This document shows, in pieces, positions 1 to 64,000 of a stretch of DNA of 64,000 nucleotides (positions are counted from its first letter, which is position 1; the number at the start of each line of letters is the position of its first letter). The stretch comes from Escherichia phage DT57C. The notes under the pieces were generated by a model. The model was not told where the DNA came from and searched no databases. It worked only from the letters and a program-made list of their open reading frames with translations. Made by a program: the position numbers and the translations under genes. The stretch is from sequence record NC_027356.1, one strand, 5' to 3'.

Positions 1-8
1 AATAATTA

Positions 9-1835
9 ATGACAGAGAATGAATTAATTGAGAATTGCAAAGGTCTGCTCACTCTAACTGCGGATAAAGACTTACAACATAATAATGCTAATAAGCCTAG
101 TGAGATGTTCCATACTCAAAGAGACTTATTGGCCGGAGAAATCAACAAGTATCTAGTATCGCAGGAATTACCCAAACATCTATTAGACGCCCATAATCTA
201 GGTAAGATACACATTCATGATATGGATTACAGAGCGCAGGGGTACACTAACTGTTGCTTAGTAGACCTTGGTGGCATGCTGAAGAATGGTACTAAAATTG
301 GTAATGCAAATATTGAAACTCCTAAATCCATAACTACTGCGTGTGCAATCACTGCTCAGATTATTGCCCAAGTATCTGGTGCTCAGTATGGTGGCACTTC
401 TATTGATCGTATCGATGAGGTTCTAGCACCATATGTCAGAAAGTCTTACAATAAACACCTGGGTCGTGGTCTACGTTGGCTCAAGGATGAAAGAAAAGCT
501 GCTGTGTACGCTACTGAGCTTACTGAAAAAGAGTGTTATGATGCATTCCAAGCCCTAGAGTATGAAACTAATTCATTATTTAACTCTAACGGACAGACTC
601 CTTTTGTTACGCTTGGCTTTGGGCTAGGACAGGGGTGGGAGGAAAGGATGATTCAGAAAGCCATCCTCCAAAACCGTATTAAAGGTTTAGGTGCTGCTGA
701 GTCAACCCCTATCTTCCCTAAACTAGTATTCTCAGTTAAAGAAGGATTAAATAAAAATCCAGGCGATCCTAACTACGATATAAAACAGCTAGCACTTGAG
801 TGTTCTGCTACCCGTATGTACCCGGACTATTTAAGTTACGAGAAAGTTGTAGCTGTTACTGGTGATTTTAAAGCCCCTATGGGTTGTCGTAGTTTTTTAT
901 CTGCCATCCCCTCTGGAGAAACCGCAGGGCGTAATAATTTAGGTGTTGTGTCTATCAATCTACCTATGGTTGCTGCTGAGGCAGATGGAGTTTTTGAAGA
1001 TTTCTGGGATATTCTAGACAAATATGTGGATGAGGCTTTTGAAGCGCATGACTTCTTCTTAAACAGACTGAAGAAAGTTAAGGCTAAACAAGCCCCTATT
1101 CTTTATATGCACGGTGGTTTTGGTGTGCGTTTAGATGGGGAAGAGTATGTATGGCCTATTTTTGAAGGTAGATCTTCTGTATCTCTTGGGTACATTGGGG
1201 TCTATGAGATGTGCCAAATAATGTTTAGTCTACCACAAACTCATAGGGACTGTATTGAATTTACAGAGGAAGTTCTCACTCACCTAAAAAATCGTTGCGA
1301 AGTTAAAGCTAATGAGACTAATCTTGGGTTTAGCTTGTATGCTACTCCTAGTGAGTCTCTATGTAATCGCTTTAATAAACTACTGGAACGTAGATTCCCA
1401 GAGTATTCTTGGTTAACAGATAAAGGCTATCTTACTAATAGTCACCATTTGGACGTAAGAGAGAAGGTAGCTCCAGATACTAAATTTGAGTATGAAGCTC
1501 ATTTCACCAAAATAGCTAATGGTGGTAATATATCATTTGTGGAACTACCACAAATGAAAAAGTTCCATAAAGCTCTTGAATACGTAGTAGATAAGGGACT
1601 AGAATGTAGCCATTATATTGGTGTTAATATACCGATTGATGAGTGCTTCAACTGTGGGTATATGGGTGAATCTGTTGCCTCTGAACGTGGGTTTGTATGT
1701 CCGAGTTGTGGATCTGAAGAAATAGAGGTTACACGTAGGGTTTGCGGGTACCTGGGGTCCCCGGGCAGTAGGCCTTTCAATTCTGGGAAACAAAAAGAAG
1801 TGCTTGGTAGAGTAAAACACTTAAATCTTAAGTAA
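9..1835 (+). CDS. nrdD: anaerobic ribonucleoside-triphosphate reductase (class III RNR, NrdD)
   Basis: 608 aa; C-terminal glycine-radical motif RVCGYLG; Cys cluster CFNCGYMG...CPSCG; in-frame stop at 3-5 so the ORF starts inside the window. Confidence 0.9.
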   Translation: MTENELIENCKGLLTLTADKDLQHNNANKPSEMFHTQRDLLAGEINKYLVSQELPKHLLDAHNLGKIHIHDMDYRAQGYTNCCLVDLGGMLKNGTKIGNANIETPKSITTACAITAQIIAQVSGAQYGGTSIDRIDEVLAPYVRKSYNKHLGRGLRWLKDERKAAVYATELTEKECYDAFQALEYETNSLFNSNGQTPFVTLGFGLGQGWEERMIQKAILQNRIKGLGAAESTPIFPKLVFSVKEGLNKNPGDPNYDIKQLALECSATRMYPDYLSYEKVVAVTGDFKAPMGCRSFLSAIPSGETAGRNNLGVVSINLPMVAAEADGVFEDFWDILDKYVDEAFEAHDFFLNRLKKVKAKQAPILYMHGGFGVRLDGEEYVWPIFEGRSSVSLGYIGVYEMCQIMFSLPQTHRDCIEFTEEVLTHLKNRCEVKANETNLGFSLYATPSESLCNRFNKLLERRFPEYSWLTDKGYLTNSHHLDVREKVAPDTKFEYEAHFTKIANGGNISFVELPQMKKFHKALEYVVDKGLECSHYIGVNIPIDECFNCGYMGESVASERGFVCPSCGSEEIEVTRRVCGYLGSPGSRPFNSGKQKEVLGRVKHLNLK

Positions 1836-1843
1836 GCTAATCA

Positions 1844-1875
1844 GCCAGGTTGCTAGTCGACCTGGCTTTTATTTT
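1844..1875 (+). terminator. rho-independent terminator after nrdD
   Basis: 7-bp stem AGCCAGG/CCTGGCT followed by a T-run. Confidence 0.6.
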
Positions 1876-1877
1876 AT

Positions 1878-1906
1878 TTGCTTTCAGCCAAAAATTTATA
1901 TATAAT
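1878..1906 (+). promoter_or_regulatory. T5-type sigma70 early promoter
   Basis: TTGCTT, 17-bp spacer, TATAAT; AT-rich upstream; conserved downstream AAATTTGAGAGAGGAG. Confidence 0.65.
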
Positions 1907-1934
1907 AGATTTGTAAATTTGAGAGGAGAAAGCT

Positions 1935-2147
1935 ATGAGGATTCATAAGGTAGATAAAGATCGTATCTATTTTGTTATGGACTCCGGAGCATATGGATCT
2001 ATTCTAAGAGAAGATGTTACTAAATTTTGCTTAGTAAATACTTGGATGGATAAGGAGAAGATTGACCCTAGATCAGGCATATGCTTATCGGAACCAGCTC
2101 TTTTAATTGCAAATGCAGAAATTGAATTGTTTGAGGACATAGAATGA
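1935..2147 (+). CDS. hypothetical protein (70 aa)
   Basis: ORF directly downstream of early promoter; ATGA overlap with the next ORF. Confidence 0.4.
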   Translation: MRIHKVDKDRIYFVMDSGAYGSILREDVTKFCLVNTWMDKEKIDPRSGICLSEPALLIANAEIELFEDIE

Positions 2148-2374
2148 AAAACGTAAAACACCTTAAATATCGTTTAATCTATAACGGACGTATGGAAACT
2201 GAAGAGCTAGCTCAATTAGCTATTAACTCTAATGAGGTTATGGTGCGTGCGCTAGCAATTGAAAAGTTGCGGGCTTCTTATGAAAGTCATATTATGGAAC
2301 TAGAGGAGAAACTTTATGGACTTCTCGAAGCCGAAGCTAGAAGCAATCCAGAGGACAGGCCTACTAAGCAATAG
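2144..2374 (+). CDS. hypothetical protein (76 aa)
   Basis: translationally coupled ORF. Confidence 0.4.
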   Translation: MKNVKHLKYRLIYNGRMETEELAQLAINSNEVMVRALAIEKLRASYESHIMELEEKLYGLLEAEARSNPEDRPTKQ

Positions 2375-2427
2375 AAGGTATGTATATGGGGAGTAATTTT
2401 ACCTCAAAACATTATCGAAGGATTTAA

Positions 2428-2700
2428 GTGAGGGATTGTACAGTGTTTTTGACTGGTAATACCAGTCAAGATATGATTATTGTGGTTGGTTGCTCTAACC
2501 AAGTAATTAACTTCTACTGGGAATTATTCCCTGTTCTTAACCGTACTGCTGCGAAACTTATGGTAGTTAACTACTATGATGTATCAGTATCCAACGGTAG
2601 AACTGGAATAAATCTTCAAGATTTAAGAGCTGTTAGCTATATGCTAGAATTTAGTCCAGATCTTGAAATGTGTAAAGCCCTACAACAATTTAAGGTGTAA
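2428..2700 (+). CDS. hypothetical protein (90 aa)
   Basis: ORF in early operon. Confidence 0.4.
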   Translation: MRDCTVFLTGNTSQDMIIVVGCSNQVINFYWELFPVLNRTAAKLMVVNYYDVSVSNGRTGINLQDLRAVSYMLEFSPDLEMCKALQQFKV

Positions 2701-2702
2701 AT

Positions 2703-3131
2703 ATGTTTAATAATGTATTCTCTAAAGAAGCTAACCCAATATTGGTTAATTTTTGGCGTACTCTTCCAGACAACCTGTACAATGAGGCTATTAATGCTCT
2801 GAAAATATGGTGTGAGAATAATGAAATCTCCTTTGCTTTTAAGGGTGAGATTGAAGAAGCTCCCTGTATTGGTTTAATTGTGCAGGTAGAGGATGATCTG
2901 GAAGAGATTGTCGGATGGAAAGAGTTGGATGAAATGGGATTGGTTTTTGCATTAAACTATAAGCTGTTTATGCCTAATAAACACCGTATTGTTGTTAATT
3001 ATAAAACCAGTGAATCTCCGGGCTTTCAAGTTAATGAACATTACGGTTGGTCTTACTCACCGGAAGAAGTAAATGATGGTATCCAAAGACTTCGTCGTTT
3101 TGGTTATCAAATTCCGGGTTTAACCGCCTAA
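2703..3131 (+). CDS. hypothetical protein, tandem paralog 1 (142 aa)
   Basis: shares PC(I/V)G, W.EL.EMGL(V/I).ALN..LF.P and Q(I/V)PGL blocks with the adjacent ORF. Confidence 0.55.
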   Translation: MFNNVFSKEANPILVNFWRTLPDNLYNEAINALKIWCENNEISFAFKGEIEEAPCIGLIVQVEDDLEEIVGWKELDEMGLVFALNYKLFMPNKHRIVVNYKTSESPGFQVNEHYGWSYSPEEVNDGIQRLRRFGYQIPGLTA

Positions 3132-3140
3132 GGGGGCACA

Positions 3141-3533
3141 ATGGAACAAGTATATTGGCGTCAGATTGATCCTAGTTTGGTGAAGCGTGCGGAGAAGCTG
3201 CTACAACGTTGGTTGGGGGTAAGACAAGCCTCCTTCACTTTTCCGGAGCAGCAAATAGACGATCCCTGTGTTGGTGTTTTCCTATCAGGCTACGCTAGGG
3301 AAGTGGAATTGGATTGGAATGAATTGTCTGCTATGGGTTTAATTGTTGCACTAAATTTCTCTTTGTTCCATCCACGTGGCTTGGCCATAAGTCGTGTGCC
3401 TGATGACGGTTGTTCGCCCCATCTTTTACAGGTGGAAGATGATATTTGGGAGTACCCTCCAGATATTCTCAAAGAAGCTAAAGAACAATTAAATCGTGTT
3501 GGGATTTATGTTCTAGGCCTGAATGATGAATGA
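3141..3533 (+). CDS. hypothetical protein, tandem paralog 2 (130 aa)
   Basis: paralog of 2703..3131 (same conserved blocks). Confidence 0.55.
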   Translation: MEQVYWRQIDPSLVKRAEKLLQRWLGVRQASFTFPEQQIDDPCVGVFLSGYAREVELDWNELSAMGLIVALNFSLFHPRGLAISRVPDDGCSPHLLQVEDDIWEYPPDILKEAKEQLNRVGIYVLGLNDE

Positions 3534-3624
3534 TTTTTATTAGCTGAACTCTAATTACCGAGTCATTTTGGCTCGGTTTTCTCTATGTTCAAAGACACTG
3601 GTAGCAGCCCCTGGAAAAATTTAC

Positions 3625-3653
3625 TTGCTTGATGCTCAAAATCTTGATATAAT
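3625..3653 (+). promoter_or_regulatory. T5-type sigma70 early promoter
   Basis: TTGCTT (3625-3630), 17-bp spacer, TATAAT (3648-3653). Confidence 0.6.
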
Positions 3654-3671
3654 ATTTATATTGAATTGAGA

Positions 3672-4249
3672 GACATTAGTAAAAATTGATTTTGCTAATT
3701 TTTCTTAGTGAAGCTGACAAGGGATTTACGGCGAGAGGAATCGATGACCCGTAAATAGCTGCATAAGGTACGTTGCTAGAGCTTTACGAAAAAGTTTTTT
3801 CTTGTTTACAATCCGCGATACGGAACAGTTAGGCTGCCCCATTAAGGGTTGTTTTAACTGTTACGTGTTAGTTTTTAAACAAATAGTTAATAGAATACTT
3901 AGCGATCTACACCCCGTAGGAACCCTGGTAAGGCCTCGAAGCAACCTAGTGTGAGGTGGTTGTGAAGTGAGACGGGAAGAGTGAAAAACTCTGAGAAGTG
4001 ATGACGTAAGGTATACTGCATCTAGTATGAGCTAGTACATGAAGCATTAGGTGAGCAAATCTGGCTTAGCGGCCATCCTCAAGGATTTGTGCGGTATAGT
4101 GAAGCGGCAGTGTAGCGTGAAAGTGGAAGTTGCCACCCCACTTCAGTATTTGCGATTAATTTGTTGAGAAATTGACAGTAACAGTTGTTCTATTCTTTCT
4201 GAATAGTCCTAAAGAAAACTTATTTCATTTCCAACACAGGAGTATTGTT
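3672..4249 (+). other. long ORF-free leader; candidate structured RNA or origin-proximal region
   Basis: about 580 bp between a consensus promoter and the next CDS with no ORF of 60 aa or more in any frame; purine-rich GTGAAG-like repeats. Confidence 0.3.
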
Positions 4250-7039
4250 GTGTTTTCAATCCTACAAGGTCATGCAGGATTTCATCGCGATTTAGCCACA
4301 GGCAATTGGCGAGAAGTTAAAGCAGAAGATTATCTTTTTGCTAAAAGATTTTCCTCAAAGCATCCTGAAGGTAAACCAGCTTCAATGCCCTTCAAGTTTG
4401 ATGTAATTGATGAAGTTGATCCTCAAACCCTAGTAGAAATGCTCCCTCTTATGAGACGTTTAACGTCTGATCCTCATATCGTTGCGGTACGAGGTCGATG
4501 TCTTGCACCTAAAAATAATGTGCGGCGTAAGAAGGGCAACTTTAATGTATCTAATCCTAGTAGTATTATTGCTATGGACGTGGATGGTATTGTAGATACA
4601 GGTGGTTGTAACAAGTTTGATCTTGTTGGCATGGCTCGTCATATTATTAGGATGTTAAATAGTATTAGTGAGGATATGTTTCCTCTTGATGCAGGGTTTA
4701 TTGCTCATGCATCGTCTTCGGCTGGGCTAAAACCAGGTATCCGAATGCACTTAATACTAGAATCTAATGTTAAAGTAACTCAGGGTCAAATCAAGTTCTT
4801 ATTTACATCTATCAACGAAAGTAGTAGACAAAAGTATGGCTTTGATATTGCCGACTTAGCTTATTACTCTTCCGTACAGCTCCATTACTTTGCAGATCCT
4901 TTATTTACCGATGGTATAGTTGATCCGTTTAAAGCGGAGGGTGCTTCACGTCTGGTATTTGTTAAAGGCTCAAAAGTAAATTTACCTAATAATCTAGTTG
5001 ACTATGAAACAACTAGAGGGGAGTTTAAAGAGGAATTCTATTCTTTACTCGACCAAATTAAAGGTAAAAAAGCTGCTTCTGATAAAGTAGAGGAAACTAT
5101 CAGTGAGCTAGAAGAGGCTGATGATGGGGTATACTTACGTATTATTCCAAAGCTATATCACCGAGCGTTAGAGGATGGGGTAGATTTTGGTTGGCTAGAA
5201 AAAGAAATCCGCCCAGCTTTATCAGAATATATTGCAACTAAAGATAATAGCCGTAATATTCAAGACTACTTTAACAACGGTCGAAAACAGGCTCTGAAAG
5301 CATTTGTTAATAATTCTAAACGTGATATACCCGATGTTTTAAAAGGTATTCCGCTTAAAAAGCTAGAAACTAATTCACTAGAGACCGACAACTTCTTGAA
5401 ATTAAATACTGTACCACCAGAAGGCTATATGACTTTTGTAAAAGCAAGTCTAGGTACAGGTAAAACCACGGCTGTTGTGCGTTGGTTAGATTCAGGAGTT
5501 ATTAAAGGTAATTTCTTAGCAATTACCAACACTAGAGCACTGGTATCTTCAAATGCTAAGAAATTTAGTGCAGGACAATACGATAAGTCTGTAGATATGC
5601 TTAATTTTAAGCGTGGTGCTATTGACCGTATGTCCACAACCATTCACTCTTTGCATAAGTTTAAGAGTTTTATTGGTCAAATTGATGCAATCTTTATAGA
5701 CGAATGTGATGCAGTAATGAATGACCTATTATTCGCCCCCGTTGTTAAACAACGTCGTGAGTGTATTCAGGTTCTTCGTGATATTCTTGCAACTGCAAAA
5801 ATCATTATACTATCCGATGGTGACATTAGTTCTGAGACGATTGAAGCATATGGTTCTTTGATTGAGTTCGATAAACCAGTTGCATTCTATAATCACCACC
5901 GTAAAATGCTGTCAAAAGCTCATGCTTATGAGTTCCCTGATGAGTCCAGTATTTGGGTTGCACTTCAGACCTCTCTAGAGATGGGTGAGAAATCTATTCT
6001 AGTATCTGATTGTGGCCCAGATGAGCTGAATGAGAAGGGTATGGCACTACGTCGTAATACTGGTGCATTAGTTAAAGAAATCCATTCAAACTCCACTTCA
6101 GATGTGGATATTCGACGTATTCTGGATTATACAACTAATGAGCTAATTGATCAACAAATTGATTGCTTATTATGTAGTCCATCCGTAACGAGTGGAGTTG
6201 ACTTTAACTATTTTGATAACGTATTTGTTATTACTAGAACCAGTAATCAGGCGCCAAACATGCGTTTCCAAGCAATCAGGCGCGACCGTGGTGCTCAGAA
6301 TATCTATTATTTTATTGATAAATCCACTAGTGGATTCTCTGCAGGTTCTGAACAATATAATATTGATGAAGGTTGGCTGGAGTTAGCGCAGCAATTATAT
6401 GCACGTCGCAGGGAGCTGGAATCTAGAAACTATACTAGTACTTTACGTTATTACTTGCTTGATCAAGGTGCAACTATTGATATTTTCAGTGAAAGCTGGG
6501 GAACTATTGAAGGTGCTGGTAAAGAATACACAGAAGAGCGAATCAAAGCTATTCTGCACTCAACTCCTGATTATTGTGCTCCACGTCATGCGGATGCGTA
6601 TGAGGCTAAACTACTTATTGTTCGCTATTATCATCTTGAGTCTATTAAAGATGTAACAGTTGAGCATGTTGAACAATATATCAAAGATAAGCCGAATGAT
6701 CGAGCTGCATTCTTCCATAAGATGCACGAGATGTTCTGGGAAGATATTAAGAAGTGTTCAAATGTGACCATTAAACCATTCATAGAAGCTCTGAAAGGTA
6801 AGAAGAAAGATTTCTTCCTTAAAACGGGTCAGAGTGCTAACCCAAAATATGCTAGAATGTATCTTGGTATGATGGGTATTGGTAAAGATATGAACACGGA
6901 GAATATCGTAGACTGGTACAGAACCTATTGTAAAATCGAGTGTATGCCAATTCCTTTCAAATTTATGACAGAGGAAGAGAAGGCTATGGCAGAAGAAGCA
7001 ATGTCAGAGCTAGGTGCTAGAAATGACAGTGAAGAATAA
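4250..7039 (+). CDS. putative replication origin-binding protein / SF2-type helicase (P-loop NTPase)
   Basis: Walker A GTGKTT, Walker B FIDECD, motif VI-like QAIRRDRG; probable GTG start at 4250 with GGAG 7 nt upstream (track ORF opens at 4172). Confidence 0.65.
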   Translation: MFSILQGHAGFHRDLATGNWREVKAEDYLFAKRFSSKHPEGKPASMPFKFDVIDEVDPQTLVEMLPLMRRLTSDPHIVAVRGRCLAPKNNVRRKKGNFNVSNPSSIIAMDVDGIVDTGGCNKFDLVGMARHIIRMLNSISEDMFPLDAGFIAHASSSAGLKPGIRMHLILESNVKVTQGQIKFLFTSINESSRQKYGFDIADLAYYSSVQLHYFADPLFTDGIVDPFKAEGASRLVFVKGSKVNLPNNLVDYETTRGEFKEEFYSLLDQIKGKKAASDKVEETISELEEADDGVYLRIIPKLYHRALEDGVDFGWLEKEIRPALSEYIATKDNSRNIQDYFNNGRKQALKAFVNNSKRDIPDVLKGIPLKKLETNSLETDNFLKLNTVPPEGYMTFVKASLGTGKTTAVVRWLDSGVIKGNFLAITNTRALVSSNAKKFSAGQYDKSVDMLNFKRGAIDRMSTTIHSLHKFKSFIGQIDAIFIDECDAVMNDLLFAPVVKQRRECIQVLRDILATAKIIILSDGDISSETIEAYGSLIEFDKPVAFYNHHRKMLSKAHAYEFPDESSIWVALQTSLEMGEKSILVSDCGPDELNEKGMALRRNTGALVKEIHSNSTSDVDIRRILDYTTNELIDQQIDCLLCSPSVTSGVDFNYFDNVFVITRTSNQAPNMRFQAIRRDRGAQNIYYFIDKSTSGFSAGSEQYNIDEGWLELAQQLYARRRELESRNYTSTLRYYLLDQGATIDIFSESWGTIEGAGKEYTEERIKAILHSTPDYCAPRHADAYEAKLLIVRYYHLESIKDVTVEHVEQYIKDKPNDRAAFFHKMHEMFWEDIKKCSNVTIKPFIEALKGKKKDFFLKTGQSANPKYARMYLGMMGIGKDMNTENIVDWYRTYCKIECMPIPFKFMTEEEKAMAEEAMSELGARNDSEE

Positions 7040-7256
7040 AAAATGGGAAACAAGGAAGTTTCCAGTAAAAGAACGTAAAGTTCCTGTTTACGATACTTCG
7101 GAAAAGCTATGTAGGGTGGTACCACCTAGATTAGCTGGCATCCCTAACATATCCGAGTGGTTACTTAAACAACGGAGGACTAGCGTATCCCTTCGCATAG
7201 GGTTTGAGTTAGATAAAGTATATGCTGAACTTTCTTCTTTGCTCAAAGAATCATAA
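7014..7256 (+). CDS. hypothetical protein (80 aa)
   Basis: ORF overlapping the 3' end of the preceding gene. Confidence 0.3.
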   Translation: MLEMTVKNKKWETRKFPVKERKVPVYDTSEKLCRVVPPRLAGIPNISEWLLKQRRTSVSLRIGFELDKVYAELSSLLKES

Positions 7257-7265
7257 AAAATTTAT

Positions 7266-7294
7266 TTGCTTTCAGGAAAATTTTTCTGTATAAT
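7266..7294 (+). promoter_or_regulatory. T5-type sigma70 early promoter
   Basis: TTGCTT, 17 bp, TATAAT, then ATAAATTTGAGAGAGGAG. Confidence 0.65.
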
Positions 7295-7325
7295 AGATTC
7301 ATAAATTTGAGAGAGGAGTTTAAAT

Positions 7326-8030
7326 ATGGCTGGTTCTCGCAGAAAGAAACATATCCATGAAATCCCGGATGAAGTCTTTAAAAAGGTTATAGAGCATCTG
7401 GAGAACGGTGGTACTAAGAAAGCAGCATGTGAAATGCTCGGCGTATCATCCAATCCGACTATGGAAAGGATGATAGAAGAGTGGCAAGATCGCCAAATTC
7501 AAGTTGCCGAGATGAAGAAAAAGAAACGTGGCACACTCATTGAAGGCATCGAGTTAGCTAACGTTATTGAACAGTATTTATCTGGTGATTCTTTTGAAGA
7601 GATTGCCGATCGTAATTACCGCTCTGTAGCAATGGTTAAATCTGTTCTGGAACGATATGGTGCTCTACTTCGTTTAAACGATATTGTAGACCCGTTGAAT
7701 CCACCAATTATTCCTGATGATGCTGTAGCAGAAGAATTTGAAGTAGGTGAGCTAGTTTGGGTTCCTGGATACCAGTGTATCGGTGAAATCAAAAAAGCAA
7801 TGGATAATCCTGTTGGTTGTTACCGTGTATGGCTTCTATCAGAAGGCAAACAACAGAACGTTCATTATATGAATTACGAGCTGGCTTCTGTTAAACATCT
7901 GGAAAAGCTAGGGGTTGACGTAAAATCTCTGGGGTATAAATGGTCCCGGGAAGAAGTTATCACACTGATTAACGAAGCTGTTAAGGCTGCCTTGAAACTT
8001 GATAAAGAAAAAGGAAAACGCCGTGAGTAA
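7326..8030 (+). CDS. hypothetical protein with N-terminal helix-turn-helix-like segment
   Basis: 234 aa; GTKKAACEMLGVSSNPTMERMI resembles an HTH. Confidence 0.55.
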   Translation: MAGSRRKKHIHEIPDEVFKKVIEHLENGGTKKAACEMLGVSSNPTMERMIEEWQDRQIQVAEMKKKKRGTLIEGIELANVIEQYLSGDSFEEIADRNYRSVAMVKSVLERYGALLRLNDIVDPLNPPIIPDDAVAEEFEVGELVWVPGYQCIGEIKKAMDNPVGCYRVWLLSEGKQQNVHYMNYELASVKHLEKLGVDVKSLGYKWSREEVITLINEAVKAALKLDKEKGKRRE

Positions 8031-8274
8031 ACTAACTGATTTGCTTAAAGATGGGGAAGTAAAAACACTATATCGTAGAAGCTGGGATAACGATAATAAC
8101 GGCTTAGTGTTACTAACTTTAGATGCTGACTCGGATGTAGTTACTCAACATACTTGGGTAGCCGGTAACTATCCATATAGTGAGATTGTTTCATTAACAG
8201 TATGCGAAGCTGTTGCAGACGATTGGGAGATTGCCAGCATTGATGATATGCTCGCTGTTGGCCTGGTGGAGTAA
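8023..8274 (+). CDS. hypothetical protein
   Basis: probable GTG start overlapping the upstream stop; RBS AAGGAAAA; track ORF opens at 7999. Confidence 0.4.
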   Translation: MSKLTDLLKDGEVKTLYRRSWDNDNNGLVLLTLDADSDVVTQHTWVAGNYPYSEIVSLTVCEAVADDWEIASIDDMLAVGLVE

Positions 8275-8291
8275 CTACTTAAAAATTTCAG

Positions 8292-8320
8292 TTGCTTAAT
8301 CCTACAATTCTTGATATAAT
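8292..8320 (+). promoter_or_regulatory. T5-type sigma70 early promoter
   Basis: TTGCTT, 17 bp, TATAAT. Confidence 0.6.
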
Positions 8321-8377
8321 ATTCTCATAGTTTGAAAGAACTATTCTGTTTAATTCTTAATTAAGGAAATATAAAAT

Positions 8378-8788
8378 ATGACTACTCCAACTCAGTGGAC
8401 TGATGAACTGTTCGAAAAAATGTCTTCCGAATACGTTGCTCGTATGGAGCAATTCCCAGAGGATGAACGTCCGAGTGTTAGCATGGAAATTGTTAGTGAA
8501 ATTGCCCAGGAAAATGGTGTAACTCCGAACGGTTTTCGTATGAAGCTGACTAAAGCAGGTTTGTATATTAAGAAAGCTGCTGGCTCTGCTTCTAAATCTA
8601 GTGCATCTACTGGAGAAAAAGCTTCCGGTGGTTCTCGTACCTCCAAAGCCCAGGCTCATGCCGACCTTCGTTCAGCGTTCTCTGATGCTGGCTTAGCACC
8701 AGATTTTCTGGATGATGCAATTATCGACAAACTGACCGGTAAAGCGGCTGCTCATCTGGCAGAAGCAATCCGAGCTATCACTAAGTAA
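8378..8788 (+). CDS. abundant small protein with KL(T/R)K-G module; possible DNA-binding protein
   Basis: 136 aa; host-like high-expression codon usage (ctg, cgt, ggt, gaa); module EIAQENGVTPNGFRMKLTKAG shared with 11674..12441 and 59336..59752. Confidence 0.55.
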   Translation: MTTPTQWTDELFEKMSSEYVARMEQFPEDERPSVSMEIVSEIAQENGVTPNGFRMKLTKAGLYIKKAAGSASKSSASTGEKASGGSRTSKAQAHADLRSAFSDAGLAPDFLDDAIIDKLTGKAAAHLAEAIRAITK

Positions 8789-8802
8789 TAGGGAGATTAT
8801 AC

Positions 8803-9090
8803 ATGAATAAACAAGAAATTATCTCCGCATGTGAAGCCCATAATGAGTTCTACCTTCATTATGAGAAACTACGCCAAAAGGGTACTACATACCTTCAGGG
8901 TACTATGGATTTTTCTGATAAGTACCTAAGTAAACGTTTTGCTCAGGAGCGTATCCGTCAACCAAAAGATGACGAAATTCTAGTGTTTAGTCGCACTAAT
9001 GACAGCTTCCGATTTATTCCTGTTGCGAAAGTTCGTCGCATTACGAGCCTTCAGTCAGAGTTAGATCGTGCTTCTCCAGTAGGCCGATAA
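8803..9090 (+). CDS. hypothetical protein (95 aa)
   Basis: ORF with RBS GGGAGA. Confidence 0.45.
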   Translation: MNKQEIISACEAHNEFYLHYEKLRQKGTTYLQGTMDFSDKYLSKRFAQERIRQPKDDEILVFSRTNDSFRFIPVAKVRRITSLQSELDRASPVGR

Positions 9091-9140
9091 GAAACCAATT
9101 AGCCCCTATATGGGGCTTTTTGTGTATTTGAGAAACGTAA

Positions 9141-9449
9141 ATGAGCGATCAGGTAAACCAAAACTATGAAGGACACGTTGATGATCAGTCAATCCTTCTA
9201 TGGGAAAAAGAAGGGGAACAAGTAAGATTGACAGTATCTGAATTTCGTGGGAATCTATACATGGGAATTAGGTATTGGCTCCAGGATATTACTGGAGAAT
9301 GGTTTCCAACGAAATCCGGCTTCTCTTTTCCGTACACTCTAGAAACTACTTCGCAGCTATTCTATGCTTTTACGCAAATCCTTAGTGAATCTGAGGTTTT
9401 ACATGAAGTACAGAAACGAGCTGAAGAACTCAAAGCCAAGAATGCCTAG
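9141..9449 (+). CDS. hypothetical protein (102 aa)
   Basis: ORF bounded by terminators. Confidence 0.45.
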   Translation: MSDQVNQNYEGHVDDQSILLWEKEGEQVRLTVSEFRGNLYMGIRYWLQDITGEWFPTKSGFSFPYTLETTSQLFYAFTQILSESEVLHEVQKRAEELKAKNA

Positions 9450-9465
9450 TTCTTGGCTTTTTCTT
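9435..9465 (+). terminator. rho-independent terminator
   Basis: stem GCCAAGAA/TTCTTGGC followed by TTTTT. Confidence 0.6.
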
Positions 9466-9476
9466 TATAAATGTAT

Positions 9477-9505
9477 TTGCTTTCAACTCAGTTTTGATAT
9501 ATAAT
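9477..9505 (+). promoter_or_regulatory. T5-type sigma70 early promoter
   Basis: TTGCTT, 17 bp, TATAAT. Confidence 0.65.
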
Positions 9506-9519
9506 ATTTATATAAATTA

Positions 9520-9735
9520 ATGAGAGGATCAATCATGGCAATGACAGTAACACTTCCCAAGATTCAAGCAAAACTTAATCTGCTTTCCACAGCACGCATT
9601 AATTATCAAGATAACATAGGCACAGTAAATCAAAAGGCGTACAAAGATGCGTTTCTGAAAGAATCTGCTGATTTGATGGATATGGTTACACAATATAATA
9701 AAGAACTCAAGATGGAAATCGCCGATGATGAATAA
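9520..9735 (+). CDS. hypothetical protein (71 aa)
   Basis: ORF overlapping the ligase A start. Confidence 0.4.
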   Translation: MRGSIMAMTVTLPKIQAKLNLLSTARINYQDNIGTVNQKAYKDAFLKESADLMDMVTQYNKELKMEIADDE

Positions 9736-10699
9736 TGTAAAAGGCTTTATTAAGCGTTGTCAAGAAGCATATTATCAAGGCATGTCTTTAATCTCTGATG
9801 AAGAATATGATCGCCTAGTAAAACGCTTCCCGTTAGAGGAAGAGATCGGGCCTAAGGGTGATATTCCACATCTGTACCGTATGTATTCTTTACAGAAAGT
9901 TTATTATAATCGTGGAGATAAACCCCCATTTAACCCATTAGGTCAAGTAGAAACTGATAAGTTAGATGGTTGTGCAATTTCCTTATTATATATTAATGGC
10001 GAATTTGTTCAAGCATTAACTCGTGGTAACGGTATTCTAGGTAATGATGTCACAAGCAACGTAAGATTGCTGAACATCCCTAAAAAGATTTCTCAAAAAG
10101 TACCTACTCAAATCACTGGTGAAGTTCTAATTACAAAAGAAGTAGAAAATAAACGTAACTTTGCCTCTGGTGCTATTAACCTCAAAGATAGTGATGATTT
10201 CGTACAGCGTATCGGGGAAGGTGGTTTAATCTTCGTTGCATACGGTATCCAGTGTTCTGCTGAATCTGTAGGTATTACAGAAGCGTATTTAAAAGATATG
10301 CTTTGGCTAGAGAATGAGAACTTCTTAACAGTTGTTAATGTACGTTCCTTCTTTAAATGGATTCCAACGGACGGTAAAGTTGTTCGTATTAATGATAACA
10401 ACAAATTCTTCCGTGAAGGCTGGACTAATAAATTTCCTCGCGGTGCATTTGCTATTAAAGAGGATGAAGAAGGTGAGACTACAACTCTTACTAAAGTTGA
10501 ATGGAATGTAGGGGCTTCTGGTAAAGTAACTCCAGTCGGTTATTTTGAACCAGTAATTATTGATGATGCTACAATTGTTAAAGCGACTCTTAATAACGTT
10601 GATTATATTAACTCTCTCGATCTAGAGATCGGTTGCCAGATTCGAGTGATTCGTGCTGGTGGTGTAATCCCGTGCATAGTAGAGCGAGTTTACGATTAA
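9725..10699 (+). CDS. NAD-dependent DNA ligase, subunit A (adenylation domain)
   Basis: 324 aa; KxDG adenylation motif (DKLDGCA) and OB-fold region; stops before the Zn/HhH/BRCT half. Confidence 0.85.
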   Translation: MMNNVKGFIKRCQEAYYQGMSLISDEEYDRLVKRFPLEEEIGPKGDIPHLYRMYSLQKVYYNRGDKPPFNPLGQVETDKLDGCAISLLYINGEFVQALTRGNGILGNDVTSNVRLLNIPKKISQKVPTQITGEVLITKEVENKRNFASGAINLKDSDDFVQRIGEGGLIFVAYGIQCSAESVGITEAYLKDMLWLENENFLTVVNVRSFFKWIPTDGKVVRINDNNKFFREGWTNKFPRGAFAIKEDEEGETTTLTKVEWNVGASGKVTPVGYFEPVIIDDATIVKATLNNVDYINSLDLEIGCQIRVIRAGGVIPCIVERVYD

Positions 10700-10749
10700 T
10701 ACATAACCCTTTGCTACCCCTCTACCATATCGGAATTATAAAGTGGTTA

Positions 10750-10778
10750 TTGACATTTTCGCCGCTTAGGTATATACT
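10750..10778 (+). promoter_or_regulatory. sigma70 promoter inside the ligase intergenic region
   Basis: TTGACA, 17 bp, TATACT. Confidence 0.55.
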
Positions 10779-10842
10779 ATTATCATTCAGTTGAGGGATA
10801 GAAAGTTATGGCGAGGGTAAGCAAAGTTAGTTAAAATTGTAG

Positions 10843-10871
10843 TTGCTAAATGCTTAAATACTTGCTATAAT
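10843..10871 (+). promoter_or_regulatory. T5-type sigma70 promoter upstream of ligase subunit B
   Basis: TTGCTA, 17 bp, TATAAT. Confidence 0.6.
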
Positions 10872-10901
10872 ATTTATATAAATTGATAAGGAAGAAATTT
10901 G

Positions 10902-11681
10902 ATGAAAATCGAAATTCCAACACAATGTCCCTCTTGTGGTTCTAAGCTAGATCTTGTCAACGGACAATTATTCTGTCGTAATAAGTCCAACTGTCCAGCG
11001 CAATCAAGTAAGTTAATTGAGAACTTCTGTTCAAAAATGAAGTTAAAGGGCTTTGGCCCGAAAACTATTGAGAAGCTGGAGCTGACGAAGATTTCAGAAC
11101 TATTTTACCTAACCGAAGAAGATTTGGTTAGAGCCGTGGGTAGCAAGGTTGCCGCTAAGTTAATTAGCGAATTAAATACTAAAGTTCGCGGAGACATTGA
11201 CTTTGGTTCAGTTCTCGGTTCTTTAGGAATCCCTCTAATTGGAGAGGTTGCAGCAAAGAAATTATCCCAAAATTGCACTAGCTTCCACGATGTGAAGGCT
11301 GACGGCAAGGCTGGAGAAAACTATAAAGCCTGGCTAAATTCCCCACAAGGCAAGGATGTTATCGAATTACCGTGGAAATTCTCAAATGGTATTAAAGGTG
11401 CTAAAGCTGACATCATCATTACAGATGAATTAGTTGCCCCGCCAAATGGAATCACGGTGTGTATTACCGGATCTTTGCAAGATTTTGCAAATCGAACGGA
11501 TGCAACAAACTATCTAGAAGGTCTAGGGTATACTGTTAAAAAATCAGTTACCAAAGACGTTAAATACCTCATCTGTGAGGATGAATCTAAGCGTTCTTCC
11601 TCATCTTATAAGAAAGCCGAAACGAATGGGATAGAAATCCTGTCGATTAAAGAACTATTGGAGAAAAATAATAATGTCTAA
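10902..11681 (+). CDS. NAD-dependent DNA ligase, subunit B (Zn-finger, HhH, BRCT)
   Basis: CPSCGS...C..KSNCPAQ zinc finger; HhH-like GFGPKT; C-terminal BRCT-like region; ATG at 10902. Confidence 0.85.
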   Translation: MKIEIPTQCPSCGSKLDLVNGQLFCRNKSNCPAQSSKLIENFCSKMKLKGFGPKTIEKLELTKISELFYLTEEDLVRAVGSKVAAKLISELNTKVRGDIDFGSVLGSLGIPLIGEVAAKKLSQNCTSFHDVKADGKAGENYKAWLNSPQGKDVIELPWKFSNGIKGAKADIIITDELVAPPNGITVCITGSLQDFANRTDATNYLEGLGYTVKKSVTKDVKYLICEDESKRSSSSYKKAETNGIEILSIKELLEKNNNV

Positions 11682-12441
11682 ACTGAACTGGAACGTAGAA
11701 GGTGTAACCGAGTCTCTGAAAGCAAAAGCCACTGCTCTGGGTGTTGCTGTAATCTCTCAAGAACAAGTAGCTGCTATCGCTGCTGAACTGGCTGCTGAAA
11801 CTGGCAAAGACGTTACCGCTCGCTCTGTTGGCTCTAAGCTGCGTAAAGAAGGTTTCGAAGTACAGAAAGCTAACGAAGTACAGAAATCCCCGTGGACTCC
11901 TGAGCAGGAAGCTGAACTGGTTGATTTCCTGAACTCTCATGCTGGTCAGTATACTTATGCTGAAATCGCTGCTGCTGTAGCTGGTGGTCAGTTCGGTGCT
12001 AAACAGGTACAGGGTAAGATCCTGAGTCTGGAAATGACCGCCTCTGTTAAACCAACTGAAAAAGCTGCTGCTGTTCGTTCCTTCACTCCGGATGAAGAAA
12101 CTGATTTTGTTAATCAGGTTGTTGCTGGTGCTACTATTGAAGCTATCGCTGCCCACTTCGGTCGCAATATTAAGCAGATCCGTGGTAAAGCTCTGAGTCT
12201 GCTTCGTGAAGGTCGTATCGCCGCTATGCCGGTACAGGAAACTTCAAGTGCTAAAACTCGTGAAGATCTGCTAGAAGGTCTGGATCTGGCTAACATGACT
12301 GTTGCTGAGATCGCTGAGAAAACTGGTAAGTCTGAGCGCGGTGTTAAATCTATGCTGTCTCGTCGTGGTCTGGTTGCTAAGGACTATGATGGTGCCGCTA
12401 AGCGTGCTAAACTGGATGCAAAAGCTGCGGCTGCTGAATAA
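11674..12441 (+). CDS. D5-like repeat protein; putative DNA-binding replication protein
   Basis: 255 aa with four copies of an approx. 40-aa module; strongly host-like codon usage; sits between ligase and helicase-primase-polymerase, where T5 D5 lies (from memory). Confidence 0.55.
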   Translation: MSKLNWNVEGVTESLKAKATALGVAVISQEQVAAIAAELAAETGKDVTARSVGSKLRKEGFEVQKANEVQKSPWTPEQEAELVDFLNSHAGQYTYAEIAAAVAGGQFGAKQVQGKILSLEMTASVKPTEKAAAVRSFTPDEETDFVNQVVAGATIEAIAAHFGRNIKQIRGKALSLLREGRIAAMPVQETSSAKTREDLLEGLDLANMTVAEIAEKTGKSERGVKSMLSRRGLVAKDYDGAAKRAKLDAKAAAAE

Positions 12442-12460
12442 TCTGGTAAATTAAACCTAA

Positions 12461-12490
12461 GGGGAGGGGGCTATGCTCCTTCCCCTTTTT
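12461..12490 (+). terminator. rho-independent terminator
   Basis: GGGGAGGG/CCTTCCCC stem plus TTTTT. Confidence 0.55.
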
Positions 12491-12523
12491 GCATTTAGAA
12501 GGCACGAAAGCGTGCAAAGGAGA

Positions 12524-13996
12524 ATGACCTTGTTTAACGTGCAAGCTGTAGTGTTGAAGATGCTTCTAGCTTCCGAACAGAAGCAAATAGCATTGGAAAC
12601 ATTCTCAAAACTGCATAAAGATCATTTTAATGACGCTTTCTCCTCAATTTACCAAGCCGTCCAGAATTATTATAAAAAGTATAACACAATGCCGTCCATT
12701 GACGCACTGATGCTTGAGGCTAATAGGAACGCCCGCCTTTCTCAAGCTCTAGTCGTTTTAGCTAACACTCAAATTCCAGAAGTTAGCATGGAACAGGCAC
12801 TTGAAGTCCTAGAGGCCGAGTATACACAGGATTTATTCCTGAAGCTTCTAGAAACAGACGTGCTTCAAGATTTAACAATGCTGGATCAGGGAGAAATTCT
12901 TAACCGAGTTGCCTCCCTTCACTTAAAATTAGAAGAGAAAGTAACGAATACTGGAAAAGTATTCAACGCAGATAACATGCGTATTTTCCAGAGAGAAGAA
13001 GATACCAAACTGAACTTAATCGCTCTTGGTATTTGTAATGAGTTCGACGCTCAAATTGGTTTAGCTCGCACAGAAACGTTACTGCTTGGTGGTTGGCGTG
13101 GTACTGGTAAATCCATTATCTGTTCAAACATACAGGTTCAGCAATATTTGAATGGAGATATTGCTCCATACTTCTCAATTGAGATGAAAGAACATGAAGT
13201 ATTTAGACGTAATCTAGCTATGTTAGCTGGTGTATCAGCACTAGCAATGCGTAATAATACTCTAGAAGGTGCAGCTCTGTTGAGATTAGCCAGAACTAGA
13301 GCTAGGATGTTTAACGGTGGTGAAGAGCTTTTCGATAACTTCGTTAAACAGTATACAATGGCTAAGATGTGTGATTTCTACGATATGGAAAGTAAGCTAA
13401 TAGAAGGGTATGAGCTACATACTCCTATGATTATTGTTTATGATCCTGAGCTGTCTATTACAACAGTTGACGTAGAATTAAATAAATTAGTTGCTAGATA
13501 TGGGGATAAAGTTACAGTAGCTTTACTAGACTATATTAACCAAACCCGACTTCCAGACTCTAAAACCATTGATATGTATGACTGGAAAGAACAGATGGTT
13601 GTTAGCTCGTCTTTCAAATCTATCTGCCAGAAACATAACGTGGCTGGTGTAGCTCCTTACCAGATCGATCAAGATGGTAGAACACGTATGTCGAAGGGGA
13701 TTCTTGATTCCGCAGACATGGCTGCTAATCTTAATGCTGCAAAAGCTGATAATGGTCAAGGTGCTATTATGTTTGACTTCGTTAAGACTCGGTCTTCTGA
13801 TAGCGTGAAGTTTATGCCTAAAATGAACTGGGAAACCCTGCGGATGGATAACACTACCAACCTAGCAATGGAAGATATATCTCAAATGGAAGCTGAGTTC
13901 GTTATCCCTATTGAGAAGGATAAGCCGGCTCAATCTAAACGTGCTAAGAAAGACAAAGCTGAAAATTCAACAGGTGAACAGGCCAGCGATATATGA
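12524..13996 (+). CDS. replicative DNA helicase (DnaB-like)
   Basis: Walker A GWRGTGKS, SxEM-like FSIEM, Walker B LLDYIN; track ORF opens at 12473 inside the terminator hairpin, so start moved to the ATG at 12524 (start uncertain). Confidence 0.75.
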   Translation: MTLFNVQAVVLKMLLASEQKQIALETFSKLHKDHFNDAFSSIYQAVQNYYKKYNTMPSIDALMLEANRNARLSQALVVLANTQIPEVSMEQALEVLEAEYTQDLFLKLLETDVLQDLTMLDQGEILNRVASLHLKLEEKVTNTGKVFNADNMRIFQREEDTKLNLIALGICNEFDAQIGLARTETLLLGGWRGTGKSIICSNIQVQQYLNGDIAPYFSIEMKEHEVFRRNLAMLAGVSALAMRNNTLEGAALLRLARTRARMFNGGEELFDNFVKQYTMAKMCDFYDMESKLIEGYELHTPMIIVYDPELSITTVDVELNKLVARYGDKVTVALLDYINQTRLPDSKTIDMYDWKEQMVVSSSFKSICQKHNVAGVAPYQIDQDGRTRMSKGILDSADMAANLNAAKADNGQGAIMFDFVKTRSSDSVKFMPKMNWETLRMDNTTNLAMEDISQMEAEFVIPIEKDKPAQSKRAKKDKAENSTGEQASDI

Positions 13997-14883
13997 GTAG
14001 AATAACAGAACTACTTGATCTGAAAGGCATTGAGTATAAAGACACAGGTGGGGACATCCTCATCTGTTGTCTCAACCCAGATCATGACGATAAACACCCA
14101 AGTTTGCGTATTGACCCTGAAACAGGTATTATGCACTGCTTGAGTTGTGGCTTCGGTAAAGGTATACCGAGCATTTACCATTATTTTAATGAGACTCAGT
14201 ACCGACAGTCCCCAAGACTATCCCAAGTACGTAAAAAGATTTCAGAGATTAGAAATGGATCTACAAATCTTGCAATCCCAGAATCTGCTTTTCTTTTTGA
14301 AGGTGATTTCCGGGGTATCAGTTCTAAGACCTTAAAGAAATATTTTGCTTTCCAACACCAAGAGGACTGGGAGGGCAGAATTGTATTCCCAATCACAGAT
14401 GCTGTTGGACGCAATATCCTATTTTTGGGTCGTTCTATAAACAGTTCTGCCCCTCCTAAATACTTAGTAAAACCAAAACAAGTTTCACCACCAATTTTCC
14501 CTGTACGATATAATACTCCAGTTCTTATTCTAGTTGAAGGCATCTTTGATATGCTGAAGCTAGAGGATAATGGTATAGACTATGCTTCCTGCTGCTTTGG
14601 TACACATCAGTTTACTTCTGATAACATTGCAGATAAGTTCAGTCCTTATATTATTGCCGGCGTAAAAGTTGTTGTTATCTTACTAGATAATGATGCTTCT
14701 GGTAATAAAGCTGCACAAGCACTGGCCAAGCTAATTCGTACAAAAACACGTTTAACACCTGTAGTTGCTAACTTTCTTCTGCCTGAAGGTAAAGACCCTG
14801 GTGACTTAAATAAAGAAGAAGTCGATACGTTAGCAAAACGTATTGAAATTTTAGTTGCTGAATCACTTAAAGATTTGGTATAA
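13993..14883 (+). CDS. DNA primase (DnaG-like: zinc finger + TOPRIM)
   Basis: CHC2-type zinc finger CC..H...H....HCLSCG; TOPRIM LVEGIFDMLKLED and LLDNDASG. Confidence 0.8.
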   Translation: MSRITELLDLKGIEYKDTGGDILICCLNPDHDDKHPSLRIDPETGIMHCLSCGFGKGIPSIYHYFNETQYRQSPRLSQVRKKISEIRNGSTNLAIPESAFLFEGDFRGISSKTLKKYFAFQHQEDWEGRIVFPITDAVGRNILFLGRSINSSAPPKYLVKPKQVSPPIFPVRYNTPVLILVEGIFDMLKLEDNGIDYASCCFGTHQFTSDNIADKFSPYIIAGVKVVVILLDNDASGNKAAQALAKLIRTKTRLTPVVANFLLPEGKDPGDLNKEEVDTLAKRIEILVAESLKDLV

Positions 14884-14945
14884 TATATTGGTAAGTTAGA
14901 GAAGAAACACTGAAGTTATACTTACTTACCAAGAGGAGATTAAAT

Positions 14946-17513
14946 TTGAAAATCGCAGTAGTTGATAAAGCTCTAAACAACACTCGTTACGATAAACATT
15001 TCCAGCTATACGGCGAGGAAGTTGATGTATTCCATATGTGTAACGAGAAGTTGTCCGGTCGTTTGCTCAAAAAGCATATTACTATCGGGACCCCGGAAAA
15101 CCCATTTGACCCGAATGATTATGATTTTGTTATACTGGTAGGTGCCGAACCTTTCCTGTACTTTGCGGGTAAGAAAGGTATTGGTGATTATACTGGTAAA
15201 CGTGTAGAGTATAATGGATATGCTAACTGGATTGCTAGTATCAGCCCAGCCCAGCTACACTTTAAACCTGAAATGAAACCAGTTTTTGATGCAACAGTAG
15301 AGAATATCCACGATATTATCAATGGTCGTGAGAAGATTGCAAAAGCTGGTGATTACCGTCCTATTACTGACCCTGACAAGGCAGAAGAATATATCAAGAT
15401 GGTGTATAATATGGTTATCGGACCTGTCGCATTCGACTCCGAAACCTCAGCACTATACTGTCGAGATGGTTATCTGCTTGGTGTTTCTATGTCTCACCAA
15501 GAGTATCAGGGTGTATATATCGATTCTGATTGTCTCACAGAAGTTGCAGTATATTATCTCCAGAAAATTCTGGATAGTGAAAACCATACTATTGTTTTTC
15601 ACAACTTGAAGTTTGATATGCACTTTTATAAGTACCATCTGGGACTTACTTTTGATAAAGCACATAAAGAACACAGGCTCCATGATACCATGTTGCAGCA
15701 TTATGTTCTAGATGAACGTCGTGGTACTCATGGCTTGAAATCTCTAGCAATGAAGTATACCGATATGGGTGACTATGACTTCGAACTAGATAAGTTCAAA
15801 GATGATTACTGCAAAGCACATAAAATCAAGAAAGAAGATTTCACCTATGATTTGATTCCATTTGATATTATGTGGCCTTACGCTGCAAAGGATACAGATG
15901 CTACCCTACGTTTACACAACTTCTTTTTACCAAAAATTGAGAAGAATGAAAAACTTTGCAGTCTGTATTACGATGTTCTAATGCCTGGTTGTGTATTCCT
16001 ACAGCGTGTCGAAGATCGTGGCGCACCTATCTCTATTGATCGTTTGAAAGAAGCTCAGTATCAATTGACTCATAATTTGAATAAAGCCCGTGAGAAACTG
16101 TACACTTATCCAGAAGTTAAACAGCTAGAACAAGATCAGAATGAAGCATTTAACCCGAACTCTGTTAAACAACTTCGTGTTCTTCTATTCGATTATGTTG
16201 GTTTGACTCCAACTGGTAAGTTAACGGATACTGGTGCAGATTCTACAAACGCAGAAGCTCTGAATGAACTGGCAACCCAGCATCCGATTGCTAAAACTCT
16301 TCTAGAGATTCGTAAGCTGACTAAGCTGATCTCTACTTATGTTGAGAAGATTCTACTGAGTATTGATGCAGATGGTTGCATTCGTACTGGTTTCCATGAA
16401 CATATGACTACTTCTGGTCGTCTGAGTTCTTCTGGTAAACTGAACCTGCAACAGTTACCACGTGATGAATCTATCATTAAGGGTTGTGTAGTTGCACCAC
16501 CTGGATACCGTGTAATCGCATGGGACTTAACAACTGCGGAAGTTTATTATGCTGCTGTTCTATCTGGTGATAGAAATATGCAACAAGTATTTATTAATAT
16601 GAGAAATGAACCTGATAAATACCCTGACTTCCACTCTAACATCGCTCACATGGTATTTAAATTGCAATGTGAACCTCGTGATGTTAAAAAGTTATTCCCA
16701 GCTCTGCGTCAAGCAGCTAAGGCAATTACCTTTGGTATTTTGTACGGTTCTGGCCCGGCTAAAGTAGCACATTCTGTTAACGAAGCATTGCTAGAACAAG
16801 CAGCCAAAACTGGGGAACCATTTGTTGAATGTACTGTTGCAGATGCTAAAGAGTACATTGAGACTTACTTTGGTCAATTCCCACAGCTTAAGCGTTGGAT
16901 TGATAAGTGCCACGATCAGATCAAGAATCATGGATTTATCTATAGTCACTTTGGTCGTAAACGTCGTCTGCATAATATCCACTCCGAAGACCGTGGTGTT
17001 CAGGGTGAAGAAATCCGTTCTGGATTTAACGCAATCATTCAGTCTGCTTCTTCTGATAGTCTCCTTTTAGGTGCTGTAGATGCAGATAATGAGATCATTT
17101 CTCTTGGCCTAGAACAAGAGATGAAGATTGTTATGCTGGTTCATGACTCCGTAGTTGCTATTGTTCGTGAAGACTTGATTGATCAATACAATGAAATCCT
17201 GATTCGTAATATTCAGAAAGACCGTGGTATCAGTATTCCTGGCTGTCCGATTGGTATTGATTCAGATTCTGAAGCTGGAGGTTCTCGTGACTATTCTTGT
17301 GGTAAGATGAAGAAACAGCACCCATCAATCGCTTGTATTGATGATGACGAATATACTCGTTACGTTAAAGAAATGCTTCTTGATTCTGAATTCGAGTATA
17401 AGAAATTAGCTGCAATGGATAAAGAGCATCCAGACCACAGCAAGTACAAGGATGATAAGTTTATTGCTGTATGTAAAGATCTGGATAACGTGAAAAGGGT
17501 TCTCGGTGCTTAA
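14946..17513 (+). CDS. DNA polymerase (family A, T5-type, with 3'-5' exonuclease domain)
   Basis: 855 aa; exo motif FDSETSAL; pol motifs RQAAKAITFGILYG and VHDSV; TTG start with RBS AAGAGGAGA. Confidence 0.9.
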   Translation: MKIAVVDKALNNTRYDKHFQLYGEEVDVFHMCNEKLSGRLLKKHITIGTPENPFDPNDYDFVILVGAEPFLYFAGKKGIGDYTGKRVEYNGYANWIASISPAQLHFKPEMKPVFDATVENIHDIINGREKIAKAGDYRPITDPDKAEEYIKMVYNMVIGPVAFDSETSALYCRDGYLLGVSMSHQEYQGVYIDSDCLTEVAVYYLQKILDSENHTIVFHNLKFDMHFYKYHLGLTFDKAHKEHRLHDTMLQHYVLDERRGTHGLKSLAMKYTDMGDYDFELDKFKDDYCKAHKIKKEDFTYDLIPFDIMWPYAAKDTDATLRLHNFFLPKIEKNEKLCSLYYDVLMPGCVFLQRVEDRGAPISIDRLKEAQYQLTHNLNKAREKLYTYPEVKQLEQDQNEAFNPNSVKQLRVLLFDYVGLTPTGKLTDTGADSTNAEALNELATQHPIAKTLLEIRKLTKLISTYVEKILLSIDADGCIRTGFHEHMTTSGRLSSSGKLNLQQLPRDESIIKGCVVAPPGYRVIAWDLTTAEVYYAAVLSGDRNMQQVFINMRNEPDKYPDFHSNIAHMVFKLQCEPRDVKKLFPALRQAAKAITFGILYGSGPAKVAHSVNEALLEQAAKTGEPFVECTVADAKEYIETYFGQFPQLKRWIDKCHDQIKNHGFIYSHFGRKRRLHNIHSEDRGVQGEEIRSGFNAIIQSASSDSLLLGAVDADNEIISLGLEQEMKIVMLVHDSVVAIVREDLIDQYNEILIRNIQKDRGISIPGCPIGIDSDSEAGGSRDYSCGKMKKQHPSIACIDDDEYTRYVKEMLLDSEFEYKKLAAMDKEHPDHSKYKDDKFIAVCKDLDNVKRVLGA

Positions 17514-18003
17514 TTTCAAATTGCCCGTCTATGCGTTACGGGCGTTTGTATCAATTGAGCAAGAAGGTGATTATTCCGTAATTACAACAAGATATAATAA
17601 ATATGTGCTAGATAACAGGAAGTTGCCTGGCACGTTTTCTCAACGTAGGCTTATTCTATTTGAGAAACGGAAAGAATTACCATATAAGCTCTATCCTATT
17701 AGAGGTAGAATATCAATGTTGTCTCAATTAGTTGGGTCAAAGCGTAACCAATTTGTAGATTCTGATGGAAATCTTATTAATTGGAAGAAAACTACGTTCT
17801 ATGATGTTGTCACCTCTAAAGTTTTGCATTCAGCTAGAATTTACAATGGAAAATACCAATGCTATGTGGCTAAAGTCCCTTATCCATTTGTATTATCCTA
17901 TGTTCCAGCTTATATAAGCTATATTCTGGTAAATAATAGCCCTGTTATTTATCAAGTCCATCAAGAGGAGCCTGAAATTCCTAGACTTAGAATAAAATTA
18001 TGA
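17506..18003 (+). CDS. hypothetical protein (165 aa)
   Basis: ORF between polymerase and helicase; GTG start; ATGA coupling to the next gene. Confidence 0.4.
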   Translation: MLNFKLPVYALRAFVSIEQEGDYSVITTRYNKYVLDNRKLPGTFSQRRLILFEKRKELPYKLYPIRGRISMLSQLVGSKRNQFVDSDGNLINWKKTTFYDVVTSKVLHSARIYNGKYQCYVAKVPYPFVLSYVPAYISYILVNNSPVIYQVHQEEPEIPRLRIKL

Positions 18004-19352
18004 AGGTTGTTATATCTAATAAAGCCTATTTCAAGCCCGATGATGAACTTTGGGATTATTGTAGTAAGCAAACCACTTACCACATAGAGACAATGACTAG
18101 TAAATACCCTATTATGTATAAGAATAGTGGTGTTGTTGCCAAAGAGATTAAGTGGATTCCTATTACACGTCTGGATTTACTAGATGCTAAAGGAATAAAA
18201 TACGAATTAGTTGATAAACGCACGTTAGCTCCGGTAGATATACCAAAACCGTCGTTTAAACTGCGTGAAGAAGATCAGCTTCCAATATATGAAGAATGCG
18301 ATGATACCTGCATTATTAATGGTAAGCCTGGGTTTGGTAAAACTATCCTAGCCCTTGCACTTGCGTATAAATTTGGCCAGAAAACTTTGGTAATCTGTAC
18401 GAATACATCCATTCGTGAAATGTGGGCAGCAGAAGTTCGTAAATGGTTTGGGTTTGAACCGGGCATCATAGGTTCTGGGAAATACAATATCGATCCACCA
18501 ATTGTAGTCAGTAATATTCAAACAGTGAATAAACATGCGAATAATCTTTCTAAAGTATTCGGTACTGTTATAGTTGATGAAGTTCACCATTGTGTGGCTA
18601 CAACTTTCACTAACTTCCTAGAAATATCATGTGCTCGCTATAAAATTGGACTATCTGGTACGTTAAAACGTAAGGATGGCTTGCAAGTTATGTTCAAAGA
18701 TTTCTTTGGATATAAAATATTTAGCCCGCCGGTTAATAATACTGTTGCACCTACAATCCATAGGTACTCCGTACCAGTTGAATTGTCTGGAAACCAAAAC
18801 GTACCGTGGGCATTACGTGCTAACGATGTGTATAACCACCCTGAATATCGAGGAGCTATTATAAACCTAGCACATTTATATGTGAATATGGGACATAAAG
18901 TACTCATTGTAAGTGATAGAACAGAGTTAATCCAAACAGTACTAGAAGCTCTTACGCAGCGGGGTGTCACAACATATGAAATTATAGGGGCAACCCACTT
19001 AGATGACCGATTAAAAATTCAGGAAGATATAGCAAAAGGTGGGCCTTGTGTACTTGCAGCAGCTCAAAGTATCTTCTCTGAGGGTATTTCCCTTAATGAG
19101 CTATCTTGTTTAATAATGGGAAGCCTCATTAATAATGAATCTCTCATTGAACAGCTTGCAGGCCGTGTTCAACGTATTGTCGAGGGTAAACTCGACCCTA
19201 TTGTTGTAGATCTAATTATGAAGGGTGGCACTGGGCTAAGACAGGCTTCTGGACGTATGGCAGTATATCGTAACAACGGGTGGAAAACTATTACTATGAC
19301 TCCAGAGAAAGCAGTTCAATTAGCTAAAATTGCATTTGGCAACAGCTCATAA
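18000..19352 (+). CDS. SF2 DNA helicase (D10-like)
   Basis: Walker A GKPGFGKT; DEVH box VDEVHH; helicase C-terminal motifs. Confidence 0.8.
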   Translation: MKVVISNKAYFKPDDELWDYCSKQTTYHIETMTSKYPIMYKNSGVVAKEIKWIPITRLDLLDAKGIKYELVDKRTLAPVDIPKPSFKLREEDQLPIYEECDDTCIINGKPGFGKTILALALAYKFGQKTLVICTNTSIREMWAAEVRKWFGFEPGIIGSGKYNIDPPIVVSNIQTVNKHANNLSKVFGTVIVDEVHHCVATTFTNFLEISCARYKIGLSGTLKRKDGLQVMFKDFFGYKIFSPPVNNTVAPTIHRYSVPVELSGNQNVPWALRANDVYNHPEYRGAIINLAHLYVNMGHKVLIVSDRTELIQTVLEALTQRGVTTYEIIGATHLDDRLKIQEDIAKGGPCVLAAAQSIFSEGISLNELSCLIMGSLINNESLIEQLAGRVQRIVEGKLDPIVVDLIMKGGTGLRQASGRMAVYRNNGWKTITMTPEKAVQLAKIAFGNSS

Positions 19353-19364
19353 ATGATGTATAAT
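19336..19364 (+). promoter_or_regulatory. sigma70 promoter (first of tandem pair)
   Basis: TTGGCA, 17 bp, TATAAT; followed by hairpin TTCGGA...TCCGAA at about 19392-19415. Confidence 0.5.
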
Positions 19365-19435
19365 ATATACATAAATTTGAGAGAGAAAGTTTCGGATTGA
19401 TAAGAAAGTCCGAAGCAGAAAAATAAAAATTTTAG

Positions 19436-19465
19436 TTGCTAAATTCTCTCGAAATCTAGTATAAT
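19436..19465 (+). promoter_or_regulatory. T5-type sigma70 promoter (second of tandem pair)
   Basis: TTGCTA, 18 bp, TATAAT, ATAAATTCGAGGAG. Confidence 0.55.
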
Positions 19466-19572
19466 ATATACATAAATTCGAGGAGAAAACAAAAATTAAA
19501 TTCTTCGATTATGAAAGGCTATATTTACTAGCTAGAGGAAATTCCGACCTAATTATTAAGCTATTCAAAAGA

Positions 19573-19857
19573 ATGCTTACAGAGCCTGATGCTCACCAAT
19601 TATTGGTCGGTTCCTCATTCATTTTGAATGAATCAACAATAGTTGATAATCCAAATAAATTGTCTAATAGACAACTGGCAGAATATCTAGGAATTTTAAG
19701 TCTACGAAATTATGCCGAATACAAGTTTACAAACGATCCTAGTTTGGACATACAATATGTTCCAGTATGGATACCACGTTTAGTAATCGACACTAACCCA
19801 CTAATCGCAATTAACAAATCGAAATTAATCTTTAAAGAGGAAATAAAATATGGCTAA
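19573..19857 (+). CDS. hypothetical protein (94 aa)
   Basis: ORF only; start uncertain. Confidence 0.3.
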   Translation: MLTEPDAHQLLVGSSFILNESTIVDNPNKLSNRQLAEYLGILSLRNYAEYKFTNDPSLDIQYVPVWIPRLVIDTNPLIAINKSKLIFKEEIKYG

Positions 19858-20623
19858 GTCTTGGGGCGAAACTACTGGCGGTTCTAACGATAAAATCGAA
19901 TTCCTGAAGTTCAACAACGGTATCACTCGTGTTCGTATCGTTTCTGGTGTTCTTCCACGTTATGTCTATTGGCTGACTAATAAAGAGGGTGGCGTAGCTC
20001 CTTTCGAATGTCTCCGTTTTAACCGTGACAAAGAGAGTTTTGTTCGTGGTAAAGCTGATCCGGTTCATGAGATGGGCTTCTTTGAGAAAGAGCTGGATAA
20101 AGATGGTAATCGTGTTCCACTGAAACCGAAGAAAAACTATATCGCTTTTGTTATCGACCGTTCTGATAACAAACTGAAAGTAATGGAAGTCAAAGCTACT
20201 ATTCTGAAAGGCATCCAGTCTATCATGAAGCAGTTGAATCTGGCAACCCCGTTTGATATTGATATTTCTATCGAGAAAAAAGGCAAGGGTTTCGATACTG
20301 AGTATGATGTACAGCAGATTGCTGCTATGCAGTTCCAGATTAAGCTGCAAGATCCTAACAGTGCAGAATCTAAGCAATATGCTGCGGATGTAGATCTGAT
20401 TGGTGAAGCTATGTGTGATGAAGATGGCGACATCATTAAGTTCGAAAAAGTTCCTTCCCTGGAACAAACCTATCCGGTTCCTACCTATGAAGAGCAGAAA
20501 GAAGCAATTCAAGCCTTCATGGAAGGTCGTGAGAATAAAGATGATGATGCCAAATCTGGTAACAGCAATGCTGGTTCCCAGAAAGGTATTGACCAAGAAG
20601 CTGCAAGCGATCTGGACGACTAA
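19850..20623 (+). CDS. D11-like protein; possible ssDNA-binding protein
   Basis: 257 aa; host-like high-expression codon usage; acidic C-terminal tail (...SDLDD) typical of SSBs; function inferred. Confidence 0.5.
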   Translation: MAKSWGETTGGSNDKIEFLKFNNGITRVRIVSGVLPRYVYWLTNKEGGVAPFECLRFNRDKESFVRGKADPVHEMGFFEKELDKDGNRVPLKPKKNYIAFVIDRSDNKLKVMEVKATILKGIQSIMKQLNLATPFDIDISIEKKGKGFDTEYDVQQIAAMQFQIKLQDPNSAESKQYAADVDLIGEAMCDEDGDIIKFEKVPSLEQTYPVPTYEEQKEAIQAFMEGRENKDDDAKSGNSNAGSQKGIDQEAASDLDD

Positions 20624-20628
20624 TAAAT

Positions 20629-20656
20629 AGAGGGGCTTCGGCCCCTTTCTTTTTAA
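20629..20656 (+). terminator. rho-independent terminator
   Basis: AGGGGC-TTCG-GCCCCT hairpin plus T-run. Confidence 0.7.
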
Positions 20657-20659
20657 CTT

Positions 20660-21637
20660 ATGAGAATATTATTTAGTGCTGATCATCATATCAAACTAGG
20701 GCAAGATAAAATCCCCAAAGAATGGCAGAAGCGTCGCTTCCTGATGCTAGGAGAACGGTTAAATGATATATTCCATAATCATAACTGTGATTTGCATATT
20801 ATTGGTGGTGATTTATTTGATCATTCCGACCCGTCGTCAGAAGAAATAGAACTGCTTGAACAGTTTATGTCAAGACTTGACCATCCCGGCAAAATCTTTA
20901 CTGGAAATCATGAAATGTTAACTAAAACCATTTCGTGTCTATATCATTATGCGGGAGTTATTAATAAAGTAACTAGTGGGAAGTGGGAAGTAATTACCAA
21001 ACCATATCGTTCCCCTGAATTTGATATTGTTCCATATGATGAGATTCATAAACCCAAGTGGAAACCTGCTGAATCAAAACTATGTTTCACGCATGTTCGT
21101 GGTGAAATCCCTCCACATGTAAAACCAGAAATTGATCTAACTAAGTACAACTGTTATGATACTGTAATTGCTGGCGATTTACACTCTTATACTAATAGCC
21201 AGACTATCGGATCTACCAGACTTCTCTACCCAGGGTCTCCATTAACTACATCGTTCCATAGAGAACGCACAAAAGGTACAAATGGTTGCTTTATCATTGA
21301 TACCGACACATTAAAAGTAGAATGGATTGAACTAGGTGATTTACCACAACTGATTCGTAAAACAATCGGAGCAGGTGAAGAGATGGAACCTAGTGATTAT
21401 GATCGTGTAGTCTACGAAGTTACTGGTGACGTTGTTCAATTAAAGTCTATCAAAGACTCTGATTTATTAGATAAGAAGATTAACCATCGAGTTACTAAAG
21501 ACGCTAAGTTAAATCTTGTTGATCTTGATATGTTAGGTGAACTTGAACTTTACTTCCGTGAAGTCGAGAAGCTATCTCAAGGCGACATTGATAGAATCTT
21601 GGCTAGAGCTGCGAAATATGTCAAAGATTACAATTAA
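20660..21637 (+). CDS. SbcD/Mre11-like nuclease (D12-like)
   Basis: metallophosphatase motifs DHH, GDLFDH, GNHE. Confidence 0.8.
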   Translation: MRILFSADHHIKLGQDKIPKEWQKRRFLMLGERLNDIFHNHNCDLHIIGGDLFDHSDPSSEEIELLEQFMSRLDHPGKIFTGNHEMLTKTISCLYHYAGVINKVTSGKWEVITKPYRSPEFDIVPYDEIHKPKWKPAESKLCFTHVRGEIPPHVKPEIDLTKYNCYDTVIAGDLHSYTNSQTIGSTRLLYPGSPLTTSFHRERTKGTNGCFIIDTDTLKVEWIELGDLPQLIRKTIGAGEEMEPSDYDRVVYEVTGDVVQLKSIKDSDLLDKKINHRVTKDAKLNLVDLDMLGELELYFREVEKLSQGDIDRILARAAKYVKDYN

Positions 21638-23456
21638 GACACTAAAATTTAGTAACGTTATGTCTTACGGTAAGGGCATCGTAATTCATTTCGATAAGAA
21701 TCCAGTTACTCAACTAATTGGCGGCAATGGACTAGGGAAATCCACCATCGCTACGGTTATAGAAGAGCTATTCTATAATAAAAATTCTCGAGGTATCAAG
21801 AAGGATGCATTGTTCTCTTGGAATGCCCCTAGGAAAGAATACGATATGCACGCTTATTTCTCGAAAGATGATGATGAGTATGAGCTGCATAAAGTTGTCA
21901 AGTCAACTGCTAAAGTAACGTTGATTAAGAATGGGGAAGATATTAGTGGACATACGGCAACCCAAACATACAAGATGATTGAAGAGATTATGGGTGGTGA
22001 TTTTCAAACATTCACCAAACTAATTTATCAATCAGTGGGTTCCAACCTAGATTTTCTAAAAGCAACGGATGCAACACGTAAGGCTTTTCTTGTTAACCTG
22101 TTTAACCAGGAACAATACAAAGAAATGTCGGAAACTATTAAGGCTGACCGCAAAGAAATAGCAAATACCTTAAATAATTTGCAGGGCCAAATGGCTGTAA
22201 TTACGAAAATCCTTAATGGAAAAAATAATCTAGGAACCTTGCAGGAACCTGTAGAAGTACCGGAGTTTGATGAAGAACCATTAGCACAAGAACTTACTGA
22301 ATCGAAAATTAAGGCGGCATTAGCCAAGTCACAAGAGGCTAATATTACTAAGTTGCGTAATTTGGACAAAGCTGTACAAGTTGCCGAACAATCTTTCGAA
22401 CCTTTCAAAAATTTGCCCGCGCCCACCGACCAAAATGAAGAGATCTCGAGTGTTACGCGTGACCTAACGATTGTGACCTCACGTGCGAGCGAAGTTAAGA
22501 AACGTTATCAGAAGTTCAAGCAAGAGGCTTCAAATACTGAATGCCCTACTTGCGGTACTCATCTGGATACAACTGCTGCTCAAAAAGCAATGGATATGGC
22601 TAGAACAGAATATGATCCTCTGTTCAAAGAGAAGCAATCTCTTGAAGCTAAGCTAGAACAGTTGAAGAAAGAACAACTTGAGTACGTTGCGTATACTAGA
22701 GCAAAGGATGCTTTGGATAAAGCAGTGGTAGCTAGAGACGAGTTCAAAAATTCAATGAGTGATGCTTCTTTTGAAGAACTCAATGTGCAAATCCTACAGG
22801 TGCAAATCCGACAATTAGAACAGGAAATCGCTGATGGCCGCTCTAAGGTTGCAATTGCCAAAGAGCATAATGCAAATGTCGAATTAGCCAATGCAAAATA
22901 TAAAGCAAAGCTAGAACAGATTGAGAAAGCTGAAGCAGAAATGTCTGAGATTACTTCCAAACTTGATGGAGTAGCCGAAGCTGTAGCTGATCTCGATATT
23001 CTAATTGCTGCATTGAAAAATCTGGTGGGATATAAACTAGAACATAGTGTGAAAGTATTTGAAGAACTAATTAATAAATACCTTTCCATTATGACTGGCG
23101 GTAAATTCGCACTTGGATTTGAACTTGATGAAACAAAATTACAAGTAGTAATCTTCAATGATGGAAACCGTACCAGTATGGAGAACTGCTCTACTGGTCA
23201 GCAAAGTCGAATTAATCTAGCAACCCTGCTAGCTATTCGGATGCTGTTAACCTCTATTAGTAAAGTTAATATTAATCTTCTATTCCTTGATGAAGTAATT
23301 AGCTTTATTGATACGAAAGGACTTGATACTCTCGTTGAACTATTAAATGAGGAAGAAAGTCTAAATTCTATCATTGTTTCTCACGGGCATACGCATCCAT
23401 TGGCTCATAAGATTACTGTCAAGAAAGATGCAGAAGGATTTTCCTACTTAGAATAA
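21618..23456 (+). CDS. SbcC/Rad50-like ATPase (D13-like)
   Basis: Walker A GGNGLGKST, long coiled coil, CPTCG zinc hook, signature STGQQSR, Walker B LLFLDE; ATG at 21618 (track ORF opens at 21537). Confidence 0.8.
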   Translation: MSKITIKTLKFSNVMSYGKGIVIHFDKNPVTQLIGGNGLGKSTIATVIEELFYNKNSRGIKKDALFSWNAPRKEYDMHAYFSKDDDEYELHKVVKSTAKVTLIKNGEDISGHTATQTYKMIEEIMGGDFQTFTKLIYQSVGSNLDFLKATDATRKAFLVNLFNQEQYKEMSETIKADRKEIANTLNNLQGQMAVITKILNGKNNLGTLQEPVEVPEFDEEPLAQELTESKIKAALAKSQEANITKLRNLDKAVQVAEQSFEPFKNLPAPTDQNEEISSVTRDLTIVTSRASEVKKRYQKFKQEASNTECPTCGTHLDTTAAQKAMDMARTEYDPLFKEKQSLEAKLEQLKKEQLEYVAYTRAKDALDKAVVARDEFKNSMSDASFEELNVQILQVQIRQLEQEIADGRSKVAIAKEHNANVELANAKYKAKLEQIEKAEAEMSEITSKLDGVAEAVADLDILIAALKNLVGYKLEHSVKVFEELINKYLSIMTGGKFALGFELDETKLQVVIFNDGNRTSMENCSTGQQSRINLATLLAIRMLLTSISKVNINLLFLDEVISFIDTKGLDTLVELLNEEESLNSIIVSHGHTHPLAHKITVKKDAEGFSYLE

Positions 23457-23459
23457 AAC

Positions 23460-23942
23460 ATGGCCGTAGATAGTAGAGAGAAAGGCAAACGTGGTGAATA
23501 TCAGGTAAGAGATATTCTACGTGAGCGTACTGGTCTTGAGTGGGAACGTGTTCCAGGCTCTGGTGCTTTTGGCCAGAGCCACGGACTGAAAGGTGACATT
23601 TACCTTCCCCCACAAAGTGGACATATTAGTAAATACTGCTTCGAAGTTAAGTGGTATAAAGACGACGCATTATCAAGTAATTTATTTAATGTTGGTGAAT
23701 CCACTCTAGAGAAGTGGTGGCAGCAGTGCTCACGTGAAGGTGAGCAGATGAACTCCAAGCCCGCATTAATATTCAAAAAAGACAGAGGACAGTGGTTAAT
23801 AGCTTTGGATAGCTCGGACCCGATGGTTGACAACTTAATGAGTCGTACCCATATGGTGTTAAATAAGAAAGATATGGAAATTGTAATAGGGTTGTTTGAA
23901 CCGTGGCTACATCATGCATCTGTTGAGGACTTAATTAAATAA
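23460..23942 (+). CDS. PD-(D/E)xK nuclease; putative Holliday-junction resolvase (D14-like)
   Basis: E...D...EVK catalytic pattern (GEYQVRD, GDIY, FEVK), reminiscent of Hjc-type resolvases. Confidence 0.5.
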   Translation: MAVDSREKGKRGEYQVRDILRERTGLEWERVPGSGAFGQSHGLKGDIYLPPQSGHISKYCFEVKWYKDDALSSNLFNVGESTLEKWWQQCSREGEQMNSKPALIFKKDRGQWLIALDSSDPMVDNLMSRTHMVLNKKDMEIVIGLFEPWLHHASVEDLIK

Positions 23943-24817
23943 TGAGTAAATCCTGGGGAAAATTTATTGAAGAAGAGGAAGCTGAAATGGCTTCCCGTCG
24001 TAACCTAATGATTGTCGATGGAACTAACTTAGGCTTTCGCTTCAAACATAATAATAGTAAGAAACCATTTGCCTCAAGTTATGTTTCCACTATTCAGTCT
24101 CTGGCAAAGTCTTATTCTGCTAGAACTACAATAGTTTTAGGGGATAAGGGGAAATCTGTATTTCGTCTAGAACATCTACCAGAGTATAAAGGTAATCGTG
24201 ATGAAAAGTACGCACAACGTACAGAAGAAGAGAAAGCGCTAGATGAGCAGTTCTTTGAATATTTGAAAGATGCTTTCGAGTTGTGTGAAACTACATTCCC
24301 AACCTTCACTATTCGTGGTGTAGAAGCTGATGATATGGCAGCTTATATTGTTAAGCTCATCGGGCATCTTTATGATCACGTTTGGTTGATTTCTACCGAT
24401 GGTGACTGGGACACTTTATTAACAGATAAAGTTTCTCGTTTTTCTTTCACAACACGTCGTGAATATCATCTTCGTGATATGTATGAGCATCATAATGTTG
24501 ACGATGTAGAGCAGTTTATTTCCCTGAAAGCAATTATGGGAGATCTAGGGGATAATATCCGGGGTGTTGAAGGTATTGGGGCAAAACGCGGGTATAACAT
24601 TATTCGTGAATTCGGTAATGTTCTGGATATTATTGATCAGCTTCCACTACCTGGAAAACAGAAATATATACAGAATTTAAATGCTTCGGAAGAATTGCTC
24701 TACCGAAACCTAATTCTAGTTGATTTACCTACCTACTGTGTGGATGCTATTGCTGCTGTGGGTCAAGACGTATTAGATAAGTTTACAAAAGATATTTTGG
24801 AGATTGCAGAACAATGA
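23942..24817 (+). CDS. D15: flap endonuclease / 5'-3' exonuclease (T5 D15-type)
   Basis: 291 aa, the size of T5 exonuclease; acidic catalytic clusters (VDGTNL, GDKG, STDGDWD); helix-3-turn-helix region GVEGIGAKRG. Confidence 0.85.
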   Translation: MSKSWGKFIEEEEAEMASRRNLMIVDGTNLGFRFKHNNSKKPFASSYVSTIQSLAKSYSARTTIVLGDKGKSVFRLEHLPEYKGNRDEKYAQRTEEEKALDEQFFEYLKDAFELCETTFPTFTIRGVEADDMAAYIVKLIGHLYDHVWLISTDGDWDTLLTDKVSRFSFTTRREYHLRDMYEHHNVDDVEQFISLKAIMGDLGDNIRGVEGIGAKRGYNIIREFGNVLDIIDQLPLPGKQKYIQNLNASEELLYRNLILVDLPTYCVDAIAAVGQDVLDKFTKDILEIAEQ

Positions 24818-25260
24818 TTAAAATTAAGTTAACTCATCCAGATTGTATGCCTAAGATTGGCTCTGAAGATGCCGCAGGCATGGATCTGCGAGCATTCTTT
24901 GGTACTAACCCTGCTGCAGATTTACGTGCTATTGCACCAGGCAAATCCTTAATGATTGACACCGGTGTCGCGGTAGAAATTCCGCGAGGTTGGTTCGGTT
25001 TGGTGGTTCCGCGTAGTTCTTTAGGAAAGCGTCATCTGATGATTGCAAATACCGCGGGGGTGATTGATTCAGACTATCGTGGTACTATTAAGATGAACCT
25101 TTATAACTACGGTTCTGAAATTCAAACTCTGGAGAATTTTGAAAGACTTTGCCAGTTAGTGGTACTACCGCACTACTCAACCCATAATTTTAAAATCGTT
25201 GACAAACTAGAGGAGACTGATCGTGGAGAAGGTGGATTTGGAAGCTCAGGAAGTAAGTAA
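24814..25260 (+). CDS. dut: dUTPase
   Basis: dUTPase motifs AAGMDL, GVIDSDYRG, RGEGGFGSSG. Confidence 0.85.
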   Translation: MIKIKLTHPDCMPKIGSEDAAGMDLRAFFGTNPAADLRAIAPGKSLMIDTGVAVEIPRGWFGLVVPRSSLGKRHLMIANTAGVIDSDYRGTIKMNLYNYGSEIQTLENFERLCQLVVLPHYSTHNFKIVDKLEETDRGEGGFGSSGSK

Positions 25261-25495
25261 TTTTACTGATCCTAATGGGGTAGACTTAGACTTAGCTGAA
25301 CCTACTAATTTCTATCATGTGGCTGTTGCTCAGCCTGATCTTAACAAAATTGTACTTAAAGTCGATATGTTTGGTAATGTGGAACATTGGGATGAGGAAG
25401 GATTCTTGAACTTATGTAATGAGTCTCAAGACCCAACTCTCAAAGCCCTGTTAGCCGTATACAATTTAGGTATTATCAAAGGAAGTAAAGATTAA
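25223..25495 (+). CDS. hypothetical protein (90 aa)
   Basis: last ORF of the early operon before the bidirectional terminator. Confidence 0.4.
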   Translation: MEKVDLEAQEVSNFTDPNGVDLDLAEPTNFYHVAVAQPDLNKIVLKVDMFGNVEHWDEEGFLNLCNESQDPTLKALLAVYNLGIIKGSKD

Positions 25496-25496
25496 T

Positions 25497-25540
25497 AAAA
25501 AACCCCCAGTGGACAATCCACTGGGGGTTTTTTATTTATT
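25497..25540. terminator. bidirectional terminator between early (+) and late (-) modules
   Basis: 11-bp perfect stem CCCCCAGTGGA/TCCACTGGGGG flanked by an A-run and a T-run. Confidence 0.75.
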
Positions 25541-25717
25541 TACCTACCTTTAACTCAGCAATCTCGGCTTACGTTGCCTAGATATTCGGTATCAACGTTT
25601 ACACAGTGTGCGTCGTATTCCACAGCATGAGATGTGTATAGAGTTCCTTCTGCTCCAGTAAGTACCACCTGGCTAACACCCGCATACTTACCGGAGCCTT
25701 TCAGCGCCTTGAGTGAA

Positions 25718-28084
25718 TTATTTCGCTGCCTTCAGCGCGGCTATCTCTGCCTTCAAATCCTCGATTTGCTTATTGAGATACTGCACACAACCCATCAAAT
25801 CCATAACGATCGGGTTTACATCCACCGACGGCCTGTCGCGGGTCTTACCACCGATAATAGCGTTAGTCTCTGGGTCCACCTCCACATCGTACGTCTCTTC
25901 TCGATGTTTGATGTATTGAGGTGCAATCGCTTCAGCCTCCTCGGCAATTATGCCGAAGCGGACGCGCTCCTGCACATCGTCCTTATACACGTAGTTCACC
26001 ATGCGCATTTGTTCAATACGTGCAACCGCTTCTGTAACGTCTGCATTGACAATATCTTTCTTAAAGTCCCGCCCCGATGTGCCTTGCAAGGCAAGAACAC
26101 CACCAGATGAAGGCCAGTTGATTGTAATGCCAGTGCCGTTTCCCTTCTCAAAATATTTATAGATCTGGTTACTATTGATATTAACCGAATCCCACATCGT
26201 GCGGAAATTACCAGCCGGGACTGAATCTTTTGCGTTGTGTAGAACGAAAGACTTCACCGGACCGTCGGTAGTCGGGCGAATGGTTATATCACGGGCCCAC
26301 ACTACTCCGCCTGTTCCCGCTCCGGGGATCTCCACGACGGTATCTCGGTACGCGCCCGACGCGTCATATGATTGCAACTTAAAATTGCCCGAAGCGTCGT
26401 TAATCCCCATACGCCAGCGTACTTTATCGGCGGAATCCGCCCAACATACACCGTCAAAATCGGAGTTCACCGAGTTCACAACTATACTATTCGGTATAGT
26501 TAGTTTACCTGTTTCGTCAAAATCCAGATTCGCGCTTCTTTGTGTGGTACTGTTCGTTACGGAAATACGAGCAGAATAGTTACCGCCGATATCGGCACGG
26601 GCACAGAAACTAGCTTCAGCCTCATTGGCGCCACTAATCTTGTACAATGAGAATATGTTACCACCTTGAGCAATTGTGCCGTTAGCTGGACGTGTCGCAT
26701 CACCATTGATCACACTCCAAGACGTATTCGCCGCCACGAACCCGCCTGACGCTCGAATAACCCACACACCCATGAAGTTATTTGGACGCAACTCCGTTAC
26801 GGTCCGACCATAGATCGCGCTGACCCTCGAGGCGTCCAGGTTAATGATGCCGTAGGAGACCGCGCCGCTACTAACAGTTAGGTTGCTTGGCGTCCGATAT
26901 TGCGAATCCGCGCCACCAGACCCATGGAACGCGCCACTTTCACCGTTGATAATACTTGCGGACCCGCCGCCGTGTAATTCGACGCGGCCTGTGATGTTAG
27001 GTGCTCCTGATTCGTAGATATACCCATCGTTGCCACTTTGCCCGCCGTCCCCCCGGCAGAACAAGCCGAATATTGACCCAGGCTGAACACCATTACGGTC
27101 TGGCACTCGGAAGGTCGTTGTGCCGTCACCAGTAGAATACTTGCCGCGCTGATTTGGGTTAGCCAGCCAGGTAGCGTCACTAATTGGCGATAGCATTTGC
27201 GCATACGCCCAGAGTTCGGGCCAGTCAGCACGATTCAACAACTGACCATCACTCACCACCTCGTACGGCTGAATGTATGCGCGACTATCCCGCAGGTGAA
27301 AGTCACCTACCCCATAGTTCATAACGCCATTCATGGTAGGTCCAACTGTACCAGTGTTAATCTTATTCTCTACCCAACGTTTGGTTACAGCATCGTAGTC
27401 CCCCACAGGGTCCCCCGCAAGAGGGGTGGACCCTTGTGGTCTTACAACGTCCCATAAAGCTTCTCTATTATTTACCCCGGTACCCCCTTGTTCAACCGGG
27501 AGTGCTAACCACTCATTCTCTGTATCACTATAAACTCCCCAAGTACCATTATTTTGAATAGTTAATCTAGAATTCTTATCACCACTGTAGATTATGGTTT
27601 CTGTTTCGGACTCCTGACTAAATCTATCGAGTTCCAGTGCGGTTTTAGCCCCCTCTAGTGTAGAAGAACCAGTACCACCTTGAGCAATCGTAATAGCCTT
27701 AGTAAGCGCATTTAATTCTGTAATATCATTATTAGCACCTTTAGCAGCTTTAGCTTCGAGACTGGTATCAACTTCATCTAGCTTAGTATTAATACCTTCA
27801 ATAGAGGTATTAATGCCGCCTAAAGCGGTATTAATATTACCAACAGACTCGTTAATACTGCCAATAGATGTATCGATTCCATCAATACGAGTATCAATTC
27901 CAGTTAAACGAGTATTTAATTCTTCTTTATCTATAGTGTAGTTAGATATTTGAAGATACTTGGAGGTTAGTGCAACAGCACCAGCCTCCCCATCAACAGA
28001 GAAAACGCCTGCAACCGCAGCATCTCTGTTAACTACAACGTATGGCGCCATTGCGCCGGATTTAGGCATTAATGGTCTAGACAT
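25718..28084 (-). CDS. ltfB: L-shaped tail fibre protein B with C-terminal intramolecular chaperone domain
   Basis: 788 aa; tail-collar-type receptor-binding module; C-terminal chaperone/autoproteolysis domain (VRFGIIAEEAEAIAPQYIKH...VDVNPIVMDLMGC); shares long modules with LtfA. Confidence 0.75.
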   Translation of the reverse strand: MSRPLMPKSGAMAPYVVVNRDAAVAGVFSVDGEAGAVALTSKYLQISNYTIDKEELNTRLTGIDTRIDGIDTSIGSINESVGNINTALGGINTSIEGINTKLDEVDTSLEAKAAKGANNDITELNALTKAITIAQGGTGSSTLEGAKTALELDRFSQESETETIIYSGDKNSRLTIQNNGTWGVYSDTENEWLALPVEQGGTGVNNREALWDVVRPQGSTPLAGDPVGDYDAVTKRWVENKINTGTVGPTMNGVMNYGVGDFHLRDSRAYIQPYEVVSDGQLLNRADWPELWAYAQMLSPISDATWLANPNQRGKYSTGDGTTTFRVPDRNGVQPGSIFGLFCRGDGGQSGNDGYIYESGAPNITGRVELHGGGSASIINGESGAFHGSGGADSQYRTPSNLTVSSGAVSYGIINLDASRVSAIYGRTVTELRPNNFMGVWVIRASGGFVAANTSWSVINGDATRPANGTIAQGGNIFSLYKISGANEAEASFCARADIGGNYSARISVTNSTTQRSANLDFDETGKLTIPNSIVVNSVNSDFDGVCWADSADKVRWRMGINDASGNFKLQSYDASGAYRDTVVEIPGAGTGGVVWARDITIRPTTDGPVKSFVLHNAKDSVPAGNFRTMWDSVNINSNQIYKYFEKGNGTGITINWPSSGGVLALQGTSGRDFKKDIVNADVTEAVARIEQMRMVNYVYKDDVQERVRFGIIAEEAEAIAPQYIKHREETYDVEVDPETNAIIGGKTRDRPSVDVNPIVMDLMGCVQYLNKQIEDLKAEIAALKAAK

Positions 28085-28122
28085 TTTATTACCTTGTAGG
28101 AGGGCCGAAGCCCCTTTCTTTT

Positions 28123-31100
28123 TTATTCCTTAGATTCTAGTTCTGCAATACGCGCTTCCAGAGCCGCTATTTTTGCATTAAGCGCCTGAACACACCCCAT
28201 CAGGTCCATGACGATTGGGTTGACGTCGACGGAAGGTCTGTCCCTTGTCTTCTCGCCAATCTTATTCCCTTCTTCGTCAAGAATGTCCTCGTAAGATACC
28301 TGATTATGTTTGATGTATTGCGGAGCGATCAACTCTGCTTCTTCAGCAATCACACCGAATCGAACACGTTCTTGTTCATCATCTTTGTAGACGAAGTTTA
28401 CAAGGCGTTGCCCGTTAATTCGGTCCATAGCCTCTTGGGCATCAGCGTCTGTAACATCCTTTTTGTACTCAATGCCCGACGTACCTTGTAGCGCGATGGC
28501 CCCGCCGGTGGTTGGGAACGAGACGATGATCTGCCCCGCTTGGTTGCCATCCCCGCGTCGCCTGATAAGGTTAACGCCAGACACATTCCCATCTGTACCA
28601 GATACCTCAATAATCGTACTCCCGCCGATCTGCGTAGCAGGTGTGTTATACCGATTTGATTTAAAGTTTATGCCAGGCCATCCCTGGTTCTGGATAGTAA
28701 GATTACCATCGGAGTAAATTGCTCCCTTAGAGTGCAGGTTTTCCGCTGAGAAAGTGCCTAGATCATTAAAGTCGTAAACGGCGGTGCGGTTGGCGGTGGC
28801 GTTATAAACGTTCAAACGTGCGTAGTGTTCAGCCCCGATCTGCGCTCGTATACGCCAGCTCATTTGCGCTTCTCTAACGCCGTTAACGTTATAACGTGAA
28901 ATGATTTCGCCGCCGTCAGCAGTTGTACCGTCAGCTGGACGCGTCGCATCACCGTTAATCACAGACCACGACGTATTCGCAGCAACAAATCCGCCCGATG
29001 CACGAATCACCCAAACGCCAGTGAATGCTTTGGGTCTGACTTCTGTTGAACCTCTACCATAGACTGGGCTTGAATTTGATGCGAAGAATTCAAACCCAGA
29101 AGGATACGTCGCTGCAGTACCGTCAGCTGCAGATATCTCTGACAACCTTTTATATTTTGCTTGTGATAAGACAGCAGAGAATGCACCTGTCCCTGTGTTG
29201 GCTTCATAAATAGTGCCTGTTGACGCGTAAACCAATCGGCCAAATGAGCCTGTAATGTTTGGTGCAGCACTGTCAAGAATGGTCCCACCAGTAGATGACG
29301 CCCCGCCATCACCACGCCCAAACAGTGCAGATATTGAACCTGTTTGAACGCCGTTTCTGTCGGGCACACGGAAAGTCGTTGAGCCATCGCCAAGAGAATA
29401 CTGACCGCGCTTTGTTGGGTCAGCAAGCCAATCAGCATCAGAAATAGGGGAAAGCATTTGAGCATAAGCCCACAACTCAGGCCAATCAGCCCTGTTAAGA
29501 AGCTGGCCATCAGAAACTACCTCATAAGGTTGAATATACGCACGGCTATCACGAAGGTGGAAATCACCTACACCATAGTTCATGACACCATTCATTGTTG
29601 GCCCTACTGTACCGGTGTTAATCTTATTCTCTACCCAACGCTTAGTAACAGCATCGTAGTCGCCAACAGGATCACCAGCCAGCGGCGTGGAGCCAATCGG
29701 ACGCACGTTAAGCCATGCGGCAGCACGATCTGCCAAATCCGAAAGGTTATTAGCTTTTAATAAGTAATCAGTATCTGACTGAGTTTTAGCGTCTGCTAAA
29801 GCAGAATCAACCTCCACCTTAGTATACGTGGTAGCAATATCAGCCTTATCTGCTAAAGCAGAATCAACTTCCGTCTTAGTATACGTGGTAGCAATATCAG
29901 CCTTATCTGCTAAAGCAGAATCAACCTCCGTAGTACTATATAACTCGAGGGCTATACGGGCGTCTTCTTTAGTTGTTGCACCAGTACCGCCTTGGTTAAT
30001 ACTAACAGTACCTTGTAGTGAGGTATCAATTTCAACGTTACCAGTTATAGCATCTGGAGAGATACCATTAACTGTCACAACATAAGGAATCTGATCTTTA
30101 ATAACGCCAGCATCTTCTTCGCCTTTAGTTGGTGCACGGAATGCCTGTCCTTGCATCATATCTGGTAGACGGAAGGTTGTGGAGCCATCACCCGTAGAGA
30201 AGTAAAGAGACGCACCGGCTTGCCATTCAGCTTCTGATACAGAAGGAATTAAGCCAGCCTCAATAGCCTCCCAAGTATCTGGATAGTCTACACGAAGAAC
30301 TTCACGGCCATCAGCAGGAAGAACACCAGGGTAGCCAACACCTGAATCTTTATCATAAGGGAACCAAGTAACTTCACCCAGCCATAAAGAGGGGTTACCA
30401 CCAGGAAGAGTAATCTGTACGTTACCTGCGTCATCTGCACGAACGTTGTTAACAGAAGTTAGCTTTTGCTCTGTTTCTACTAACTCTAATACTGGAGTCT
30501 CAGCAGTTCCAGCTACTTTGTACCACCCATATTTTGAGTTAGTTTGGTTCCAGACTAGAACCTTTTCGTCTAGCACACGGTTTACAACATCAGCATCAGC
30601 TTCTGCTTTAGTCTTATAAACTTTGATAAAACCAGAAATATCTACTTTATCAAGTTTACTATCAACAATCTGAGTTGCACGATCTGCCTCAGCTTTAGCA
30701 CGATCTGCCTCAGTAGTAGCATCGATAGCTTTATCACCGGCTTCAGTAGCAGAACCAGCAGCATTAGTTTCAGAAATCTTAGCGTTTAGTTCTGATTGCC
30801 TTGCAGCAGCAGCATGTTCGCCAGCAGTGGTAGCAGCAGCATCAGCCCCATCTTTAGCTGTTTCAGCACCAGTCTTAGCAGCTTCTGCAGCTGTTTGAGC
30901 TTGTTGCGCAGCTGTTTTAGCTTGTTCAGCTAGTAAACGACTTTGTTCAGCATTCTGCGCTGCCAATTCTGCAGAGTCTCTAAATCCCTCTGATTCTTGC
31001 GCAGAAGCTGCAGAATTATCTGCACTACCCTTAGATAAACCAGCTTGCCTTTCAGATTCAGCAGCAGAAGCCGCTGATTGAGAAGCAGATTCCTCAGAAG

Positions 31101-31353
31101 CTCCAGCAGAAATAGCAGCTTCATTTTCAGAATCCTTTGCATTTAGTTCAGATTCTTTTGCTGCTATTTCAGAACCTTTAGCAGCAGCAGCGGATCCTGC
31201 AGAGGCCTCTACAGCAGCAGTTAATTCACCAGCAGTAATAGAACTAATAGAATTACCTAAAACTACTGTATATTTAGGATACTTACTAGCAGTAGTTGTA
31301 GTGTCATCTATGTTCAGAATCTGCTGTACAATAATTTTAGTTTTAAGTGCCAT
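28123..31353 (-). CDS. ltfA: L-shaped tail fibre protein A with C-terminal intramolecular chaperone domain
   Basis: 1076 aa; Ala/Glu-rich coiled shaft; two tail-collar-like modules; same C-terminal chaperone domain; adjacent to collar gene. Confidence 0.8.
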   Translation of the reverse strand: MALKTKIIVQQILNIDDTTTTASKYPKYTVVLGNSISSITAGELTAAVEASAGSAAAAKGSEIAAKESELNAKDSENEAAISAGASEESASQSAASAAESERQAGLSKGSADNSAASAQESEGFRDSAELAAQNAEQSRLLAEQAKTAAQQAQTAAEAAKTGAETAKDGADAAATTAGEHAAAARQSELNAKISETNAAGSATEAGDKAIDATTEADRAKAEADRATQIVDSKLDKVDISGFIKVYKTKAEADADVVNRVLDEKVLVWNQTNSKYGWYKVAGTAETPVLELVETEQKLTSVNNVRADDAGNVQITLPGGNPSLWLGEVTWFPYDKDSGVGYPGVLPADGREVLRVDYPDTWEAIEAGLIPSVSEAEWQAGASLYFSTGDGSTTFRLPDMMQGQAFRAPTKGEEDAGVIKDQIPYVVTVNGISPDAITGNVEIDTSLQGTVSINQGGTGATTKEDARIALELYSTTEVDSALADKADIATTYTKTEVDSALADKADIATTYTKVEVDSALADAKTQSDTDYLLKANNLSDLADRAAAWLNVRPIGSTPLAGDPVGDYDAVTKRWVENKINTGTVGPTMNGVMNYGVGDFHLRDSRAYIQPYEVVSDGQLLNRADWPELWAYAQMLSPISDADWLADPTKRGQYSLGDGSTTFRVPDRNGVQTGSISALFGRGDGGASSTGGTILDSAAPNITGSFGRLVYASTGTIYEANTGTGAFSAVLSQAKYKRLSEISAADGTAATYPSGFEFFASNSSPVYGRGSTEVRPKAFTGVWVIRASGGFVAANTSWSVINGDATRPADGTTADGGEIISRYNVNGVREAQMSWRIRAQIGAEHYARLNVYNATANRTAVYDFNDLGTFSAENLHSKGAIYSDGNLTIQNQGWPGINFKSNRYNTPATQIGGSTIIEVSGTDGNVSGVNLIRRRGDGNQAGQIIVSFPTTGGAIALQGTSGIEYKKDVTDADAQEAMDRINGQRLVNFVYKDDEQERVRFGVIAEEAELIAPQYIKHNQVSYEDILDEEGNKIGEKTRDRPSVDVNPIVMDLMGCVQALNAKIAALEARIAELESKE
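29790..29934. repeat. 57-bp tandem repeat (about 2.5 copies) inside ltfA
   Basis: unit AGTATACGTGGTAGCAATATCAGCCTTATCTGCTAAAGCAGAATCAAC... encoding repeated TEVDSALADKADIATTYTK. Confidence 0.8.
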
Positions 31354-31775
31354 TATTGAGTTACTCCATCGCTGATGTATACTTTACCTTCCATAATACG
31401 GAAAGAACTGACTTCAGAGCCAATTACATCACGAGTCATTAGGATATCATAATAACCCGCAAAGCGTTGTCTTGGGTTATACTTATCACGTTCTTTAGAT
31501 GCTTTTTCACCAATATTAGTAACGTCTGCAACGGAAAGACTAATTGCAGCAGCACCTTGAGCAGCATCAATAATACTAGTAGTAAAAGATGCCAAAGTTT
31601 CCGCGTTCTCGTCTAAGCTAGACTTAATAGTTCCACGAAGTGAATAACCTGTTAGATTAACAGGTATTTCAGAAGGAGGGTATACACTATCATCAACATC
31701 CATAAATTGCATGATAAGACCATAAGGCACTTTCTCATCAACAACAATATCAATTACTCTATTTTCAGTACTCAT
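31353..31775 (-). CDS. tail collar protein (T5 p132-like)
   Basis: 140 aa; immediately upstream of and coupled to ltfA; size and position match T5 p132 (memory). Confidence 0.55.
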
Positions 31776-31779
31776 TATT

Positions 31780-33852
31780 TTACCTTATATGAATATATCC
31801 GTTTACTAGATCTATTTTCATCTTATATTGAGCTTCAGGATTTCCTGATAGTGCGGCAGCCCTATCATATATAGTATTAACACCTATTTGTGATAGAAAA
31901 GCATTTCCAGCTACTATTTTATCTGCTGTAATAGTACCATTAACTATCATATTACCATGAAGTACCATAGCTGGGTTAACCCAACCAGAACCGTTCCATT
32001 GTCTAGTAAACGCTGTTCCAGGTGCATCGCTTTTATACTCAGTCAATACATCATACTTAACAGGGGCACTACTGAAGTTAGATGTAAAGAAAGAATTAGC
32101 TTGTCCATCGTCCCAACCACCTAAACCTGCTATACCTACGGAATACATCCCAGGACCACGTTGCCCATCATGTCCGATAGTACCTTCAGTACCACTCCAC
32201 TGAACTACATCTGACCAGCTAGTACCCTCTAATAATCTATTAGTAACTGGATCAAGTGTACCCGTAGTCGCATAGATATTTTGTGTCATATCTGTGCGGT
32301 TAGGTGGAGTTTTTGACCAACCCGGAGGCGGATAATCTTGCTCTAGTGGTTTTGCTGGAAGTGAGGTTGCTAACTTATAAACAAATACTGTTTGCTTACC
32401 TTGCATACCAGTACCCAGATCTACATCGCCATTAGGAGTTCCAATAACTACTCCACTAGAAATACGTAGCACATCACCATCATAACGAATCCACTGTGTG
32501 GCATTACCAATGTCTAATTTAGCTTTGGCAGAGGTATTATCCATACCCATCCAAATACCTGAGTTATTATCCCCCCAAGATTTACCCTGAGTGTAAATTG
32601 CCGGATTATCCTCACCAGATAAGTTAGTCATGATAAAGTTCGCAGCATTAATATCTCTAGTAATTACTTTACCATCAACGTTAACAACACGGTTTATAGG
32701 GTCAAAAGAAATGGGTGCTTTTCCTTCTTCATCTAGCAGACCAATGTTAATAGCACCAGTAGCTGCGTCGATTAAGAATGTCTGTTTCCAGATTTCTCCC
32801 TCTTTCATGCTGCCCTTAATAAAGGCATAATTAACATCAATACCCGTCTCATTGACAAAACTGTTGTCTAGAGGAGTATCTTCATTCAATATAAATGTTG
32901 CAGGAGCTGATTCTGTTATATCTTGCCTATTTGGTCCCCAGGCAATTGATGATACCTTAAAAGTATGCTCAACTTTCCATGGGAATGATATAATCGTTGC
33001 AGCCCTAGCAGCCCCAACGTTTATCTTTTGAGCTTTAGCCCAACCAGTCCTAGCATATTCTTCAGAGTTTATATAAGTAACCAGAAATTCACGGACGTTA
33101 GCACCCGCCCCACGTTCCCAGTCCCATTCTATTCTAGCATCATAACGTTCCTTACCATCTGCAATTCGTGCAGCTTTAAAGGCAATGTTAGTAGGTGCAG
33201 TAGGCGGTACGAAATTATAAGCTACAGTGAAAACGCTAGGATATTCATAATAACCAGATGAGTCAACTGTAACACCATCTGGCATCGTAACTTGGCCAGA
33301 TATTCTGATCTTATAGTCACCAACAGGAACACCACCAAATTTGATAGTAGGTCCCAGTGCGCCTATATAATATTTAACCCATTCACTATCTTCTGATGCA
33401 GTACTTTTTAATTCAATAGTGCAGTAACTAGCTTCACCAGTTGTCTCTACAACAACTATGGGAGCACCAACACCAACGTCAACGGGTTCTGATTCAGATC
33501 TTGCTGCAACAATTATTGGCTTTTCCTTTGTTCTAAAGTTAGTTTCATTAGAGAGGTTGATACCAATCTTAGCTTCCAGTAACTCTGAGTCAATAATTGA
33601 GTCATAGAAAGCCCCCTGAATCTCATAGGAGGTAGAGGGGGTTAGATTATTAATCATTACGAAGAAAGTATCTACACCGGTGTAATCACGTCTATCTATA
33701 CTTTCTTCTACTTTTAACCAAAAAGATCTACCAATAACATCATAATCAGTATAAATGGAGTGCTGGACATAAGCCAAAGTATATCCAGTCATTATACTAT
33801 TTAAGACCATTTTGGCTGGTGCATTATTTGAAATCATTAAATGGATGCCCAC
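31780..33852 (-). CDS. baseplate/tail tip protein pb4-like
   Basis: 690 aa; position between collar and pb3 homologues; size matches T5 pb4. Confidence 0.65.
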
Positions 33853-36686
33853 TCCACAGACTGTTCTCCATCATCCCCTTCAGCTCTAATACGAAAATAC
33901 AATTTTCTATTTATACCTAGAGCATCACTGTTCTGGAGAGCAAAGTCTGCCTTATTATATGTTAATAAATAGTCATAAGTATACTGATTTTCAATACGTA
34001 CACTTCTTAACATCCTATTTTGTGGATCGTGTATTTCAAGGGTATAAAATATACTCTCTATTATATCTTCTTCAGGTATTCTATCCCAGGCTAGTTTCAC
34101 ATCTGGGCCAACAAACTCAGTTACATCTCCAGAGGCAGTATTAGTTACCCTAAAATTAGATACTACACTAAGGTTTTTAGCGGAGTTAAGTTCTATGGAC
34201 AGAGTCACCGGAGAACTTCTTCTACCGTTAATATCTACTGCCCTTATCTCAAATATAGCCAGACCTGCTGGTTCCCCAATTATTTCTTGGATCATACGTT
34301 CGTTAGGGTTGGTCTCTAACTGTTGTACTATGTAAGGTTCGGCATGGCCTGAGTGCACAATAGAGTAGTAAACTACATTATTGGTTAGACTCGGAAGCCA
34401 GGATAACTCACCATTTTTACCTATAGAGCCTACTAAACCGCCAGGAGTAGGAGTATATTTAAAGTCTCTAGGAGGAAGGACATTATTACTAATATCGGGG
34501 ATATCATTACCGCTATTATCAACCTGCCCAGAGTTGATGAATACATCTTCTCCATACTCCTGTAAGGTAACATTTATCTTACCTTCTCTAGAGTTTTCCA
34601 CTTCGTCTACTAGGAAGTACTTCCTATCCCACCCATAACGGTCATATGTGAATGCAATAGCATCGTTAGGTTCAATACCAATGAATTGATACGGCAATGA
34701 GAAAGAAAGTGTTCTTGAGTATCTGGATTTCTTAAGTTCTCTATCAGCAAAACTTCTTGCAGTATAGTAATTAGTAATATTAGCAAACGATAGTTGTAAT
34801 TTTTTATCTAGGTTCTTGTCCTGTTCCTTATAATTGGAGTTATAGAATGTAATGGAATTAGTTTTCCAGCTAAGGGCTGGATCTACTATAGATGCTTGAA
34901 CTGAGTTGAATTTATTTCTACCAGTAGTATCTGATAGCTCCAAATCGCCATAAGTATCTAGAAAATTAATCTCTAACGGAGTATTAGAGTATTTTTCTAC
35001 AGTAACCCTATACTGGCCAGATAAGTTGTTAATAGCCCCACCATAGGACTCTAATAAACCTTGCACATTTTTAAATACTGATTCAGATGTATCCAGAATA
35101 GTATTCATTTGTACTATTTGTCTATTTTCCGCTAATGGATTAGTCCACCCAACGTATCTCCAATATGGCTGCCAAGATACCTGATAGGATTCATCTATAA
35201 TATCTAAAATAGCTGCTTCCTGTATTAATTGCTGAAGGGGGAACTGATCAATGGTAATATTAGCGCCGTATCTATCAGAGGTTAAGTAATCAAGTGTTTG
35301 CCAAATACCATTTAAACTAGTACTATTAGCAGTTACTCTACCATCAGAATGATAGACTTTTACTTTTTTACCTTGAATTTCAGCACTAACTTCTGGAATC
35401 TCAGTTCTGTTTTCATTAATAGTAAAACGCACTACGGCATAAGCAGTATCTAGTAGCTTATATCTAGCATCCCAGTATTCAGGCCCATTGCCATTCATAT
35501 TTTGAAGATAGAACCCGCGGTTTCTAGCGATGTTCACTAGCACATCAGAGGCTGTTTGATTAGACTTTCCGTGGTAAGTCCAGATCCTTATATCACCATT
35601 TCCATCATTATACCTATACTCTTGACCATGAACGGATGGACTACTAGAGGAAATTCCAGATGCTATCCGCTGCATGGTATCTCCTACTATTTTTTTAGTA
35701 CCGAAGCAGGTTCTAGCGGAGCTATCATTAGCGTCTACACAGATCATAGGATTATCACCGAAGGAGAAATCAAGAAAACCATCAATCTCCCCCTCAGCAA
35801 AGGCGTATACGACATAAACTATGTTGGGATTATGTAGTTCTGTATCAGCAAAAATAGGTATTCCAGGAATTTTTTGAACTCCATAAACTACTGGTATATA
35901 TTTAGCAGCAAGGTTAAAATCTATATCTACTTCCTTAGTAACAGTTTCATAATACTTTTTAAGGCTGTAGCTTCTAGATAAGCCAAATAATTTTTTCTTT
36001 GATTTTAGCTTGTATCTTTCTTCTTGAACCTGATACTTTGCTAGTATAGATATACTTTTATTAGCATGAAAGAACCCATAGTCTTCTTGGTACTCAAGTC
36101 TTTTAGCACCGTTAGATGGTAATAGCTGTCCCGCTACAACTTCAAGCCCCCTATGAGAAGCGTCATCAGTATATCTACCATTAACTCTATCAAAGTCATA
36201 GAATTGGTTAGAACAATTCCAGGTAATTGTAGAGGTTCCTACTCCAGAGGTACTAATGTTATCTTTAATACCCCCTCCAGTAATCCTCCCCCTAAAGTAT
36301 AGTAAAGGACCATTTGTATCTGGGTCTACTGGCAGAATAGAACCATCTTCAGTAATAATTGCTTGATGAATTGATACGGTTCTATCTAAGAAGGATACAC
36401 CATTTTGTACTAGTTTTAGTACTTCATCTTGTGCTGTACCAGTAATAGTAAAAGATAGACTGCCAATAGATAAATCTCTGTTTTGTTTATGCGGGCTAAT
36501 AGACTTAACTTTACCTGCCTGGTATAGGATGCCATTATATATTACATCCCTAAAATAATCAGTTAAATAAATAAAAGCAGTACTAGTACCAGTAGAGCCA
36601 GGTAACTCTAGGGAAATTAGACTAGCAGTTTTTATTCTGCTATTATTTTTTAAGTAGTTTCTAGCACTATCTAGTATTTGTTTCAT
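33837..36686 (-). CDS. baseplate hub protein pb3-like
   Basis: 949 aa, the size of T5 pb3; between Dit-like and pb4-like genes. Confidence 0.7.
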   Translation of the reverse strand: MKQILDSARNYLKNNSRIKTASLISLELPGSTGTSTAFIYLTDYFRDVIYNGILYQAGKVKSISPHKQNRDLSIGSLSFTITGTAQDEVLKLVQNGVSFLDRTVSIHQAIITEDGSILPVDPDTNGPLLYFRGRITGGGIKDNISTSGVGTSTITWNCSNQFYDFDRVNGRYTDDASHRGLEVVAGQLLPSNGAKRLEYQEDYGFFHANKSISILAKYQVQEERYKLKSKKKLFGLSRSYSLKKYYETVTKEVDIDFNLAAKYIPVVYGVQKIPGIPIFADTELHNPNIVYVVYAFAEGEIDGFLDFSFGDNPMICVDANDSSARTCFGTKKIVGDTMQRIASGISSSSPSVHGQEYRYNDGNGDIRIWTYHGKSNQTASDVLVNIARNRGFYLQNMNGNGPEYWDARYKLLDTAYAVVRFTINENRTEIPEVSAEIQGKKVKVYHSDGRVTANSTSLNGIWQTLDYLTSDRYGANITIDQFPLQQLIQEAAILDIIDESYQVSWQPYWRYVGWTNPLAENRQIVQMNTILDTSESVFKNVQGLLESYGGAINNLSGQYRVTVEKYSNTPLEINFLDTYGDLELSDTTGRNKFNSVQASIVDPALSWKTNSITFYNSNYKEQDKNLDKKLQLSFANITNYYTARSFADRELKKSRYSRTLSFSLPYQFIGIEPNDAIAFTYDRYGWDRKYFLVDEVENSREGKINVTLQEYGEDVFINSGQVDNSGNDIPDISNNVLPPRDFKYTPTPGGLVGSIGKNGELSWLPSLTNNVVYYSIVHSGHAEPYIVQQLETNPNERMIQEIIGEPAGLAIFEIRAVDINGRRSSPVTLSIELNSAKNLSVVSNFRVTNTASGDVTEFVGPDVKLAWDRIPEEDIIESIFYTLEIHDPQNRMLRSVRIENQYTYDYLLTYNKADFALQNSDALGINRKLYFRIRAEGDDGEQSVEWASI

Positions 36687-37297
36687 AAACTTTCCCGTAA
36701 ATTTAATGAGATGCCGGAATATGTTCCGTTATTATTTAATGTAGATCCGAAAGCATCACCATTCATGAGTTTTGTTCTAAATAGTATCCCATTAAATACT
36801 GGTTTCTCAGCTCCAGTGGTGGTTATAAATAGGTCAGGGTATACGTTAATAGACCATGAATTGCCAGATCTATTAAATGATGTTATTTTATAAACTTTTG
36901 GGTGATTGGATAATTTAAATAAATCACCTGGTTTAGGGATACCAGTAAGAACACCTTGTGTATCCATAGTAATATTGGAACCTTTTTGTCCTGCTGGTAT
37001 ATTTACTAAGTTAGTATTGCCCCTAACCCTAAAAGCCTCATACTGAGGTAATATAACATCTATATAACCACCGGTCCTTTTGTACTCTAGAATAAAAGCA
37101 TCTAGAACACTATATTCATCTGGAAATAGTTCTGGGTAGGAAATATTTATACCCCAGTATTGAGCAGATACCTTAACTTCGTTAACTTTACCATTAGGTA
37201 ACTCATCACGAATTACTGGGTCATTATCAATCAGGTTAACACTTTCGAATCCTAATCCTGAAAGTTCTGGATTCGTGTATGGGTCTGGTAATCTCAT
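36683..37297 (-). CDS. distal tail protein (Dit, pb9-like)
   Basis: 204 aa; immediately downstream of the tape-measure gene. Confidence 0.65.
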   Translation of the reverse strand: MRLPDPYTNPELSGLGFESVNLIDNDPVIRDELPNGKVNEVKVSAQYWGINISYPELFPDEYSVLDAFILEYKRTGGYIDVILPQYEAFRVRGNTNLVNIPAGQKGSNITMDTQGVLTGIPKPGDLFKLSNHPKVYKITSFNRSGNSWSINVYPDLFITTTGAEKPVFNGILFRTKLMNGDAFGSTLNNNGTYSGISLNLRESL

Positions 37298-37324
37298 AGT
37301 TAATTTCTCCTCTTAGATACAATT

Positions 37325-37353
37325 ATTATAATAGTATTAGAAAATTTTATCAA
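37325..37353 (-). promoter_or_regulatory. sigma70-like promoter upstream of Dit gene
   Basis: minus strand reads TTGATA, 17 bp, TATAAT, followed by RBS GAGGAG. Confidence 0.4.
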
Positions 37354-37365
37354 GAAATTTTTATT

Positions 37366-37400
37366 TTTCCATAAAGAAAAGGAGGACTCAAAGTCCTCCT
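37366..37400 (-). terminator. terminator after tape-measure gene
   Basis: AGGAGGAC/GTCCTCCT stem followed by a T-run on the minus strand. Confidence 0.55.
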
Positions 37401-37406
37401 CCAGTT

Positions 37407-40400
37407 TTAAGAATTTCCTAGTGTTTTTAGGCTAGCACCATTTTCATTCAGAGCTAATTCTACTGCATCCCTCAGAGCACCGCTATTACTAGAGGCGAAC
37501 TCTCTAAAACTAGCAGCATCCATAGCACTAATATTCAGGATGATAGGTCTTCCTGCGGTTGAATTAGAGGAATTTTTTAACTCATCATTAGGTGTAGCTT
37601 TCATAGGAACCATAGGTGTAACTACTTCTGTACCGTGTTCTCCCATCTGATAGCTAACCCCTGGGTACATATTACCACCTTCGGCACGCGGAACAAAGGA
37701 GTTAGCATTACCAATACCTTTATCACCACGCACATAAGATAGTTCTCCAGCATTAGCAGACATAGATACATCAATGTTCTTCTGACGCTCTCCAAGAGTT
37801 AAATAACTAGCGGTATCAGCTCCAGAATCCCCTATACTAGACATGCCAGAGGCAGAAGATGCTTGAGCAAGCGCTAAGGCACCTGCTAAACCTGCCGCTA
37901 TCATCAGAGGAATAGAGAACGGGTATGGTACAGCTGTTGCTGCCTGCATAACTGCTACTGCGGTTTGGATGATAATCTGTTTCTTAGCTGCGTCTTGTTG
38001 AATCTTCAGCTTTTCAGCTTCCAGTTTCTTCAGTTTAGCTTTAGATGCCTCAGATTTACCATCACGTTTCTGTTCAGCGGCAATAGCCTGATCAATTGCA
38101 CTAACCTGCTGACTAGTACTATACTGAATCATGGAAGCCACAGTCTGCATACCAACTGCAATAGTAGAAGTGGTATCTAGAGATCCCTGGGAGAACTGAA
38201 TCATAGCATTGGCTAAGTTACCCATACTTTGTGCTACCGCAGTTGCTTCGGAGTTTAGCTCGGACAGCTTAGAGATTGCTTGGTCATAAGAAGCCAATTG
38301 ATTTCCCATATCTGCAAATTTCTTATCTTCTCCAGATAACCCAGTAGTAGGGGTGTATACAGCACCTAAAGAAGATCCAACAGAAGATTGCATTTGAGCA
38401 TTACGTTGTGCTGTTAAAGCAGACATTTGAGCCCTTGTCTTGGCTATTTCAGCATTCCAGCGCATCTGCTCATTAGCATTATCTTTAGTAAGCTCCTTCA
38501 TCTGAGTATAAAAATCTAGCTGCATTTCCATTTTCTGCATTTCCCCAGCCAGAGGGAACATGGAAGTTAGTGTATTTTCAAAGGCTTCTTGCCTTTTGCT
38601 GGTCATTTCAGCTTGCTGATCTTGGTGGAATTTCCAGATTTCACGCTCTATCTGTGCTTGAGCACGCCTAGATTGTTCAGCCTCTTTTTGTTTATCTGCC
38701 TGTTTTGTGTACCACTCATATTTTTCCTTTTCAATAGTCAGCTCTAGATTTAACTGCGCCAGACGATACTGAGTATCAGTCATAGTACGGTTATTCAAGA
38801 GAGCAATCTCACGATCAACACCAAGAATCTTATCTGTATAATCCTTGACCTTCTTCTGAGCTTCCATTCCCTGGTTAGTGAGTTTAATTTTCTCCAGCTG
38901 AATTTTTTCAATTTCTCTCTCAACAGCTTTATTCCCCTGGTTTGTTTGAAGAACACGGCGTAAAGCAGCTTCTTGCTCTTCTAACTGTTGGAGTTCTAAA
39001 CGCCTACCAGCTTCCTGTGCCTTTTCTTTATCCTTAGTTTGATTATATACATCAGCTATCTTCTGTTGAACTGCTAACTGATTTTTAGTTTCATTACCAG
39101 TTAGTTTAACATACTCAGATAGAGCCTGAGATGCAGTTTTCATTTCAGACAGGGTGTTATAACCCAGGTTAAGGTTTTTAACATACTCATCGGCACTCTT
39201 ACCAGTGCCTAAGGATAGAGATTCTATATTTTTTATAGCATCTGCTAGTGTAGCACTAGTTTTAGCAGCGGTATCTGTATTCTGAGCAACGTTCTGTATA
39301 TCATTAGCTAGGTCACTAGCAGTTTTCTTAGTCTGATTATATGCTTTTTGTTGTTCAGTTAGTCCTTTTAATACAGTAGAGTTAAAATCGTATACAGCAC
39401 CAGGATCAGTAGTATCCCTCTGTAGATTAATTTGTTTTTGGAATTCTGGATTAGCTTTTGCAGCAGCAGCACCTGCAGCTTGATAAGCTGACTTCCAAGC
39501 ATTAAGGTTCTCGGTGGAATCAGTAACTTCTTTATCCAAGCGTGCTACTTGTAGTCCCATAGCGGCAGTTTCTTCTACAAACTTTTTATTGGCTTCAGAA
39601 GCACCCGCGGTTGCAAGACCAGCAGGAATACCCTCACCAACTTGACGTATAGCTAGTTTTGTATAGAAATCTGCTTGCTCCATTCGTTTATCAAATTCGG
39701 ATTTTAGCTTATTACGCTTATCAAGAGATTCCTTATACATATCTAAGGCTTTATTGTACCCCTCTTCAGAGGCAGATAGACTTAAAGCAACAGCACCAAC
39801 GTTGGTAGGATCTATCTGTTTATTAGTTTGTTCTTGCGCCCTAGCTGCTTCAGCAGATATAGAAGCCTGAGAAGTATAAAATACTGTGTTGATAGCATCA
39901 ATTACTGGCCCTAAGTACTTAGCAGCAGCTTGTTGTATTGTTCTTAGTGCAGCATCTGCGTTAGCAGCAAACTGCTCCCACGGAGTAGCGCGCAGAACTT
40001 CATCTAGATACCCAAAACGTTTAGTAGACTCTGCTATAACAGCATTGGCATACGCTTGCTGTTTCTGGAAGGTAGTAAGGCTATTAATATTATATGTTAT
40101 ACCTGTGTTTGCAGCATTTAACTGTTTAACGTAATCAGCATAAGCATCATTAAGACGGATAGTAACACCAAGTTCATCCAGAAGTTCGATTTCCTGTTTA
40201 GATACACCCTTAATTACACGGTTAAGTGCATCAGTCATATCAACGCCAAGAACAGCAGCAGCACGACGAGCTACTAGACCAAACTTATTAAGTTGTTCAG
40301 CATCAAAACCGTATGCAGAAGCAGAGGATGCTTGTCTCATAGCTTCTTCAAAGGAAATAGCGTACCCGGCTGCTTCTTGTAGTGATCTAGCAAGGGACTG

Positions 40401-41090
40401 AACAGGAGTACCTGTCTGAGTACCTACTATAACACCAAATTCTTCTAGACGATTTAGCTGGTCACCTAGTTTAAGTTGTTCGAATGCAGATTGCAAAACG
40501 AAGATGTTAGAAGCAATAGCAGCGTACAGAAGAGGTAAACCACCACCAACTTTAGCCATTGCAGCAAAATCACGAGTTGCACCGCGTGCTGAACCAGAAG
40601 TATTACCAATAGCTCTAGAAGCTCTACCAGCGGCACCAGCAGTATCATTAAAACCTCTAGCTGTACCACCTAAAACTCTATTGGTATCGTACAATCTATC
40701 TTGAACTTTCTCTGTCGCAGCTGCAACATCATTACCCATTACTTTAACAGACCTAGATACTCCATCAAATCCAGCCTCTAGTTTGTCTGCTACTTCAATC
40801 ATTGCAATAGATAGATCATCCAGCTTAGCACCTATACTATCAATAGATTTAGTGATACCAGCCATACCCCTACTAGCCTGCATTTTAGTAAGACTTTTTG
40901 CTGCTCTATCTGCTGCCCTCTCAATGGAGTATAGAGTTTTGGGCATTTTACCTAGCTGTTCATTTGTCAGTTCGGAAGCAGCAGCAGCATTTTCTAATGC
41001 ATCAGATACGTTTTCAATAGACTTTGCAGTACGGGTTGCCCCCTTCTGTTTAACGTCTATTAGTAATTCTCGTATTAGCTTATCAGTCAT
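37407..41090 (-). CDS. tail tape-measure protein (pb2-like)
   Basis: 1227 aa; extended coiled-coil, Ala/Gln/Glu-rich; hydrophobic segment near the C-terminus; size and position match T5 pb2. Confidence 0.85.
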   Translation of the reverse strand: MTDKLIRELLIDVKQKGATRTAKSIENVSDALENAAAASELTNEQLGKMPKTLYSIERAADRAAKSLTKMQASRGMAGITKSIDSIGAKLDDLSIAMIEVADKLEAGFDGVSRSVKVMGNDVAAATEKVQDRLYDTNRVLGGTARGFNDTAGAAGRASRAIGNTSGSARGATRDFAAMAKVGGGLPLLYAAIASNIFVLQSAFEQLKLGDQLNRLEEFGVIVGTQTGTPVQSLARSLQEAAGYAISFEEAMRQASSASAYGFDAEQLNKFGLVARRAAAVLGVDMTDALNRVIKGVSKQEIELLDELGVTIRLNDAYADYVKQLNAANTGITYNINSLTTFQKQQAYANAVIAESTKRFGYLDEVLRATPWEQFAANADAALRTIQQAAAKYLGPVIDAINTVFYTSQASISAEAARAQEQTNKQIDPTNVGAVALSLSASEEGYNKALDMYKESLDKRNKLKSEFDKRMEQADFYTKLAIRQVGEGIPAGLATAGASEANKKFVEETAAMGLQVARLDKEVTDSTENLNAWKSAYQAAGAAAAKANPEFQKQINLQRDTTDPGAVYDFNSTVLKGLTEQQKAYNQTKKTASDLANDIQNVAQNTDTAAKTSATLADAIKNIESLSLGTGKSADEYVKNLNLGYNTLSEMKTASQALSEYVKLTGNETKNQLAVQQKIADVYNQTKDKEKAQEAGRRLELQQLEEQEAALRRVLQTNQGNKAVEREIEKIQLEKIKLTNQGMEAQKKVKDYTDKILGVDREIALLNNRTMTDTQYRLAQLNLELTIEKEKYEWYTKQADKQKEAEQSRRAQAQIEREIWKFHQDQQAEMTSKRQEAFENTLTSMFPLAGEMQKMEMQLDFYTQMKELTKDNANEQMRWNAEIAKTRAQMSALTAQRNAQMQSSVGSSLGAVYTPTTGLSGEDKKFADMGNQLASYDQAISKLSELNSEATAVAQSMGNLANAMIQFSQGSLDTTSTIAVGMQTVASMIQYSTSQQVSAIDQAIAAEQKRDGKSEASKAKLKKLEAEKLKIQQDAAKKQIIIQTAVAVMQAATAVPYPFSIPLMIAAGLAGALALAQASSASGMSSIGDSGADTASYLTLGERQKNIDVSMSANAGELSYVRGDKGIGNANSFVPRAEGGNMYPGVSYQMGEHGTEVVTPMVPMKATPNDELKNSSNSTAGRPIILNISAMDAASFREFASSNSGALRDAVELALNENGASLKTLGNS

Positions 41091-41104
41091 AATTTATTTT
41101 TCCC

Positions 41105-41140
41105 AATAAAAAAGGCTCTGGGCATATCACCCAGAGCCAA
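41105..41140 (-). terminator. hairpin terminator/attenuator upstream of tape-measure gene
   Basis: GGCTCTGGG/CCCAGAGCC stem with flanking T-run on the minus strand. Confidence 0.5.
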
Positions 41141-41174
41141 GCCTCATCGTGGAACGCCCCATTGGAGGAAACTT

Positions 41175-41666
41175 TTACCGTGCTCGAGATTTGGCATGTG
41201 GCTTAACGTTAGGTATTCTACCGTTTTGCGGCTTATGCTTCTCAGCACGTTTACGTGCAGCGTCTACAGCTTTAGCATCAAATATATTGATAATGTGTAG
41301 AACAAATTCTTTTTCTATAGGATCGGTAATCCCATAAATATCGAATAAAACACCTAAAGCAGCTTTGTCTTTGCCTATAAATATAGGAAAGTCACCCGGT
41401 ATGAAACAGTCAACTAGACTGTTATAGATATTCATACTAATAGCTACAATAGGTGGAAAGTCTTCAAGTTCAACAGGCATAGCCTTAGGATCAGGTTCTA
41501 TACCCATTGACTCACAAAGTATTAAATATTGTTGTTTAGTCATTTTAGATGCTGAGCTTTTAATACACTTATCTGCAAAATCAGCAACAGCATCTAGTAG
41601 TTCTTTACGCTTTTGAGCTACGAAAAGTATCGAGGTGGAACACTGTCTGGTTGATCCAAGAATCAA
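41175..41666 (-). CDS. tail assembly chaperone, probable frameshift-extension ORF
   Basis: 163-aa ORF in the +1 frame relative to and overlapping the upstream chaperone ORF, without a convincing own start. Confidence 0.45.
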   Translation of the reverse strand: MILGSTRQCSTSILFVAQKRKELLDAVADFADKCIKSSASKMTKQQYLILCESMGIEPDPKAMPVELEDFPPIVAISMNIYNSLVDCFIPGDFPIFIGKDKAALGVLFDIYGITDPIEKEFVLHIINIFDAKAVDAARKRAEKHKPQNGRIPNVKPHAKSRAR

Positions 41667-42024
41667 ACGCAGCAGAGTTCTGCATAAGCATTACAGCATT
41701 ATCACGACTAAAGGGAACTTCAGTAGTAGGATCAGCATCTGTTTCAATCAGCATCAGCTTTTCAACGTCGCCTACAGTCAAACCAGTCCAACCTTTAATT
41801 GCAGCATCAACGAAAGCTTCAATAAACTTATCGTCATCCTGTACTTGAATTAGGGTACCATTAACCCATTCATCACGTTTGGCAGAAGAGATAACACGCT
41901 TAGAAGTAGCACGAGACATATAGTTAAGCTCTAGCTTAAAGTTTGGCATACCTGGGTATGAAAGAGTAACAGTACGGGTATCAAGAGTAATATCTTTTAA
42001 GTTAATCATTTTTAATTTCTCCAA
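41605..42024 (-). CDS. tail assembly chaperone
   Basis: 139 aa; between tail tube and tape-measure genes; overlapped by an alternative-frame ORF. Confidence 0.55.
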   Translation of the reverse strand: MEKLKMINLKDITLDTRTVTLSYPGMPNFKLELNYMSRATSKRVISSAKRDEWVNGTLIQVQDDDKFIEAFVDAAIKGWTGLTVGDVEKLMLIETDADPTTEVPFSRDNAVMLMQNSAAFDSWINQTVFHLDTFRSSKA

Positions 42025-42904
42025 AGAAATCTATTCTCACAGGGTCTGAAGAAGCAGTAGGTATAATATCCCACTCAACTTTATACACATCTGAGAAATT
42101 TAGGCGTTTTGAAATACGTGCTAAAGGAAAATCTATAGAAATATTATTATTTCTTATATTTAAAGGTACATCGGTTTCTGGTTCAATATTGTAAACCATA
42201 TCTCCAGCAAAACGTTTTAAGTAGTATAGGGAAATGGTTGCTGAAGCATTCATTTCATTTACATAGGCTCTTTTATTATTATAGATTTTATTTATATCAA
42301 AAACACTCTTATCTTCTCTCCAGGAGCATTGCTGTTGAAAAGATAAAGAAGCGGAAATAAGACCAGGTAAAATGTTACCATTAGTAGAAACTATTACCGG
42401 GCTATAGGACATTGCTTCACCCTGTATAATAGAAGCTGCTTCTCTATATGTAGATACTTCGGAAAATTTCCCTGATTCGATACCAACGTTAAGAATTGGT
42501 ATATTCTTATCCAAAGAAAAATCTACAGTAGATACATAGCAGTTCTCAAAATATACACAGTTATTATCTTTATTTACTATATAGATATTAAACATAATAG
42601 GTTCAATATTGTTACTATATAGTGGTAGTAAGAAAGTATTACCTTTTCTATCAAAACCTAGCCATTCAAAAAAGTTAGCTTCAGTAAGTGTATTACTAAA
42701 ATTTATTGCTAGAGAGATAGAAGAAGGAGTTTGAGCATTTATAACAGAGTCTGCATAGTTAGTTCTACGATGAATAGTCCTACGAAGAGTCTTAAATTCT
42801 TCGTAGGAGGTTTGTACATCGTAGTTTGATAGGGCATCAAAATGAAATGCCCTACCATCATACTCAACTATAACCTTTGACTCTCGCATTAGAGAGTAGT
42901 ACAT
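42002..42904 (-). CDS. tail structural protein (T5 p140-like)
   Basis: 300 aa; directly downstream of the tail tube gene. Confidence 0.5.
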   Translation of the reverse strand: MYYSLMRESKVIVEYDGRAFHFDALSNYDVQTSYEEFKTLRRTIHRRTNYADSVINAQTPSSISLAINFSNTLTEANFFEWLGFDRKGNTFLLPLYSNNIEPIMFNIYIVNKDNNCVYFENCYVSTVDFSLDKNIPILNVGIESGKFSEVSTYREAASIIQGEAMSYSPVIVSTNGNILPGLISASLSFQQQCSWREDKSVFDINKIYNNKRAYVNEMNASATISLYYLKRFAGDMVYNIEPETDVPLNIRNNNISIDFPLARISKRLNFSDVYKVEWDIIPTASSDPVRIDFFGEIKND

Positions 42905-42908
42905 TTAT

Positions 42909-44315
42909 TTATTCACCAGCACTAACTGTGATAGTTTTAGTACCTTCTACACCAGAACCGTCTTTAGCTACAGCCTTCACAATAACTTCGCCCGTTTTAG
43001 AAACATCAGCAGTTAATAGTCCAGATTCGGCATCAATCGTAGCGGCATCACCACTAGAAATAGACCAAGTCACAGCCGTATTAGTAGCTTCTGGAGGGGT
43101 TACCTCAACAGACATCTGCAAAGTATCACTATTTGTTACAGAAGTAGCATCAGCAGCAGATTTAACTGTGATTGATTCGACCAGTATTGGTGGAGTTTCA
43201 GCACCATCCCCCGTAGCAATCAGATTAGCCACAGTAGTTTTTGTATACTTGTTAGAAAATCCAAGATAACCTTCGTCACCAGTATCCAAATCTGTAGGAA
43301 TAGCCTTAAACTCTACTGAAGTACCAAGTACATCATCAGTCTCAATAGTAGGAATGTTAACGTGCGCCTGTTTAGCAACTAACACAGCTGCCGGACGTTC
43401 ATCATCATATTCACCACCAAGGATAAGTGCAATCTCAAAACGGTTAACTACCTTAAGGGTTCTGACAAGATCTTTGTACAGTTCCATGGAACCAAGAGAC
43501 TTATCATTAAGGTATGCTGTCAAAGAACCCGTTAACTCAAACGCACCCGTAAATGAGCCGATTGGAATATTTACACGTGACATAATATTCGGGGTTAGGT
43601 ACGTGATGTTGTTATTAATGGTAAAAGTACCACCAGTAATAGGAATATCATATTCCTTATCAGAATCCATATCCTTAATTTTTAGGATAGTTAACTTGTT
43701 CTTAATGTAAGAACTCTGAATAGTCATATAGGTTTCATCATCAATACCTAGTGCATCTGGATCAAATGGTTGCTCATCCAGTGGGATTAGCTGATTACCA
43801 TTACCAGACCAAGTTACACGACCAATATCTTCAATATCAACGTTAACTTCTGCCTGGTTGATCTGGCAAGAGTCGATGTAACTCCACGCATTGTCAGTTA
43901 GAATGTAAATATGCAGCATAGCCAGTTCGTGATATGCGTTATCTTTGAAGTTAACCATGAAGTTAGTAGCATTATTATGTGCTCCAGTATCTCCATCAAG
44001 GTCAATAGCTTTACCACTAGAAAGTGCATGCCATAACATATAGTCAGGAACAATTTGTTTGCCAGTAGTTGTATCCTCGTATGGTAGGATATAGGTGGAA
44101 AAGCTCCACTCAGCCGCGTTCAAGGAATCGTTAAAACGTTTAGAACCACGAGTAGGACGCGGACCAGCTTCGTTAACAGTAATATCTGTTGAGTTACTGT
44201 CCTGACCCCAAGAAATATCATCCTGAACTAGAATCTCTTGCGTGTTGGTCGTATCGTGACCAGTCTTAACCGTAGACACGAAGATTCGAGTATTACGTAA
44301 TAGTTGTAAAGACAT
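42909..44315 (-). CDS. tail tube protein (pb6-like) with C-terminal Ig-like domain
   Basis: 468 aa; C-terminal Ig-like segment (TVKSAADATSVTNSDTLQMSVEVTPPEATNTAVTWSISSGDAATID). Confidence 0.75.
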   Translation of the reverse strand: MSLQLLRNTRIFVSTVKTGHDTTNTQEILVQDDISWGQDSNSTDITVNEAGPRPTRGSKRFNDSLNAAEWSFSTYILPYEDTTTGKQIVPDYMLWHALSSGKAIDLDGDTGAHNNATNFMVNFKDNAYHELAMLHIYILTDNAWSYIDSCQINQAEVNVDIEDIGRVTWSGNGNQLIPLDEQPFDPDALGIDDETYMTIQSSYIKNKLTILKIKDMDSDKEYDIPITGGTFTINNNITYLTPNIMSRVNIPIGSFTGAFELTGSLTAYLNDKSLGSMELYKDLVRTLKVVNRFEIALILGGEYDDERPAAVLVAKQAHVNIPTIETDDVLGTSVEFKAIPTDLDTGDEGYLGFSNKYTKTTVANLIATGDGAETPPILVESITVKSAADATSVTNSDTLQMSVEVTPPEATNTAVTWSISSGDAATIDAESGLLTADVSKTGEVIVKAVAKDGSGVEGTKTITVSAGE

Positions 44316-44341
44316 TTAATTATTTTCTCCTAATCTGTAAC

Positions 44342-44827
44342 TTATCTGCGAAGTGACCTACGTGGAGGCTGATACCTCACTGTTACATTTATTTCTGCTA
44401 AACCATATGGGGCCAGTAGACCCTCATCTGTACTAACTGATGTAATGCTCATATCAGTCGCCTCACATGGGAAGGTCGATCCATTAGGTTTACTAACAGT
44501 ATATTCTAAATTTCCACCTGTGTCAATAACGGTTTTTATATCCGCTACGAGTTTTTCAAGCTGCTCTTGAATGTCTGTTTTCTCTTTATCATAGACCAGA
44601 ATTGGAAGTTCTAAAAACATCCACTGTTGACCTGAAGGAAGATACTGCCCAGTTTCAGTTCCGATATGAACTGCAACATAAGGAAACTCTCGTATCTCCT
44701 CAAACTTATAAGTTTGACGTGAGACGTTTCCATACAAGTTATTAAAATATTCATCTGGTTGAGAGCCATCCATTTGTTGGGCTATTCGGTCAACCAGAGC
44801 TTGCGCTATACTTGTTCTGTGATCCAT
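44342..44827 (-). CDS. putative tail terminator / tail completion protein
   Basis: 161 aa; position between head-completion genes and tail tube gene. Confidence 0.45.
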   Translation of the reverse strand: MDHRTSIAQALVDRIAQQMDGSQPDEYFNNLYGNVSRQTYKFEEIREFPYVAVHIGTETGQYLPSGQQWMFLELPILVYDKEKTDIQEQLEKLVADIKTVIDTGGNLEYTVSKPNGSTFPCEATDMSITSVSTDEGLLAPYGLAEINVTVRYQPPRRSLRR

Positions 44828-44830
44828 TTA

Positions 44831-45598
44831 TTAGGTCCCTTGATTAACCTTAATTTTGTATCTGGAGTGAATTAAGTCTCTTGCAGCTTTAGCTATCGCC
44901 TCTCCAATTAGTCTTTGAGGGTTTCTAGCACCTGGGTAGGGTCGTAATGACAATCTTCGATATGTAGATACAGCAGGATTAAATACTGAATATGGACGTA
45001 CCATATAATTATATGTAACATTTAATTCAGGAGCACCTTTGCTAGTTCCAGCATCTCTAAGCATAACATCTTTAACTTTTAGAGAATTTGCAAAACGACC
45101 TGTTCTAAATTTAAGTGGAGCTCCTGCTTTTTTCATATCCTTTATTAAGTATTCTTTGGCAACCAACTCCAGAATAACCTTCATATTACTATTTGATACA
45201 AAACGACCAGAAGCCCCTGATACTGCACCTGAGTATCCATCCTCAACATCACTAGGATCACCAAAGTTTACCTGCACTCTACCAGTAGAGCGTTTTTTAC
45301 CTACAGAAGATTTCTTGCCTGCGGTTGATTGAATAAGGCTTTCTAAAGCCCCTAGATCTCCTGTCAGGTCTAAGCTAGAAGAAACTGCTTTTAGAATAGA
45401 GGCTGTCCTAACACTAAGGAGATCCTGTGATACCGGTTTTGAGAATTTAAAAGATACTTGAGCAACAGTACCATCTCTAGTAGGATCCTTTAATCCTGTT
45501 TCAACAGAATATACAACAGTATTCTTATTGTTCTCGGAACGCCCAACATTATCTAGCTGCTCTTTAATAATTCGTGTAGCTAAATCAGAAAGAGACAT
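44831..45598 (-). CDS. putative neck / head-tail joining protein
   Basis: 255 aa; synteny only. Confidence 0.4.
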   Translation of the reverse strand: MSLSDLATRIIKEQLDNVGRSENNKNTVVYSVETGLKDPTRDGTVAQVSFKFSKPVSQDLLSVRTASILKAVSSSLDLTGDLGALESLIQSTAGKKSSVGKKRSTGRVQVNFGDPSDVEDGYSGAVSGASGRFVSNSNMKVILELVAKEYLIKDMKKAGAPLKFRTGRFANSLKVKDVMLRDAGTSKGAPELNVTYNYMVRPYSVFNPAVSTYRRLSLRPYPGARNPQRLIGEAIAKAARDLIHSRYKIKVNQGT

Positions 45599-46110
45599 TA
45601 TACTCTCCTGTAAACTTCAATAATAGTACGAATATGCTCTGGAATACCAGACTTAGTATTATTAAAAGTAACTGTTTCTCCGCCAATTGTTTTAGCTTGA
45701 CGGTAATCCTGTTTATGCCAGTGATCTACTAACATACATGCTGCAAGTTTGAGATCTTCAGGAATTGGGTTAAATCCACCTTGTGTGTACTCTACATCCA
45801 TATAACCTTCTGGGGGACTAAATTTAAGAAGTATAACCCCATCAGAGTATAACTTATACTGTTCGGGATCTATCTCCTTATCATTAATAGTCATTTTAGT
45901 TACTGAAGTAGCTGAGGGAGAACTTAAAAAGTATTTTTTACGAGTAGGTTTTGTATTGATTAACTGGTCTACCGCATCAGCATCATCCATACCTAAAAGG
46001 CTAGTAATCAGCGCATTGGCAGCAGTAATCATCATCTCTACTCCAGATTCTAGTTCAGGTCGTTTTAAACCACCGTATAATCTATAGTCTTCAGCTGTGA
46101 TGATTTGCAT
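45598..46110 (-). CDS. putative head completion / adaptor protein
   Basis: 170 aa; synteny only. Confidence 0.4.
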   Translation of the reverse strand: MQIITAEDYRLYGGLKRPELESGVEMMITAANALITSLLGMDDADAVDQLINTKPTRKKYFLSSPSATSVTKMTINDKEIDPEQYKLYSDGVILLKFSPPEGYMDVEYTQGGFNPIPEDLKLAACMLVDHWHKQDYRQAKTIGGETVTFNNTKSGIPEHIRTIIEVYRRV

Positions 46111-46121
46111 TTATTTTTCCT

Positions 46122-46153
46122 AATAATAAAAAAAGGAGAGCCGAAGCTCTCCT
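46122..46153 (-). terminator. rho-independent terminator after major capsid gene
   Basis: AGGAGAG/CTCTCCT stem followed by a long T-run on the minus strand. Confidence 0.7.
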
Positions 46154-46173
46154 TATCGGCTGAAAAGCCTGTA

Positions 46174-47550
46174 TTAAGATGCAGCGTAAGCACCGGATAC
46201 AACGCCGTTCTCGAAGTAACGTTGCAGGTTAACACGCTGAGTAACGTAGTATGCGTCACGCTGTTTGCCAGCTTGGCGCTCACGTTCAACAGTAACAGCA
46301 CGCTGACGTGGCATCACGAAGTTATCTTTATAAACAATAACTGCGAACTCTTTACCAGCTGCTTTAGCTGGGAAGTACTCAGAAACTACAACCGGCAGAC
46401 CATAAATACGACCAACCTGACCCTGCAGTTTAACAGCATCATTACCAACCTGAGCAACATCCTGCCATTCTTCATCTTCCAGCAGATCGTAGTAAGCATC
46501 CATAGATACAATCAGTACCAGTTTGGACAGTTTCAGACCATGACGGCCCAGCTTACGACGCAGTTTAGAGATAGTTTTAGCAGTTACCAGAACAGAACCA
46601 TCAGCTTTAGCTTCGGTAGTAACTTTAGCACTATCTTCACTAGCAAGAGTCAGCAGACCTTTCGGCTTACCAGAACCATCACCAGTCATGAAGGCTTCTT
46701 CAATAGAAACAGCGTGTGCTTCAATTAGACGCTTACGAAGCAGTGGCAGCAGGGAGAAGATTGCATCTTCTTCAGTTTCATCAGTAATGAAGGATTTAGC
46801 AGCCAGTTTGTAAGTACTGAAGTGGATTTCTGTAAGAGCGCCTGTAACTTCGCTACCAGTAGTATTGTCACTACCATAAGCAGAAGCAGCAACCCAAGTA
46901 GCTCTACCAGCATCCGGTTCAACCAACATAGTAAGAATCTTACTGGACATCGGCAGTTCTTCGAACAGTGCGCCAACTACTAGCTCTTTCTGCAGGTCAC
47001 GGATAATACGCTGAGAGAAAATAGTTTCATAGCTTTCACTAGAAACTTCTACAGAAGAGGACTGATTCACTGCTTTCAGGTGTTTTTGACCGTGTTCGGT
47101 TTCGAATACGCCTTTTTCCATTACATAGGACAACAGAACCAGTTTTTCTACTTCGTCTTCAAAGGTTTCCTGAGTACCGTACAGTGCTTTAGCAACACTA
47201 TCACCAACGAAGGAACGACCTTCACGAGCTGTTAGCAGAGACTTAATTTCGTCCTGAAGACCAACAATAGTTTCCTGTTGTTTTTCTACAGTTTGTGCAA
47301 ACAGTTCTGCACTCTTCTTAGATTTCTCATCCAGAGACTTAACCAGTTCCAGAGCTTGTTCCAGTTTCTGACGATCTTCGCCAACTGCTTTAGAAACCAG
47401 GGCATTCATACGAGCCAGTTCTTTTTCTTCCTGCTCTTTACGCATACGTTCAGCTTCCTGAGCTTTCTGAGCAGCGGTCAGACCTTCCAGAGATTTAGCC
47501 AGATCACCCAGACCAAGTTCTTCTTTCAGCTTATTAATATCAATAGTCAT
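46174..47550 (-). CDS. major capsid protein (pb8-like, HK97 fold)
   Basis: 458 aa, the size of T5 pb8; high-expression codon usage; downstream of protease; strong terminator after it. Confidence 0.85.
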   Translation of the reverse strand: MTIDINKLKEELGLGDLAKSLEGLTAAQKAQEAERMRKEQEEKELARMNALVSKAVGEDRQKLEQALELVKSLDEKSKKSAELFAQTVEKQQETIVGLQDEIKSLLTAREGRSFVGDSVAKALYGTQETFEDEVEKLVLLSYVMEKGVFETEHGQKHLKAVNQSSSVEVSSESYETIFSQRIIRDLQKELVVGALFEELPMSSKILTMLVEPDAGRATWVAASAYGSDNTTGSEVTGALTEIHFSTYKLAAKSFITDETEEDAIFSLLPLLRKRLIEAHAVSIEEAFMTGDGSGKPKGLLTLASEDSAKVTTEAKADGSVLVTAKTISKLRRKLGRHGLKLSKLVLIVSMDAYYDLLEDEEWQDVAQVGNDAVKLQGQVGRIYGLPVVVSEYFPAKAAGKEFAVIVYKDNFVMPRQRAVTVERERQAGKQRDAYYVTQRVNLQRYFENGVVSGAYAAS

Positions 47551-47567
47551 TTTTAAATAATTCTCCG

Positions 47568-48200
47568 TTATTCTTTAACGTAGCCTAAAGCTATCGCAAG
47601 TTTTTCTAGTTCAGAAAGATTACGTTCTTGAGCTGGGACAGCTTTAGAACTTATTGCAGTAAAAGATTTACGCCATTCAGTATAATCATGACCATTCATG
47701 CTCTTAGCGAGATTGAATGTTGAGTCCTGATTACAAGGTACAGAAACTACCGAAACTTCGTATAGTTCTAAATCTTTAATAATAAATATATCAGTAGCTT
47801 CATCCCACTCTGCATCTAGGCAGCGGAATCCGATACTAAAAGTTTTCAGTACACCGTTTTTAATTAGTGAAAAGATAGCTGGGTCAGAACTTTCATAGAT
47901 CTCACATTCAATTTCGAGACCCATTTCAGTAGGGTTAAGATCAATACACTTACCGATTGGACGACGATGATCGTGTCCGAAAAGAATAATCGGGTTTTTC
48001 ATGTAGTTAGTAAGTGCATTAGACGTTTTCCATGCAGAAGCAGGAATTACATCGCCAGCGCGATCTTTACTAATTGTATTAGCGAATCCACGGATTTTTA
48101 CAACGCCCTCTTTGGATTCGCTATCAATAGATTTAATATAAGCATCTAAATGAACGGGTGCTGATTTTAACTTGTTATAGTCAATAGCAGCTTGTGTCAT
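47568..48200 (-). CDS. prohead protease (pb11-like, HK97-type)
   Basis: 210 aa; between portal and capsid genes; FGHDH and SIGF segments. Confidence 0.75.
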   Translation of the reverse strand: MTQAAIDYNKLKSAPVHLDAYIKSIDSESKEGVVKIRGFANTISKDRAGDVIPASAWKTSNALTNYMKNPIILFGHDHRRPIGKCIDLNPTEMGLEIECEIYESSDPAIFSLIKNGVLKTFSIGFRCLDAEWDEATDIFIIKDLELYEVSVVSVPCNQDSTFNLAKSMNGHDYTEWRKSFTAISSKAVPAQERNLSELEKLAIALGYVKE

Positions 48201-48203
48201 TTA

Positions 48204-48941
48204 TTATTCTCCAGGAACAGTAGGATTAACTGTCACAGCACATGTAGTAGAGTCCTTGCTTACTTGCTTACTATCTGTTACAGTTACTTTATAAGAGCCG
48301 GCATCCTCAGCTGCTGCTGCAGGCTTAGTATAGGTAGCTTCTGAAGCATCCGGAATAGGAGAACCATCTTTAGTCCATGCATAAGTATATGGACCAGTAC
48401 CACCAGTTGCAGTAACAGAAAGTGTTAATGCTGCTCCCTCTTCGACTGACATGCTAGCAGCTAAATCTGTAGAAAGAGTTAATGGTGGAATAACCGTAGT
48501 CACACACTCAACAGACGTTATACTAGCTTGTTTACTATCAGTAACTACTACTTTATAAGTACCAGCGTCTTCCGCAGCTGCTGTAGCTTTAGTAAAGTTA
48601 GGTCCTGATGCTTCTAGAGGAGAACCATCCTTAGTCCAAGCATACGTATATGGAGCTGTACCGCCACTAACTGTTACGCTTAGATTAATTGCCGCTCCAG
48701 TATCAACTGCCAGAGTGCTATCTAGATCCTTAGTAAAAGCCAGAGGAGGAAATGCTTTATCATAAGCCTCTACAAATTTCTTCCATACTTTACGGTTAGT
48801 ATGCGCAGATGAAAGTCCTAGTTCTCTACGCAGAAAAGCATAGCTAGGAACATATTCATGCGCAGCGACCGTAGCAAAGAAGATATGAGATTCTGGCAGT
48901 TTTTCACCAAAAATGGTCTTTAGACCATTATAATCAATCAT
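48204..48941 (-). CDS. Ig-like domain protein, probable capsid decoration protein (pb10-like) with duplicated Ig domain
   Basis: two copies of an Ig-like repeat (SVTVSGGTAPYTYAWTKDGSPL and SVTATGGTGPYTYAWTKDGSPI). Confidence 0.55.
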   Translation of the reverse strand: MIDYNGLKTIFGEKLPESHIFFATVAAHEYVPSYAFLRRELGLSSAHTNRKVWKKFVEAYDKAFPPLAFTKDLDSTLAVDTGAAINLSVTVSGGTAPYTYAWTKDGSPLEASGPNFTKATAAAEDAGTYKVVVTDSKQASITSVECVTTVIPPLTLSTDLAASMSVEEGAALTLSVTATGGTGPYTYAWTKDGSPIPDASEATYTKPAAAAEDAGSYKVTVTDSKQVSKDSTTCAVTVNPTVPGE

Positions 48942-50155
48942 TCTTTATCTCCCTCGGTGGAACCTTGAGGTCTACCACCTTCTTGACCAGATACACCTGT
49001 TGCAGAACCAGCAACGTTAGCAGGAATACGAATCCTATTCATCTGCTCATCATCTAAAGGTTCAAGGTTCAGCTCTAAACGAGCTTCGTTACCAGTCATA
49101 ATACCATTATTAACCAATGAGGTTAAATGTTTAGCCTCAGCTTCTTTATCTGGTGTTAATGCAGCTACCTCCTTAGTATTAGGGGTAATCTTATAACCAA
49201 AAAAGAAAGTAAGAGAACTAGTCAGTTTGTTCAGCATAGGAATGATAGTCATATAGTAGAACAATTCGATGTTTGGTCGAATATTCGCATTATTACCACC
49301 ATCAATCAGTACTTGCGGAACACCAAAGGCTAGACAGATAGATTTATTAAATCCTGCGATGTCTTCCTTAAAGTCTAGATCTTTAAAAGAGGATATTTGG
49401 GAGTACGGTTTAGCTTTCATACCACCATCTAGAATCAGGACAGAAGACTGACCCGTACTAGGATTATAATCGAGTTGTAATTCTTCTTGTTTACGCTCAC
49501 GCAATTTCTTGTTCAGGATTTCATCCGTTTCAAGAATAAGACCAATCACGGTTCCGTTATCTAGGAACTTCTCTTTAAAGTTAAGCATTTTAGAACGCTT
49601 CTCAAGAGAGTCAATAACAGTAGCAACACGAGATTGTCCAGAAATTTGAGAATTTGTGCCACACACGTAACTGTTATCCTTTATAAAGATAATCTCATCT
49701 ACGCGATAGTTTATCTGATTATTAAATATAAATTTTTTGATAAACTTATTGGCATCTGCCTCGACCTGCATGAGAGCGGCCGGGACATGGTAAAGCGATG
49801 TGCCATCCCAATAGATGTATGCACAACCCTCAAAAAGTAGGTCAGTGACTACAAGTCTACGGAATGTGCTTATATCCATGAATGGATTAGGTCGTACATT
49901 TAAGAGAGTGTCTAGAGTCTTTGTTTTGACGCCATTAGCGTACGTAACAATATTATATTTATCTCCGACAGTATAAGAACACTCCGCCGCACTATCTATA
50001 ACCATATTGGCAGTTCGATTGAGAATCTCAATCTTGCTATAGGCTTGTCCAGTGGTAAAAGGCTTACGGTTAGTGCGATGACTAACTGGTTCCATGTCTC
50101 TTATAATACGTTGACCCGGATTTAGCTTTTCAGTAATCCAGCTTTTAAAACCCAT
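48938..50155 (-). CDS. portal protein (pb7-like)
   Basis: 405 aa; adjacent to protease and capsid genes. Confidence 0.75.
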   Translation of the reverse strand: MGFKSWITEKLNPGQRIIRDMEPVSHRTNRKPFTTGQAYSKIEILNRTANMVIDSAAECSYTVGDKYNIVTYANGVKTKTLDTLLNVRPNPFMDISTFRRLVVTDLLFEGCAYIYWDGTSLYHVPAALMQVEADANKFIKKFIFNNQINYRVDEIIFIKDNSYVCGTNSQISGQSRVATVIDSLEKRSKMLNFKEKFLDNGTVIGLILETDEILNKKLRERKQEELQLDYNPSTGQSSVLILDGGMKAKPYSQISSFKDLDFKEDIAGFNKSICLAFGVPQVLIDGGNNANIRPNIELFYYMTIIPMLNKLTSSLTFFFGYKITPNTKEVAALTPDKEAEAKHLTSLVNNGIMTGNEARLELNLEPLDDEQMNRIRIPANVAGSATGVSGQEGGRPQGSTEGDKE

Positions 50156-50607
50156 TATAAGAACCTTGCGAATCCTGATTTTGTTTCAGTCTTGACTTGT
50201 GTCTTTTCTTGAGGATTCTGTAATTTGTCTTTCTGCTTTTGAACCCATGCTTTCTGTTTATCAGCAGAAAATAATGGAGGTTCTTTCGTGTAAACCTTAT
50301 GTAATAGTTGGTGATGGTGCTGGCACAATGTTACCACGTCCCTAACTAACTCATGCTCATATTTCTTGTAGAATGCTTCCCTATTTGAAAGGACGATATT
50401 CTCATCAGTGAAATCCAGCTGGAGTTCTTTAGCAAATTTTTTTATTAGCTGAGATATAGTATGATAATGGTGAAGTTCTAGGTCTTCACTACTACCACAT
50501 ATAGCACAGCAACCATCCTTACTATACCTAGATTTTATACCATCCCTCATTATAGAGATGGCATCACGTTTGTACTTAGTATTAGTGGCCATAATCCCCC
50601 AATCCAA
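50155..50607 (-). CDS. HNH-like endonuclease
   Basis: CCAICGSSEDLELHHYH...N...CQHHHQLLH fits a zinc-bound HNH fold; located beside terminase. Confidence 0.5.
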   Translation of the reverse strand: MDWGIMATNTKYKRDAISIMRDGIKSRYSKDGCCAICGSSEDLELHHYHTISQLIKKFAKELQLDFTDENIVLSNREAFYKKYEHELVRDVVTLCQHHHQLLHKVYTKEPPLFSADKQKAWVQKQKDKLQNPQEKTQVKTETKSGFARFL

Positions 50608-51110
50608 AGCTACTTAGAAAGATTACTATATCCTCTAGGGCAACATTGAGATTCCATCTAATGTGGTATAGCATATATGACCCTTATTGTGTTATAGATG
50701 TAGTTTTTATTATTATAGTTATTTAATAGCACATACTCTATTCTGGGTATTTTGGCTTTAATAGCTACATCTAGTGATATAGTGTAGAGGTGTAATGTGG
50801 TGTTGCTTCCCAAACGTGTGCTCTCTGGCATTTAAATACTGTTTTTGTACGTTGGTTTACATATTCACCGACAATTTGGATTCCACGATCAGCTAATCTA
50901 ATATTTATATCTTTTATTGTTAGCTTTTGTCGACCCGTAGAATCTCCTACACCTCATGTAGAGCATTAATTTTTTCTTGTTTACGTTCTATTATGGGAGA
51001 AGTTCTCCCGATCAATGAATATAGTATACATAATCGTATCGAATTTGTAAAGGGGATTTTAAAATACAGGAATGGGATACCAACTGAGTAGTATCCCATC
51101 CTATACTTAT

Positions 51111-52427
51111 TTATTTACCACGGGAAATAGAGTAAATTCCATAGCGGAGCGCATCACAAAGGTGAGAGTTAGCATCATGACGTGGTCTTTCACGTGATAA
51201 TTTCTCTTCGCCTTCTTGGAAATCCCACTTATAGTTCTGCAATGCATGAATTAAGGAGGAACATGAGGCATCCACAATAATTTTCCCTTGCTGGAATAAC
51301 GCTTGCAAACATGCTAGACCATCTAGGACAGATTTTTTAGCCGGAGCCGACGCGATTTCATGCTCATACGCTAAGTCCTGGCGGAACTGAGCTGCTGCAG
51401 AGTCAACAAAAATACGATCAACTTTATAACGATCTATACAGTGCTGAATATAAGCAGCATGCTGAGCTGTAGTTTTCTCCGCCTGCTGGTACTCTTCTAA
51501 CACATAGTAAGTATCCGTATCGTAATGATATTTAATAGTAAGAACTGCTGTAGGATCACGATAACCAACGTCAATACCAAGCAACGTTTCGAATGCTTCA
51601 TCATCTTTAAAGAAGTGGCGCATACCTTTGAGGTCTTTAACATGATCGATAGCATTGAAAGTATCAAATATCTGGCCTTCGAATACAGAGAAGTCAGCCT
51701 CGTATTCCTGACGGAAGTAGTTTTTACTAACTGTACGACGTGCTTCCTCAATGTCATGCAAGTCAGCACGTGGGTTATCACGATATGTACCATGAATGGA
51801 TACCCAGTTAGGCAACGTATCATCAAATCCGTAGGCGTAAAACTCTTTAAACCAGTTACCTCCACGAGGGGTGGAAATAAATAGAGCCTTAGAATTAGGT
51901 TTATCTAGAGTAGGACGCAGCTGAACCCTGAAGGCATCACCACCCACGTCGGAAATTGCCGCCTCGTCAAAGATGATAAAATCGTATGAACGTCCAACTG
52001 CGGAGTCAGCCTGAGCCGCGGAAGCTAGTTTAAATAGAGAACCATTAGCTAACTCAATCTCTTTATCTTTAGCGTTTTCACGTTCGGTTTGTAGGCCGTA
52101 CTTCTTAATAAGACCACGAATCTGAGACCATCCGATATTAGCCAGTGAATAGTTAGGGGCAACTACTAGCACCTTCACATTAGGTTCCAGCAACTTTAGG
52201 AACCCAAGTGTATATGCTATAAAGGACTTACCTACACGGCGTGATACACACGCCGTTACAAAACGATGTCTAGGGTCTTCTAGCGCATTGATAATAGCTA
52301 TTTGAGGGCCATTAGGTGTAATACCCTCTTGTGCTAGTATTCCGGAAACAGGTAGACGAAAGAAACGTTTATCTACCCCGAAATCAATAACATCTACTGT
52401 ATTAACATAGGGTCTTGATACTTCCAT
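51111..52427 (-). CDS. terminase large subunit
   Basis: 438 aa; Walker A-like VSRRVGKS; Walker B-like FIIFDE; C-terminal nuclease-like acidic residues. Confidence 0.85.
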   Translation of the reverse strand: MEVSRPYVNTVDVIDFGVDKRFFRLPVSGILAQEGITPNGPQIAIINALEDPRHRFVTACVSRRVGKSFIAYTLGFLKLLEPNVKVLVVAPNYSLANIGWSQIRGLIKKYGLQTERENAKDKEIELANGSLFKLASAAQADSAVGRSYDFIIFDEAAISDVGGDAFRVQLRPTLDKPNSKALFISTPRGGNWFKEFYAYGFDDTLPNWVSIHGTYRDNPRADLHDIEEARRTVSKNYFRQEYEADFSVFEGQIFDTFNAIDHVKDLKGMRHFFKDDEAFETLLGIDVGYRDPTAVLTIKYHYDTDTYYVLEEYQQAEKTTAQHAAYIQHCIDRYKVDRIFVDSAAAQFRQDLAYEHEIASAPAKKSVLDGLACLQALFQQGKIIVDASCSSLIHALQNYKWDFQEGEEKLSRERPRHDANSHLCDALRYGIYSISRGK

Positions 52428-52909
52428 TACTTCTTACCTCCAGTAGCTAGGGAAGTAATTAAGTCCATGTAGTTTTGGTCCCCAGCTCCAGCAATAATGT
52501 TATTCTGGATATTGGTCTGGTTAGCAGGAGCACGGACAGCAGCTTTAGCTTTTTCTAACTCTACCATCATCTTCATTTCTTCCATCTTCATCTTGTGTGC
52601 CTTCCAGAGAATATCCATAATATCCTGGTCAGAACCCATGCCAGTTTCTTCTAGCTCCTCTAGTTTACGTTTAATAACTTCGTCTAGAACACCAAACAAA
52701 CGATCCCTATTACGGAATCCACTCTCCATAAAAATATCGTTTAAGTAGTTCTTAACTTCACTACGATTCATAATATCTCGAAAAGCAATTTCAGACATTC
52801 CAAGACTACGTGCGGCAGAAGGCACATCGCTGCCGCACTGTAAATAAGCTTCAATCACATCCATCCCTTCAGGGGACATAAGATCTGGTACTAATACATC
52901 ATTTGCCAT
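52427..52909 (-). CDS. putative terminase small subunit
   Basis: 160 aa; N-terminal HTH-like segment; coupled to terminase large subunit. Confidence 0.45.
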
Positions 52910-52919
52910 ATTTCCTCCT

Positions 52920-54680
52920 TTAGGTAAGGCGTTGAACTGTTACTCGTAGTCTCGGTAAGAAAACTGCTGAACCTAAACTAACGTGTAGTATAACACCTAA
53001 TTCTGCATTACCATTACCAAGATTTTTTATTGTATATATAAAACTATTTCTACTAAAAGCTCCGCTGTCTGGAGTATATTTATAAGCAGAGGTAGTATGG
53101 AAAGGTACTAACTTTCCAGGAGGAAGAACTAAAATTTGGTGAAATATAGCATCTCCTCCTGTATAACTTTGTGATTTTCTTCCTTGCACCTGAAAAACAC
53201 TACCATTCCACGTATTTACTGGTAACCCAGCAACATTAAGGTTACCAGATAGTATTTCACTAGTTAATATAACAGTAGAGTTATTATTTGGCAGACCTAA
53301 TCCAACTGTTGCTAGGGATTTATAAACATTACCAGTGCCTGGGTATGTCGGAGTAATATCGTTACCAATATAGGCGCTAGCCACGTTACCAGATAATAGG
53401 CGTAAAGGTACTGATGAAGGCCCCCAGACAACACCATTCTCATTACCAATAGTATTATTATTAGAGTTTACGTACCAAGTCTTACCAGCAGAGAACTTAT
53501 AAATACTAAGTTGTGCTCTTGTACCACTATAGTTGACTGGTGCCCATATAGATCCTTTATTGGAACATACAAATTCACATCTTCCAGTAGTATCCCCAAA
53601 CACTCCATCATGAGCAGCGTTTACTCCAATATACTCCATATCAGCACGAGAAGTTAGGTTTCCTAAAGCATTCTGATTAATAAACTTCCAACTAGTAGTA
53701 GATAACTTAACTCCCTTAATAGTAAAGTTGGACGGAGAAATTATTATGTCAGAACCCGTGAAAGGGTTACTAGAAACAGACATACCACCGTTAGAATACC
53801 TTAGGTTCAGTACATACCATATAACTTTTGTAGGAGTTACTCCGTAGCCATCTTGAACTATTTTTGTATTAGCTGATTGACTTGCTAACTTAGTAGCAGA
53901 ACCTCTACAAACATACCTATTTCCACCATCACTAAAGTGCTGTACTATATTGCTAGGAATTGTTTGTTTGTACCCAACATACCCCCTAATGTTAGAATTA
54001 CATACATAAAACCATTCATGGCCACGTTTACCAGCCCCCATTGGAGCCATCCAGTTAGGATTCCAATAGTACGTATCACCTGAAGATATAGGAACGGAAG
54101 AACTTCCTATAGGATACCCTAGTTGTTTGAAGGTTTCAGCTACAGTAGCACCCACAGGTGCACCACCCCCCGGTCTTACAACACCATGGTAAGTACTATG
54201 TAGTACAGTACCACCTGTACCACTTCTAGCTATAGATTCTTCATGCCCCAGAGAACTATTATAAGAATAAGTACCTGAAGCTAGACTATTCCCAAAAGCA
54301 AATCCAGCAGTTTGACTTAAACTAGCAAACGATCTATAGGGGTCAGCCTGAGTAGAAGAAAGAAATTGTCCAACTTGGGATTGAGTACCATTCAAGAAAC
54401 CACGATGAGTACCATTAACTTCTATAGCTGTTAGTATAACCCTACCAGGATCATTGCTCTTTAGGTTAACTATATCAGAAGGCATTTGGCATACATAGAA
54501 ACCATTCCCAGCACTACTTAATGCACTCTCATAAGTGCTTTCTACTAATACGAAGGGCATATCAGAATGAAAAATAGTATTAGTACTAGGGTTTTTATGA
54601 GCATTAATATCTCCACCACTAGCAGTATTTAGTGACAATACAGTTTTACCATCACTATATTTTCCAGCGAAAAAACCCAT
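52920..54680 (-). CDS. receptor-binding protein (pb5-type tail tip RBP)
   Basis: 586 aa; divergently paired with a lipoprotein gene, as oad/llp are in T5. Confidence 0.65.
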
Positions 54681-54705
54681 ATAATCTCCTATTATAAAAA
54701 TGTAT

Positions 54706-54734
54706 TTGCTTTTATCTCTCTATTTTGCTATAAT
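54706..54734 (+). promoter_or_regulatory. T5-type sigma70 promoter for llp
   Basis: TTGCTT, 17 bp, TATAAT, downstream ATAAATTAGAAATGGAGAGA. Confidence 0.65.
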
Positions 54735-54765
54735 AGATTCATAAATTAGAAATGGAGAGATAAAT

Positions 54766-55032
54766 ATGAAAAAGTTTGTAATTGCACTAGTTGCCACAGT
54801 TATGTTATCTGGTTGTGCACCTGCTCCCAAACCATTTTGTACGGGATTTGTAAAATCTTTTGGTGGTGCGGGAGAGGAACATTACGGTCTCAAGGTTCAA
54901 AAAGTTCGTATTAAGGGAGATCGCTTTCCAGTAGTACAGCTCCGTACTAAGTTTGGGTGGTGGGATCTCAGTCAGTTTGACCTTAAATATGGTGATTGTA
55001 AATTTAAACTAGAGCAATCTAATTACCTGTAA
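54766..55032 (+). CDS. llp: lytic-conversion lipoprotein (Llp-like, receptor-blocking)
   Basis: 88 aa; signal peptide plus lipobox MLSGC; small Cys-containing mature part; divergent from the RBP gene. Confidence 0.7.
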   Translation: MKKFVIALVATVMLSGCAPAPKPFCTGFVKSFGGAGEEHYGLKVQKVRIKGDRFPVVQLRTKFGWWDLSQFDLKYGDCKFKLEQSNYL

Positions 55033-55208
55033 TTAGTATAAAACAAAAAGACATCCAAGTAAACTAAATTTTTTATTTCTTGGATGGTATATTGGCATAA
55101 ACCACTATGTAAGAAAAGTAGAAGTCCTTCTAGGAGTCCATAAGCACGGTTGGTTATGCACAAATTGTAGAATACTTTAAATATCACATTTATAGGAGCA
55201 TGAAAGAT

Positions 55209-55337
55209 ATGTCAAACAAGAGAAAAAGTAGACGCGGAGAAGTGTATGAGAGTTGGGTTAATAGTTTTGGACTTGGGACTATCCTATTTTTTATTTTCGT
55301 AGGTTTTTGGTTGGCAGCTATGGCGGGGTGGATTTAA
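55209..55337 (+). CDS. small membrane protein (42 aa)
   Basis: RBS AGGAG; basic N-terminus then one hydrophobic helix; TAATG coupling to the next ORF; below the ORF-track cutoff. Confidence 0.35.
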   Translation: MSNKRKSRRGEVYESWVNSFGLGTILFFIFVGFWLAAMAGWI

Positions 55338-55444
55338 TGGAATGGGTAATTGTTACATTGCTAGGGATTGTGATTATTGGGCAATGTATTTTAGATAATC
55401 ACTTAGCTAGAATTGAAACTTTACTAACGGAGAAACGTAAATGA
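55337..55444 (+). CDS. small membrane protein (35 aa)
   Basis: hydrophobic helix VIVTLLGIVIIG; ATGA coupling to the next ORF. Confidence 0.35.
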   Translation: MEWVIVTLLGIVIIGQCILDNHLARIETLLTEKRK

Positions 55445-55635
55445 TGGAAGTAGTAGCTACACTAATAGTAATACAAGTCTGGGCAACTTTCATTGTTTCT
55501 TATAACGCGTATGTTCGCCTAAAAACTCTAGAGGCTCAAGTAAAACAGCAACAAGTTACTCTAGAAAAGCTAGTACTACTGCAACGTTGTGATAGTACCC
55601 GCATTTTGCAAATTGAGAGGGAATTAGATGTTTAG
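55441..55635 (+). CDS. small membrane protein (64 aa)
   Basis: N-terminal hydrophobic helix followed by coiled-coil-like segment. Confidence 0.4.
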   Translation: MMEVVATLIVIQVWATFIVSYNAYVRLKTLEAQVKQQQVTLEKLVLLQRCDSTRILQIERELDV

Positions 55636-55873
55636 TATTATACTTGCTTTTATTATCGGGGTGCTTGCGGGAATTTTCGGAATGACTGCGGCTATTAACA
55701 AGCATCGCAAATATATCGCGGAAGTATCGCGGGAGATTGCGGAAAGGGAGCGGAAGTTTGACGAGAAACGTGCGGAGTTCGAACGGGAGTGGAGTGATGG
55801 TTCTCGGGCGTCGCGGAAGAGATTTCGTGAGTTTAGACCTGAACATCGGTTTGATGACCATTCTATGCGCTAA
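55628..55873 (+). CDS. small membrane protein (81 aa)
   Basis: N-terminal TM helix IILAFIIGVLAGIFG then highly charged Arg/Glu-rich tail. Confidence 0.4.
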   Translation: MFSIILAFIIGVLAGIFGMTAAINKHRKYIAEVSREIAERERKFDEKRAEFEREWSDGSRASRKRFREFRPEHRFDDHSMR

Positions 55874-55985
55874 TTGGGAAATCTCGAAATTTCATAAGAT
55901 TACACATGGAGGTGTGCTCACCGCCGGAGGCGAAAATACTTAGTCTGCTAACCGCCACCCCCCGTTACTATTACTCTGCTAACTA

Positions 55986-56018
55986 TTTCACCTTGCAACC
56001 ATTTTAATTGCAAGGTGA
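55986..56018. terminator. bidirectional hairpin terminator between convergent operons
   Basis: 12-bp perfect stem TTCACCTTGCAA/TTGCAAGGTGAA. Confidence 0.6.
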
Positions 56019-56038
56019 AACAAATTCAACTGTAATTA

Positions 56039-56773
56039 TTACGCTACTTTTAATTTCTCAATATATTGTTGTGGGCTGCAACTATATTCTGCGCGCTCCT
56101 CCTCGGTCATACCTTCCCAACATAATTGCAAGCGGTCGGCTAGGAACTGATAATCATTATCATCTTCAAGAGATTCATCAATAAAGGTTTCGCCGATCAA
56201 TGTGACGCCTATTGATAGAATATCGTTAACGGCTTGCGCGTCCAGCGTTTTAAATCCATATGCCGCCGCCGCTGATAATACGCCTTTATGATCATCAATC
56301 ATCGTGAAATCAGCGTTCGGATATAGCTGTTTGAATAGCTCAAAATAATGGCTTTTATATATAGCGTCTTTACTGTGGTATATTTCGCTAACCTTATCAG
56401 CCGTAAAATATTTGTGAAGTGTATCGCGGGAAAATACGCGGATATTGCTATTCCCACGCCCTCGCAGACCTTGTTTGCGCAAATAATAATAATCCGACTT
56501 ACTCATCAGGCGAGCGGTGCAAATAATGTTTAACGTGTTGGCGTCATTCATGCATTGGCGCATATAGGTAACGAGCGGCAAAAGCGTATCCTGCATTATT
56601 AACTCATGTTTGCACGCTTCATTTTTATACTTATTTAAATCTAAATCGCCTTCAATATCAAAGCAAGGCGCTACACGGTGGGCGGAGTTAATGATCGTGC
56701 CGTCCAGATCCCAAATCATTACGCGGGAAATATGCGGGTAATTGCGGGAAATATTCTTTTTATCTTGATTCAT
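56039..56773 (-). CDS. dmp: 5'-deoxyribonucleotidase (HAD family, T5 Dmp-like)
   Basis: 244 aa; HAD motif I DLDGTI; size and position match T5 dmp (memory). Confidence 0.7.
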   Translation of the reverse strand: MNQDKKNISRNYPHISRVMIWDLDGTIINSAHRVAPCFDIEGDLDLNKYKNEACKHELIMQDTLLPLVTYMRQCMNDANTLNIICTARLMSKSDYYYLRKQGLRGRGNSNIRVFSRDTLHKYFTADKVSEIYHSKDAIYKSHYFELFKQLYPNADFTMIDDHKGVLSAAAAYGFKTLDAQAVNDILSIGVTLIGETFIDESLEDDNDYQFLADRLQLCWEGMTEEERAEYSCSPQQYIEKLKVA

Positions 56774-56847
56774 TTTGTTACGTTCTCCATTAAAGGGATT
56801 AAGTTAATTTAATCCAGCCCATACAGTGGGCTGGAGTATTTCAGTCA

Positions 56848-57249
56848 TTAAAATACCAGACCATAAGCCAAAGCATCAGCGATAACAGTAATATCCTCGC
56901 CAGATACACCGGAACGAATACCGGCGCATGTAAATACCTTCGCGCTCATTAACTGATCATCAAGACAAGCGGGGCAAGGCGCGACAACTGCGAAAGCTAA
57001 ACCAGCTTTTGCGGCGTCAATAATAGTCGTTTCTTGTTTCATCGTATCAATGTAAACGCCTTTCGCCTTGATGCGGCTAGATAGCTTGCCCGTGGTGTAG
57101 GCGAAAGTAGTGATCTGTAGCGCCTCATTAAATTCGATTAAGTCATCAACAACGTGCCCCGCCTCGACGTGATAGCGCTCACCGGTAGAATAAACTAGGA
57201 CGATTGCAGACTGCGCGCGATCGAATGGGATACGGTTGTAAGTAGTCAT
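56848..57249 (-). CDS. pre-early hypothetical protein (133 aa)
   Basis: ORF with the conserved pre-early leader/RBS motif. Confidence 0.45.
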   Translation of the reverse strand: MTTYNRIPFDRAQSAIVLVYSTGERYHVEAGHVVDDLIEFNEALQITTFAYTTGKLSSRIKAKGVYIDTMKQETTIIDAAKAGLAFAVVAPCPACLDDQLMSAKVFTCAGIRSGVSGEDITVIADALAYGLVF

Positions 57250-57318
57250 GCGTATAACTCCAATTAATTTAATAAACTTTTATGGCGGCGGTATATTTCG
57301 CCCGCCCGCCTGATTTAT

Positions 57319-58983
57319 TTACGCGAAAAATTTGCCGTTTTTAAAGTCGATTAACGTGCGCTGCCCGTTTGCATATGTAATTACATGCGTTTGCGTCCAG
57401 CTTGATGCGCCGACGTTGTAGCCCATATCGAGGCTGCCCGATACGCCAGCAGTATATACGCCGCCGTAAATGCTGGCGGTATGGGTGTGCCCCGTGTTTA
57501 ATTTGCCCAACTTTTTAAATTGCTTCGGATTGCCGCGGCTCCCGTTGATGCCGTTGTGACCGTGTACGCCGCACTCAATGCCTGCAATCTTGAATGATTG
57601 ATCAGTCGTTAGGAATATGGCGTTAAACTCACAGCCTGCAACCTTGCGCAGCGCATAATCCAGCACGTTGAAAGTATCGTCATTTTCTGCAATAGCTCCA
57701 TAGATCGCGGCGTTGAGGCGGTGATATAGCTCTGCGTTTGCTGGATCGTCTTTAATGTTAGCGTTGCGATCATCCAGCCAACGGGATAACGCCAGATCGT
57801 GGTTTGACTCAACAATGATTGTTTGCGAGAAATCGCGCTCCATTGATTCCAATACACGCCCCGTGTCGATAAGATCATCTAAAACCTTATCACGTCCGGC
57901 GGCGTACTGTTTTGCTAGGAATACGCCAGATGCGCGATTGTGGTGGTTGCGTGATGTAAAGTCATGCACATCATGCACGAACTGATATTTAGGTTTAAGA
58001 ATATCAAGCAAACTATTTTCGCCCGCCCATGACGCTTCAGCACACGCCTTATCTAATTTTTCAGCGTGCACGTCGCCATACTGTAAACCTAAAACATGCC
58101 CCGATGTTTCATAACATCCGGCGGGAGTGGCGCAAATATTCAAATCATAAAAAACGCCGGTTTCATCCATCGTCTCAAGCTGGCGAACAAAAAATGCCCC
58201 GTCCTCGTCAAACTCGACAATCAGCGCGCCAAAGTTATGTAACGCTTCGGCCTTTTGCCCTGCTTTCTGCTGAATGTAGTTTTTTAGCGTTGCCGCTCCC
58301 GTTGAGTACATACGGCGCACTACTTCACCTTTGAGCGCTGGAACGCTTTCTGCGGTGATTTTAGCTGCTCCAATTGCCAAACCTTCAAGATCAAGCGCTG
58401 TTGCAGTCTCAGCGAATCCAGAAAGCGGGTAGTCTGCCGTTGGCAAAACATTAATCTCAGCCATGAAAGCAAAGCGGCGACTATTTAAAAACACGTTTTT
58501 ATTACAGATATATTTATCAAAAGCGGAATCATATTTGATCCCGTCCGCACCTTCTCCATTCTGGAATCCTTTTTTGTTATAAATGAACTTGCTAACCAGC
58601 AAATCAGCGCCGATAAATTGGGCGTAATGTTCAAGTGAGGCTAAAAAGTTTTTATGCGGGAACGTGTTGTTCTGGATTGATGTTATAATGAAGCGTTTGC
58701 CCTGCTTTACTTCCCACTGTTCAACCGTGCTAGAAATAATTCCCGCCGCCTCTGGGCGCTCGTCGTTTTTAACGGCTTTTGATGCTTTCGCCTCTTTTGG
58801 TTTCGCTGGTTTGTTTGCTTCCAGCCAATCACAAATTGCGGTCGAATGTTTTGCCGTATCGTACACCGCTTTTGATATATCGTCGCAGACTTCCAATCTA
58901 GTAGCGCGCAGACGTTTACCGTAAAAATTAAAATCAGCGGCCAGCTTCAGGATAACGGTTTGTTTTTCTGCGGAAATAACCAT
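57319..58983 (-). CDS. A1: A1-like pre-early protein (metallophosphatase-fold nuclease-like)
   Basis: 554 aa (T5 A1 is about 556 aa, memory); metallophosphoesterase-like motifs GDVHAE, GHNG, GHTH. Confidence 0.65.
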   Translation of the reverse strand: MVISAEKQTVILKLAADFNFYGKRLRATRLEVCDDISKAVYDTAKHSTAICDWLEANKPAKPKEAKASKAVKNDERPEAAGIISSTVEQWEVKQGKRFIITSIQNNTFPHKNFLASLEHYAQFIGADLLVSKFIYNKKGFQNGEGADGIKYDSAFDKYICNKNVFLNSRRFAFMAEINVLPTADYPLSGFAETATALDLEGLAIGAAKITAESVPALKGEVVRRMYSTGAATLKNYIQQKAGQKAEALHNFGALIVEFDEDGAFFVRQLETMDETGVFYDLNICATPAGCYETSGHVLGLQYGDVHAEKLDKACAEASWAGENSLLDILKPKYQFVHDVHDFTSRNHHNRASGVFLAKQYAAGRDKVLDDLIDTGRVLESMERDFSQTIIVESNHDLALSRWLDDRNANIKDDPANAELYHRLNAAIYGAIAENDDTFNVLDYALRKVAGCEFNAIFLTTDQSFKIAGIECGVHGHNGINGSRGNPKQFKKLGKLNTGHTHTASIYGGVYTAGVSGSLDMGYNVGASSWTQTHVITYANGQRTLIDFKNGKFFA

Positions 58984-59080
58984 AATATTAAAACTCCATT
59001 AAAGGGATTAAGAACGTTTGTTATTGGCAAATATTGCCAAATATAACGCTGCTTATTAACAGCGTTATAATTTGCAATAC

Positions 59081-59326
59081 TTAACTGATCGGCATCAGGC
59101 TAGAACTAACACCACAAACAACGGCGGTAATAAAACAAAATAAGCCTAAACGCTTTGCTAACTTTGATTTGCGTTTAAAGTAATATGAATCCAGATCATT
59201 CTGGAAATAAGCGAACAATAATGAGGCCGCTACAATAAATAAACCTAGAATTAACGATTCAGTGGGATAAAAGATCATTTTAATAATTCCAGTTAAAGGG
59301 AAATTATAGTGGGGAATATTCCCCAC
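59081..59326 (-). CDS. small membrane protein (81 aa, two TM helices)
   Basis: two hydrophobic segments. Confidence 0.45.
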   Translation of the reverse strand: MGNIPHYNFPLTGIIKMIFYPTESLILGLFIVAASLLFAYFQNDLDSYYFKRKSKLAKRLGLFCFITAVVCGVSSSLMPIS

Positions 59327-59335
59327 TAATTAAAT

Positions 59336-59752
59336 TTATTCACCTGCGGATTGTTTTACTTCATCTGCTACGCCTAGTAATTGCGCTACGGCGTCCAGCG
59401 TTTCTAATTTTGCGCTTTCCAGACTTGCCAGATCGTCGGCGTCTTTGATAATGCCGGAATCAATGGCATGTTTAGCAATAACGCGCACATAATGCGCCTT
59501 GCGGATTGAACTACCGCCGCCAACTTTGCGCGGTTTATCGCTTTTCTGATACGCTTTTGCGCTGGTCAATTTTGAGCGAACAGACACAGGGGAAGTAGCG
59601 CCCACTGTTTTGGCGATCTCTTTCAGGCCGTCGCTGTTTGCGAACTCTAAACCGTTTTCATTGATTAATTGCTGATACATAGAAACGGCTTTTTGGGTAT
59701 TTTCTTCATTCCATGCAAATTTTGCGGATTTTTCGGTTTTAACGTTAGTCAT
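59336..59752 (-). CDS. pre-early protein with KL(T/R)K-G module; possible A2-like DNA-binding protein
   Basis: 138 aa; module LKEIAKTVGATSPVSVRSKLTSAKAYQK related to repeats of 11674..12441 and 8378..8788. Confidence 0.45.
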   Translation of the reverse strand: MTNVKTEKSAKFAWNEENTQKAVSMYQQLINENGLEFANSDGLKEIAKTVGATSPVSVRSKLTSAKAYQKSDKPRKVGGGSSIRKAHYVRVIAKHAIDSGIIKDADDLASLESAKLETLDAVAQLLGVADEVKQSAGE

Positions 59753-59809
59753 GGTATAAACTCCAATTAATTTAATTTAAGGGATAAGATTAACATAATG
59801 TTAATCGTT

Positions 59810-59839
59810 ATATTTCCCCAATAGTTCGGGGAAATATAA
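59810..59839. promoter_or_regulatory. 11-bp-stem hairpin preceded by 15-bp palindrome TTAACATAATGTTAA
   Basis: TATATTTCCCC/GGGGAAATATA inverted repeat between two pre-early genes; palindrome at 59791-59805. Confidence 0.4.
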
Positions 59840-59852
59840 AGTTAACACTAAA

Positions 59853-60104
59853 CTATGCTACAGCTTCCAATTTTTCGTTACGTTGAACAACTTTTACAAC
59901 GTCGCCAGATTTAACGCGAACACTAAAAACGGTTTTTCCGTTGTTGCTACGTTCCGTTTCTGCATATACTGCATCAATTACATCGAACGGCATGAGCGCC
60001 GCGCCTTTGATGCGTTCGGCCTTTCCGGTTGCCTCGTCTGTTTTAGTAACGAAAGGGATGAAAACGGATTGACCAATTTTTGGCGCGGTGATAGCGTTTT
60101 TCAT
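59853..60104 (-). CDS. pre-early hypothetical protein (83 aa)
   Basis: ORF with conserved leader/RBS; promoter-like TTGACG, 17 bp, TAAAAT upstream on the minus strand near 60305-60335. Confidence 0.45.
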   Translation of the reverse strand: MKNAITAPKIGQSVFIPFVTKTDEATGKAERIKGAALMPFDVIDAVYAETERSNNGKTVFSVRVKSGDVVKVVQRNEKLEAVA

Positions 60105-60341
60105 GGTATAAACTCCAGTTATTTGATGGATTGTTCCGCATTACCTGCTAAAAAATAATAACAGGTAATAAGAAAAAATCCGCTCACCGTTAAAATCAAT
60201 TTAAGGAACTCCACACAGGCCGCTATATCCCGTTAGGGGGCGGGGCACATTATGGCAAGTACCGGCCGTCAAATTTTACCAAGTTATCGCTCTTGTTGAA
60301 TCGGGTACATTTTAAAGCCTATCGGCTAGGGCGTCAAATTA

Positions 60342-60509
60342 TTTTTCGTTTTCTTTTAAATTAGAATTCTCCCAACTGAATTGCATCTCGCAAAATATTT
60401 TCCCATCTTTATGATGGTAAGCGATCTCGCTCCCGTGGTTAGCACAGAAAGCGATCACTGCCTCAGCTTGTTCTACCGTGATATTGTTGGCCGTTTCTTT
60501 GATTTTCAT
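60342..60509 (-). CDS. small hypothetical protein (55 aa)
   Basis: translated codon by codon; strong RBS AAGGAGA 6 nt upstream of ATG; below the ORF-track cutoff. Confidence 0.4.
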
Positions 60510-61135
60510 ATCGTCGTCTCCTTATAAGGTTAATAAGTTTGCCGCCGATGGGCTTTAAAATGCACCTGATTTTTAAAGAGCGCGGCGGTAAACTTTCCGC
60601 CGTGTAGTTCGTCATTGCCGCCCTACGAGATAAATAATAGGGAATACCCAAAAAAGGTGCAACCTTAATTTTGTAAAGAAATGTAAAGAAAGCAAATACC
60701 CGCACCGCGTCCGGCGATCGCCCAAGTTTAAAGGAAACAGGCGCGCGGATACCATAAAACCGAGCTGATTGGCAAGTAATTTTTTCATTTTTATTTGCCT
60801 TGCCCTACTTGACAAAACTTAAAAAGCTCGTGGTGACGATAAACGGGCTATCCCTTTATGATGGGATACCTGAAAAATTTACCGCGTTGTAGGACGTTTT
60901 AGGCCGCTTATCTTCGATTTAACAAATATTTAACAAAAGCAAAATTGAAAAATAGTTTGAGAAGGTATTGACTTTTTAAAATCAAGACTAAACGAGTTAT
61001 TTTAAAAAATTAATTAATTGACTTTTATTTGTTGTTGTGTAGTAGAAAGATAGCAGACTAATAATTGCTAGAATGATAATCATGCTGGTGATTGTAACAG
61101 ACTGAACTATTAGCAGACTACTGATCCCGGAAAAT

Positions 61136-61175
61136 CTCATTAGCCAACTAACTATCTCATTAGCCAACTAACTAT
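61136..61175. repeat. 20-bp direct repeat, 2 copies
   Basis: CTCATTAGCCAACTAACTAT twice in tandem. Confidence 0.8.
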
Positions 61176-61185
61176 TTCATAAGTT

Positions 61186-61365
61186 ATAATAACTATAAAA
61201 ATAATCACCGTTAAAATAATCACTATAAAAATAATCACCATTAAAATAATAACTATAGAAATAATCACCATTATAATAATCACCATTAAAATAATCACTA
61301 TAAAAATAATCACCATTAAAATAATCACTATAAAAATAATCACCATTATTATAATCACTATAAGA
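61186..61365. repeat. 15-bp tandem iteron-like array, 12 units
   Basis: alternating ATAATCACCATTAAA and ATAATCACTATAAAA units. Confidence 0.9.
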
Positions 61366-61401
61366 AACTATCGGCTTAAGTGAGAACCACTATCATTTAA
61401 G

Positions 61402-61510
61402 TTATCCACAACGTTATCCACAGCACAAAATGATTTGACACGATAGGCGGCGATATAAAGATTTATCCACAGACTTATCCACAGGTTATCCTACTGTATA
61501 TTTATCCAGG
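61402..61510 (+). promoter_or_regulatory. DnaA-box cluster A (4 perfect TTATCCACA plus 2 degenerate)
   Basis: TTATCCACA at 61402, 61414, 61463, 61475; variants TTATCCTAC and TTATCCAGG. Confidence 0.7.
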
Positions 61511-61880
61511 GTAAAAAGATAGTGTTTACAACTGCAATCAATTTTGAGCGGCCTAAAACGCTTTCTAACGAGCTGATCGCTGTAGGGTAATATTAAAGTA
61601 AAGCCTTTACCCGTCGGCCTAGAGGCTTCGCCGTGTTTTGCTCTTTACTGCACCGCTGCGCGGTTAGCATAAAACTAGGTGTTAGGCAAGAAAAATAAAA
61701 AGTAAAGTAAACGTTGCCCCTAGAAAGAAAATAATTTTACCGGTAACATCGAAAGCGGGTAATAATTAACCTAATGTAAAGTTTTGTAAGGCCCGCCATA
61801 ATCAGCGGCCTTTTTTGTTATACTGCCCTTACACCGTTTAAGGACGGTTAAAAATTTCCCGAAAAATTTGGAGGCTTAAA

Positions 61881-62060
61881 ATGGTTATTTTTCGATCTAT
61901 TCTGGCGGGTATCTTGGGCGCTATTTTAACTCTATTTGCTACCGCTTACGGTATTCAAGATTCTTATTGCGGTTTAGTAAATACTAAACCTATGGTTATT
62001 ATTGGCGCGGGTATCGCTGTTTTTTCTTATTTGCTGGGCTGCATGAATAAAGGAGAATAA
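61881..62060 (+). CDS. small membrane protein (59 aa)
   Basis: RBS GGAGG; two hydrophobic segments; first ORF of a coupled small-gene cassette. Confidence 0.4.
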   Translation: MVIFRSILAGILGAILTLFATAYGIQDSYCGLVNTKPMVIIGAGIAVFSYLLGCMNKGE

Positions 62061-62062
62061 AA

Positions 62063-62275
62063 ATGATCCGCAACGTTTCTCTTGCTCGTTCCAAAGGTTT
62101 TAAGCTGGTGGATGTAAACACGTTCGAGCGTCCTGGTTGTAAAATCGAATATATAGCGCGGAATAAAAACGCTTTCCGCGTTACAGAAAAGAGATTCGAT
62201 AAACGCGGCAACGTGATAGCTGAAACGGTTAAATATTTTGCCACCTTTTACGCGGCCTTTCGTGGGGTATTATGA
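62063..62275 (+). CDS. hypothetical protein (70 aa)
   Basis: track ORF; RBS AAAGGAGAA upstream. Confidence 0.4.
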   Translation: MIRNVSLARSKGFKLVDVNTFERPGCKIEYIARNKNAFRVTEKRFDKRGNVIAETVKYFATFYAAFRGVL

Positions 62276-62397
62276 AGAGCGTTGTTATTGTTATCCTTGC
62301 AATGGTTGGCGGTTTTACCACCACCTTGTTTAGAAATGATCCTCTTTTGCTAGGGATCTTTATGCTTTTATCTGGTTATCTGATCGGGAGGTTATAA
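62272..62397 (+). CDS. small membrane protein (about 41 aa)
   Basis: ATGA overlap with the upstream ORF; hydrophobic; my manual reading of this stretch disagreed by 1 nt with the ORF track, so coordinates are approximate. Confidence 0.25.
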   Translation: MKSVVIVILAMVGGFTTTLFRNDPLLLGIFMLLSGYLIGRL

Positions 62398-62398
62398 A

Positions 62399-62743
62399 AT
62401 GGTGATTTATGAAGGTGATCGCCTTGTTGCTGATTGCCGTCCGGCATTGTTAGCAAACTACTTAAACCAGCTTTCGCCAGTATATAAAGGCGTTATAAAT
62501 ATTTATGAAGGCGGGGCGCATTATAAGATTAATGCGGTCGTTGCCCGTGAACTAGCGTTTCAATTTTTAACCTTTTCATCTTGCAATATTCAGGTCATGG
62601 GTGAGGCGTTAATTGCAGAAAATGAAGATGATTTTATTAATATCTTTCGCAAGATATGCACCGAGCGCCTGATAATGAAAGGGGCATATATTCAATCCAC
62701 TGCGGATAGTATTGAAACGGCTTTTCGAAAGGTGGCACAATGA
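62399..62743 (+). CDS. hypothetical protein (114 aa)
   Basis: track ORF; coupled start; no recognisable motif. Confidence 0.45.
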   Translation: MVIYEGDRLVADCRPALLANYLNQLSPVYKGVINIYEGGAHYKINAVVARELAFQFLTFSSCNIQVMGEALIAENEDDFINIFRKICTERLIMKGAYIQSTADSIETAFRKVAQ

Positions 62744-62881
62744 AGCTATATATTTTCGCGGGTAATGTTGAGGCTGCAAATGATTCCGCTGGTGGCGATA
62801 GCGTTCGCCATTATTGGCAAAATTATATTTACTAGGCGTAATGATCACGGGGCACAACTATCAGGGAGTGCCCCTGATTCT

Positions 62882-62904
62882 CAAATGAGAATGATTCTCA
62901 TTTG
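62882..62904. promoter_or_regulatory. perfect 23-bp palindrome, operator-like
   Basis: CAAATGAGAAT-G-ATTCTCATTTG; same AATGAGAAT core as the 23-bp tandem array. Confidence 0.6.
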
Positions 62905-63079
62905 ACCGCGCCCGCGATGGTTAGCACACTAATGATTAGGGTGTTACGTGTCGCCTTGTGTGATCGTTAGCGGGCTAACTAATTTTCAAGCCTCCTCCAG
63001 ATTTGCCCTTGTTTTAGTATCCCCATCAAAATAAAACGCGTTAGAAAGCGATTCAGGGCGTTTTAGGCCTATATTAGAA

Positions 63080-63208
63080 TTATCCACTGCGTAGGAATAC
63101 TGTATATTTATACAGTAGAATAACCTGGGGATAAGTCGGTGGATAACGCTTCAAAATGGCTAGAATTTTGTCAAGGCAAATCGTGCTGTTGATAAGTCTG
63201 TGGATAAC
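63080..63208 (-). promoter_or_regulatory. DnaA-box cluster B, inverted relative to cluster A
   Basis: TTATCCACT at 63080 (+); minus-strand TTATCCACC (63138-63146) and TTATCCACA (63199-63207); 17-mer TTATCCACAGACTTATC shared in inverted orientation with 61463-61479; 8-bp-arm inverted repeat at 63099-63116. Confidence 0.65.
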
Positions 63209-63230
63209 TTAAATAACAGTGTTTCTCACT

Positions 63231-63502
63231 TCCGTTTTTAAATGCGAATCATTATCATTTGCATTCCACTTCTTAAATGAGAATCATTTCACTTCTTGAA
63301 TAGTTCTCATTCCCTTTCTTAAATGAGAATCATTTCACTTCTTGAATAGTTCTCATTTCACTTCTTGAATAGTTCTCATTCCACTTCTTAAATGAGAATC
63401 ATTCCACTTCTTAAATGAGAATCATTCCACCTCTTAAATGAGAATGATTATCATTCGCATTCCACTTCTTAAATGCGAATGATAATCATTCTCATTCGCA
63501 TT
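63231..63502. repeat. 23-bp tandem array (8 units) with palindromic flanks
   Basis: units CCACTTCTTAAATGAGAATCATT and TCACTTCTTGAATAGTTCTCATT in order A-B-A-B-B-A-A-A at 63266-63449, flanked by AATGCGAAT...GCATT palindromic elements. Confidence 0.9.
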
Positions 63503-63510
63503 CCGGCGAG

Positions 63511-63526
63511 CAGGGCAATTGCCCTG
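63511..63526. repeat. 16-bp perfect palindrome
   Basis: CAGGGCAATTGCCCTG. Confidence 0.8.
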
Positions 63527-63530
63527 CGCT

Positions 63531-63755
63531 TATGTGCAAATCCGACAATTGCTCCAAGGGTTACGCGAGGGCATGTATGTGCAAATCCGACCCATTTTTT
63601 GGTAGTGTGCAAATCCGACCCCAAAAATTTATAAATTCGTGAGAGTGACAAATCTGTCTCCCAAAAACTCCAGCAATCACGAACTGCGTTCGAATCCTGT
63701 GGGGTATGTGCAAATCCGACACGGTTTTTCTAGGATTAAGATGTGCGAATCCGAT
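63531..63755 (+). repeat. dispersed direct repeats of a 13-16-bp motif (4 perfect plus 1 variant)
   Basis: (T)ATGTGCAAATCCGAC at 63534, 63579, 63607, 63708; variant GTGCGAATCCGAT at 63743; each followed by a short T- or A-run. Confidence 0.8.
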
Positions 63756-64000
63756 GAAATTTTTGTGACTTCGATGAGAGGGTGTGTGATTGTATAGGTT
63801 TGAGGAGAAGATGAGAGAGCGAGAAAAATTTTGGGGCTAGAAGTGTATGGGCGCAGGATTGGTGCGGAGCACCTGATTTGCGGGGGTTTTGGGGGATAGT
63901 GGAGATAATTTGGGGAAATTTGAGATAGGTGCAGAAAAAGTAAAATTTTATTAGCTAAAGGGGGCAATATAGCTTGACAATTGAAAATTCTTGTGGCTCT

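Follow-up and report, generated by a model that had tools for sequence, protein, structure and literature searches.

Several kinds of small phage membrane protein offer points of comparison for the genes considered here. T4 Imm and Sp, P22 SieA, and HK97 gp15, which mediate superinfection exclusion at the inner membrane, are small, non-essential phage membrane proteins of the infected or lysogenic cell, and the T4 exclusion proteins are encoded by early genes. Spanins and holins are likewise small phage membrane proteins with one transmembrane (TM) helix, and some of them are encoded by overlapping genes. In T5-like phages, the best-known exclusion gene is llp. Its product is an outer-membrane lipoprotein that is directed at one receptor and is swapped together with the receptor-binding protein (RBP). 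Cloned llp alone confers receptor-specific exclusion, with a drop in plating efficiency of >100-fold, and this exclusion of ~100-fold was set by its authors against one of ~10^6-fold in an earlier study (PMC4728585).

Four small genes lie directly downstream of llp in the classical members of the group. They are annotated as T5.159-T5.162 (T5p155-158) in T5 and as Orf1-4 (DQ097178; BF23_00172-175) in BF23. The four open reading frames (ORFs) have been known, and present in annotations, since 2005-06; these records assign no function to them. No mention of T5.159-162 or T5p157/158 was found in the paper texts searched, and the genes are absent from the BF23 genome paper, two Llp structure papers, the HIDEN-SEQ preprint, and a phage-penetration paper.

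The window analyzed here is a 64,000-nucleotide stretch of Escherichia phage DT57C (NC_027356.1), and the genome from which it comes is that of a T5-like Tequintavirus. KM979355 (Escherichia phage DT571/2) is 100% identical to the window and annotates all four genes (CDS DT5712_000130-133). In the ORF listing of the window, they occupy 55209-55873 of the + strand and overlap by 1, 4, and 8 nt. The features of the region are as follows.

54706..54734, + strand: llp promoter, with TTGCTT, a 17-nt spacer, and TGcTATAAT (extended -10)
54766..55032, + strand: llp, encoding the BtuB-type receptor-blocking lipoprotein of 88 aa, annotated in KM979355
55052..55086, + strand: weak hairpin between llp and ORF1, with 11-nt arms, a 13-nt loop, and no U-tract; fold z-score -1.7
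55168..55198, + strand: conserved ORF1 leader in an alignment of 14 relatives, with a -10-like TAGAAT at 55168-55173 and the Shine-Dalgarno (SD) sequence AGGAG at 55194-55198
55209..55337, + strand: ORF1, 42 aa, orthologue of T5.159 and BF23 Orf1; basic N-terminus (KRKSRR) and C-terminal predicted TM helix
55337..55444, + strand: ORF2, 35 aa, orthologue of T5.160; N-terminal predicted TM helix and a 16-aa amphipathic tail (LARIETLL...KRK)
55441..55635, + strand: ORF3, 64 aa, orthologue of T5.161; N-terminal predicted TM helix; in the 43-aa tail, hydrophobic residues recur at heptad spacing
55628..55873, + strand: ORF4, 81 aa, orthologue of T5.162; N-terminal predicted TM helix, then an E/R/K-rich predicted helix ending near residue 69; C-terminal tail variable
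55916..64000, no strand assigned: right terminal repeat, carrying dmp, A1, and the rest of the pre-early block in its second copy; downstream boundary of the cassette

The initial annotation had described four ORFs of 42, 35, 64, and 81 aa at these coordinates on the + strand, between llp and the pre-early block. Both the ORFs and their location on the llp strand agree with the annotated record; the start of the repeat is given by the repeat_region of KM979355, in which locus position 3917 equals window position 55916. Chaining through TAATG and ATGA overlaps had been proposed as well, and this holds for ORF1/2 (TAATG, 1 nt) and ORF2/3 (ATGA, 4 nt). The ORF3/4 junction has a longer overlap, ATGTTTAG (8 nt). 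Two of the genes had been thought easy to miss. That does not apply to this genome, in which all are annotated, but it does apply to its relatives, since 11 of 30 sampled records lack an annotation of ORF1.

An SD-like site precedes every start, with a duplex dG of -6.3 to -6.8 kcal/mol and a spacing of 6-9 nt, and the sites of all four ORFs are kept in relatives. In the alignment of 14 relatives, ATG 55209 and its AGGAG are kept, unlike the in-frame ATG that lies upstream of them (55200); the 42-aa start of ORF1 is thus the correct one. Longer versions of ORF1, of 45 aa (from ATG 55200) and of 57 and 63 aa as given in the T5 and BF23 records, were rejected because the upstream start and the N-terminal extensions are not conserved. 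An antisense ORF of 101 aa (55556-55861) is open in all relatives; its dN/dS exceeds that of the sense frame, as expected opposite GA-rich codons, and it was also set aside.

The four ORFs match PHROG profiles over their whole length: ORF1 matches phrog_8596 (1e-31), ORF2 phrog_6369 (1e-25), ORF3 phrog_5851 (1e-33), and ORF4 phrog_6447 (8e-48). The same four families, which are labeled "unknown function" or "membrane protein", were given to T5.159-162 in the CRISPRi-ART annotation. The T5 and BF23 orthologues share 78-95% protein identity with ORF1-4 and agree with them in gene order, strand, length, and the overlaps at the junctions. Placement of the overlapping genes between llp and the right terminal repeat, on the strand of llp, is seen in T5, BF23, and 30 or more other loci. 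A tblastn search recovered 446 phage records with ORF1 and 442 with ORF4, and almost all Tequintavirus and Epseptimavirus phages have the cassette. Further out, Klebsiella phage Roth39 has two ORFs of like architecture at the same position, and Serratia phage Slocum probably carries an ORF1 homologue there.

Conservation of the reading frames, on which the initial annotation had made its proposal partly depend, was checked in 34 related loci. ORF1, ORF2, and ORF4 are open in all of them and ORF3 in 24. The dN/dS values are 0.12 (ORF1), 0.17 (ORF2), 0.45 (ORF3), and 0.36 (ORF4), and for each ORF the annotated frame has the lowest value among the six frames. Substitutions pile up at third codon positions, insertions and deletions consist of whole codons or heptads, and 32 of the 34 loci keep the ATG starts, the SD sites, and the class of each overlap. 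ORF1-4 are genuine genes under purifying selection.

The composition of the cassette does vary. ORF3 is cleanly missing from the remaining 10 loci, where the ORF2/ORF4 junction has been re-formed. Phage Bas33 has an inserted 51-aa paralogue of ORF2, the ORF4 homologues show heptad indels and mosaic tails, and in phage SP3 half of the ORF4 TM helix is lost. Profile comparison (hhalign) of ORF2 with ORF3 gave a probability of 44%; the same comparison among the ORFs found no relationship of ORF1 or ORF4 to other members of the cassette.

The promoter upstream of llp is identical in sequence to the -35/-10 signals annotated in the BF23 record DQ097178, and it probably drives a transcript that would extend across llp and ORF1-4. 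The llp gene itself matches phrog_1119 (1e-25) and the Pfam lipid attachment site LPAM_1, and the function of the identical gene of DT57C has been demonstrated (PMC4728585). Promoter and terminator scans found no strong + strand promoter or terminator between llp and ORF1 and nothing convincing after ORF4. The hairpin at 55052..55086 was considered as a terminator and found unconvincing, as it has no U-tract and the terminator scan was negative there. The BF23 genome record predicts a promoter upstream of ORF1, and the TAGAAT in the conserved leader could be a separate promoter. No Rfam family or tRNA matched in the region.

Expression can be followed in the relative Bas33, in which transcription of the region follows second-step DNA transfer. 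At 20 min, RNA-seq gave TPM values of 219/127 for llp, 162/137 for the ORF2 paralogue, 462/408 for ORF3, and 22/13 for ORF4; in infections halted after first-step transfer, reads were all but absent (0 or 1). ORF1 and ORF2 have only 1-2 reads in this table, which is probably an artefact of read assignment, both features being short (about 110-130 nt) and overlapping their neighbors. No protein-level trace of ORF1-4 was found, and their accessions do not occur among the covered entries of the Bas33 dataset.

The genes downstream of llp do not co-vary with the receptor module, as judged from sequence comparison. In T5, the neighboring oad and llp genes are non-homologous to those of the window, being of the FhuA type instead of the BtuB type found here, yet the four downstream proteins retain the identity given above. 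Homology to T5 resumes at window position 55163, 46 nt upstream of ORF1. The Llp/Cor lipoproteins (phrog_1119) resemble ORF1-4 in their side of the transcript and strand and in being early, accessory, and not required in the laboratory. ORF1-4 differ from Llp in that they have no lipobox, are predicted to reside in the inner membrane, and are kept when the llp/RBP module is exchanged; unlike the upstream gene, they do not match phrog_1119 or LPAM_1. In the T5 CRISPRi-ART knock-down screen, T5.159-162 were all scored "Not Fit", as was llp. This is a weak sign of dispensability, since the screen detected 17 Fit genes in total.

The membrane properties of the proteins were examined by hand, using hydrophobicity and the positive-inside rule only. 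Each protein has one strongly hydrophobic stretch of 17 residues (Kyte-Doolittle 2.2-2.7), which is C-terminal in ORF1 and N-terminal in ORF2-4, and in each K/R residues flank the stretch on the side of the tail. The proposals of one TM helix per ORF and of highly charged tails in two of them are thereby borne out, with 55% charged residues in the tail of ORF4 and 30% in that of ORF3. The soluble parts are 16-58 aa long. ORF1 is predicted to be tail-anchored, because its TM helix is C-terminal, with its basic N-terminus in the cytoplasm (N-in). ORF2-4 are probably N-out/C-in, because K/R residues lie on the C-terminal side of their helices; their helical tails would then be cytoplasmic, with almost nothing in the periplasm. 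AlphaFold2 models ORF3 as one continuous helix (residues 2-63, pLDDT 86) and ORF4 as a helix over residues 2-69 (pLDDT 75).

Searches for distant relatives returned little. PADLOC gave no match for ORF1-4, and Pfam and NCBIfam gave nothing above cut-off; no similarity to a known exclusion protein or to defence models was found with these three resources or with PHROGs, whose matches were to T5-like phage proteins. Word-indexed searches of 5.8 billion proteins returned T5-like phage proteins or noise only, and an HMM profile built from the ORF4 alignment found only the T5-like family itself among 1.84 billion representatives. No homologues outside T5-like phages were detected, with an exhaustive search for ORF4 only. 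PDB sequence searches gave no match. The nearest approach to a described domain is LapA_dom (PF06305), which scored 22.6 bits (E = 1e-4) against ORF4, below the Pfam gathering threshold of 28 bits. It is the best Pfam match in 14 of 19 ORF4 homologues (E <= 0.01, best 1e-4), each time below threshold. The LapA domain has the same layout as ORF4, in which a basic or charged helix comes after an N-terminal TM helix, but the scores stay under the threshold and there is no sign of common descent or shared function. PspB and YhcB/ZapG have a similar architecture, with a TM helix and a cytoplasmic charged helix.

Taken together, we consider it rather likely that ORF1-4 form a real, conserved, llp-linked, and dispensable cassette of inner-membrane micro-proteins, and that this is not a lysis module. 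Other readings of the region were weighed against this one. That the ORFs arose by chance, or are non-coding and conserved through an element of the DNA or RNA close to the terminal-repeat boundary, might be suggested by the very short length of two of them, by the near absence of assigned Bas33 reads for ORF1 and ORF2, and by the way in which the region abuts the repeat. The codon-level pattern refutes this, however, with its third-position substitutions, dN/dS of 0.12-0.45 only in the annotated frame, indels of whole codons or heptads, and conserved starts, SD sites, and stop-start overlaps, and the region lacks Rfam and tRNA matches; the idea is given almost no credence. Equally hard to credit is a role in tail assembly or in the tail fibre. 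It derives from database labels, UniRef and several GenBank records calling ORF3 homologues "tail assembly protein" and homologues of ORF1 or ORF4 being labeled "tail fiber protein" in UniRef/GenBank records. The PHROG labels say otherwise, neither Pfam nor PDB provides a match, and the genes follow the early gene llp, on the other strand from the late structural operon. None of the four is among the entries listed in the portion of the BF23 virion mass-spectrometry table that was available, and a 64-aa protein composed of a TM segment and a helix, absent from 10 of 34 phages, is unlikely to be a tail chaperone. A set of the holin/antiholin/spanin kind had been put forward as an alternative in the initial annotation; we rate a role in lysis, be it of this kind or in the regulation of lysis timing, as very improbable. 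Small proteins with one TM helix and, in ORF3 and ORF4, charged C-termini do loosely resemble holins or antiholins, and a lipoprotein gene, llp, lies upstream. Llp is nevertheless an established receptor blocker, and the comparison with spanins breaks down in topology, size, lipoprotein partner, and genomic location. An i-spanin has an N-terminal TM helix and a long periplasmic coiled coil (C-out); here C-in is predicted, the tails would be cytoplasmic, and soluble parts of 16-58 aa are too short. For an o-spanin, a lipobox scan of the three + frames of 55200-55960 gave a single motif (nt 55653), and neither within nor after ORF3/ORF4 is there an ORF with a lipobox. This motif, LLSGC, stands in another frame inside ORF4, has no start codon, and is followed by 7 codons after the Cys; from reading of the variant codons, as opposed to computation, it was judged not to be conserved. 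A unimolecular spanin, which combines an N-terminal lipoprotein signal with a C-terminal TM helix, is not encoded either: ORF1 has such a helix, but its N-terminus is basic (MSNKRKSRR), with no signal peptide and no Cys. There is no endolysin nearby, with T5 lys (T5.040) at about 20 kb, and in T5-type phages the holin, the endolysin, and both spanins are described as belonging to a lysis cassette at another genomic site (PMC4342426). The holin C1 was scored Fit in the same CRISPRi-ART screen that scored T5.159-162 as Not Fit, and ORF3 is dispensed with in 10 of 34 phages. Membership among the spanins thus fails, and for spanins the lysis reading is largely refuted.

What such a cassette might do can be proposed more tentatively. 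ORF1-4 would occupy the distal end of the early llp transcript, be translated in a coupled manner, and insert into the inner membrane, where the heptad-patterned helix of ORF3 and the rigid E/R/K-rich helix of ORF4 would form cytoplasmic tails; the proteins would probably associate through their TM and helical segments. It is possible, at well below even chances, that they have a dispensable, receptor-independent function at the inner membrane that complements the blocking of the outer-membrane receptor by Llp, for example by hindering or closing the T5-type DNA-entry channel or by stabilizing the membrane after injection. A role in superinfection exclusion, which the initial annotation had also raised, or in envelope function is plausible as a candidate. 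The narrower proposal, which we hold to be unlikely, is that ORF1-4 form a hetero-oligomer in the inner membrane that serves as a second, receptor-independent layer of T5-type exclusion or closes the DNA-entry channel. Such a complex would act on the conserved DNA-entry machinery, such as the pb2 tape-measure channel, and not on the outer-membrane receptor. A receptor-independent layer would explain why the cassette stays fixed beside llp despite llp/RBP swapping, and the missing second layer might explain why llp alone gives just ~100-fold exclusion. A literature search found no published exclusion test of ORF1-4. The proteins have no detectable sequence similarity to T4 Imm/Sp, P22 SieA, or HK97 gp15, and unlike these they are predicted to cross the membrane by one helix and to expose next to nothing to the periplasm. 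Alternatively, the cassette may modulate host inner-membrane proteins during host takeover or anti-defence and not act on incoming phage DNA, with transporters, proteases such as FtsH, stress sensors, or membrane-acting abortive-infection effectors as the envisaged targets. This is doubtful but a serious contender. It fits the architecture, which is that of bacterial regulatory small membrane proteins (a TM helix and then a short cytoplasmic helix), the sub-threshold LapA_dom resemblance in 14 of 19 ORF4 homologues, and conservation whatever the receptor type; dispensability in laboratory K-12 hosts and the gain and loss of members are as expected of conditionally useful accessory genes. The proteins show no similarity to characterised inhibitors or to above-threshold PADLOC, Pfam, or NCBIfam models, however, no host partner is known, and this reading does not account for why about 440 genomes keep the cassette linked to llp.

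For the annotation of this group, the outcome of a conserved llp-linked membrane cassette is mainly one of clean-up: the ORFs are real and known, they are no lysis module, ORF1 is under-annotated in many relatives, and labels such as "tail assembly protein" are unsupported. T5 is a classical model phage, and these four genes adjoin its best-known exclusion gene. If they do encode an inner-membrane counterpart of Llp, or modulators of the host membrane, they would represent a new class of phage micro-proteins and would be relevant to the engineering of T5-like therapeutic phages.

The four genes at window 55209-55873 are best explained as an accessory, translationally coupled cassette that would encode four single-pass inner-membrane micro-proteins. 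Over the 1-kb region around them, the sequence matches Escherichia phage DT571/2 (Tequintavirus; KM979355) at 100% identity, and a window position equals the position in that record minus 44418. The initial annotation described four overlapping ORFs between llp and the pre-early block. This description is correct in its coordinates, overlaps, and flanks, as the ORF list places all four on the + strand at exactly these positions:

54706-54734, llp promoter (TTGCTT, 17-nt spacer, TGcTATAAT), identical to the annotated llp promoter of BF23
54766-55032, llp, BtuB-type receptor-blocking lipoprotein, upstream of ORF1
55209-55337, + strand, ORF1, 42 aa
55337-55444, + strand, ORF2, 35 aa
55441-55635, + strand, ORF3, 64 aa
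55628-55873, + strand, ORF4, 81 aa
from 55916, right terminal repeat, downstream of ORF4, with the second copy of pre-early dmp and A1

The ORFs are joined by TAATG (1-nt), ATGA (4-nt), and ATGTTTAG (8-nt) overlaps. A perfect 13-bp hairpin, TTTCACCTTGCAA / TTGCAAGGTGAAA, is present in the terminal repeat (55986-56020), just 3' of dmp (- strand). It has fold z-scores of -5.1 (+ strand) and -6.8 (- strand) and lacks a U-tract. It may act as a terminator for dmp or, in both directions, stop the ORF4 and dmp transcripts that converge there. The left-repeat copy of this hairpin would fall near the genome end.

Sequence comparison indicates that ORF1-4 are genes and not chance ORFs. The comparison covered 34 related loci, all of them in Tequintavirus or Epseptimavirus phages that infect Escherichia, Salmonella, Shigella, Klebsiella, or Citrobacter. 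Intact frames of almost constant length were found for ORF1, ORF2, and ORF4 in 34/34 loci and for ORF3 in 24/34. Third codon positions hold most of the variable sites, and pooled dN/dS (Nei-Gojobori) was 0.12 for ORF1, 0.17 for ORF2, 0.45 for ORF3, and 0.36 for ORF4. In a six-frame comparison, the annotated frame had the lowest dN/dS and was the sole frame free of stops across all four genes. The reading frames put forward in the initial annotation are thus conserved among relatives. Each gene starts with ATG behind a Shine-Dalgarno-like site (-4 to -9 kcal/mol), and 32 of the 34 loci keep the overlap classes. Where ORF3 is absent, a new junction arises in which the stop of ORF2 overlaps the start of ORF4 by 1 nt. 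The 42-aa ORF1 is right, and the 57-aa (T5) and 63-aa (BF23) versions are over-extended, because AGGAG and the ATG at 55209 are conserved in relatives and an in-frame ATG at 55200 is not. A 101-aa antisense ORF (55556-55861, - strand) lies opposite ORF3/ORF4 and stays open over ORF4 in all relatives. It was rejected, with a dN/dS of 0.46 against 0.36 for the sense frame; the simplest account is that GA-rich E/R/K codons leave the opposite strand open. No Rfam families or tRNAs were found in the ORF1-4 region, and a non-coding reading of the cassette is highly improbable.

By tblastn, 442 phage records contain ORF4 and 446 contain ORF1. A1, a pre-early protein, was found at 80% identity or more in 440 records; therefore, the cassette is essentially universal in Tequintavirus and Epseptimavirus. 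Word-indexed searches of 5.8 billion proteins, and a full profile search with ORF4 against 1.84 billion representatives, detected no homologues beyond this phage group. ORF3 is missing in 10 of the 34 loci, and ORF4 of phage SP3 lacks half of its transmembrane helix. An extra 51-aa gene is present between ORF1 and ORF2 in Bas33/HildyBeyeler (MZ501074, locus L035; 1838-1993) and in loci L011 and L016. It is a clear ORF2 paralogue with a common MEWVII start, an L[AS]RIETLL...K end, and a longer middle, and thus the cassette grows by tandem duplication. Many phages carry HNH homing endonucleases or an additional acidic 71-aa gene 3' of ORF4. In Bas33 (2572-3111), locus L031 (2841-3314), and two similarity matches (H11 and H13), HNH genes separate ORF4 from the terminal repeat.

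Klebsiella phage Roth39 (L036, PQ657804), whose A1 is 73% identical, possesses two ORFs of the same architecture at the cassette position (4736-5425). Both the 74-aa ORF ('MEVVI...') and the 153-aa ORF have an N-terminal transmembrane helix and a coiled coil, and the former matches ORF3 with 65% probability in hhalign. Unlike T5-like phages, which carry llp there, Roth39 has no lipoprotein directly divergent from its receptor-binding protein gene. Serratia phage Slocum (L038, MN095770) has an unannotated 35-aa ORF, MKRHEVYDYYLSLFGVVGTIVVV..., in the syntenic place (4775-4882); a small two-locus search with the ORF1 profile picked it up at E = 0.002. It seems that ORF1 is kept even where other genes replace ORF2-4. 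From this comparison, including Slocum, ORF1 is the most constrained member of the cassette and apparently the most widely kept.

The four genes are already known. KM979355 annotates them as DT5712_000130-133, with notes that cite T5.160, T5p157/ORF150, and T5p158/ORF151. Their T5 counterparts are T5p155-158 (T5.159-T5.162 in other numbering), and the BF23 fragment DQ097178 names them Orf1-Orf4. Full-length PHROG matches are 8596, 6369, and 5851 (all three "unknown function") and 6447 ("membrane protein"). They have been annotated and in established orthologue groups since 2005-06, and these results would be no surprise to a T5 specialist. T5.159-T5.162 are unmentioned in the main text of the searched literature. 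The Epseptimavirus ORF1 (44 aa; L029, L031, L033, and other loci) is frequently unannotated, and the ORF1 match has no annotated feature in 11 of 30 sampled records. Some records annotate a 104-aa ORF in a different frame that overlaps the ORF1 start. ORF4 is intact yet unannotated in S133 and CitS1. The name 'tail assembly protein' is widespread for ORF3 homologues, in UniRef as well as in several GenBank records; ORF1 or ORF4 homologues are called 'tail fiber protein' or, in one case, 'H-N-H endonuclease'. These names look like propagated mis-annotations. The tail labels were rejected; the cassette is on the strand opposite the structural operon and has no family match. Its products are not among the listed entries of the BF23 virion table, and a virion-related role is very doubtful.

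Expression of the cassette follows second-step transfer, and the four genes probably form the distal end of the llp transcript. In a sequence scan of the interval from llp to ORF1, no + strand promoter comparable to that of llp was found and no terminator, only a weak hairpin. A second promoter just before ORF1 is possible, since a -10-like TAGAAT about 35 nt upstream is conserved and, in T5 and Epseptimavirus, takes the extended TGn form. A promoter upstream of ORF1 is also predicted in the BF23 genome record. Bas33 RNA-seq at 20 min (two replicates; PMC13250531, Dataset S1) lists TPM values of 219 and 127 for llp, 162 and 137 for the ORF2 paralogue, 462 and 408 for ORF3, 22 and 13 for ORF4, and about 1 for ORF1 and ORF2. 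These are modest against about 170-10,900 TPM for the other genes listed alongside. For ORF1 and ORF2, which are the shortest of these features and overlap, the near-zero counts are probably an artefact of read assignment. The cassette reads listed in this source were nearly nil (0 or 1; PMC13250531) in infections halted after the first step of transfer. The T5 CRISPRi-ART knock-down screen rated llp and each of T5.159-162 'Not Fit' (scores -3.6 to -4.1, p = 0.24-0.91). This lends weak support to dispensability, because just 17 genes were called Fit. The natural losses, ORF3 absence and the SP3 ORF4, are stronger support.

In each protein, a single 17-residue window is strongly hydrophobic (Kyte-Doolittle 2.2-2.7). 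ORF1 is predicted to be tail-anchored and N-in, since its N-terminus is basic (MSNKRKSRR) and its helix closes the protein at the C-terminus. In ORF2-4, the helix begins after 1-3 residues with K/R directly behind it, and by the positive-inside rule these proteins are predicted to be N-out/C-in with almost no periplasmic part. The helical tails would face the cytoplasm. The ORF3 tail has, by eye, hydrophobic residues 3-4 apart (L27, L30, V34, L41, L44, I55, I58, and L62), and AlphaFold2 gives one helix (residues 2-63, pLDDT 86). Charged residues make up 55% of the E/R/K-rich ORF4 tail, which has eight pairs of opposite charges at i/i+4 and a single hydrophobic residue in each heptad (I30, I37, F44, and F51). 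For ORF4, a single helix is predicted over residues 2-69 (pLDDT 75), with a disordered tail behind it. ORF4 homologues have 7-residue indels within the long helix, and at least four unrelated C-terminal tails alternate after residue 67 (the last ~14 residues). Both the topology and any oligomerisation are inferred.

The initial annotation also raised a holin/antiholin/spanin-like set, superinfection exclusion, or membrane targeting. The spanin reading fails, with no lipoprotein partner, the wrong predicted topology and size, and the wrong genomic location. A unimolecular spanin was rejected, as ORF1 has neither lipobox nor Cys. A lipobox-like LLLSGC (55653-55676, + strand), in the ORF1 frame within the transmembrane-coding part of ORF4, is a chance match because it lacks a start codon and its frame runs just 7 codons past the Cys; judged by eye from variant codons, it appears unconserved in relatives. 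Holin/antiholin activity is disfavoured by the location, by the absence of ORF3 from some natural phages, and by the CRISPRi-ART screen, in which holin C1 gave a contrasting result. A lysis-related role is most unlikely.

The oad/llp modules of T5 and DT571/2 are non-homologous, and similarity resumes at 55163, 46 nt before ORF1; ORF1-4 themselves are 78-95% identical. The receptor-binding/receptor-blocking module is described as inherited as a unit (PMC8624392), and the cassette sits just outside it. The llp gene is identical in DT57C and DT571/2. The DT57C copy, cloned on its own with a reverse primer that ends at the ORF1 start codon, cut plating of the DT phages and BF23 >100-fold and left T5 unaffected (PMC4728585). 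This is far below the ~10^6-fold exclusion reported earlier for BF23, a difference that the authors could not explain (PMC4728585). Because llp alone excludes and the cassette lies outside the swapped module, ORF1-4 are dispensable for receptor-specific exclusion and are not receptor-specific Llp cofactors.

No match of ORF1-4 to known exclusion or defence families was found. The main rival, that the cassette modulates host inner-membrane proteins or acts in counter-defence, is possible, if rather unlikely. Receptor-independent protection at the inner membrane is proposed from the llp linkage in ~440 genomes, the constancy of the cassette despite receptor-module swaps, its dispensability, and its membrane confinement. 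This role is offered tentatively and with low confidence. The cassette would hinder or close the T5-type DNA-entry channel, or stabilise the membrane, and in this way may complement Llp.

Follow-up and report, generated by a model that had tools for sequence, protein, structure and literature searches.

The halt of phage T5 DNA injection after about 8% and its later restart have posed a question since the 1960s, and the mechanism of pausing was still called poorly understood in a PNAS paper of June 2026. Two-step transfer has been proven experimentally only for T5 and BF23 (Davison 2020, bioRxiv 10.1101/866236). The pause takes place in vivo without protein synthesis and does not occur in FhuA liposomes in vitro (Davison 2020, 10.1101/866236, citing earlier work), a combination that fits a pre-existing host factor. 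The same preprint describes 131-bp repeats with eight paired boxes in 25 phages, including DT57C, for which it gives an arm distance of 1,851 bp; the hypothesis that DnaA binding pauses DNA entry is likewise already published. The preprint traces the first notice of the boxes to 1987 (its ref. 6) and the nomenclature to Wang et al. (its ref. 5), and a fuller account is found in Davison's earlier papers.

The window, that is, the whole 64,000-nt stretch of DNA analyzed here, is almost certainly the right genome end of a T5-like phage of the DT57C/DT571/2 type (99.9% overall identity to DT571/2), and the region at 61402-63208 can with equal assurance be regarded as the conserved right half of the T5-family terminal repeat, a known feature that has been described previously. 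An initial sequence-only reading had placed this region inside something resembling a terminal repeat, and this is borne out, as the end of the window corresponds both to DT571/2 positions 1-8085 and to the last 8,085 nt of that genome, with 8,083/8,085 nt identical to both copies (two mismatches). The same reading located it in the first-entering part of the genome, which is true of the identical left-hand copy, but the copy in the window is the right-hand one and enters last. In this T5-like (Demerecviridae) genome, the long terminal repeat carries the region on the right-hand side of dmp, A1, and A2, and the T5 record carries an annotated injection stop signal at the equivalent place. It is the published prime candidate for the T5 stop signal, to which the flagged architecture adds nothing new; the LexA-like box at the inner end of each arm is one possibly unreported detail. 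Altogether, the best explanation of the locus is that of T5-type terminal-repeat arms with pre-early genes between them, together with the proposal that the arms are landing pads for host proteins, and a rough probability of 0.9 is given to this reading as a whole.

Table 1. Positions of the features discussed, in window coordinates
Feature	Position	Strand	Remarks
Terminal repeat, right-hand copy	55916-64000		Carries dmp, A1, A2, and the studied region
AT-rich tandem array, 12 copies of the 15-nt unit ATAATCACYWTWAAA	61186-61365	+	17% GC; just outside the left arm
Left arm, IRC-spacer-IRD ("Repeat Region 2" of T5)	61378-61509	+	Four consensus DnaA boxes; conserved TTGACA in spacer
LexA-box-like TACTGTATATTTATCCAGGG, inner end of left arm	61492-61511		CTG-N10-CAG kept; 21.1 bits
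Terminator-like hairpin with T6 run (61790-61816), then extended -10 promoter candidate TGTTATACT (61816-61824)	61790-61824	+	
59-aa protein, two membrane helices, T5.013 ortholog (98% identical)	61881-62060	+	phrog_5607
70-aa basic protein, T5.014 ortholog (93% identical)	62063-62275	+	Present in 24/24 T5-like genomes, truncated in L010
41-aa hydrophobic membrane ORF	62272-62397	+	phrog_19184; in 14/24 T5-like genomes, 41-47 aa
114-aa protein, T5.015 ortholog (AAS77062), 89% identical over 114/114 aa	62399-62743	+	phrog_4379, 1.8e-62
Two overlapping small frames: 31-aa ORF (62740-62835) and T5.016 remnant	62740-62905	+	Neither with a clear coding signature
Strong hairpin (62843-62879), then palindrome (62881-62905)	62843-62905	+	Hairpin -20 kcal/mol, no T run
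Near-consensus LexA (SOS) box TACTGTATATTTATACAGTA, inner end of right arm	63098-63117		25.7 bits
Right arm, IRD'-spacer-IRC'	63100-63231	-	Four DnaA-type boxes on - strand
Tandem array of 23-nt units (63262-63462), its right end overlapping a perfect inverted repeat with 25-nt arms (63437-63461, 63472-63496)	63262-63496	+	

Inverted-repeat arms and their motifs

The two arms are imperfect inverted repeats of 132 nt each, separated by 1,590 nt and complementary at 101/132 positions (77%), which agrees with the family pattern of repeats of about 131 bp set 1.8-4.3 kb apart. Both have the same module order, running inward from an outer conserved block through a DnaA-box pair, a 40-nt stretch with TTGACA, a second DnaA-box pair, and 8 nt to a LexA-like palindrome. 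In both arms, the starts of paired boxes are 12 nt apart (a 3-bp gap) and those of successive pairs 61 nt. On the left, the boxes at 61402-61410, 61414-61422, 61463-61471, and 61475-61483 are all exact copies of TTATCCACA on the + strand; on the right, all boxes are on the - strand and comprise three one-mismatch boxes (TTATCCCCA at 63126-63134, TTATCCACC at 63138-63146, and TTATCAACA at 63187-63195) and one exact TTATCCACA (63199-63207), so that five exact and three one-mismatch boxes stand in pairs at a fixed distance. Exact TTATCCACA is found five times in the window, always inside the two clusters, versus 0.67 expected by chance. The earlier description of two inverted clusters of consensus boxes is correct as to their orientation and the four exact boxes on the left, but the right cluster has a single consensus box, since only one of the five exact copies lies on the - strand. 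Likewise, the inverted 17-mer said to be shared by the clusters is present, but it is merely the best-matching stretch of the 132-nt inverted repeat.

The element agrees with the IRC-spacer-IRD and IRD'-spacer-IRC' repeats of T5 in its place within the terminal repeat, in the length of its arms (132 vs 131 bp), in having four boxes per arm with 3-bp gaps and a constant spacing between pairs, and in the tandem repeats at its flanks; the distance between the arms also fits the 1.85 kb given for DT57C. The left arm has four perfect boxes where T5 has lost one, and otherwise nothing essential differs. Tandem repeats and palindromes also flank the right arm near the repeat boundary, with the arm 769 nt from the repeat end. 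The arms align over their full length to T5, SPC35, and BF23-type arms, and counterparts of the right arm occur in 537 phage records, among them phages of Klebsiella, Pectobacterium, and Vibrio. Both are present in the same orientation in 24/24 distinct related genomes examined, where orthologous arms are 78-97% identical across genomes and the two arms within one genome are 73-79% identical in every case. An invertible or mobile segment was considered and rejected, as no recombinase occurs among the ORFs, orientation is fixed in all 24 genomes, and the arms show no homogenization; the initial view that this is not a conventional mobile element stands. The idea that the arms mimic a host locus was also rejected, with no match in 5,426 E. 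coli genomes. With E. coli oriC, datA, and DARS the arms have in common clustered high-affinity 9-mers in two oppositely oriented sets, whereas the phage sets are 1.7-4 kb apart and keep a register of 12 bp.

Among 192 boxes compared, 139 have at most one mismatch to TTATCCACA and 187 at most two. Positions 1, 2, 4, 8, and 9 are nearly invariant, and variation is found at positions 3 (A/T) and 5 (any base), plus position 6; that at positions 3 and 5 coincides with the degenerate sites of the DnaA consensus TTWTNCACA. Column conservation is 0.92 in the boxes, 0.965 in the LexA-like elements, and 0.84 in the other arm columns. Judged from these alignments, the variation is what DnaA would be expected to tolerate, and the selective constraint fits DnaA.

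The right-arm palindrome TACTGTATATTTATACAGTA matches the LexA consensus TACTGTATATATATACAGTA at 19/20 positions and is the sole match in the window with three or fewer mismatches (0.01 expected). It has the CTGT-N8-ACAG core, AT-rich spacer, and TA flanks of a LexA operator, and a LexA matrix scan of the window ranks it first and the left-arm box second. It is probably the "palD" of the T5 literature, and it is kept in 24 relatives and in Klebsiella phage Roth49, with a more degenerate form in a Vibrio phage. At the left-arm position, most relatives carry TACTGTATAAATATACAGGG instead of TACTGTATATTTATCCAGGG. In IMG/VR, the LexA-like element is found only on T5-like contigs. Like E. coli SOS operators, the phage site combines CTGT-N8-ACAG with an AT-rich center; it differs in being a site known from sequence, in a strictly lytic phage, with no recognizable promoter over it. 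A scan whose generic promoter counts did not exceed those of shuffled sequence gave no convincing promoter over either LexA-like site. The right-arm site is closer to the LexA consensus than are the E. coli chromosomal operators with which it was compared. A LexA reading of the palindromes is mentioned neither in the Davison 2020 preprint nor in the other papers that could be searched. A conserved LexA-like operator beside DnaA boxes provides the stop-signal hypothesis with a second host-factor candidate that is easily tested.

Proposed host-protein landing pads and alternative readings

The arms are probable landing pads for pre-existing host DNA-binding proteins, which would be DnaA for the eight boxes and, probably, LexA for the palindromes. 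Neither would have to be newly made in order to load on the double-stranded DNA as it enters. Lying just inside the entry-pause point, the right arm would belong to the injection stop signal, keeping the first-transferred DNA held or anchored until its release by A1 and A2; the left arm would act as a secondary or redundant copy, and the genes between the arms would be passengers rather than the reason for the arms. That host proteins on the arms pause DNA entry is put forward tentatively, at somewhat less than even odds. More doubtful is a fuller version in which each arm would be a composite pad of four DnaA sites and one near-consensus LexA operator, with Fur-box-like repeats just outside the right arm, and in which T5-like phages would build a plug or anchor of host proteins on the incoming DNA that would set the pause. 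The Vibrio phage shares only 49 nt with the window, which comprise exactly the LexA-like palindrome and a DnaA-box pair between flanks that cannot be aligned, and this overlap speaks for host rather than phage factors.

Type 4 T5-like phages have no left arm (Davison 2020, 10.1101/866236). A T5 mutant with a deletion from hegG to 017, the reads of which are deposited as ENA PRJEB104473, sample ERS28155444, is viable and forms small plaques. On T5 coordinates, the interval from hegG to 017 takes in the left arm together with all the genes between the arms, which means that a bracket arrangement is not essential, and the mutant suggests that T5 can dispense with the genes and probably with the left arm as well. 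DH5alpha, the strain on which T5-like phages have been propagated (host field of the record), is recA1. Cleavage of LexA as a required restart signal was rejected on these grounds: if the propagation host is recA1, phage growth on it means that LexA cleavage is not required for the second transfer step.

It is also possible, though unlikely, that the arms are recognized by phage proteins, with a dimeric A2 acting together with A1 on CTGT-N8-ACAG or on the outer block to restart transfer or cut DNA, the likeness to DnaA and LexA sites being secondary. The second transfer step depends on A1 and A2, the latter of which binds double-stranded DNA (Davison 2020, 10.1101/866236). Moreover, the A2 gene is located about 1.6 kb to the left of the region, and the conserved arm blocks (AGTGAGAAnCACT..ATTTAAG) and spacer TTGACA match none of the host motifs considered. 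However, the pause precedes any phage protein synthesis, and a 19/20 LexA match, the top two LexA scores in 64 kb, and a DnaA-like pattern of box variation could hardly arise by chance. In addition, A2 has no detectable family or solved relative (Pfam, PDB sequence search), and Pfam gave nothing significant for A1 either.

Less probable again is that the arms are transcriptional insulators or roadblocks, which would keep RNA polymerase off envelope-threaded DNA or the A1/A2 operon, or tune pre-early expression. The two ends of a rightward transcription unit carry boxes of opposite orientation, and the last ORF is followed, before the right arm, by a hairpin at the place of an annotated T5 terminator. 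Box-bound DnaA reportedly blocks transcription in an orientation-dependent manner, a finding credited to Schaefer and Messer in 1989. However, in the window as in T5, 180-300 nt separate the left LexA-like box from the nearest promoter candidate downstream of it, a distance too great for classical repression, and the arms are kept in phages with quite different gene content and direction between them.

A DnaA-dependent replication origin or DnaA-titrating element made of the left arm and the AT-rich 15-nt array is very improbable, despite the oriC-like layout of four consensus boxes 37 bp from a 180-bp array with 17% GC. T5 and many relatives lack the array or carry a different one, whereas a DnaA-dependent origin would be expected to keep a conserved AT-rich unwinding element beside its boxes, and the hegG-017 deletion mutant of T5 still replicates. 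Low-affinity arrays in oriC have an 11-bp register, as against 12 bp here. T5 origins are near the genome center and replication genes are not on the first-transferred DNA (Davison 2020, 10.1101/866236), which also leaves the replication or partition locus of the sequence-only reading without support. Most improbable of all, and already disfavored, is that an old inverted duplication left the repeats as a neutral relic with no present function: the left arm is seemingly dispensable in the laboratory, but the likeness between arms persists in every genome despite rearranged and replaced DNA between them, their motif columns are the most conserved, and the composite motif survives in a Vibrio phage whose flanks no longer align.

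Pre-early genes, transcription signals, and flanking repeats

Between the arms, the sequence-only reading had recognized five translationally coupled small ORFs, the coordinates of which hold; successive ORFs are joined by gaps of 2 nt and 1 nt at the first and third junctions and by ATGA overlaps at the second and fourth. Shine-Dalgarno sequences are found on four of the five, the 41-aa ORF having only a weak one. The statement that none has a recognizable motif is out of date, as all five match PHROG families and two have published phenotypes. Expression of T5.013 leads to toxicity, with membrane damage or a lysis-like effect (Annor et al. 2026, bioRxiv 10.64898/2026.04.02.716235), and T5.015 is an Ung-binding, Ung-dependent AP-site endonuclease that nicks abasic sites, as described for the T5 protein only (Mahata et al. 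2021, PMC8201957). By homology, the 114-aa protein here is a T5.015-family, predicted Ung-dependent AP-site nickase. RefSeq and PHROGs put this label on the 70-aa T5.014 ortholog, which is probably a numbering mix-up; UniRef names the 114-aa protein "DNA-(apurinic or apyrimidinic site) endonuclease", and because of these UniRef names the published nickase is assigned, indirectly, to the 114-aa ORF. The T5.015 family is narrow. Pfam gave nothing significant for any ORF frame tested, a PDB sequence search found no relative of the 70-aa and 114-aa proteins, and the single-sequence AlphaFold2 model of the latter (pLDDT 40) was unusable.

The T5.015 ortholog is present in 24/24 genomes, always with 114 aa, and its variable columns by codon position number 34/17/91, compared with 10/8/49 for the T5.014 ortholog. 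The 41-aa ORF (14/7/21) is not found in T5 itself but occurs in SPC35, BF23, and others, and the 31-aa ORF (4/6/9) is intact in 8/24 genomes. The T5.016 remnant uses a different frame (62765 or 62780 to 62905) that matches the N-terminus of T5.016, with its membrane helix kept. Relative to T5, the order and tight coupling of T5.013, T5.014, and T5.015 are retained, whereas T5.011, T5.012, and T5.017 are missing, T5.016 is truncated, and the extra 41-aa ORF separates 014 from 015, an arrangement shared with SPC35 and BF23. The cassette is neither special to this phage nor an insertion; comparison with T5 and relatives identifies it as a cut-down T5 011-017 block, since genes have been lost relative to T5 (T5.011, T5.012, most of 016, and 017). 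A host-takeover module had been suggested, and this is correct in part, as the ORFs belong to the pre-early DNA transferred in the first step and include at least two host-directed effectors (T5.013 and T5.015). The flagged ORFs are ordinary, partly characterized pre-early genes and can be set aside.

Transcription of the cassette probably starts at the TGTTATACT promoter candidate, as predicted from its sequence. In T5 and SPC35, TGTTATAAT is found in its place; a terminator before the cassette is annotated in T5, and a predicted promoter is annotated there in BF23. A generic promoter and terminator scan gave counts no higher than in shuffled sequence and missed the terminator annotated in T5, and an Rfam search of 60300-64000 returned only chance-level microRNA and CRISPR-repeat matches. 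Outside the right arm, the 23-nt repeats share the core AATGAGAATCATT and are probably one of the T5 direct-repeat families DRC/DRD/DRE, and the 25-nt inverted repeat has Fur-box-like sequences. Outside the left arm, the AT-rich array has no counterpart, or a different one, in T5 and several relatives, and the - strand ORF annotated on it as "repeat completion protein" is probably spurious. The palindrome behind the last ORF, first given as 23 bp, is indeed perfect but 25 bp long (12+1+12, TCAAATGAGAAT-G-ATTCTCATTTGA), the 23 bp being its inner part, and its central base is G as opposed to C in DT571/2.

The injection-stop repeats and their genomic setting

The window's final 8,602 bases are the right end of the 108,418-bp record of Escherichia phage DT571/2 (Tequintavirus, T5-like), except at 62893 and 63084, the sole two differences within these 8.6 kb. 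Identity over 61000-64000 is 99.9%, and 55916-64000 corresponds to both copies of the 8,085-bp DT571/2 terminal repeat. Protein clusters give the name of DT57C, the sibling phage. It follows that the window covers the right-hand 64 kb of a DT57C/DT571/2-type genome, with the flagged region inside the right-hand terminal repeat; the left-hand copy, identical to it, is the DNA entering the cell first.

The sequence-only reading had described clusters of DnaA boxes, an inverted repeat, small ORFs and a palindrome here, and all of these are found. Exact TTATCCACA occurs five times in 64 kb (0.67 expected), always within the two clusters. Four perfect boxes, all on the + strand, make up the left cluster; the right, on the - strand, has one perfect box and three with one mismatch. 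Boxes are paired in both, with starts 12 nt apart within a pair (3-bp gap) and 61 nt from pair to pair. The inverted 17-mer is present but is merely the core of a 132-nt inverted repeat, whose copies (the left and right arms) are complementary at 101/132 positions, and the perfect palindrome after the ORFs measures 25 bp rather than 23.

The element is not new: it is the already described T5 injection-stop repeats, and its identity as a T5-family terminal-repeat element is secure. The T5 record annotates an 'injection stop signal' across the equivalent right-hand region. The Davison preprint 'Phage T5 two-step injection' (bioRxiv 10.1101/866236) reports 131-bp inverted repeats in the terminal repeat, shared by 25 T5-like phages, DT57C and Gostya9 among them, and names IRC-spacer-IRD Repeat Region 2 and IRD'-spacer-IRC' Repeat Region 3. 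Its boxes, eight in all and classed as DnaA or near-DnaA, stand 'always in pairs separated by 3 bp', and the spacer is constant. It gives a DT57C arm distance of 1,851 bp and credits a 1987 paper with the first DnaA boxes in this region.

Among the neighbouring repeats, the GCGTTTTAGGCCGC... family prolongs the inverted symmetry of both arms toward the centre, with an extra copy left of the AT-rich array, and is probably IRB/IRB' in T5 nomenclature. The 'repeat completion protein' CDS is no more than a translation of that array and probably no real gene. The five TGTGCAAATCCGAC copies may be tied to the terminal-repeat boundary.

Features of the terminal-repeat region and the genes between the arms
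Feature	Position	Remarks
Perfect 7-1-7 Fur-like box TGATAATCATTATCA	56148-56162	Inside dmp coding region
GCGTTTTAGGCCGC... short repeats	60884-60919, 61536-61570, 63039-63069	Third short family
CDS over AT-rich 15-nt tandem array	61152-61358	- strand; annotated in DT571/2 as 'repeat completion protein' (68 aa, MIIIMVIIFIVII...)
Left arm	61378-61509	
Outer AAGTGAGAAnCACTnTnATTTAAG blocks	61378-61401, 63208-63231	
TTGACA between box pairs	61436-61441, 63170-63175	
LexA-like box TACTGTATATTTATCCAGGG	61492-61511	Inner end of left arm
Intrinsic terminator	61790-61816	Retained; extended -10 element directly after
59-aa ORF		T5.013, 98%; two membrane helices
70-aa ORF	62063-62275	T5.014, 93%; 24/24 genomes, one truncated; variable columns per codon position 10/8/49
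41-aa ORF		No T5 counterpart; 14/24 genomes; annotated in SPC35, BF23
114-aa ORF	62399-62743	T5.015, 89%; 24/24 genomes, constant length; variable columns per codon position 34/17/91
31-aa ORF		Unannotated in T5; overlaps truncated T5.016 in a different frame
Palindrome, 25 bp	62881-62905	
LexA-like box TACTGTATATTTATACAGTA	63098-63117	Inner end of right arm; 19/20 positions as in LexA operator consensus
Right arm	63100-63231	
23-nt tandem repeats	63262-63462	
One-mismatch Fur-like boxes (two)	63439-63453, 63480-63494	In perfect 25-nt inverted repeat right of right arm
TGTGCAAATCCGAC, five copies	63533-63757	Last 500 nt ahead of terminal-repeat end

Genes between the arms

The five small, tightly coupled ORFs between the arms (the cassette) are ordinary pre-early genes. 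T5.011 with its promoter, T5.012, T5.017 and most of T5.016, all present in T5, are missing from the DT57C-type phage, which makes the cassette a shortened form of a conserved block and not an insertion. The extended -10 element after the terminator (TGTTATACT here, TGTTATAAT in T5 and SPC35) is a likely candidate for the cassette promoter. The ORFs of 70 and 114 aa occur throughout the family set. No clear coding signature is seen in the 31-aa frame, nor in the overlapping T5.016 frame.

The T5.015 product is an Ung-binding protein that nicks DNA at abasic sites and brings host replication and division to a halt (PMC8201957); lysis-like damage follows expression of T5 gene 013, and toxicity is also recorded for 015 (bioRxiv 10.64898/2026.04.02.716235). 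The earlier suggestion of a host-takeover module was thus partly right, with toxic effectors among the T5 orthologs of these pre-early genes, but the feature was already known. Names conflict in this block. RefSeq and PHROGs (phrog_4227) call the 70-aa T5.014 family 'endonuclease nicking abasic sites generated by host uracil glycosylase Ung', whereas papers assign the Ung-dependent enzyme to T5.015 and UniRef places the AP-endonuclease name on the 114-aa protein. A numbering mix-up is likely, because T5.014 is 'ORF015' in a second T5 record.

Conservation of the arms and a proposed host-factor model

A family set drawn from IMG/VR and GenBank comprises 24 distinct T5-like genomes, every one of which has both arms, always pointing the same way with respect to the T5.015-like gene. 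Identity is 78-97% between orthologous arms and just 73-79% between the two arms of any one genome; segment inversion and arm homogenisation are therefore both absent across the set. The arm distance here, 1.85 kb, is the joint shortest, others reaching about 4.1 kb. Matches to the right arm come from 537 phage records, among them Klebsiella, Pectobacterium and Vibrio phages.

Among the 192 boxes of the 48 aligned arms, 139 differ from TTATCCACA by at most one base and 187 by at most two. Positions 1, 2, 4, 8 and 9 are nearly invariant; changes concentrate where the DnaA consensus TTWTNCACA is degenerate, at position 3 (A/T) and position 5 (any base), with position 6 varying as well. This is the pattern that selection for DnaA binding would give, and the best computational support for it, short of proof. 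The outer blocks and the TTGACA stretch, conserved in each arm across the 24 genomes, match no recognised binding motif.

The inner end of each arm carries a LexA-like box. The right-arm box is the window's only match with up to 3 mismatches (0.01 expected). Under a matrix of 19 E. coli operators, whose scores are approximate, the right (25.7 bits) and left (21.1) boxes rank highest in 64 kb, the third match scoring 15.0 and the best across 20 shuffles 18.7. The LexA-like element is the best-conserved portion of the aligned arms and occurs in both arms of most relatives. Klebsiella phage Roth49 has it at 19/20 in each arm, and a Vibrio phage carries the form TACTGTTTATTTATACAGTG. In IMG/VR, the composite of the LexA-like box with a DnaA pair was found solely in T5-like contigs (95-123 kb). 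LexA and SOS are absent from the Davison preprint, and the literature searched, with several older T5 papers outside its scope, held no link between LexA and the T5 terminal repeat; priority is not claimed.

The T5 pause, the stop after first-step DNA transfer, has a mechanism termed 'poorly understood' in a June 2026 PNAS paper. Membrane-associated DnaA has been proposed to capture the boxes, so that DNA entry stalls (bioRxiv 10.1101/866236). Under the host-factor model, proteins that the cell already contains would dock on the arms; the right arm would form part of the pause signal, with the left as a secondary copy. This is the favoured reading of function, though a tentative one, with a probability of roughly 0.35-0.4. 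Motif-specific conservation within the arms counts in its favour, as does the occurrence of the pause without protein synthesis but not in FhuA liposomes (Davison, bioRxiv 10.1101/866236, citing earlier work). Alternatively, the phage proteins A2 and A1 would bind the arms, A2 being an obvious alternative ligand. The motif composite nevertheless persists in the Vibrio phage with flanks otherwise unalignable, which host factors of conserved specificity would explain better than a co-evolving phage protein. Against the host-factor model, the left arm and cassette genes appear dispensable: a T5 mutant deleted from hegG to 017 remains viable and forms small plaques (bioRxiv 10.64898/2026.04.02.716235), and presumably lacks the left arm too, since this arm lies at 6098-6228 in T5, between hegG and 011. 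Other rivals see the arms as transcriptional roadblocks, as sites of a replication origin or DnaA titration, or as a neutral relic. For the host-factor model, the LexA-like element offers a cheap new test.

Fur-like sequences and palindrome centres

All Fur-box-like sequences of the window lie inside the 8-kb terminal repeat; when as many as 3 mismatches are allowed, the 19-mer Fur consensus has 4 matches against 0.10 expected. The dmp box may reflect coding constraint, because T5, BF23 and Stitch have it too. A core common to the 23-nt tandem repeats and the 25-bp palindrome, AATGAGAAT(C/G)ATT, agrees with the Fur core at 11/13 positions. The exact central base of this palindrome, 62893, is G here and C in DT571/2, and the centre of the LexA-like palindrome switches between AA and TT among relatives, never AT or TA. 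Both flips fit a template-switch mutation inverting the hairpin loop in one step.

Follow-up and report, generated by a model that had tools for sequence, protein, structure and literature searches.

The entry of T5 DNA into the host cell halts at about 8%, and this has been unexplained since the 1960s. The stop needs no protein synthesis and is absent in FhuA liposomes, so a host factor is expected. In the T5 record AY587007 the relevant region reads, in order, palindrome D, then inverted repeat D′, direct repeats B and inverted repeat C′, then DRC1-4 with palindromes E–I, and next palindrome J, the ‘major single-stranded nick 1, 7.9%’ and direct repeats D. The repeats are described under the name ‘Repeat Region 3’ (AY587007; Heusterspreute 1987, as cited by Davison, bioRxiv 10.1101/866236). 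Davison finds Repeat Region 3 conserved across 25 T5-like phages, regards it as the probable injection-stop signal and proposes DnaA bound to the neighbouring boxes as the stopping host factor, but calls the responsible host protein unsolved and the function of the other repeats and palindromes ‘impossible to guess’, with cleavage sites for A1 as one possibility (10.1101/866236). A second relevant system is the clusters of binding sites for Fur, the ferric uptake regulator, in E. coli, where overlapping sites offset by 6 (or 3) bases are a hallmark (Chen et al. 2007, PMC2189734) and where 83% of the clusters overlap a sigma-70 promoter. In the Fur crystal structure two dimers occupy one 19-bp box, which fits pairs of sites shifted by 6 bp.

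We analysed a stretch of 64,000 nt from Escherichia phage DT57C (NC_027356.1), referred to here as the window. Its last 1.3 kb is 99.8% identical to Escherichia phage DT571/2 (KM979355; Tequintavirus, a T5 relative), positions 54900–56100 match 99318–100518 of the DT571/2 record at 100%, and the window as a whole corresponds to 44419–108418 of that record. The terminal repeat starts at window position 55916, is 8085 bp long and ends with the genome itself on its physical right side, and the array in the window is the copy in this right terminal repeat. The left-repeat copy, at 7316–7587 in DT571/2 record numbering, is identical to it; the two terminal repeats differ at 2 bases in 8085 bp, and the left one is the copy that enters the cell first. 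The elements of the locus are as follows, with window coordinates.

61378–61509, no strand assigned: IRC-spacer-IRD, a mirror-image DnaA-box module, T5 Repeat Region 2
62882–62904, no strand assigned: perfect odd-length 23-bp palindrome CAAATGAGAATGATTCTCATTTG, two overlapping Fur-like sites
63098–63117, no strand assigned: LexA (SOS) box-like palindrome TACTGTATATTTATACAGTA, T5 palindrome D, at the start of IRD′
63100–63231, no strand assigned: IRD′-spacer-IRC′ module, with DnaA box pairs at 63125–63147 and 63186–63208
63236–63266, no strand assigned: first long palindromic unit AAATGCGAATCATTATCATTTGCATT, homologue of T5 DRC copy 1 / palE
63262–63445, no strand assigned: array of eight contiguous 23-bp units, five A-type and three inverted B-type
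Starts 63262, 63308, 63377, 63400 and 63423: A-type units, ending in TTAAATGAGAATCATT / CTTCTTAAATGAGAATCATT
Starts 63285, 63331 and 63354: B-type units (inverted, degenerate core), ending in TTGAATAGTTCTCATT / CTTCTTGAATAGTTCTCATT
63432–63502, no strand assigned: two 35-bp long units, homologue of T5 DRC3/4, palG/H/I
63510–63529, no strand assigned: GC-rich palindrome GCAGGGCAATTGCCCTGC, T5 palJ
63533–63757, plus strand: DRD repeat TGTGCAAATCCGAC in five copies, the right boundary of the array

An initial annotation of the window had described a tandem 23-bp array of eight units in two variants with palindromic flanks, and this description was borne out both by direct reading (unit starts at 63262, 63285, 63308, 63331, 63354, 63377, 63400 and 63423) and by Tandem Repeats Finder, which returned 63262–63449 with a period of 23, 8.2 copies, 82% matches and the consensus CATTCCACTTCTTAAATGAGAAT, together with further periods of 69 (2.6 copies) and 35 (2.1 copies, at 63423–63497). 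The B-type unit is the inverted core with two bases changed, its minus strand reading AATGAGAACTATT. Allowing up to two mismatches, the window contains the core AATGAGAATCATT 23 times where 3.76 copies are expected, an approximately sixfold excess reached in none of 100 shuffles, and 17 of the 23 matches fall within 62884–63496. This 13-nt core is itself a near-palindrome, AATGA-GAA-TCATT, that forms the centre of a whole dimer site; the units had been taken for half-sites, but each is instead a complete site of weak-to-moderate strength. The isolated palindrome at 62882–62904 is perfect, as had been stated and as direct reading confirmed, but it is not a two-half-site version of the core: it consists of two overlapping Fur-like sites, 62881–62899 and 62887–62905, offset by 6 bp. 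It lies downstream of the last rightward pre-early ORF and is preceded by a GC hairpin (62849–62874), and its central base, C in one terminal repeat and G in the other, is one of the two bases at which these repeats differ.

The array aligns with T5 9468–9637 (DRC1-4, palE–I) at a mean column identity of 86% in pairwise alignment. Apart from two gaps of 23 and 69 bp, both made up of whole repeat units, there are no large differences, and the window phage thus has four more 23-bp units than T5. The position is likewise the same, to the right of the IRD′-spacer-IRC′ DnaA-box repeat, which aligns with T5 9332–9462, and to the left of palJ, the 7.9% nick and the DRD repeats. The DnaA-box reading of IRD′-spacer-IRC′ is that of Davison (bioRxiv 10.1101/866236), and palJ and the nick were assigned from the T5 annotation (palJ 9650–9666, nick 9661–9668) and the alignment, by which CCCTGCGC at 63522–63529, comprising the right end of GCAGGGCAATTGCCCTGC and the next two bases, corresponds to the major 7.9% nick site of T5. 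By alignment, the array is the window-phage version of the T5 repeat cluster at the presumed injection stop, expanded by four 23-bp units. The two clusters are homologous and collinear, occupy the same slot and have both unit types and the long palindromic units in common; they differ in that the window phage has the four additional units and the isolated upstream palindrome, and in that the 35-bp units of the window phage form a perfect 25-nt inverted repeat (63437–63461 / 63472–63496), whereas the inverted repeat of T5 is imperfect. The link to T5 injection-stop behaviour that the initial annotation had raised therefore holds by homology, with the same neighbours on both sides. The array is real, but as an object it is not new, since the T5 record already annotates the homologous DRC1-4 / palE–I cluster and Davison discusses it.

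The repeated motif can be compared with a known binding site. Apart from a single base, the core AATGAGAATCATT equals the centre of the Fur consensus GATAATGATAATCATTATC, and the full 19-bp consensus is matched at 16 of 19 positions by two phage sites with the sequence GCGAATGATAATCATTCTC, at 63440–63458 on the minus strand and 63475–63493 on the plus strand. The window contains four such matches to GATAATGATAATCATTATC, against 0.10 expected. A published iron box of the aerobactin type, GATAATGAGAATCATTATT, contains the core exactly, and Fur boxes of Acinetobacter baumannii read TTAAATGAGAATCATTTTCATTTAT, core included. We scanned the 64-kb window with a symmetric weight matrix made from the 9–10 classical iron boxes listed in PMC10665472, and 8 of the 10 best sites fell in 62881–63499; repeating the scan without the iron box that holds the phage core left the result unchanged. 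The terminal repeat has 12 sites scoring at least 14, against 0.31 expected under a first-order Markov model (maximum 3 in 300 simulations), and the 56 kb of unique sequence has none.

These scores were calibrated on 175 kb of E. coli K-12, a sample picked for its seven Fur-regulated promoters (1.07% of its bases) rather than the whole genome. Sites scoring at least 15 number 7 in 620 bp of phage DNA and 6 in the 175-kb E. coli sample. Best scores at the seven E. coli promoters range from 10.5 (fecA) to 21.1 (entC), and the phage sites range from 11.6 to 20.9. The A-type units score 11.6–13.1, inside the range of the fepA/fes, fhuA and fecA operators (10.5–13.7). The two sites of the upstream palindrome score 13.3–13.5 and 16.5–17.0, the first long unit carries sites at 63238 (16.0–16.5) and 63244 (15.3–15.8), 6 bp apart, and the strongest sites, scoring 15.9–20.9, are in the 35-bp units at 63434, 63440, 63469, 63475 and 63481. 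In all, the array (about 260 bp) and the upstream palindrome hold about 13 overlapping Fur-like sites, eight of which fall into four groups shifted by 6 bp, the type of arrangement that binds two Fur dimers on opposite faces of the helix. Pairs or triplets with this shift are found at 62881/62887, 63238/63244, 63434/63440 and 63469/63475/63481.

The comparison also works in reverse. A matrix built only from phage sequence, using 135 distinct 21-mers with up to two mismatches to AATGAGAATCATT from 26 T5-like phages, returned the fecI, entC/fepB, fhuA, fecA and cirA promoters as its top five matches in the E. coli sample. Of the ten best matches, eight lie in Fur promoters, and all seven such promoters were matched, a result that none of 500 column-permuted matrices equalled (maximum 3 of 10). 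This reciprocal retrieval indicates that the phage motif and the Fur box have, as far as sequence can tell, the same specificity. Two features of the phage motif never vary, namely the G of AATG on either strand and the AAT/ATT tracts, and the positions that Arg57, Tyr56 and Lys15 read in the solved Fur complex match these invariant bases. With the Zur box the overlap is limited to the outer AAATG…CATTT. Judged by its bases, the repeated motif is a Fur box. The binding protein, which the initial annotation had left open, can accordingly be narrowed to a candidate, Fur, because the motif is indistinguishable in sequence from the Fur box of the host. No link between T5-like phages and Fur was found in the accessible literature, although Davison 2015 may contain a mention; the accessible T5 literature mentions neither Fur, iron nor LexA and names no protein for the repeats, and in the Davison preprint (10.1101/866236) neither LexA nor SOS appears. 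The identity of the motif with a Fur box, beside a LexA-type box, appears to be new and is in no accessible paper.

Compared with the E. coli Fur clusters (entC/fepB, fepD/entS, fecI, fhuA and cirA; PMC2189734), the phage array shares the motif, the scores, the 6-bp offsets and the mutual retrieval by matrix, but it differs in several respects. Its sites extend over about 260 bp, against at most about 140 bp in E. coli; they stand in a regular 23/35-bp tandem, are biased to GAGAAT/GCGAAT and overlap no promoter; and they lie in the non-coding terminal repeat of a virulent phage with no evident regulated gene. We found no promoter-like site in 63231–63502, and the 4 weak ones in 62700–64000 (2.9 expected) are all outside the array. 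In the absence of an overlapping sigma-70 promoter the array is not an ordinary operator, and we rejected both an operator for a local promoter and a terminator, the array having the pattern of neither. It is also not coding DNA: only short ORFs of 53–60 aa overlap it, and the DT571/2 and T5 records annotate no gene there.

Two features of the motif itself count against the Fur reading. The phage sites systematically have GAGAAT or GCGAAT where Fur sites prefer GATAAT, and spacer positions (C at −9, TT at −6/−5) show as much conservation as the core, a feature that Fur by itself leaves unexplained. Both would suit a binder whose specificity goes beyond that of Fur, and they speak in favour of the pre-early phage protein A2, a DNA-binding dimer that is needed for second-step transfer. 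The array could be a platform for a phage protein, most likely A2 (alone or with A1), that binds the stop region to restart transfer, with the likeness to Fur sites being coincidental or arising from competition with Fur; we regard this as a doubtful alternative. A structural model of A2 is predicted to be all-helical, with two three-helix modules and weak matches to folds of the HTH, Myb, homeodomain and CENP-B types. These fold matches, however, are all non-significant (E > 0.3), with none below E = 0.37 in the search of PDB folds, A2 falls in no Pfam family, and the accessible literature contains no report of sequence-specific binding by A2. A2 would moreover need a motif indistinguishable from the Fur box, including the overlaps shifted by 6 bp, and the phage matrix retrieves Fur operators first. 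As the stop needs no phage protein synthesis, A2 could account for release but not for arrest. That A2 is itself a Fur-like protein was rejected, since it has no Pfam family and its single-sequence model (pLDDT 73.8, moderate) is all-helical, against the mixed helix/strand fold of Fur.

We next turn to relatives, whose comparison bears both on A2 and on whether the array has any function at all. The region was extracted from 29 distinct loci, of which 26 are enterobacterial relatives with a Fur-like array, including T5, other Tequintavirus-type phages of E. coli and Salmonella, Klebsiella phage IME260, and Pectobacterium phages My1 and DU_PP_V. The distance from the last DnaA box to the first DRD repeat is 138–326 bp in 26 of the 29 loci. 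Every one of the 26 relatives has Fur-like sites scoring at least 10 (2–11 each, median 8), with a best site of at least 17.7 and one to five 6-bp-shifted pairs, and most have a strong site comparable to the upstream palindrome 540–830 bp upstream of DRD1, which T5 does not. The number, order and orientation of the units vary freely while the motif is constant, its positions being near-invariant over 103–135 distinct units from 26 phages of several genera as other positions drift. The initial annotation had proposed a multimeric binding platform, and retention of the motif in 26 of 26 enterobacterial relatives while units change in number and order is consistent with one. It had also named free variation in copy number and sequence as a point that would tell against its reading: copy number does vary freely, and distant relatives have other repeats or none, but the motif is kept throughout the 26.

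Such variation would be expected if the array had no function of its own and were a slippage-prone non-coding tandem repeat carried along with important neighbours (the DnaA boxes, the nick site and the DRD repeats). Close relatives do differ widely in copy number and unit order, with T5 having four fewer units, and the other repeats, or none, in the slot of distant family members would also favour neutrality. Neutral slippage is nonetheless contradicted by the near-invariance of the motif positions across phages and by the additional motif copy that most relatives have upstream of DRD1, and it does not sit with at least one site of 17.7 or more in each relative or with the enrichment of sites in the terminal repeat. 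We consider it extremely unlikely.

Outside the enterobacterial lineage the slot is filled differently. Vibrio phage Gary keeps the DRD repeat, the GC-rich element, the DnaA boxes and the CTGTATATTTATACAG palindrome, but its slot contains about eleven 8-bp direct units, TCTATCCW, and no Fur-like site. In Serratia phage Kamaji the slot contains TAATCACC-type repeats, with DRD repeats, DnaA boxes and a LexA-like box kept, and in Proteus phage 1 no array was found in the 2.2 kb examined, where the LexA-like box is again present. The slot is therefore old, and its Fur-like filling is limited to one large lineage. The hosts of Gary, Kamaji and Proteus phage 1 have the same Fur consensus, and that these Vibrio, Serratia and Proteus relatives do without Fur-like sites counts against Fur. 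For A2, in turn, it is a favourable point that the motif is kept at A2 identities of at least 57% (My1, IME260) and replaced at 42–50% (Gary, Kamaji) despite the same host Fur box. As the motif is kept over 57–66% identity and lost over 42–50%, A2 identity gives no clean split between a phage and a host binder.

The palindromes and the inverted A/B units raise the further possibility that the array acts through DNA structure, by forming hairpins or cruciforms, be it inside the capsid, within the channel or on single strands, that stall passage or mark a site of nicking or processing. Folded as a single strand, the array reaches −51.3 kcal/mol against −17.7 for shuffles (z = −10), the 35-bp units form a hairpin in this fold, and the presence of the perfect 25-nt inverted repeat would suit such a role. 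The arrays of relatives also fold better than shuffles (z of −2.3 to −14), some palindrome arms vary symmetrically (ACG/CGT in T5, GCA/TGC in L072, GCG/CGC elsewhere), and the centre of the palindrome at 62882–62904 is ‘flipped’ between the left and right repeats, as hairpin-mediated inversion would give. A structural block acting on DNA that is still to be injected would also escape the mechanical objection to a cytoplasmic binder that we raise below. What is conserved, however, is the motif, position by position, and not a hairpin. The long perfect repeat is unique to this phage, the best arms of the relatives having 10–19 matched bases in shifted places with different loops, and a conserved long hairpin was accordingly rejected. 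The units differ in number, order and orientation, many of the palindrome variants lack symmetry, the Vibrio array consists of direct 8-bp repeats, and palindromy is in any case expected in the sites of a dimeric protein. In vitro, moreover, the DNA is ejected completely into FhuA liposomes, a point against an intrinsic block in the DNA. We think a structural role quite improbable.

Returning to Fur, the surroundings of the array give more confidence that the resemblance is no accident, because a LexA-type box and DnaA boxes stand alongside. The palindrome TACTGTATATTTATACAGTA has one mismatch in 20 to the LexA box (a CTGT-N8-ACAG palindrome), the SOS consensus of which we take to be TACTGTATATATATACAGTA; it is the sole match in the window, with 0.01 expected. 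Read from its bases, 63098–63117 is a near-perfect LexA-type box, and a LexA-like box is retained in Gary as in Kamaji and Proteus phage 1. The approximately 400 bp of 63098–63502 thus form a run of candidate sites for three host proteins, LexA, DnaA and Fur.

We favour, at about even chances, a reading in which the array is a landing pad for pre-existing host Fur, whose binding would be real and biologically used. When the first-step DNA reaches the cytoplasm, pre-existing Fur-Fe2+ would load cooperatively on the array with no need for phage gene expression, the four adjoining DnaA boxes would be occupied by DnaA, and LexA would probably bind the adjoining SOS-like box. Fur and DnaA, perhaps with LexA, would then assemble into a large nucleoprotein complex at the trailing end of this DNA. 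The complex could belong to a device by which the DNA is held or insulated while transfer is paused, up to the restart brought about by A1 and A2. The transfer step would in this way become sensitive to the iron state of the host. We infer that Fur would occupy the array during infection and that this occupancy would matter for the pause. As in the DnaA model of Davison, a pre-existing host DNA-binding protein would capture sites on the trailing first-step DNA, with DnaA boxes adjoining the array, but the protein and the sequence block are different ones, and Davison assigns the DRC/pal repeats no function other than that of possible A1 cleavage sites.

That Fur is the stop factor itself we consider unlikely. 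Three more points count against the favoured reading as a whole. A cytoplasmic protein on DNA that is already inside the cell cannot alone stop entry driven from the capsid. To our knowledge, fur is not among the host genes known to be required by T5. In iron-starved cells, moreover, Fur is largely inactive, and it is in these cells that the receptors FhuA and FepA are most abundant. A broader version would make the locus a composite pad for three abundant host regulators, with a LexA-type box, four DnaA boxes and ten or more Fur boxes, on which Fur is the missing host factor or one of them, the pause and its release by A1 and A2 depend on iron and SOS state, and distant relatives have swapped the array for sites of other factors; we give this only limited credence.

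With Fur boxes and a LexA-type box beside the known DnaA boxes, an old question gains named and purchasable candidate proteins. If Fur binds, a virulent phage would be using a global host regulator in an unusual way, on DNA without control over any gene, and infection through iron-regulated receptors would be tied to the iron status of the cell. Should Fur not bind, the repeats stay a described, conserved and unexplained feature.

The array also resembles other known repeat systems to varying degrees. The centromere-like and iteron arrays of plasmids and phages, such as parC/ParR of R1 and sopC/SopB of F, similarly have many tandem sites in both orientations, a dimeric binder and a higher-order complex. 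The window phage, in contrast, has no partition or replication-initiator gene nearby, which leaves membership of this class unsupported, and a partition-site or iteron array was rejected after the 8 neighbouring pre-early proteins gave no match to a Par or Rep family. The units are contiguous with no spacers, unlike those of a CRISPR array, and the sole Rfam match of that kind, CRISPR-DR34, scored 21.6 bits against a threshold of 35. No known RNA family scored above threshold in 60800–64000, where the sub-threshold matches (E = 0.15–0.98) were to hairpin-driven microRNA-like families and a CRISPR repeat. Further upstream, the IRD′-spacer-IRC′ module pairs inversely with 61378–61509, giving an inverted repeat of 132 nt that is 77% complementary, and a degenerate LexA-like box lies at 61492–61509, inside IRC-spacer-IRD.

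The left and right terminal repeats (8085 bp) differ at only two bases, window positions 62893 and 63084, which correspond in the left repeat to 6978 and 7169 of record KM979355. The first difference falls on the centre of the isolated 23-bp perfect palindrome (62882-62904), which carries G in the window and C in the left copy, the copy that enters the cell first. The palindromes in the two repeats are therefore exact reverse complements of each other, the outcome that would be expected from hairpin-mediated flipping. The second difference changes TTATTCAC to TTATCCAC, the latter resembling a DnaA box. Outside this palindrome and the Fur-like array (23-bp and long palindromic units, 63231-63502), we located the following elements in the window:

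56143-56167 (terminal-repeat positions 228-252): double Fur-like site GGAACTGATAATCATTATCATCTTC, inside the dmp gene
61186-61358: second tandem array, 11.5 copies of the 15-bp unit ATAATCACCATTAAA
61492-61509: degenerate copy of the LexA-like palindrome
63098-63117: LexA-like palindrome TACTGTATATTTATACAGTA, the 'palindrome D' of T5
63533-63757: five copies of the DRD repeat TGTGCAAATCCGAC, to the right of the Fur-like array

The LexA-like palindrome differs from the ideal SOS box at one of 20 positions, where 0.01 matches to that ideal box are expected in the window. Its core, CTGTATATTTATACAG, is common to Vibrio phage Gary, Serratia phage Kamaji and Proteus phage 1, and the T5 preprint does not label palindrome D as a LexA site.

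The two Fur-like sites in dmp, offset by 6 bp and about 230 bp from the first-entering genome end, score 20.8 and 20.9 with the matrix built from classical iron boxes. The double site occupies an identical position in T5, and in Klebsiella phage IME260 the pair is stronger (24.6 and 21.4) despite a Dmp identity of only 61%; Pectobacterium phage My1 lacks the pair. The double site could have arisen incidentally, from the coding of a conserved D-D-N-D-Y-Q stretch. When a matrix derived from the phage 21-mers was scanned over 175 kb of E. coli, its top match outside known Fur promoters was also a pair of sites offset by 6 bp (scores 17.1 and 12.1), possibly a Fur site not recognised so far, or else a false positive:

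E. coli K-12 stretch L164, 44578-44604: palindromic site GCAAATTGAGAATCATTCTGAATTTCG, map-rpsB intergenic region, near tff

The 15-bp array adjoins the IRC-spacer-IRD module (DnaA boxes, 61378-61509) in a position mirroring that of the 23-bp array. Its units have a weak Fur likeness (scores 10-15), and they share TAATCACC with the repeats that occupy the array slot in Kamaji. The DRD repeat, present in nine copies in T5 as against five here, is kept across T5-like phages of E. coli, Vibrio and Serratia and is among the most widely kept elements of the region; no proposed binding factor for it was found in the accessible literature. In Gary, a T5 relative, the place of the Fur-like array is taken by a different set of units:

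Vibrio phage Gary (MW344054) stretch L168, about 265-355: around eleven 8-bp tandem units, TCTATCCW

These units are flanked by DnaA boxes and a GC-rich element, which in turn adjoins DRD-type repeats (GTGCAAATCCGAC).

Follow-up and report, generated by a model that had tools for sequence, protein, structure and literature searches.

Near the right end of the window, by which I mean the whole 64,000-nucleotide stretch of Escherichia phage DT57C DNA analysed here (NC_027356.1), a 1.6-kb gap with convergent gene blocks on either side holds five direct copies of a short motif. Four are exact copies of TGTGCAAATCCGAC at 63533, 63578, 63606 and 63707, and the fifth is a variant, TGTGCGAATCCGAT, with two mismatches at 63742; all five lie on the + strand. 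Taken as 15-mers, copies 1 (63532..63546), 2 (63577..63591, followed by CCATTTTTT) and 4 (63706..63720) read ATGTGCAAATCCGAC exactly, copy 3 (63605..63619, followed by CCCAAAAATTT) reads GTGTGCAAATCCGAC, which has one mismatch to the 15-mer and is exact for the 14-mer, and copy 5 (63741..63755) reads ATGTGCGAATCCGAT, with two mismatches. When up to three mismatches are allowed, the 15-mer has eight matches in the window against 1.51 expected, a number that none of 100 shuffles reaches; two of the eight form a tandem pair within a gene (22783-22812).

A preliminary description, made from the letters of the window, had reported five copies (four perfect 13/14-mers and one variant) in a single orientation, and this holds at a level above chance. 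Its spacing of about 20-90 bp was right in being irregular, the measured start-to-start distances being 45, 28, 101 and 35 bp. A T/A run was said to follow each copy; I find an A/T run of at least five within 10 nt downstream of four of the five (copy 1 has only AATT) and T-enrichment in relatives, so that the feature is real but weak. The T-loop-like string GTTCGAATCC between copies (63688-63697, + strand) is, as the description had already judged, not part of a tRNA: ARAGORN finds no tRNA gene in the homologous stretch of Escherichia phage DT571/2, which matches the terminal repeat of the window at 99.975 %.

The last 1.2 kb of the window is 99.8 % identical to DT571/2, a Tequintavirus, and matches 406 T5-like phage records. 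Comparison with T5 allows the five motifs to be identified as the right-terminal-repeat copies of 'direct repeat D' (DRD), annotated in that phage since 2005. In the T5 record (GenBank AY587007), which gives DRD as repeats of 13-15 bp, copies 1-6 lie at 9672-9895, copies 7-9 at 10225-10409 just past the end of the terminal repeat, and copies 11-12 within the exo2/D13 gene, and the 'major single-stranded nick 1, 7.9 %' directly precedes copy 1. The window shares with T5 the identical core, the same site to the right of the 7.9 % nick, the same order of neighbours and a second group of copies past the repeat end, which in DT571/2 stands at 8170, 8205 and 8338, outside the window. That order runs from DnaA-box inverted repeats through direct repeat C units and the nick to DRD, with CCCTGCGC-TT-ATGTGC at 63522-63537. 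The only difference is that the window phage has five copies within the repeat and T5 has six: copies 1, 4 and 5 of the window correspond to T5 copies 1, 5 and 6, and the homologue of T5 copy 4 (the copy at +113) is absent from the window. Davison lists DRD in Repeat Region 3, the injection-stop (iss) region (bioRxiv 10.1101/866236), and the region that bears DRD is thought to house the injection stop signal. A full-text literature search for the motif string returned no match, and the literature consulted assigns no function to DRD.

The terminal repeat and its right end

The right terminal repeat occupies 55916..64000 (+ strand, 8085 bp) and is 99.975 % identical to positions 1-8085 of DT571/2; other offsets between the window and the DT571/2 record differ by about 1 kb. 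Its right end (63991..64000, + strand, ...TTGTGGCTCT) closes on the last base of the window, so that 245-470 bp separate the five copies from the physical right end of the genome, and the left-repeat copies stand at this same distance from the junction with unique DNA. The annotated repeat end falls at the homologous position in T5 (AY587007 10139), phiR2-01, Sw2 and MM-2, and at least eight IMG/VR contigs stop 476-478 bp past the nick motif, which is the repeat-end position.

Several further features gather around this end. It falls within a highly conserved block made up of AAAATTCTTGTGGCTCT and, beyond the end, AAAAACTCAGGCAATCATGGGCCTTCGGCCC (locus L001 of DT571/2, 8069-8130), with a hairpin just outside the repeat, and a candidate right-end cleavage point within the block reads TGTGGCTCT^AAAAA. 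The sequence that starts right after the repeat end (CTCTAAAAACTCAGGCAATCA) is repeated by an internal copy, CCCAAAAACTCCAGCAATCA, at 63660..63679 on the + strand. The string CYAAAAACTYNRG recurs there, among the DRD copies, with a further occurrence 400 bp short of the repeat's left boundary (55519-55532), giving two matches in the window against 0.06 expected. Past the repeat end, AAATAACCGCCCTCCC occurs twice (L001 8259-8291) and is conserved in the phages IME260 and KEY, and CTAGAAA-type strings are interleaved with the outer DRD copies (L001 8190-8420). In the Salmonella phage Seafire (L007 1550, record 9592) the PhageTerm-predicted repeat end falls exactly on the nick motif. The homologous end in other phages is about 470 bp further on, and the nick was probably mistaken for the terminus. 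The annotated ends of chee158 and Kenya-K36 likewise disagree with the homologous repeat-end position.

The nick site and the injection-stop elements

Copy 1 lies between the two proposed halves of a major nick site. The homologue of the T5 7.9 %/99.5 % major nick site is CCCTGCGC at 63522..63529 on the - strand; the T5 annotation places the nick on the - strand, directly 3' of GCGC in + strand reading, which gives 5'-R^GCGCAGGG on the - strand. The published major-nick consensus, R^GCGCRGG, is said to need 'additional sequences'. A candidate second half of the site, GGTTACGCG, stands at 63559..63567 on the + strand, its TTAC beginning 31 nt after GCGC. All four unique homologues of T5 major nicks have CCYTGCGC (or CCCGCGC) and then TTACR 30-31 nt past GCGC, usually as RTTACGYG; this bipartite pattern is found in the window at 63522-63567 and 22416-22460, at position 7607 of L001, and in L057 (DT571/2 19900 and 29179). 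An other-strand CCCTGCGC at 234-241 of the window has no TTACR partner. The TTACR half may be the missing 'additional sequences' of the consensus, and CCGCGC-N32-TTACG at 62906-62950 of the window is a possible minor nick site.

To the left of the nick, injection-stop elements extend over 63098..63500 on the + strand, with LexA-like, DnaA-like and Fur-like boxes adjacent to one another. The first is a palindrome at 63098-63117, TACTGTATATTTATACAGTA, which agrees with the LexA-box consensus TACTGTATATATATACAGTA at 19 of 20 positions. It is the sole such site in the window, corresponds to 'palindrome D' of T5 and is conserved in IME260 and KEY; LexA is unmentioned in Davison's preprint (bioRxiv 10.1101/866236). 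Pairs of DnaA boxes follow at 63127-63147 and 63187-63209. Tandem units with Fur-box-like cores, the 'direct repeat C' of T5 together with its palindromes, then occupy 63230-63500, the best of them at 63440-63458 (- strand) and 63475-63493 (+ strand). A tandem-unit core, GCGAATGATAATCATTCTC, matches the Fur box GATAATGATAATCATTATC at 16 of 19 positions and occurs also at 56143-56167; there are four Fur-box-like matches in the window against 0.1 expected.

Anatomy and specificity of the motif

A matrix was built from 175 distinct copies, relatives included, and used to scan the whole genome, rebuilt as DT571/2 positions 1-43362 plus the window. The DRD consensus is TGTGCRAATCCGAY, 14 bp long, asymmetric and without dyad symmetry. 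Its near-invariant positions read TGTGC-R-AATCCGA-Y, the C at position 5 being present in all 175 copies and the R position being A in 131 and G in 43. The flanks are low in information except for a purine or T just 5', an A just 3' and T-enrichment 5-8 nt downstream, where 137 of the 175 distinct copies have T at the peak position. Judged on sequence conservation, the DRD core is demonstrably under strong purifying selection.

In the rebuilt genome 16 sites score more than 22 bits, every one of them on the + strand; the next best site scores 18.3 bits, and shuffles give up to 18.8. Each terminal repeat accounts for five of the 16, the DNA immediately to the right of the left repeat for three, a T5.019-like gene for one and D13 for two; the scan finds no DRD site at the left boundary of the repeat. 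A similar density throughout the genome or absence from close relatives would, according to the preliminary description, have refuted the motif. Neither is the case: beyond the 16 sites everything is at shuffle level, and each close relative examined carries the motif in the corresponding region.

The three intragenic sites deserve separate mention. The tandem DRD-like pair in D13/sbcC (22783..22812, + strand, 22.5 and 23.2 bits) corresponds to T5 DRD copies 11 and 12, encodes NVQILQVQIRQ, and lies in frame within the D13/SbcC coiled coil. It shares 17 identical nucleotides (GTGCAAATCCGACAATT) with copy 1 and its flank. It is not an insertion, the Sugarlandvirus homologue being equally long there without the pair; did it arise by gene conversion? 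As a universal part of the system the pair was rejected, being absent from Sugarlandvirus D13. The remaining site is a single + strand DRD at L001 10392-10405 (DT571/2, outside the window), inside a minus-strand T5.019-like gene and 2.4-3.3 kb right of the nick. There the island GGAACATTGTGCAWWTCCGAY is kept in 16 diverse T5-like loci whose flanking codons have strongly diverged.

Conservation and layout across T5-like phages

In about 45 distinct T5-like loci the layout is stereotyped. Counted from the nick motif, copies lie at +10, +56, +82, +113, +184/194 and +219, the repeat ends at +478, and outer copies follow at +562, +597 and, sometimes or often, +733; no reverse-strand DRD occurs within -3 to +6 kb of these loci. 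There are accordingly two arrays. Array A has three to seven copies inside the terminal repeat (MM-2 has only three there) and in most lineages begins 4 nt past the major nick site; array B has one to six copies in the unique DNA just past the repeat. Copy number varies between phages and the sequence does not.

In four divergent lineages the right boundary of the terminal repeat has one array on each side, and three lineages that nucleotide searches with this region did not list have kept the motif. The Sugarlandvirus IME260 has five copies before the repeat end and six after it. Of the eight in Erwinia phage KEY, five precede the conserved end motif and three follow it. Pectobacterium phage My1, which belongs to another subfamily, has six before and three after its annotated repeat end and lacks an adjoining CCTGCGC nick motif. 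In IMG/VR, motif pairs occur only on contigs of 96-122 kb, the range of T5-like genomes. When the 1.9-kb non-coding region of DT571/2 is compared with those of IME260 and KEY, the 11-mers in common lie, with a few isolated exceptions, in discrete elements: the LexA-box-like palindrome, the DnaA-box pair, the tandem-unit cores, the nick motif, every DRD copy, the repeat-end block, the GGCCTTCGGCC hairpin and the AAATAACCGCCCTCCC pair. The 14-bp core is thus near-invariant although the surrounding non-coding DNA has diverged past ordinary alignment.

DRD is absent from two T5-like clades, represented by Proteus phage 1 and by the phage of locus L063. In the L063 clade the pre-early region is compact, without DRD, tandem Fur-like units or a nick motif of the CCCTGCGC type, and an inverted DnaA-box / LexA-like module is all that separates A2 from the early genes (L063 1346-2895). 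Its small terminase candidate is 55 % identical, and the same sequence is present in a public Salmonella assembly. This clade offers a natural comparison for the roles of the missing elements.

Candidate readers

If DRD is a binding site, what reads it? Two phage proteins were considered. The small terminase candidate, TerS (52427-52909, - strand; PHROG 3802), is sciB in the T5 record AY587007. Its AlphaFold model (pLDDT 60, which is low) has an N-terminal three-helix unit with a helix-turn-helix, followed by long helices, and its best fold matches include, weakly, the SF6 small-terminase DNA-binding domain; none reaches E <= 0.001. The second protein, A2 (PHROG 1725), is annotated 'DNA binding protein'. 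For TerS and A2 alike, sequence searches gave no solved relative and no Pfam match.

Neither protein follows DRD across phages. The TerS proteins of T5-like phages, IME260 and My1-like phages have a common E-x-x-x-R pattern in the putative recognition helix, but KEY, which has DRD, carries the helix SQEDFVAIYNK, which resembles PQETVMSIYNR of the DRD-less L063 clade rather than that of T5. On this helix the proposed covariation failed, and the recognition helix shows no covariation with the presence of DRD, in what is a weak test. The basic motif of A2, SVRSKL...PRKVGGGSSIRKAH, persists in the DRD-less Proteus phage 1 and for the most part in Vibrio phage Dax, a genome with unannotated repeat boundaries that was left out of the DRD scan; being conserved regardless of DRD, it makes covariation an uninformative and likewise weak test. 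From these weak tests neither TerS nor A2 is singled out as the DRD reader.

A small protein, sciA (50155-50592, - strand), lies between the portal and large-terminase genes, is annotated as a nicking endonuclease and has a weak match to an HNH-endonuclease PHROG. These annotations link site-specific nicking to the packaging genes.

A possible role at the right end of the repeat

The preliminary description had suggested a recognition site for a phage-encoded protein. A site for a protein would fit what is found, namely a near-invariant, asymmetric core whose sequence stays constant while copy number varies. Among the readings of DRD considered here, I place first, tentatively, an array of recognition sites for the machinery that cuts the terminal repeat at its right end or handles that end. 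An injection stop or restart role is nearly as likely, and a host-factor site, an accessory to nicking, transcription signals and a lack of function follow at progressively lower levels. Stated more broadly, the arrays may possibly be the cis signal that sets the right boundary of the T5 repeat, or else the point at which second-step transfer restarts, with a reader not yet linked to either.

Under right-end handling, each DRD copy would bind one molecule of a sequence-specific DNA-binding protein. Because the repeats are direct and irregularly spaced, a dimeric repressor seems a less fitting reader than a monomer or a ring-shaped oligomer. The arrays would then mark or organise the DNA on either side of the site where the genome end leaves replicated concatemers. 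In favour of such a role are the identity with T5 DRD copies 1-9, the specificity of the 16 sites, the stereotyped layout, the bracket in four lineages and the lack of a site at the left boundary. The position beside the major nick, the contigs that stop at the repeat end, the survival of every DRD copy among the elements common to distant phages and the weak resemblance of TerS to the SF6 domain count on the same side. As expected of a terminase site, the motif adjoins a sequence-specific genome-end cut, the arrays bracketing the repeat end in all four lineages.

There are precedents for this kind of arrangement. Repeated short elements flank the cut in the hexamers of P1 pac, the pacL-pacC-pacR of SPP1/SF6 and the R sites of lambda cosB, and the SRL/SRR repeats of T7 adjoin its terminal repeat. 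DRD is like these systems in having several short asymmetric motifs on both sides of a cut, together with A/T tracts, in non-coding DNA, but differs from them in its larger scale (about 750 bp), in the common orientation of all copies and in showing no covariation with TerS. Under the usual 'last in, first out' rule, since injection begins with the left end, this end should be the last to be packaged, and the right boundary would be where packaging starts. One paper on T5, however, states the opposite packaging direction, and I therefore hold the claim to a right-end cut.

Several observations tell against right-end handling, among them the failed covariation of TerS with DRD and the low confidence of the TerS model. 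The arrays stand well away from the cut and at no fixed distance, 84-246 bp to one side of it and about 137-351 bp to the other. Two clades with the same terminase family have no DRD. Conserved intragenic copies, in two genes, have no obvious role in packaging. Finally, array A is equally well sited for a role in two-step injection.

Alternative explanations

It is possible, if somewhat less probable, that the arrays are bound where first-step DNA gives way to second-step DNA, once the first 8 % of the genome is inside the cell, either by a pre-early phage protein (A2 together with A1) or by one from the host, and that this binding holds the DNA or lets its transfer restart. Array A does start at the nick/shear position that defines first-step DNA (T5 9672, against a calculated shear point of 9618), and it is contiguous with the conserved injection-stop elements. 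A2, moreover, is annotated as DNA-binding (PHROG 1725), and in the L063 clade DRD is missing along with other elements of repeat region 3. In Davison's model A1/A2 need a specific target on the right-hand side of the stop signal, and the DRD repeats are given no explanation. The specificity of A2 nevertheless does not track DRD, its basic motif being kept in the DRD-less Proteus phage 1. Array B, too, lies outside the terminal repeat, and were DRD concerned with injection, the bracketing of the repeat end would be a coincidence kept in four lineages. Papers from 2026 still call the mechanism of the stop and of second-step transfer poorly understood.

A conserved site for a host protein, for example a weak DnaA box, is an unlikely alternative. 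The reverse complement of the DRD core, ATTTGCACA, matches TTWTNCACA at eight of nine positions (the variant copy, ATTCGCACA, at seven of nine), and it has the orientation of the genuine TGTGGATAA boxes about 330-400 bp upstream. The neighbouring elements also resemble host-factor sites, the LexA box agreeing at 19/20, the Fur-box cores at 16/19 and the DnaA boxes with their consensus, and Davison proposed DnaA boxes as the functional core of the T5 injection-stop signal. A slowly evolving host reader would explain why the core is invariant while phage proteins have drifted to 53-72 % identity, and the DRD-bearing phages examined infect Escherichia, Salmonella, Klebsiella, Yersinia, Erwinia and Pectobacterium. 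The pattern of conservation is nevertheless wrong for a DnaA box, which was rejected despite the 8/9 match. The free N of the box is the invariant C of DRD (175/175), the position opposite its fixed T4 varies between A and G (131/43), and DRD extends five strongly conserved bases further, this CCGAC half, outside any DnaA box, being equally conserved at 1.6-2.4 bits per position. The match was also found post hoc, after many consensus sequences had been tried, at an estimated chance of about 1 % per consensus. That the TerS sequence of the DRD-less L063 clade also occurs in a public Salmonella assembly weighs further against a host reader. A non-systematic comparison with the consensuses of CRP, IHF, Fis, MarA/SoxS, the LacI/GalR type, TyrR and OmpR-type direct repeats gave no convincing match.

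The presence of DnaA boxes also brings replication-origin iterons to mind, which are likewise multiple direct repeats in non-coding DNA. DRD differs from them in its irregular spacing (21-101 bp within an array) and in having no adjacent initiator gene, and T5 origins are reported near the centre of the genome. Iterons of a plasmid origin were considered by way of the DnaA boxes and dropped, no plasmid match being found.

The position of copy 1, 4 nt from the nick in T5-like phages, IME260 and KEY, makes it tempting to see DRD as an accessory element of the SciA/SciB site-specific nicking system, all the more so as the TerS-like gene is sciB in T5, the portal and terminase genes have the nicking endonuclease gene as their neighbour, and about 370 bp separate the D13 pair from the nick annotated at 64.7 %. 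I consider this very improbable and rejected a nick-site element on the evidence of the other nicks and of My1. The other three major nick sites have no DRD in the 3.5-5-kb stretches examined, and My1 has the arrays without an adjoining CCTGCGC. Of the 8-11 copies, just one has a nick motif beside it, the GCGC core of the nick site is absent from DRD, and viable nick-less mutants exist in the literature.

It is just as hard to regard the repeats as functionless remnants of local duplication: copy number does differ between phages (3-7 and 1-6), but the core is near-invariant while the spacers diverge, the orientation is uniform in every lineage, and the motif survives where the surrounding DNA has no other common 11-mers beyond recognisable elements.

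That DRD represents promoters, terminators or RNA elements is barely credible. The preliminary description had offered transcription start or termination signals as an alternative, and T-rich runs do follow most copies, but no stem precedes these runs, a consensus scan finds no promoter- or terminator-like site in the array and counts at or below shuffles in the region, single-strand folding is no better than in shuffles (z = -0.25), and the array lies between convergent gene blocks, so the suggestion finds no support. All Rfam matches are far below the gathering score and ARAGORN finds no tRNA genes; a tRNA remnant, considered because the core agrees at 11 of 14 positions with the T-arm GGTTCGAATCCTAC, was rejected for want of any tRNA, Rfam family or structure.

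Significance

The two-step injection of T5 and its long exact terminal repeats are classic unsolved problems, and the non-coding region that bears DRD is the only candidate cis-acting region for both. The DRD repeats themselves are already known, and nothing here is categorically new. What the present analysis adds is their genome-wide specificity and strict polarity. It further shows that the arrays flank the repeat end across four lineages and that some clades do without DRD, and it gives negative outcomes for DnaA, TerS and A2. DRD emerges as the most sharply defined motif of the region and is found almost nowhere else in the genome. If it is indeed a boundary or restart signal, it would provide a mutable handle on how a repeat of 8-13 kb is measured and cut, and on the control of two-step injection.
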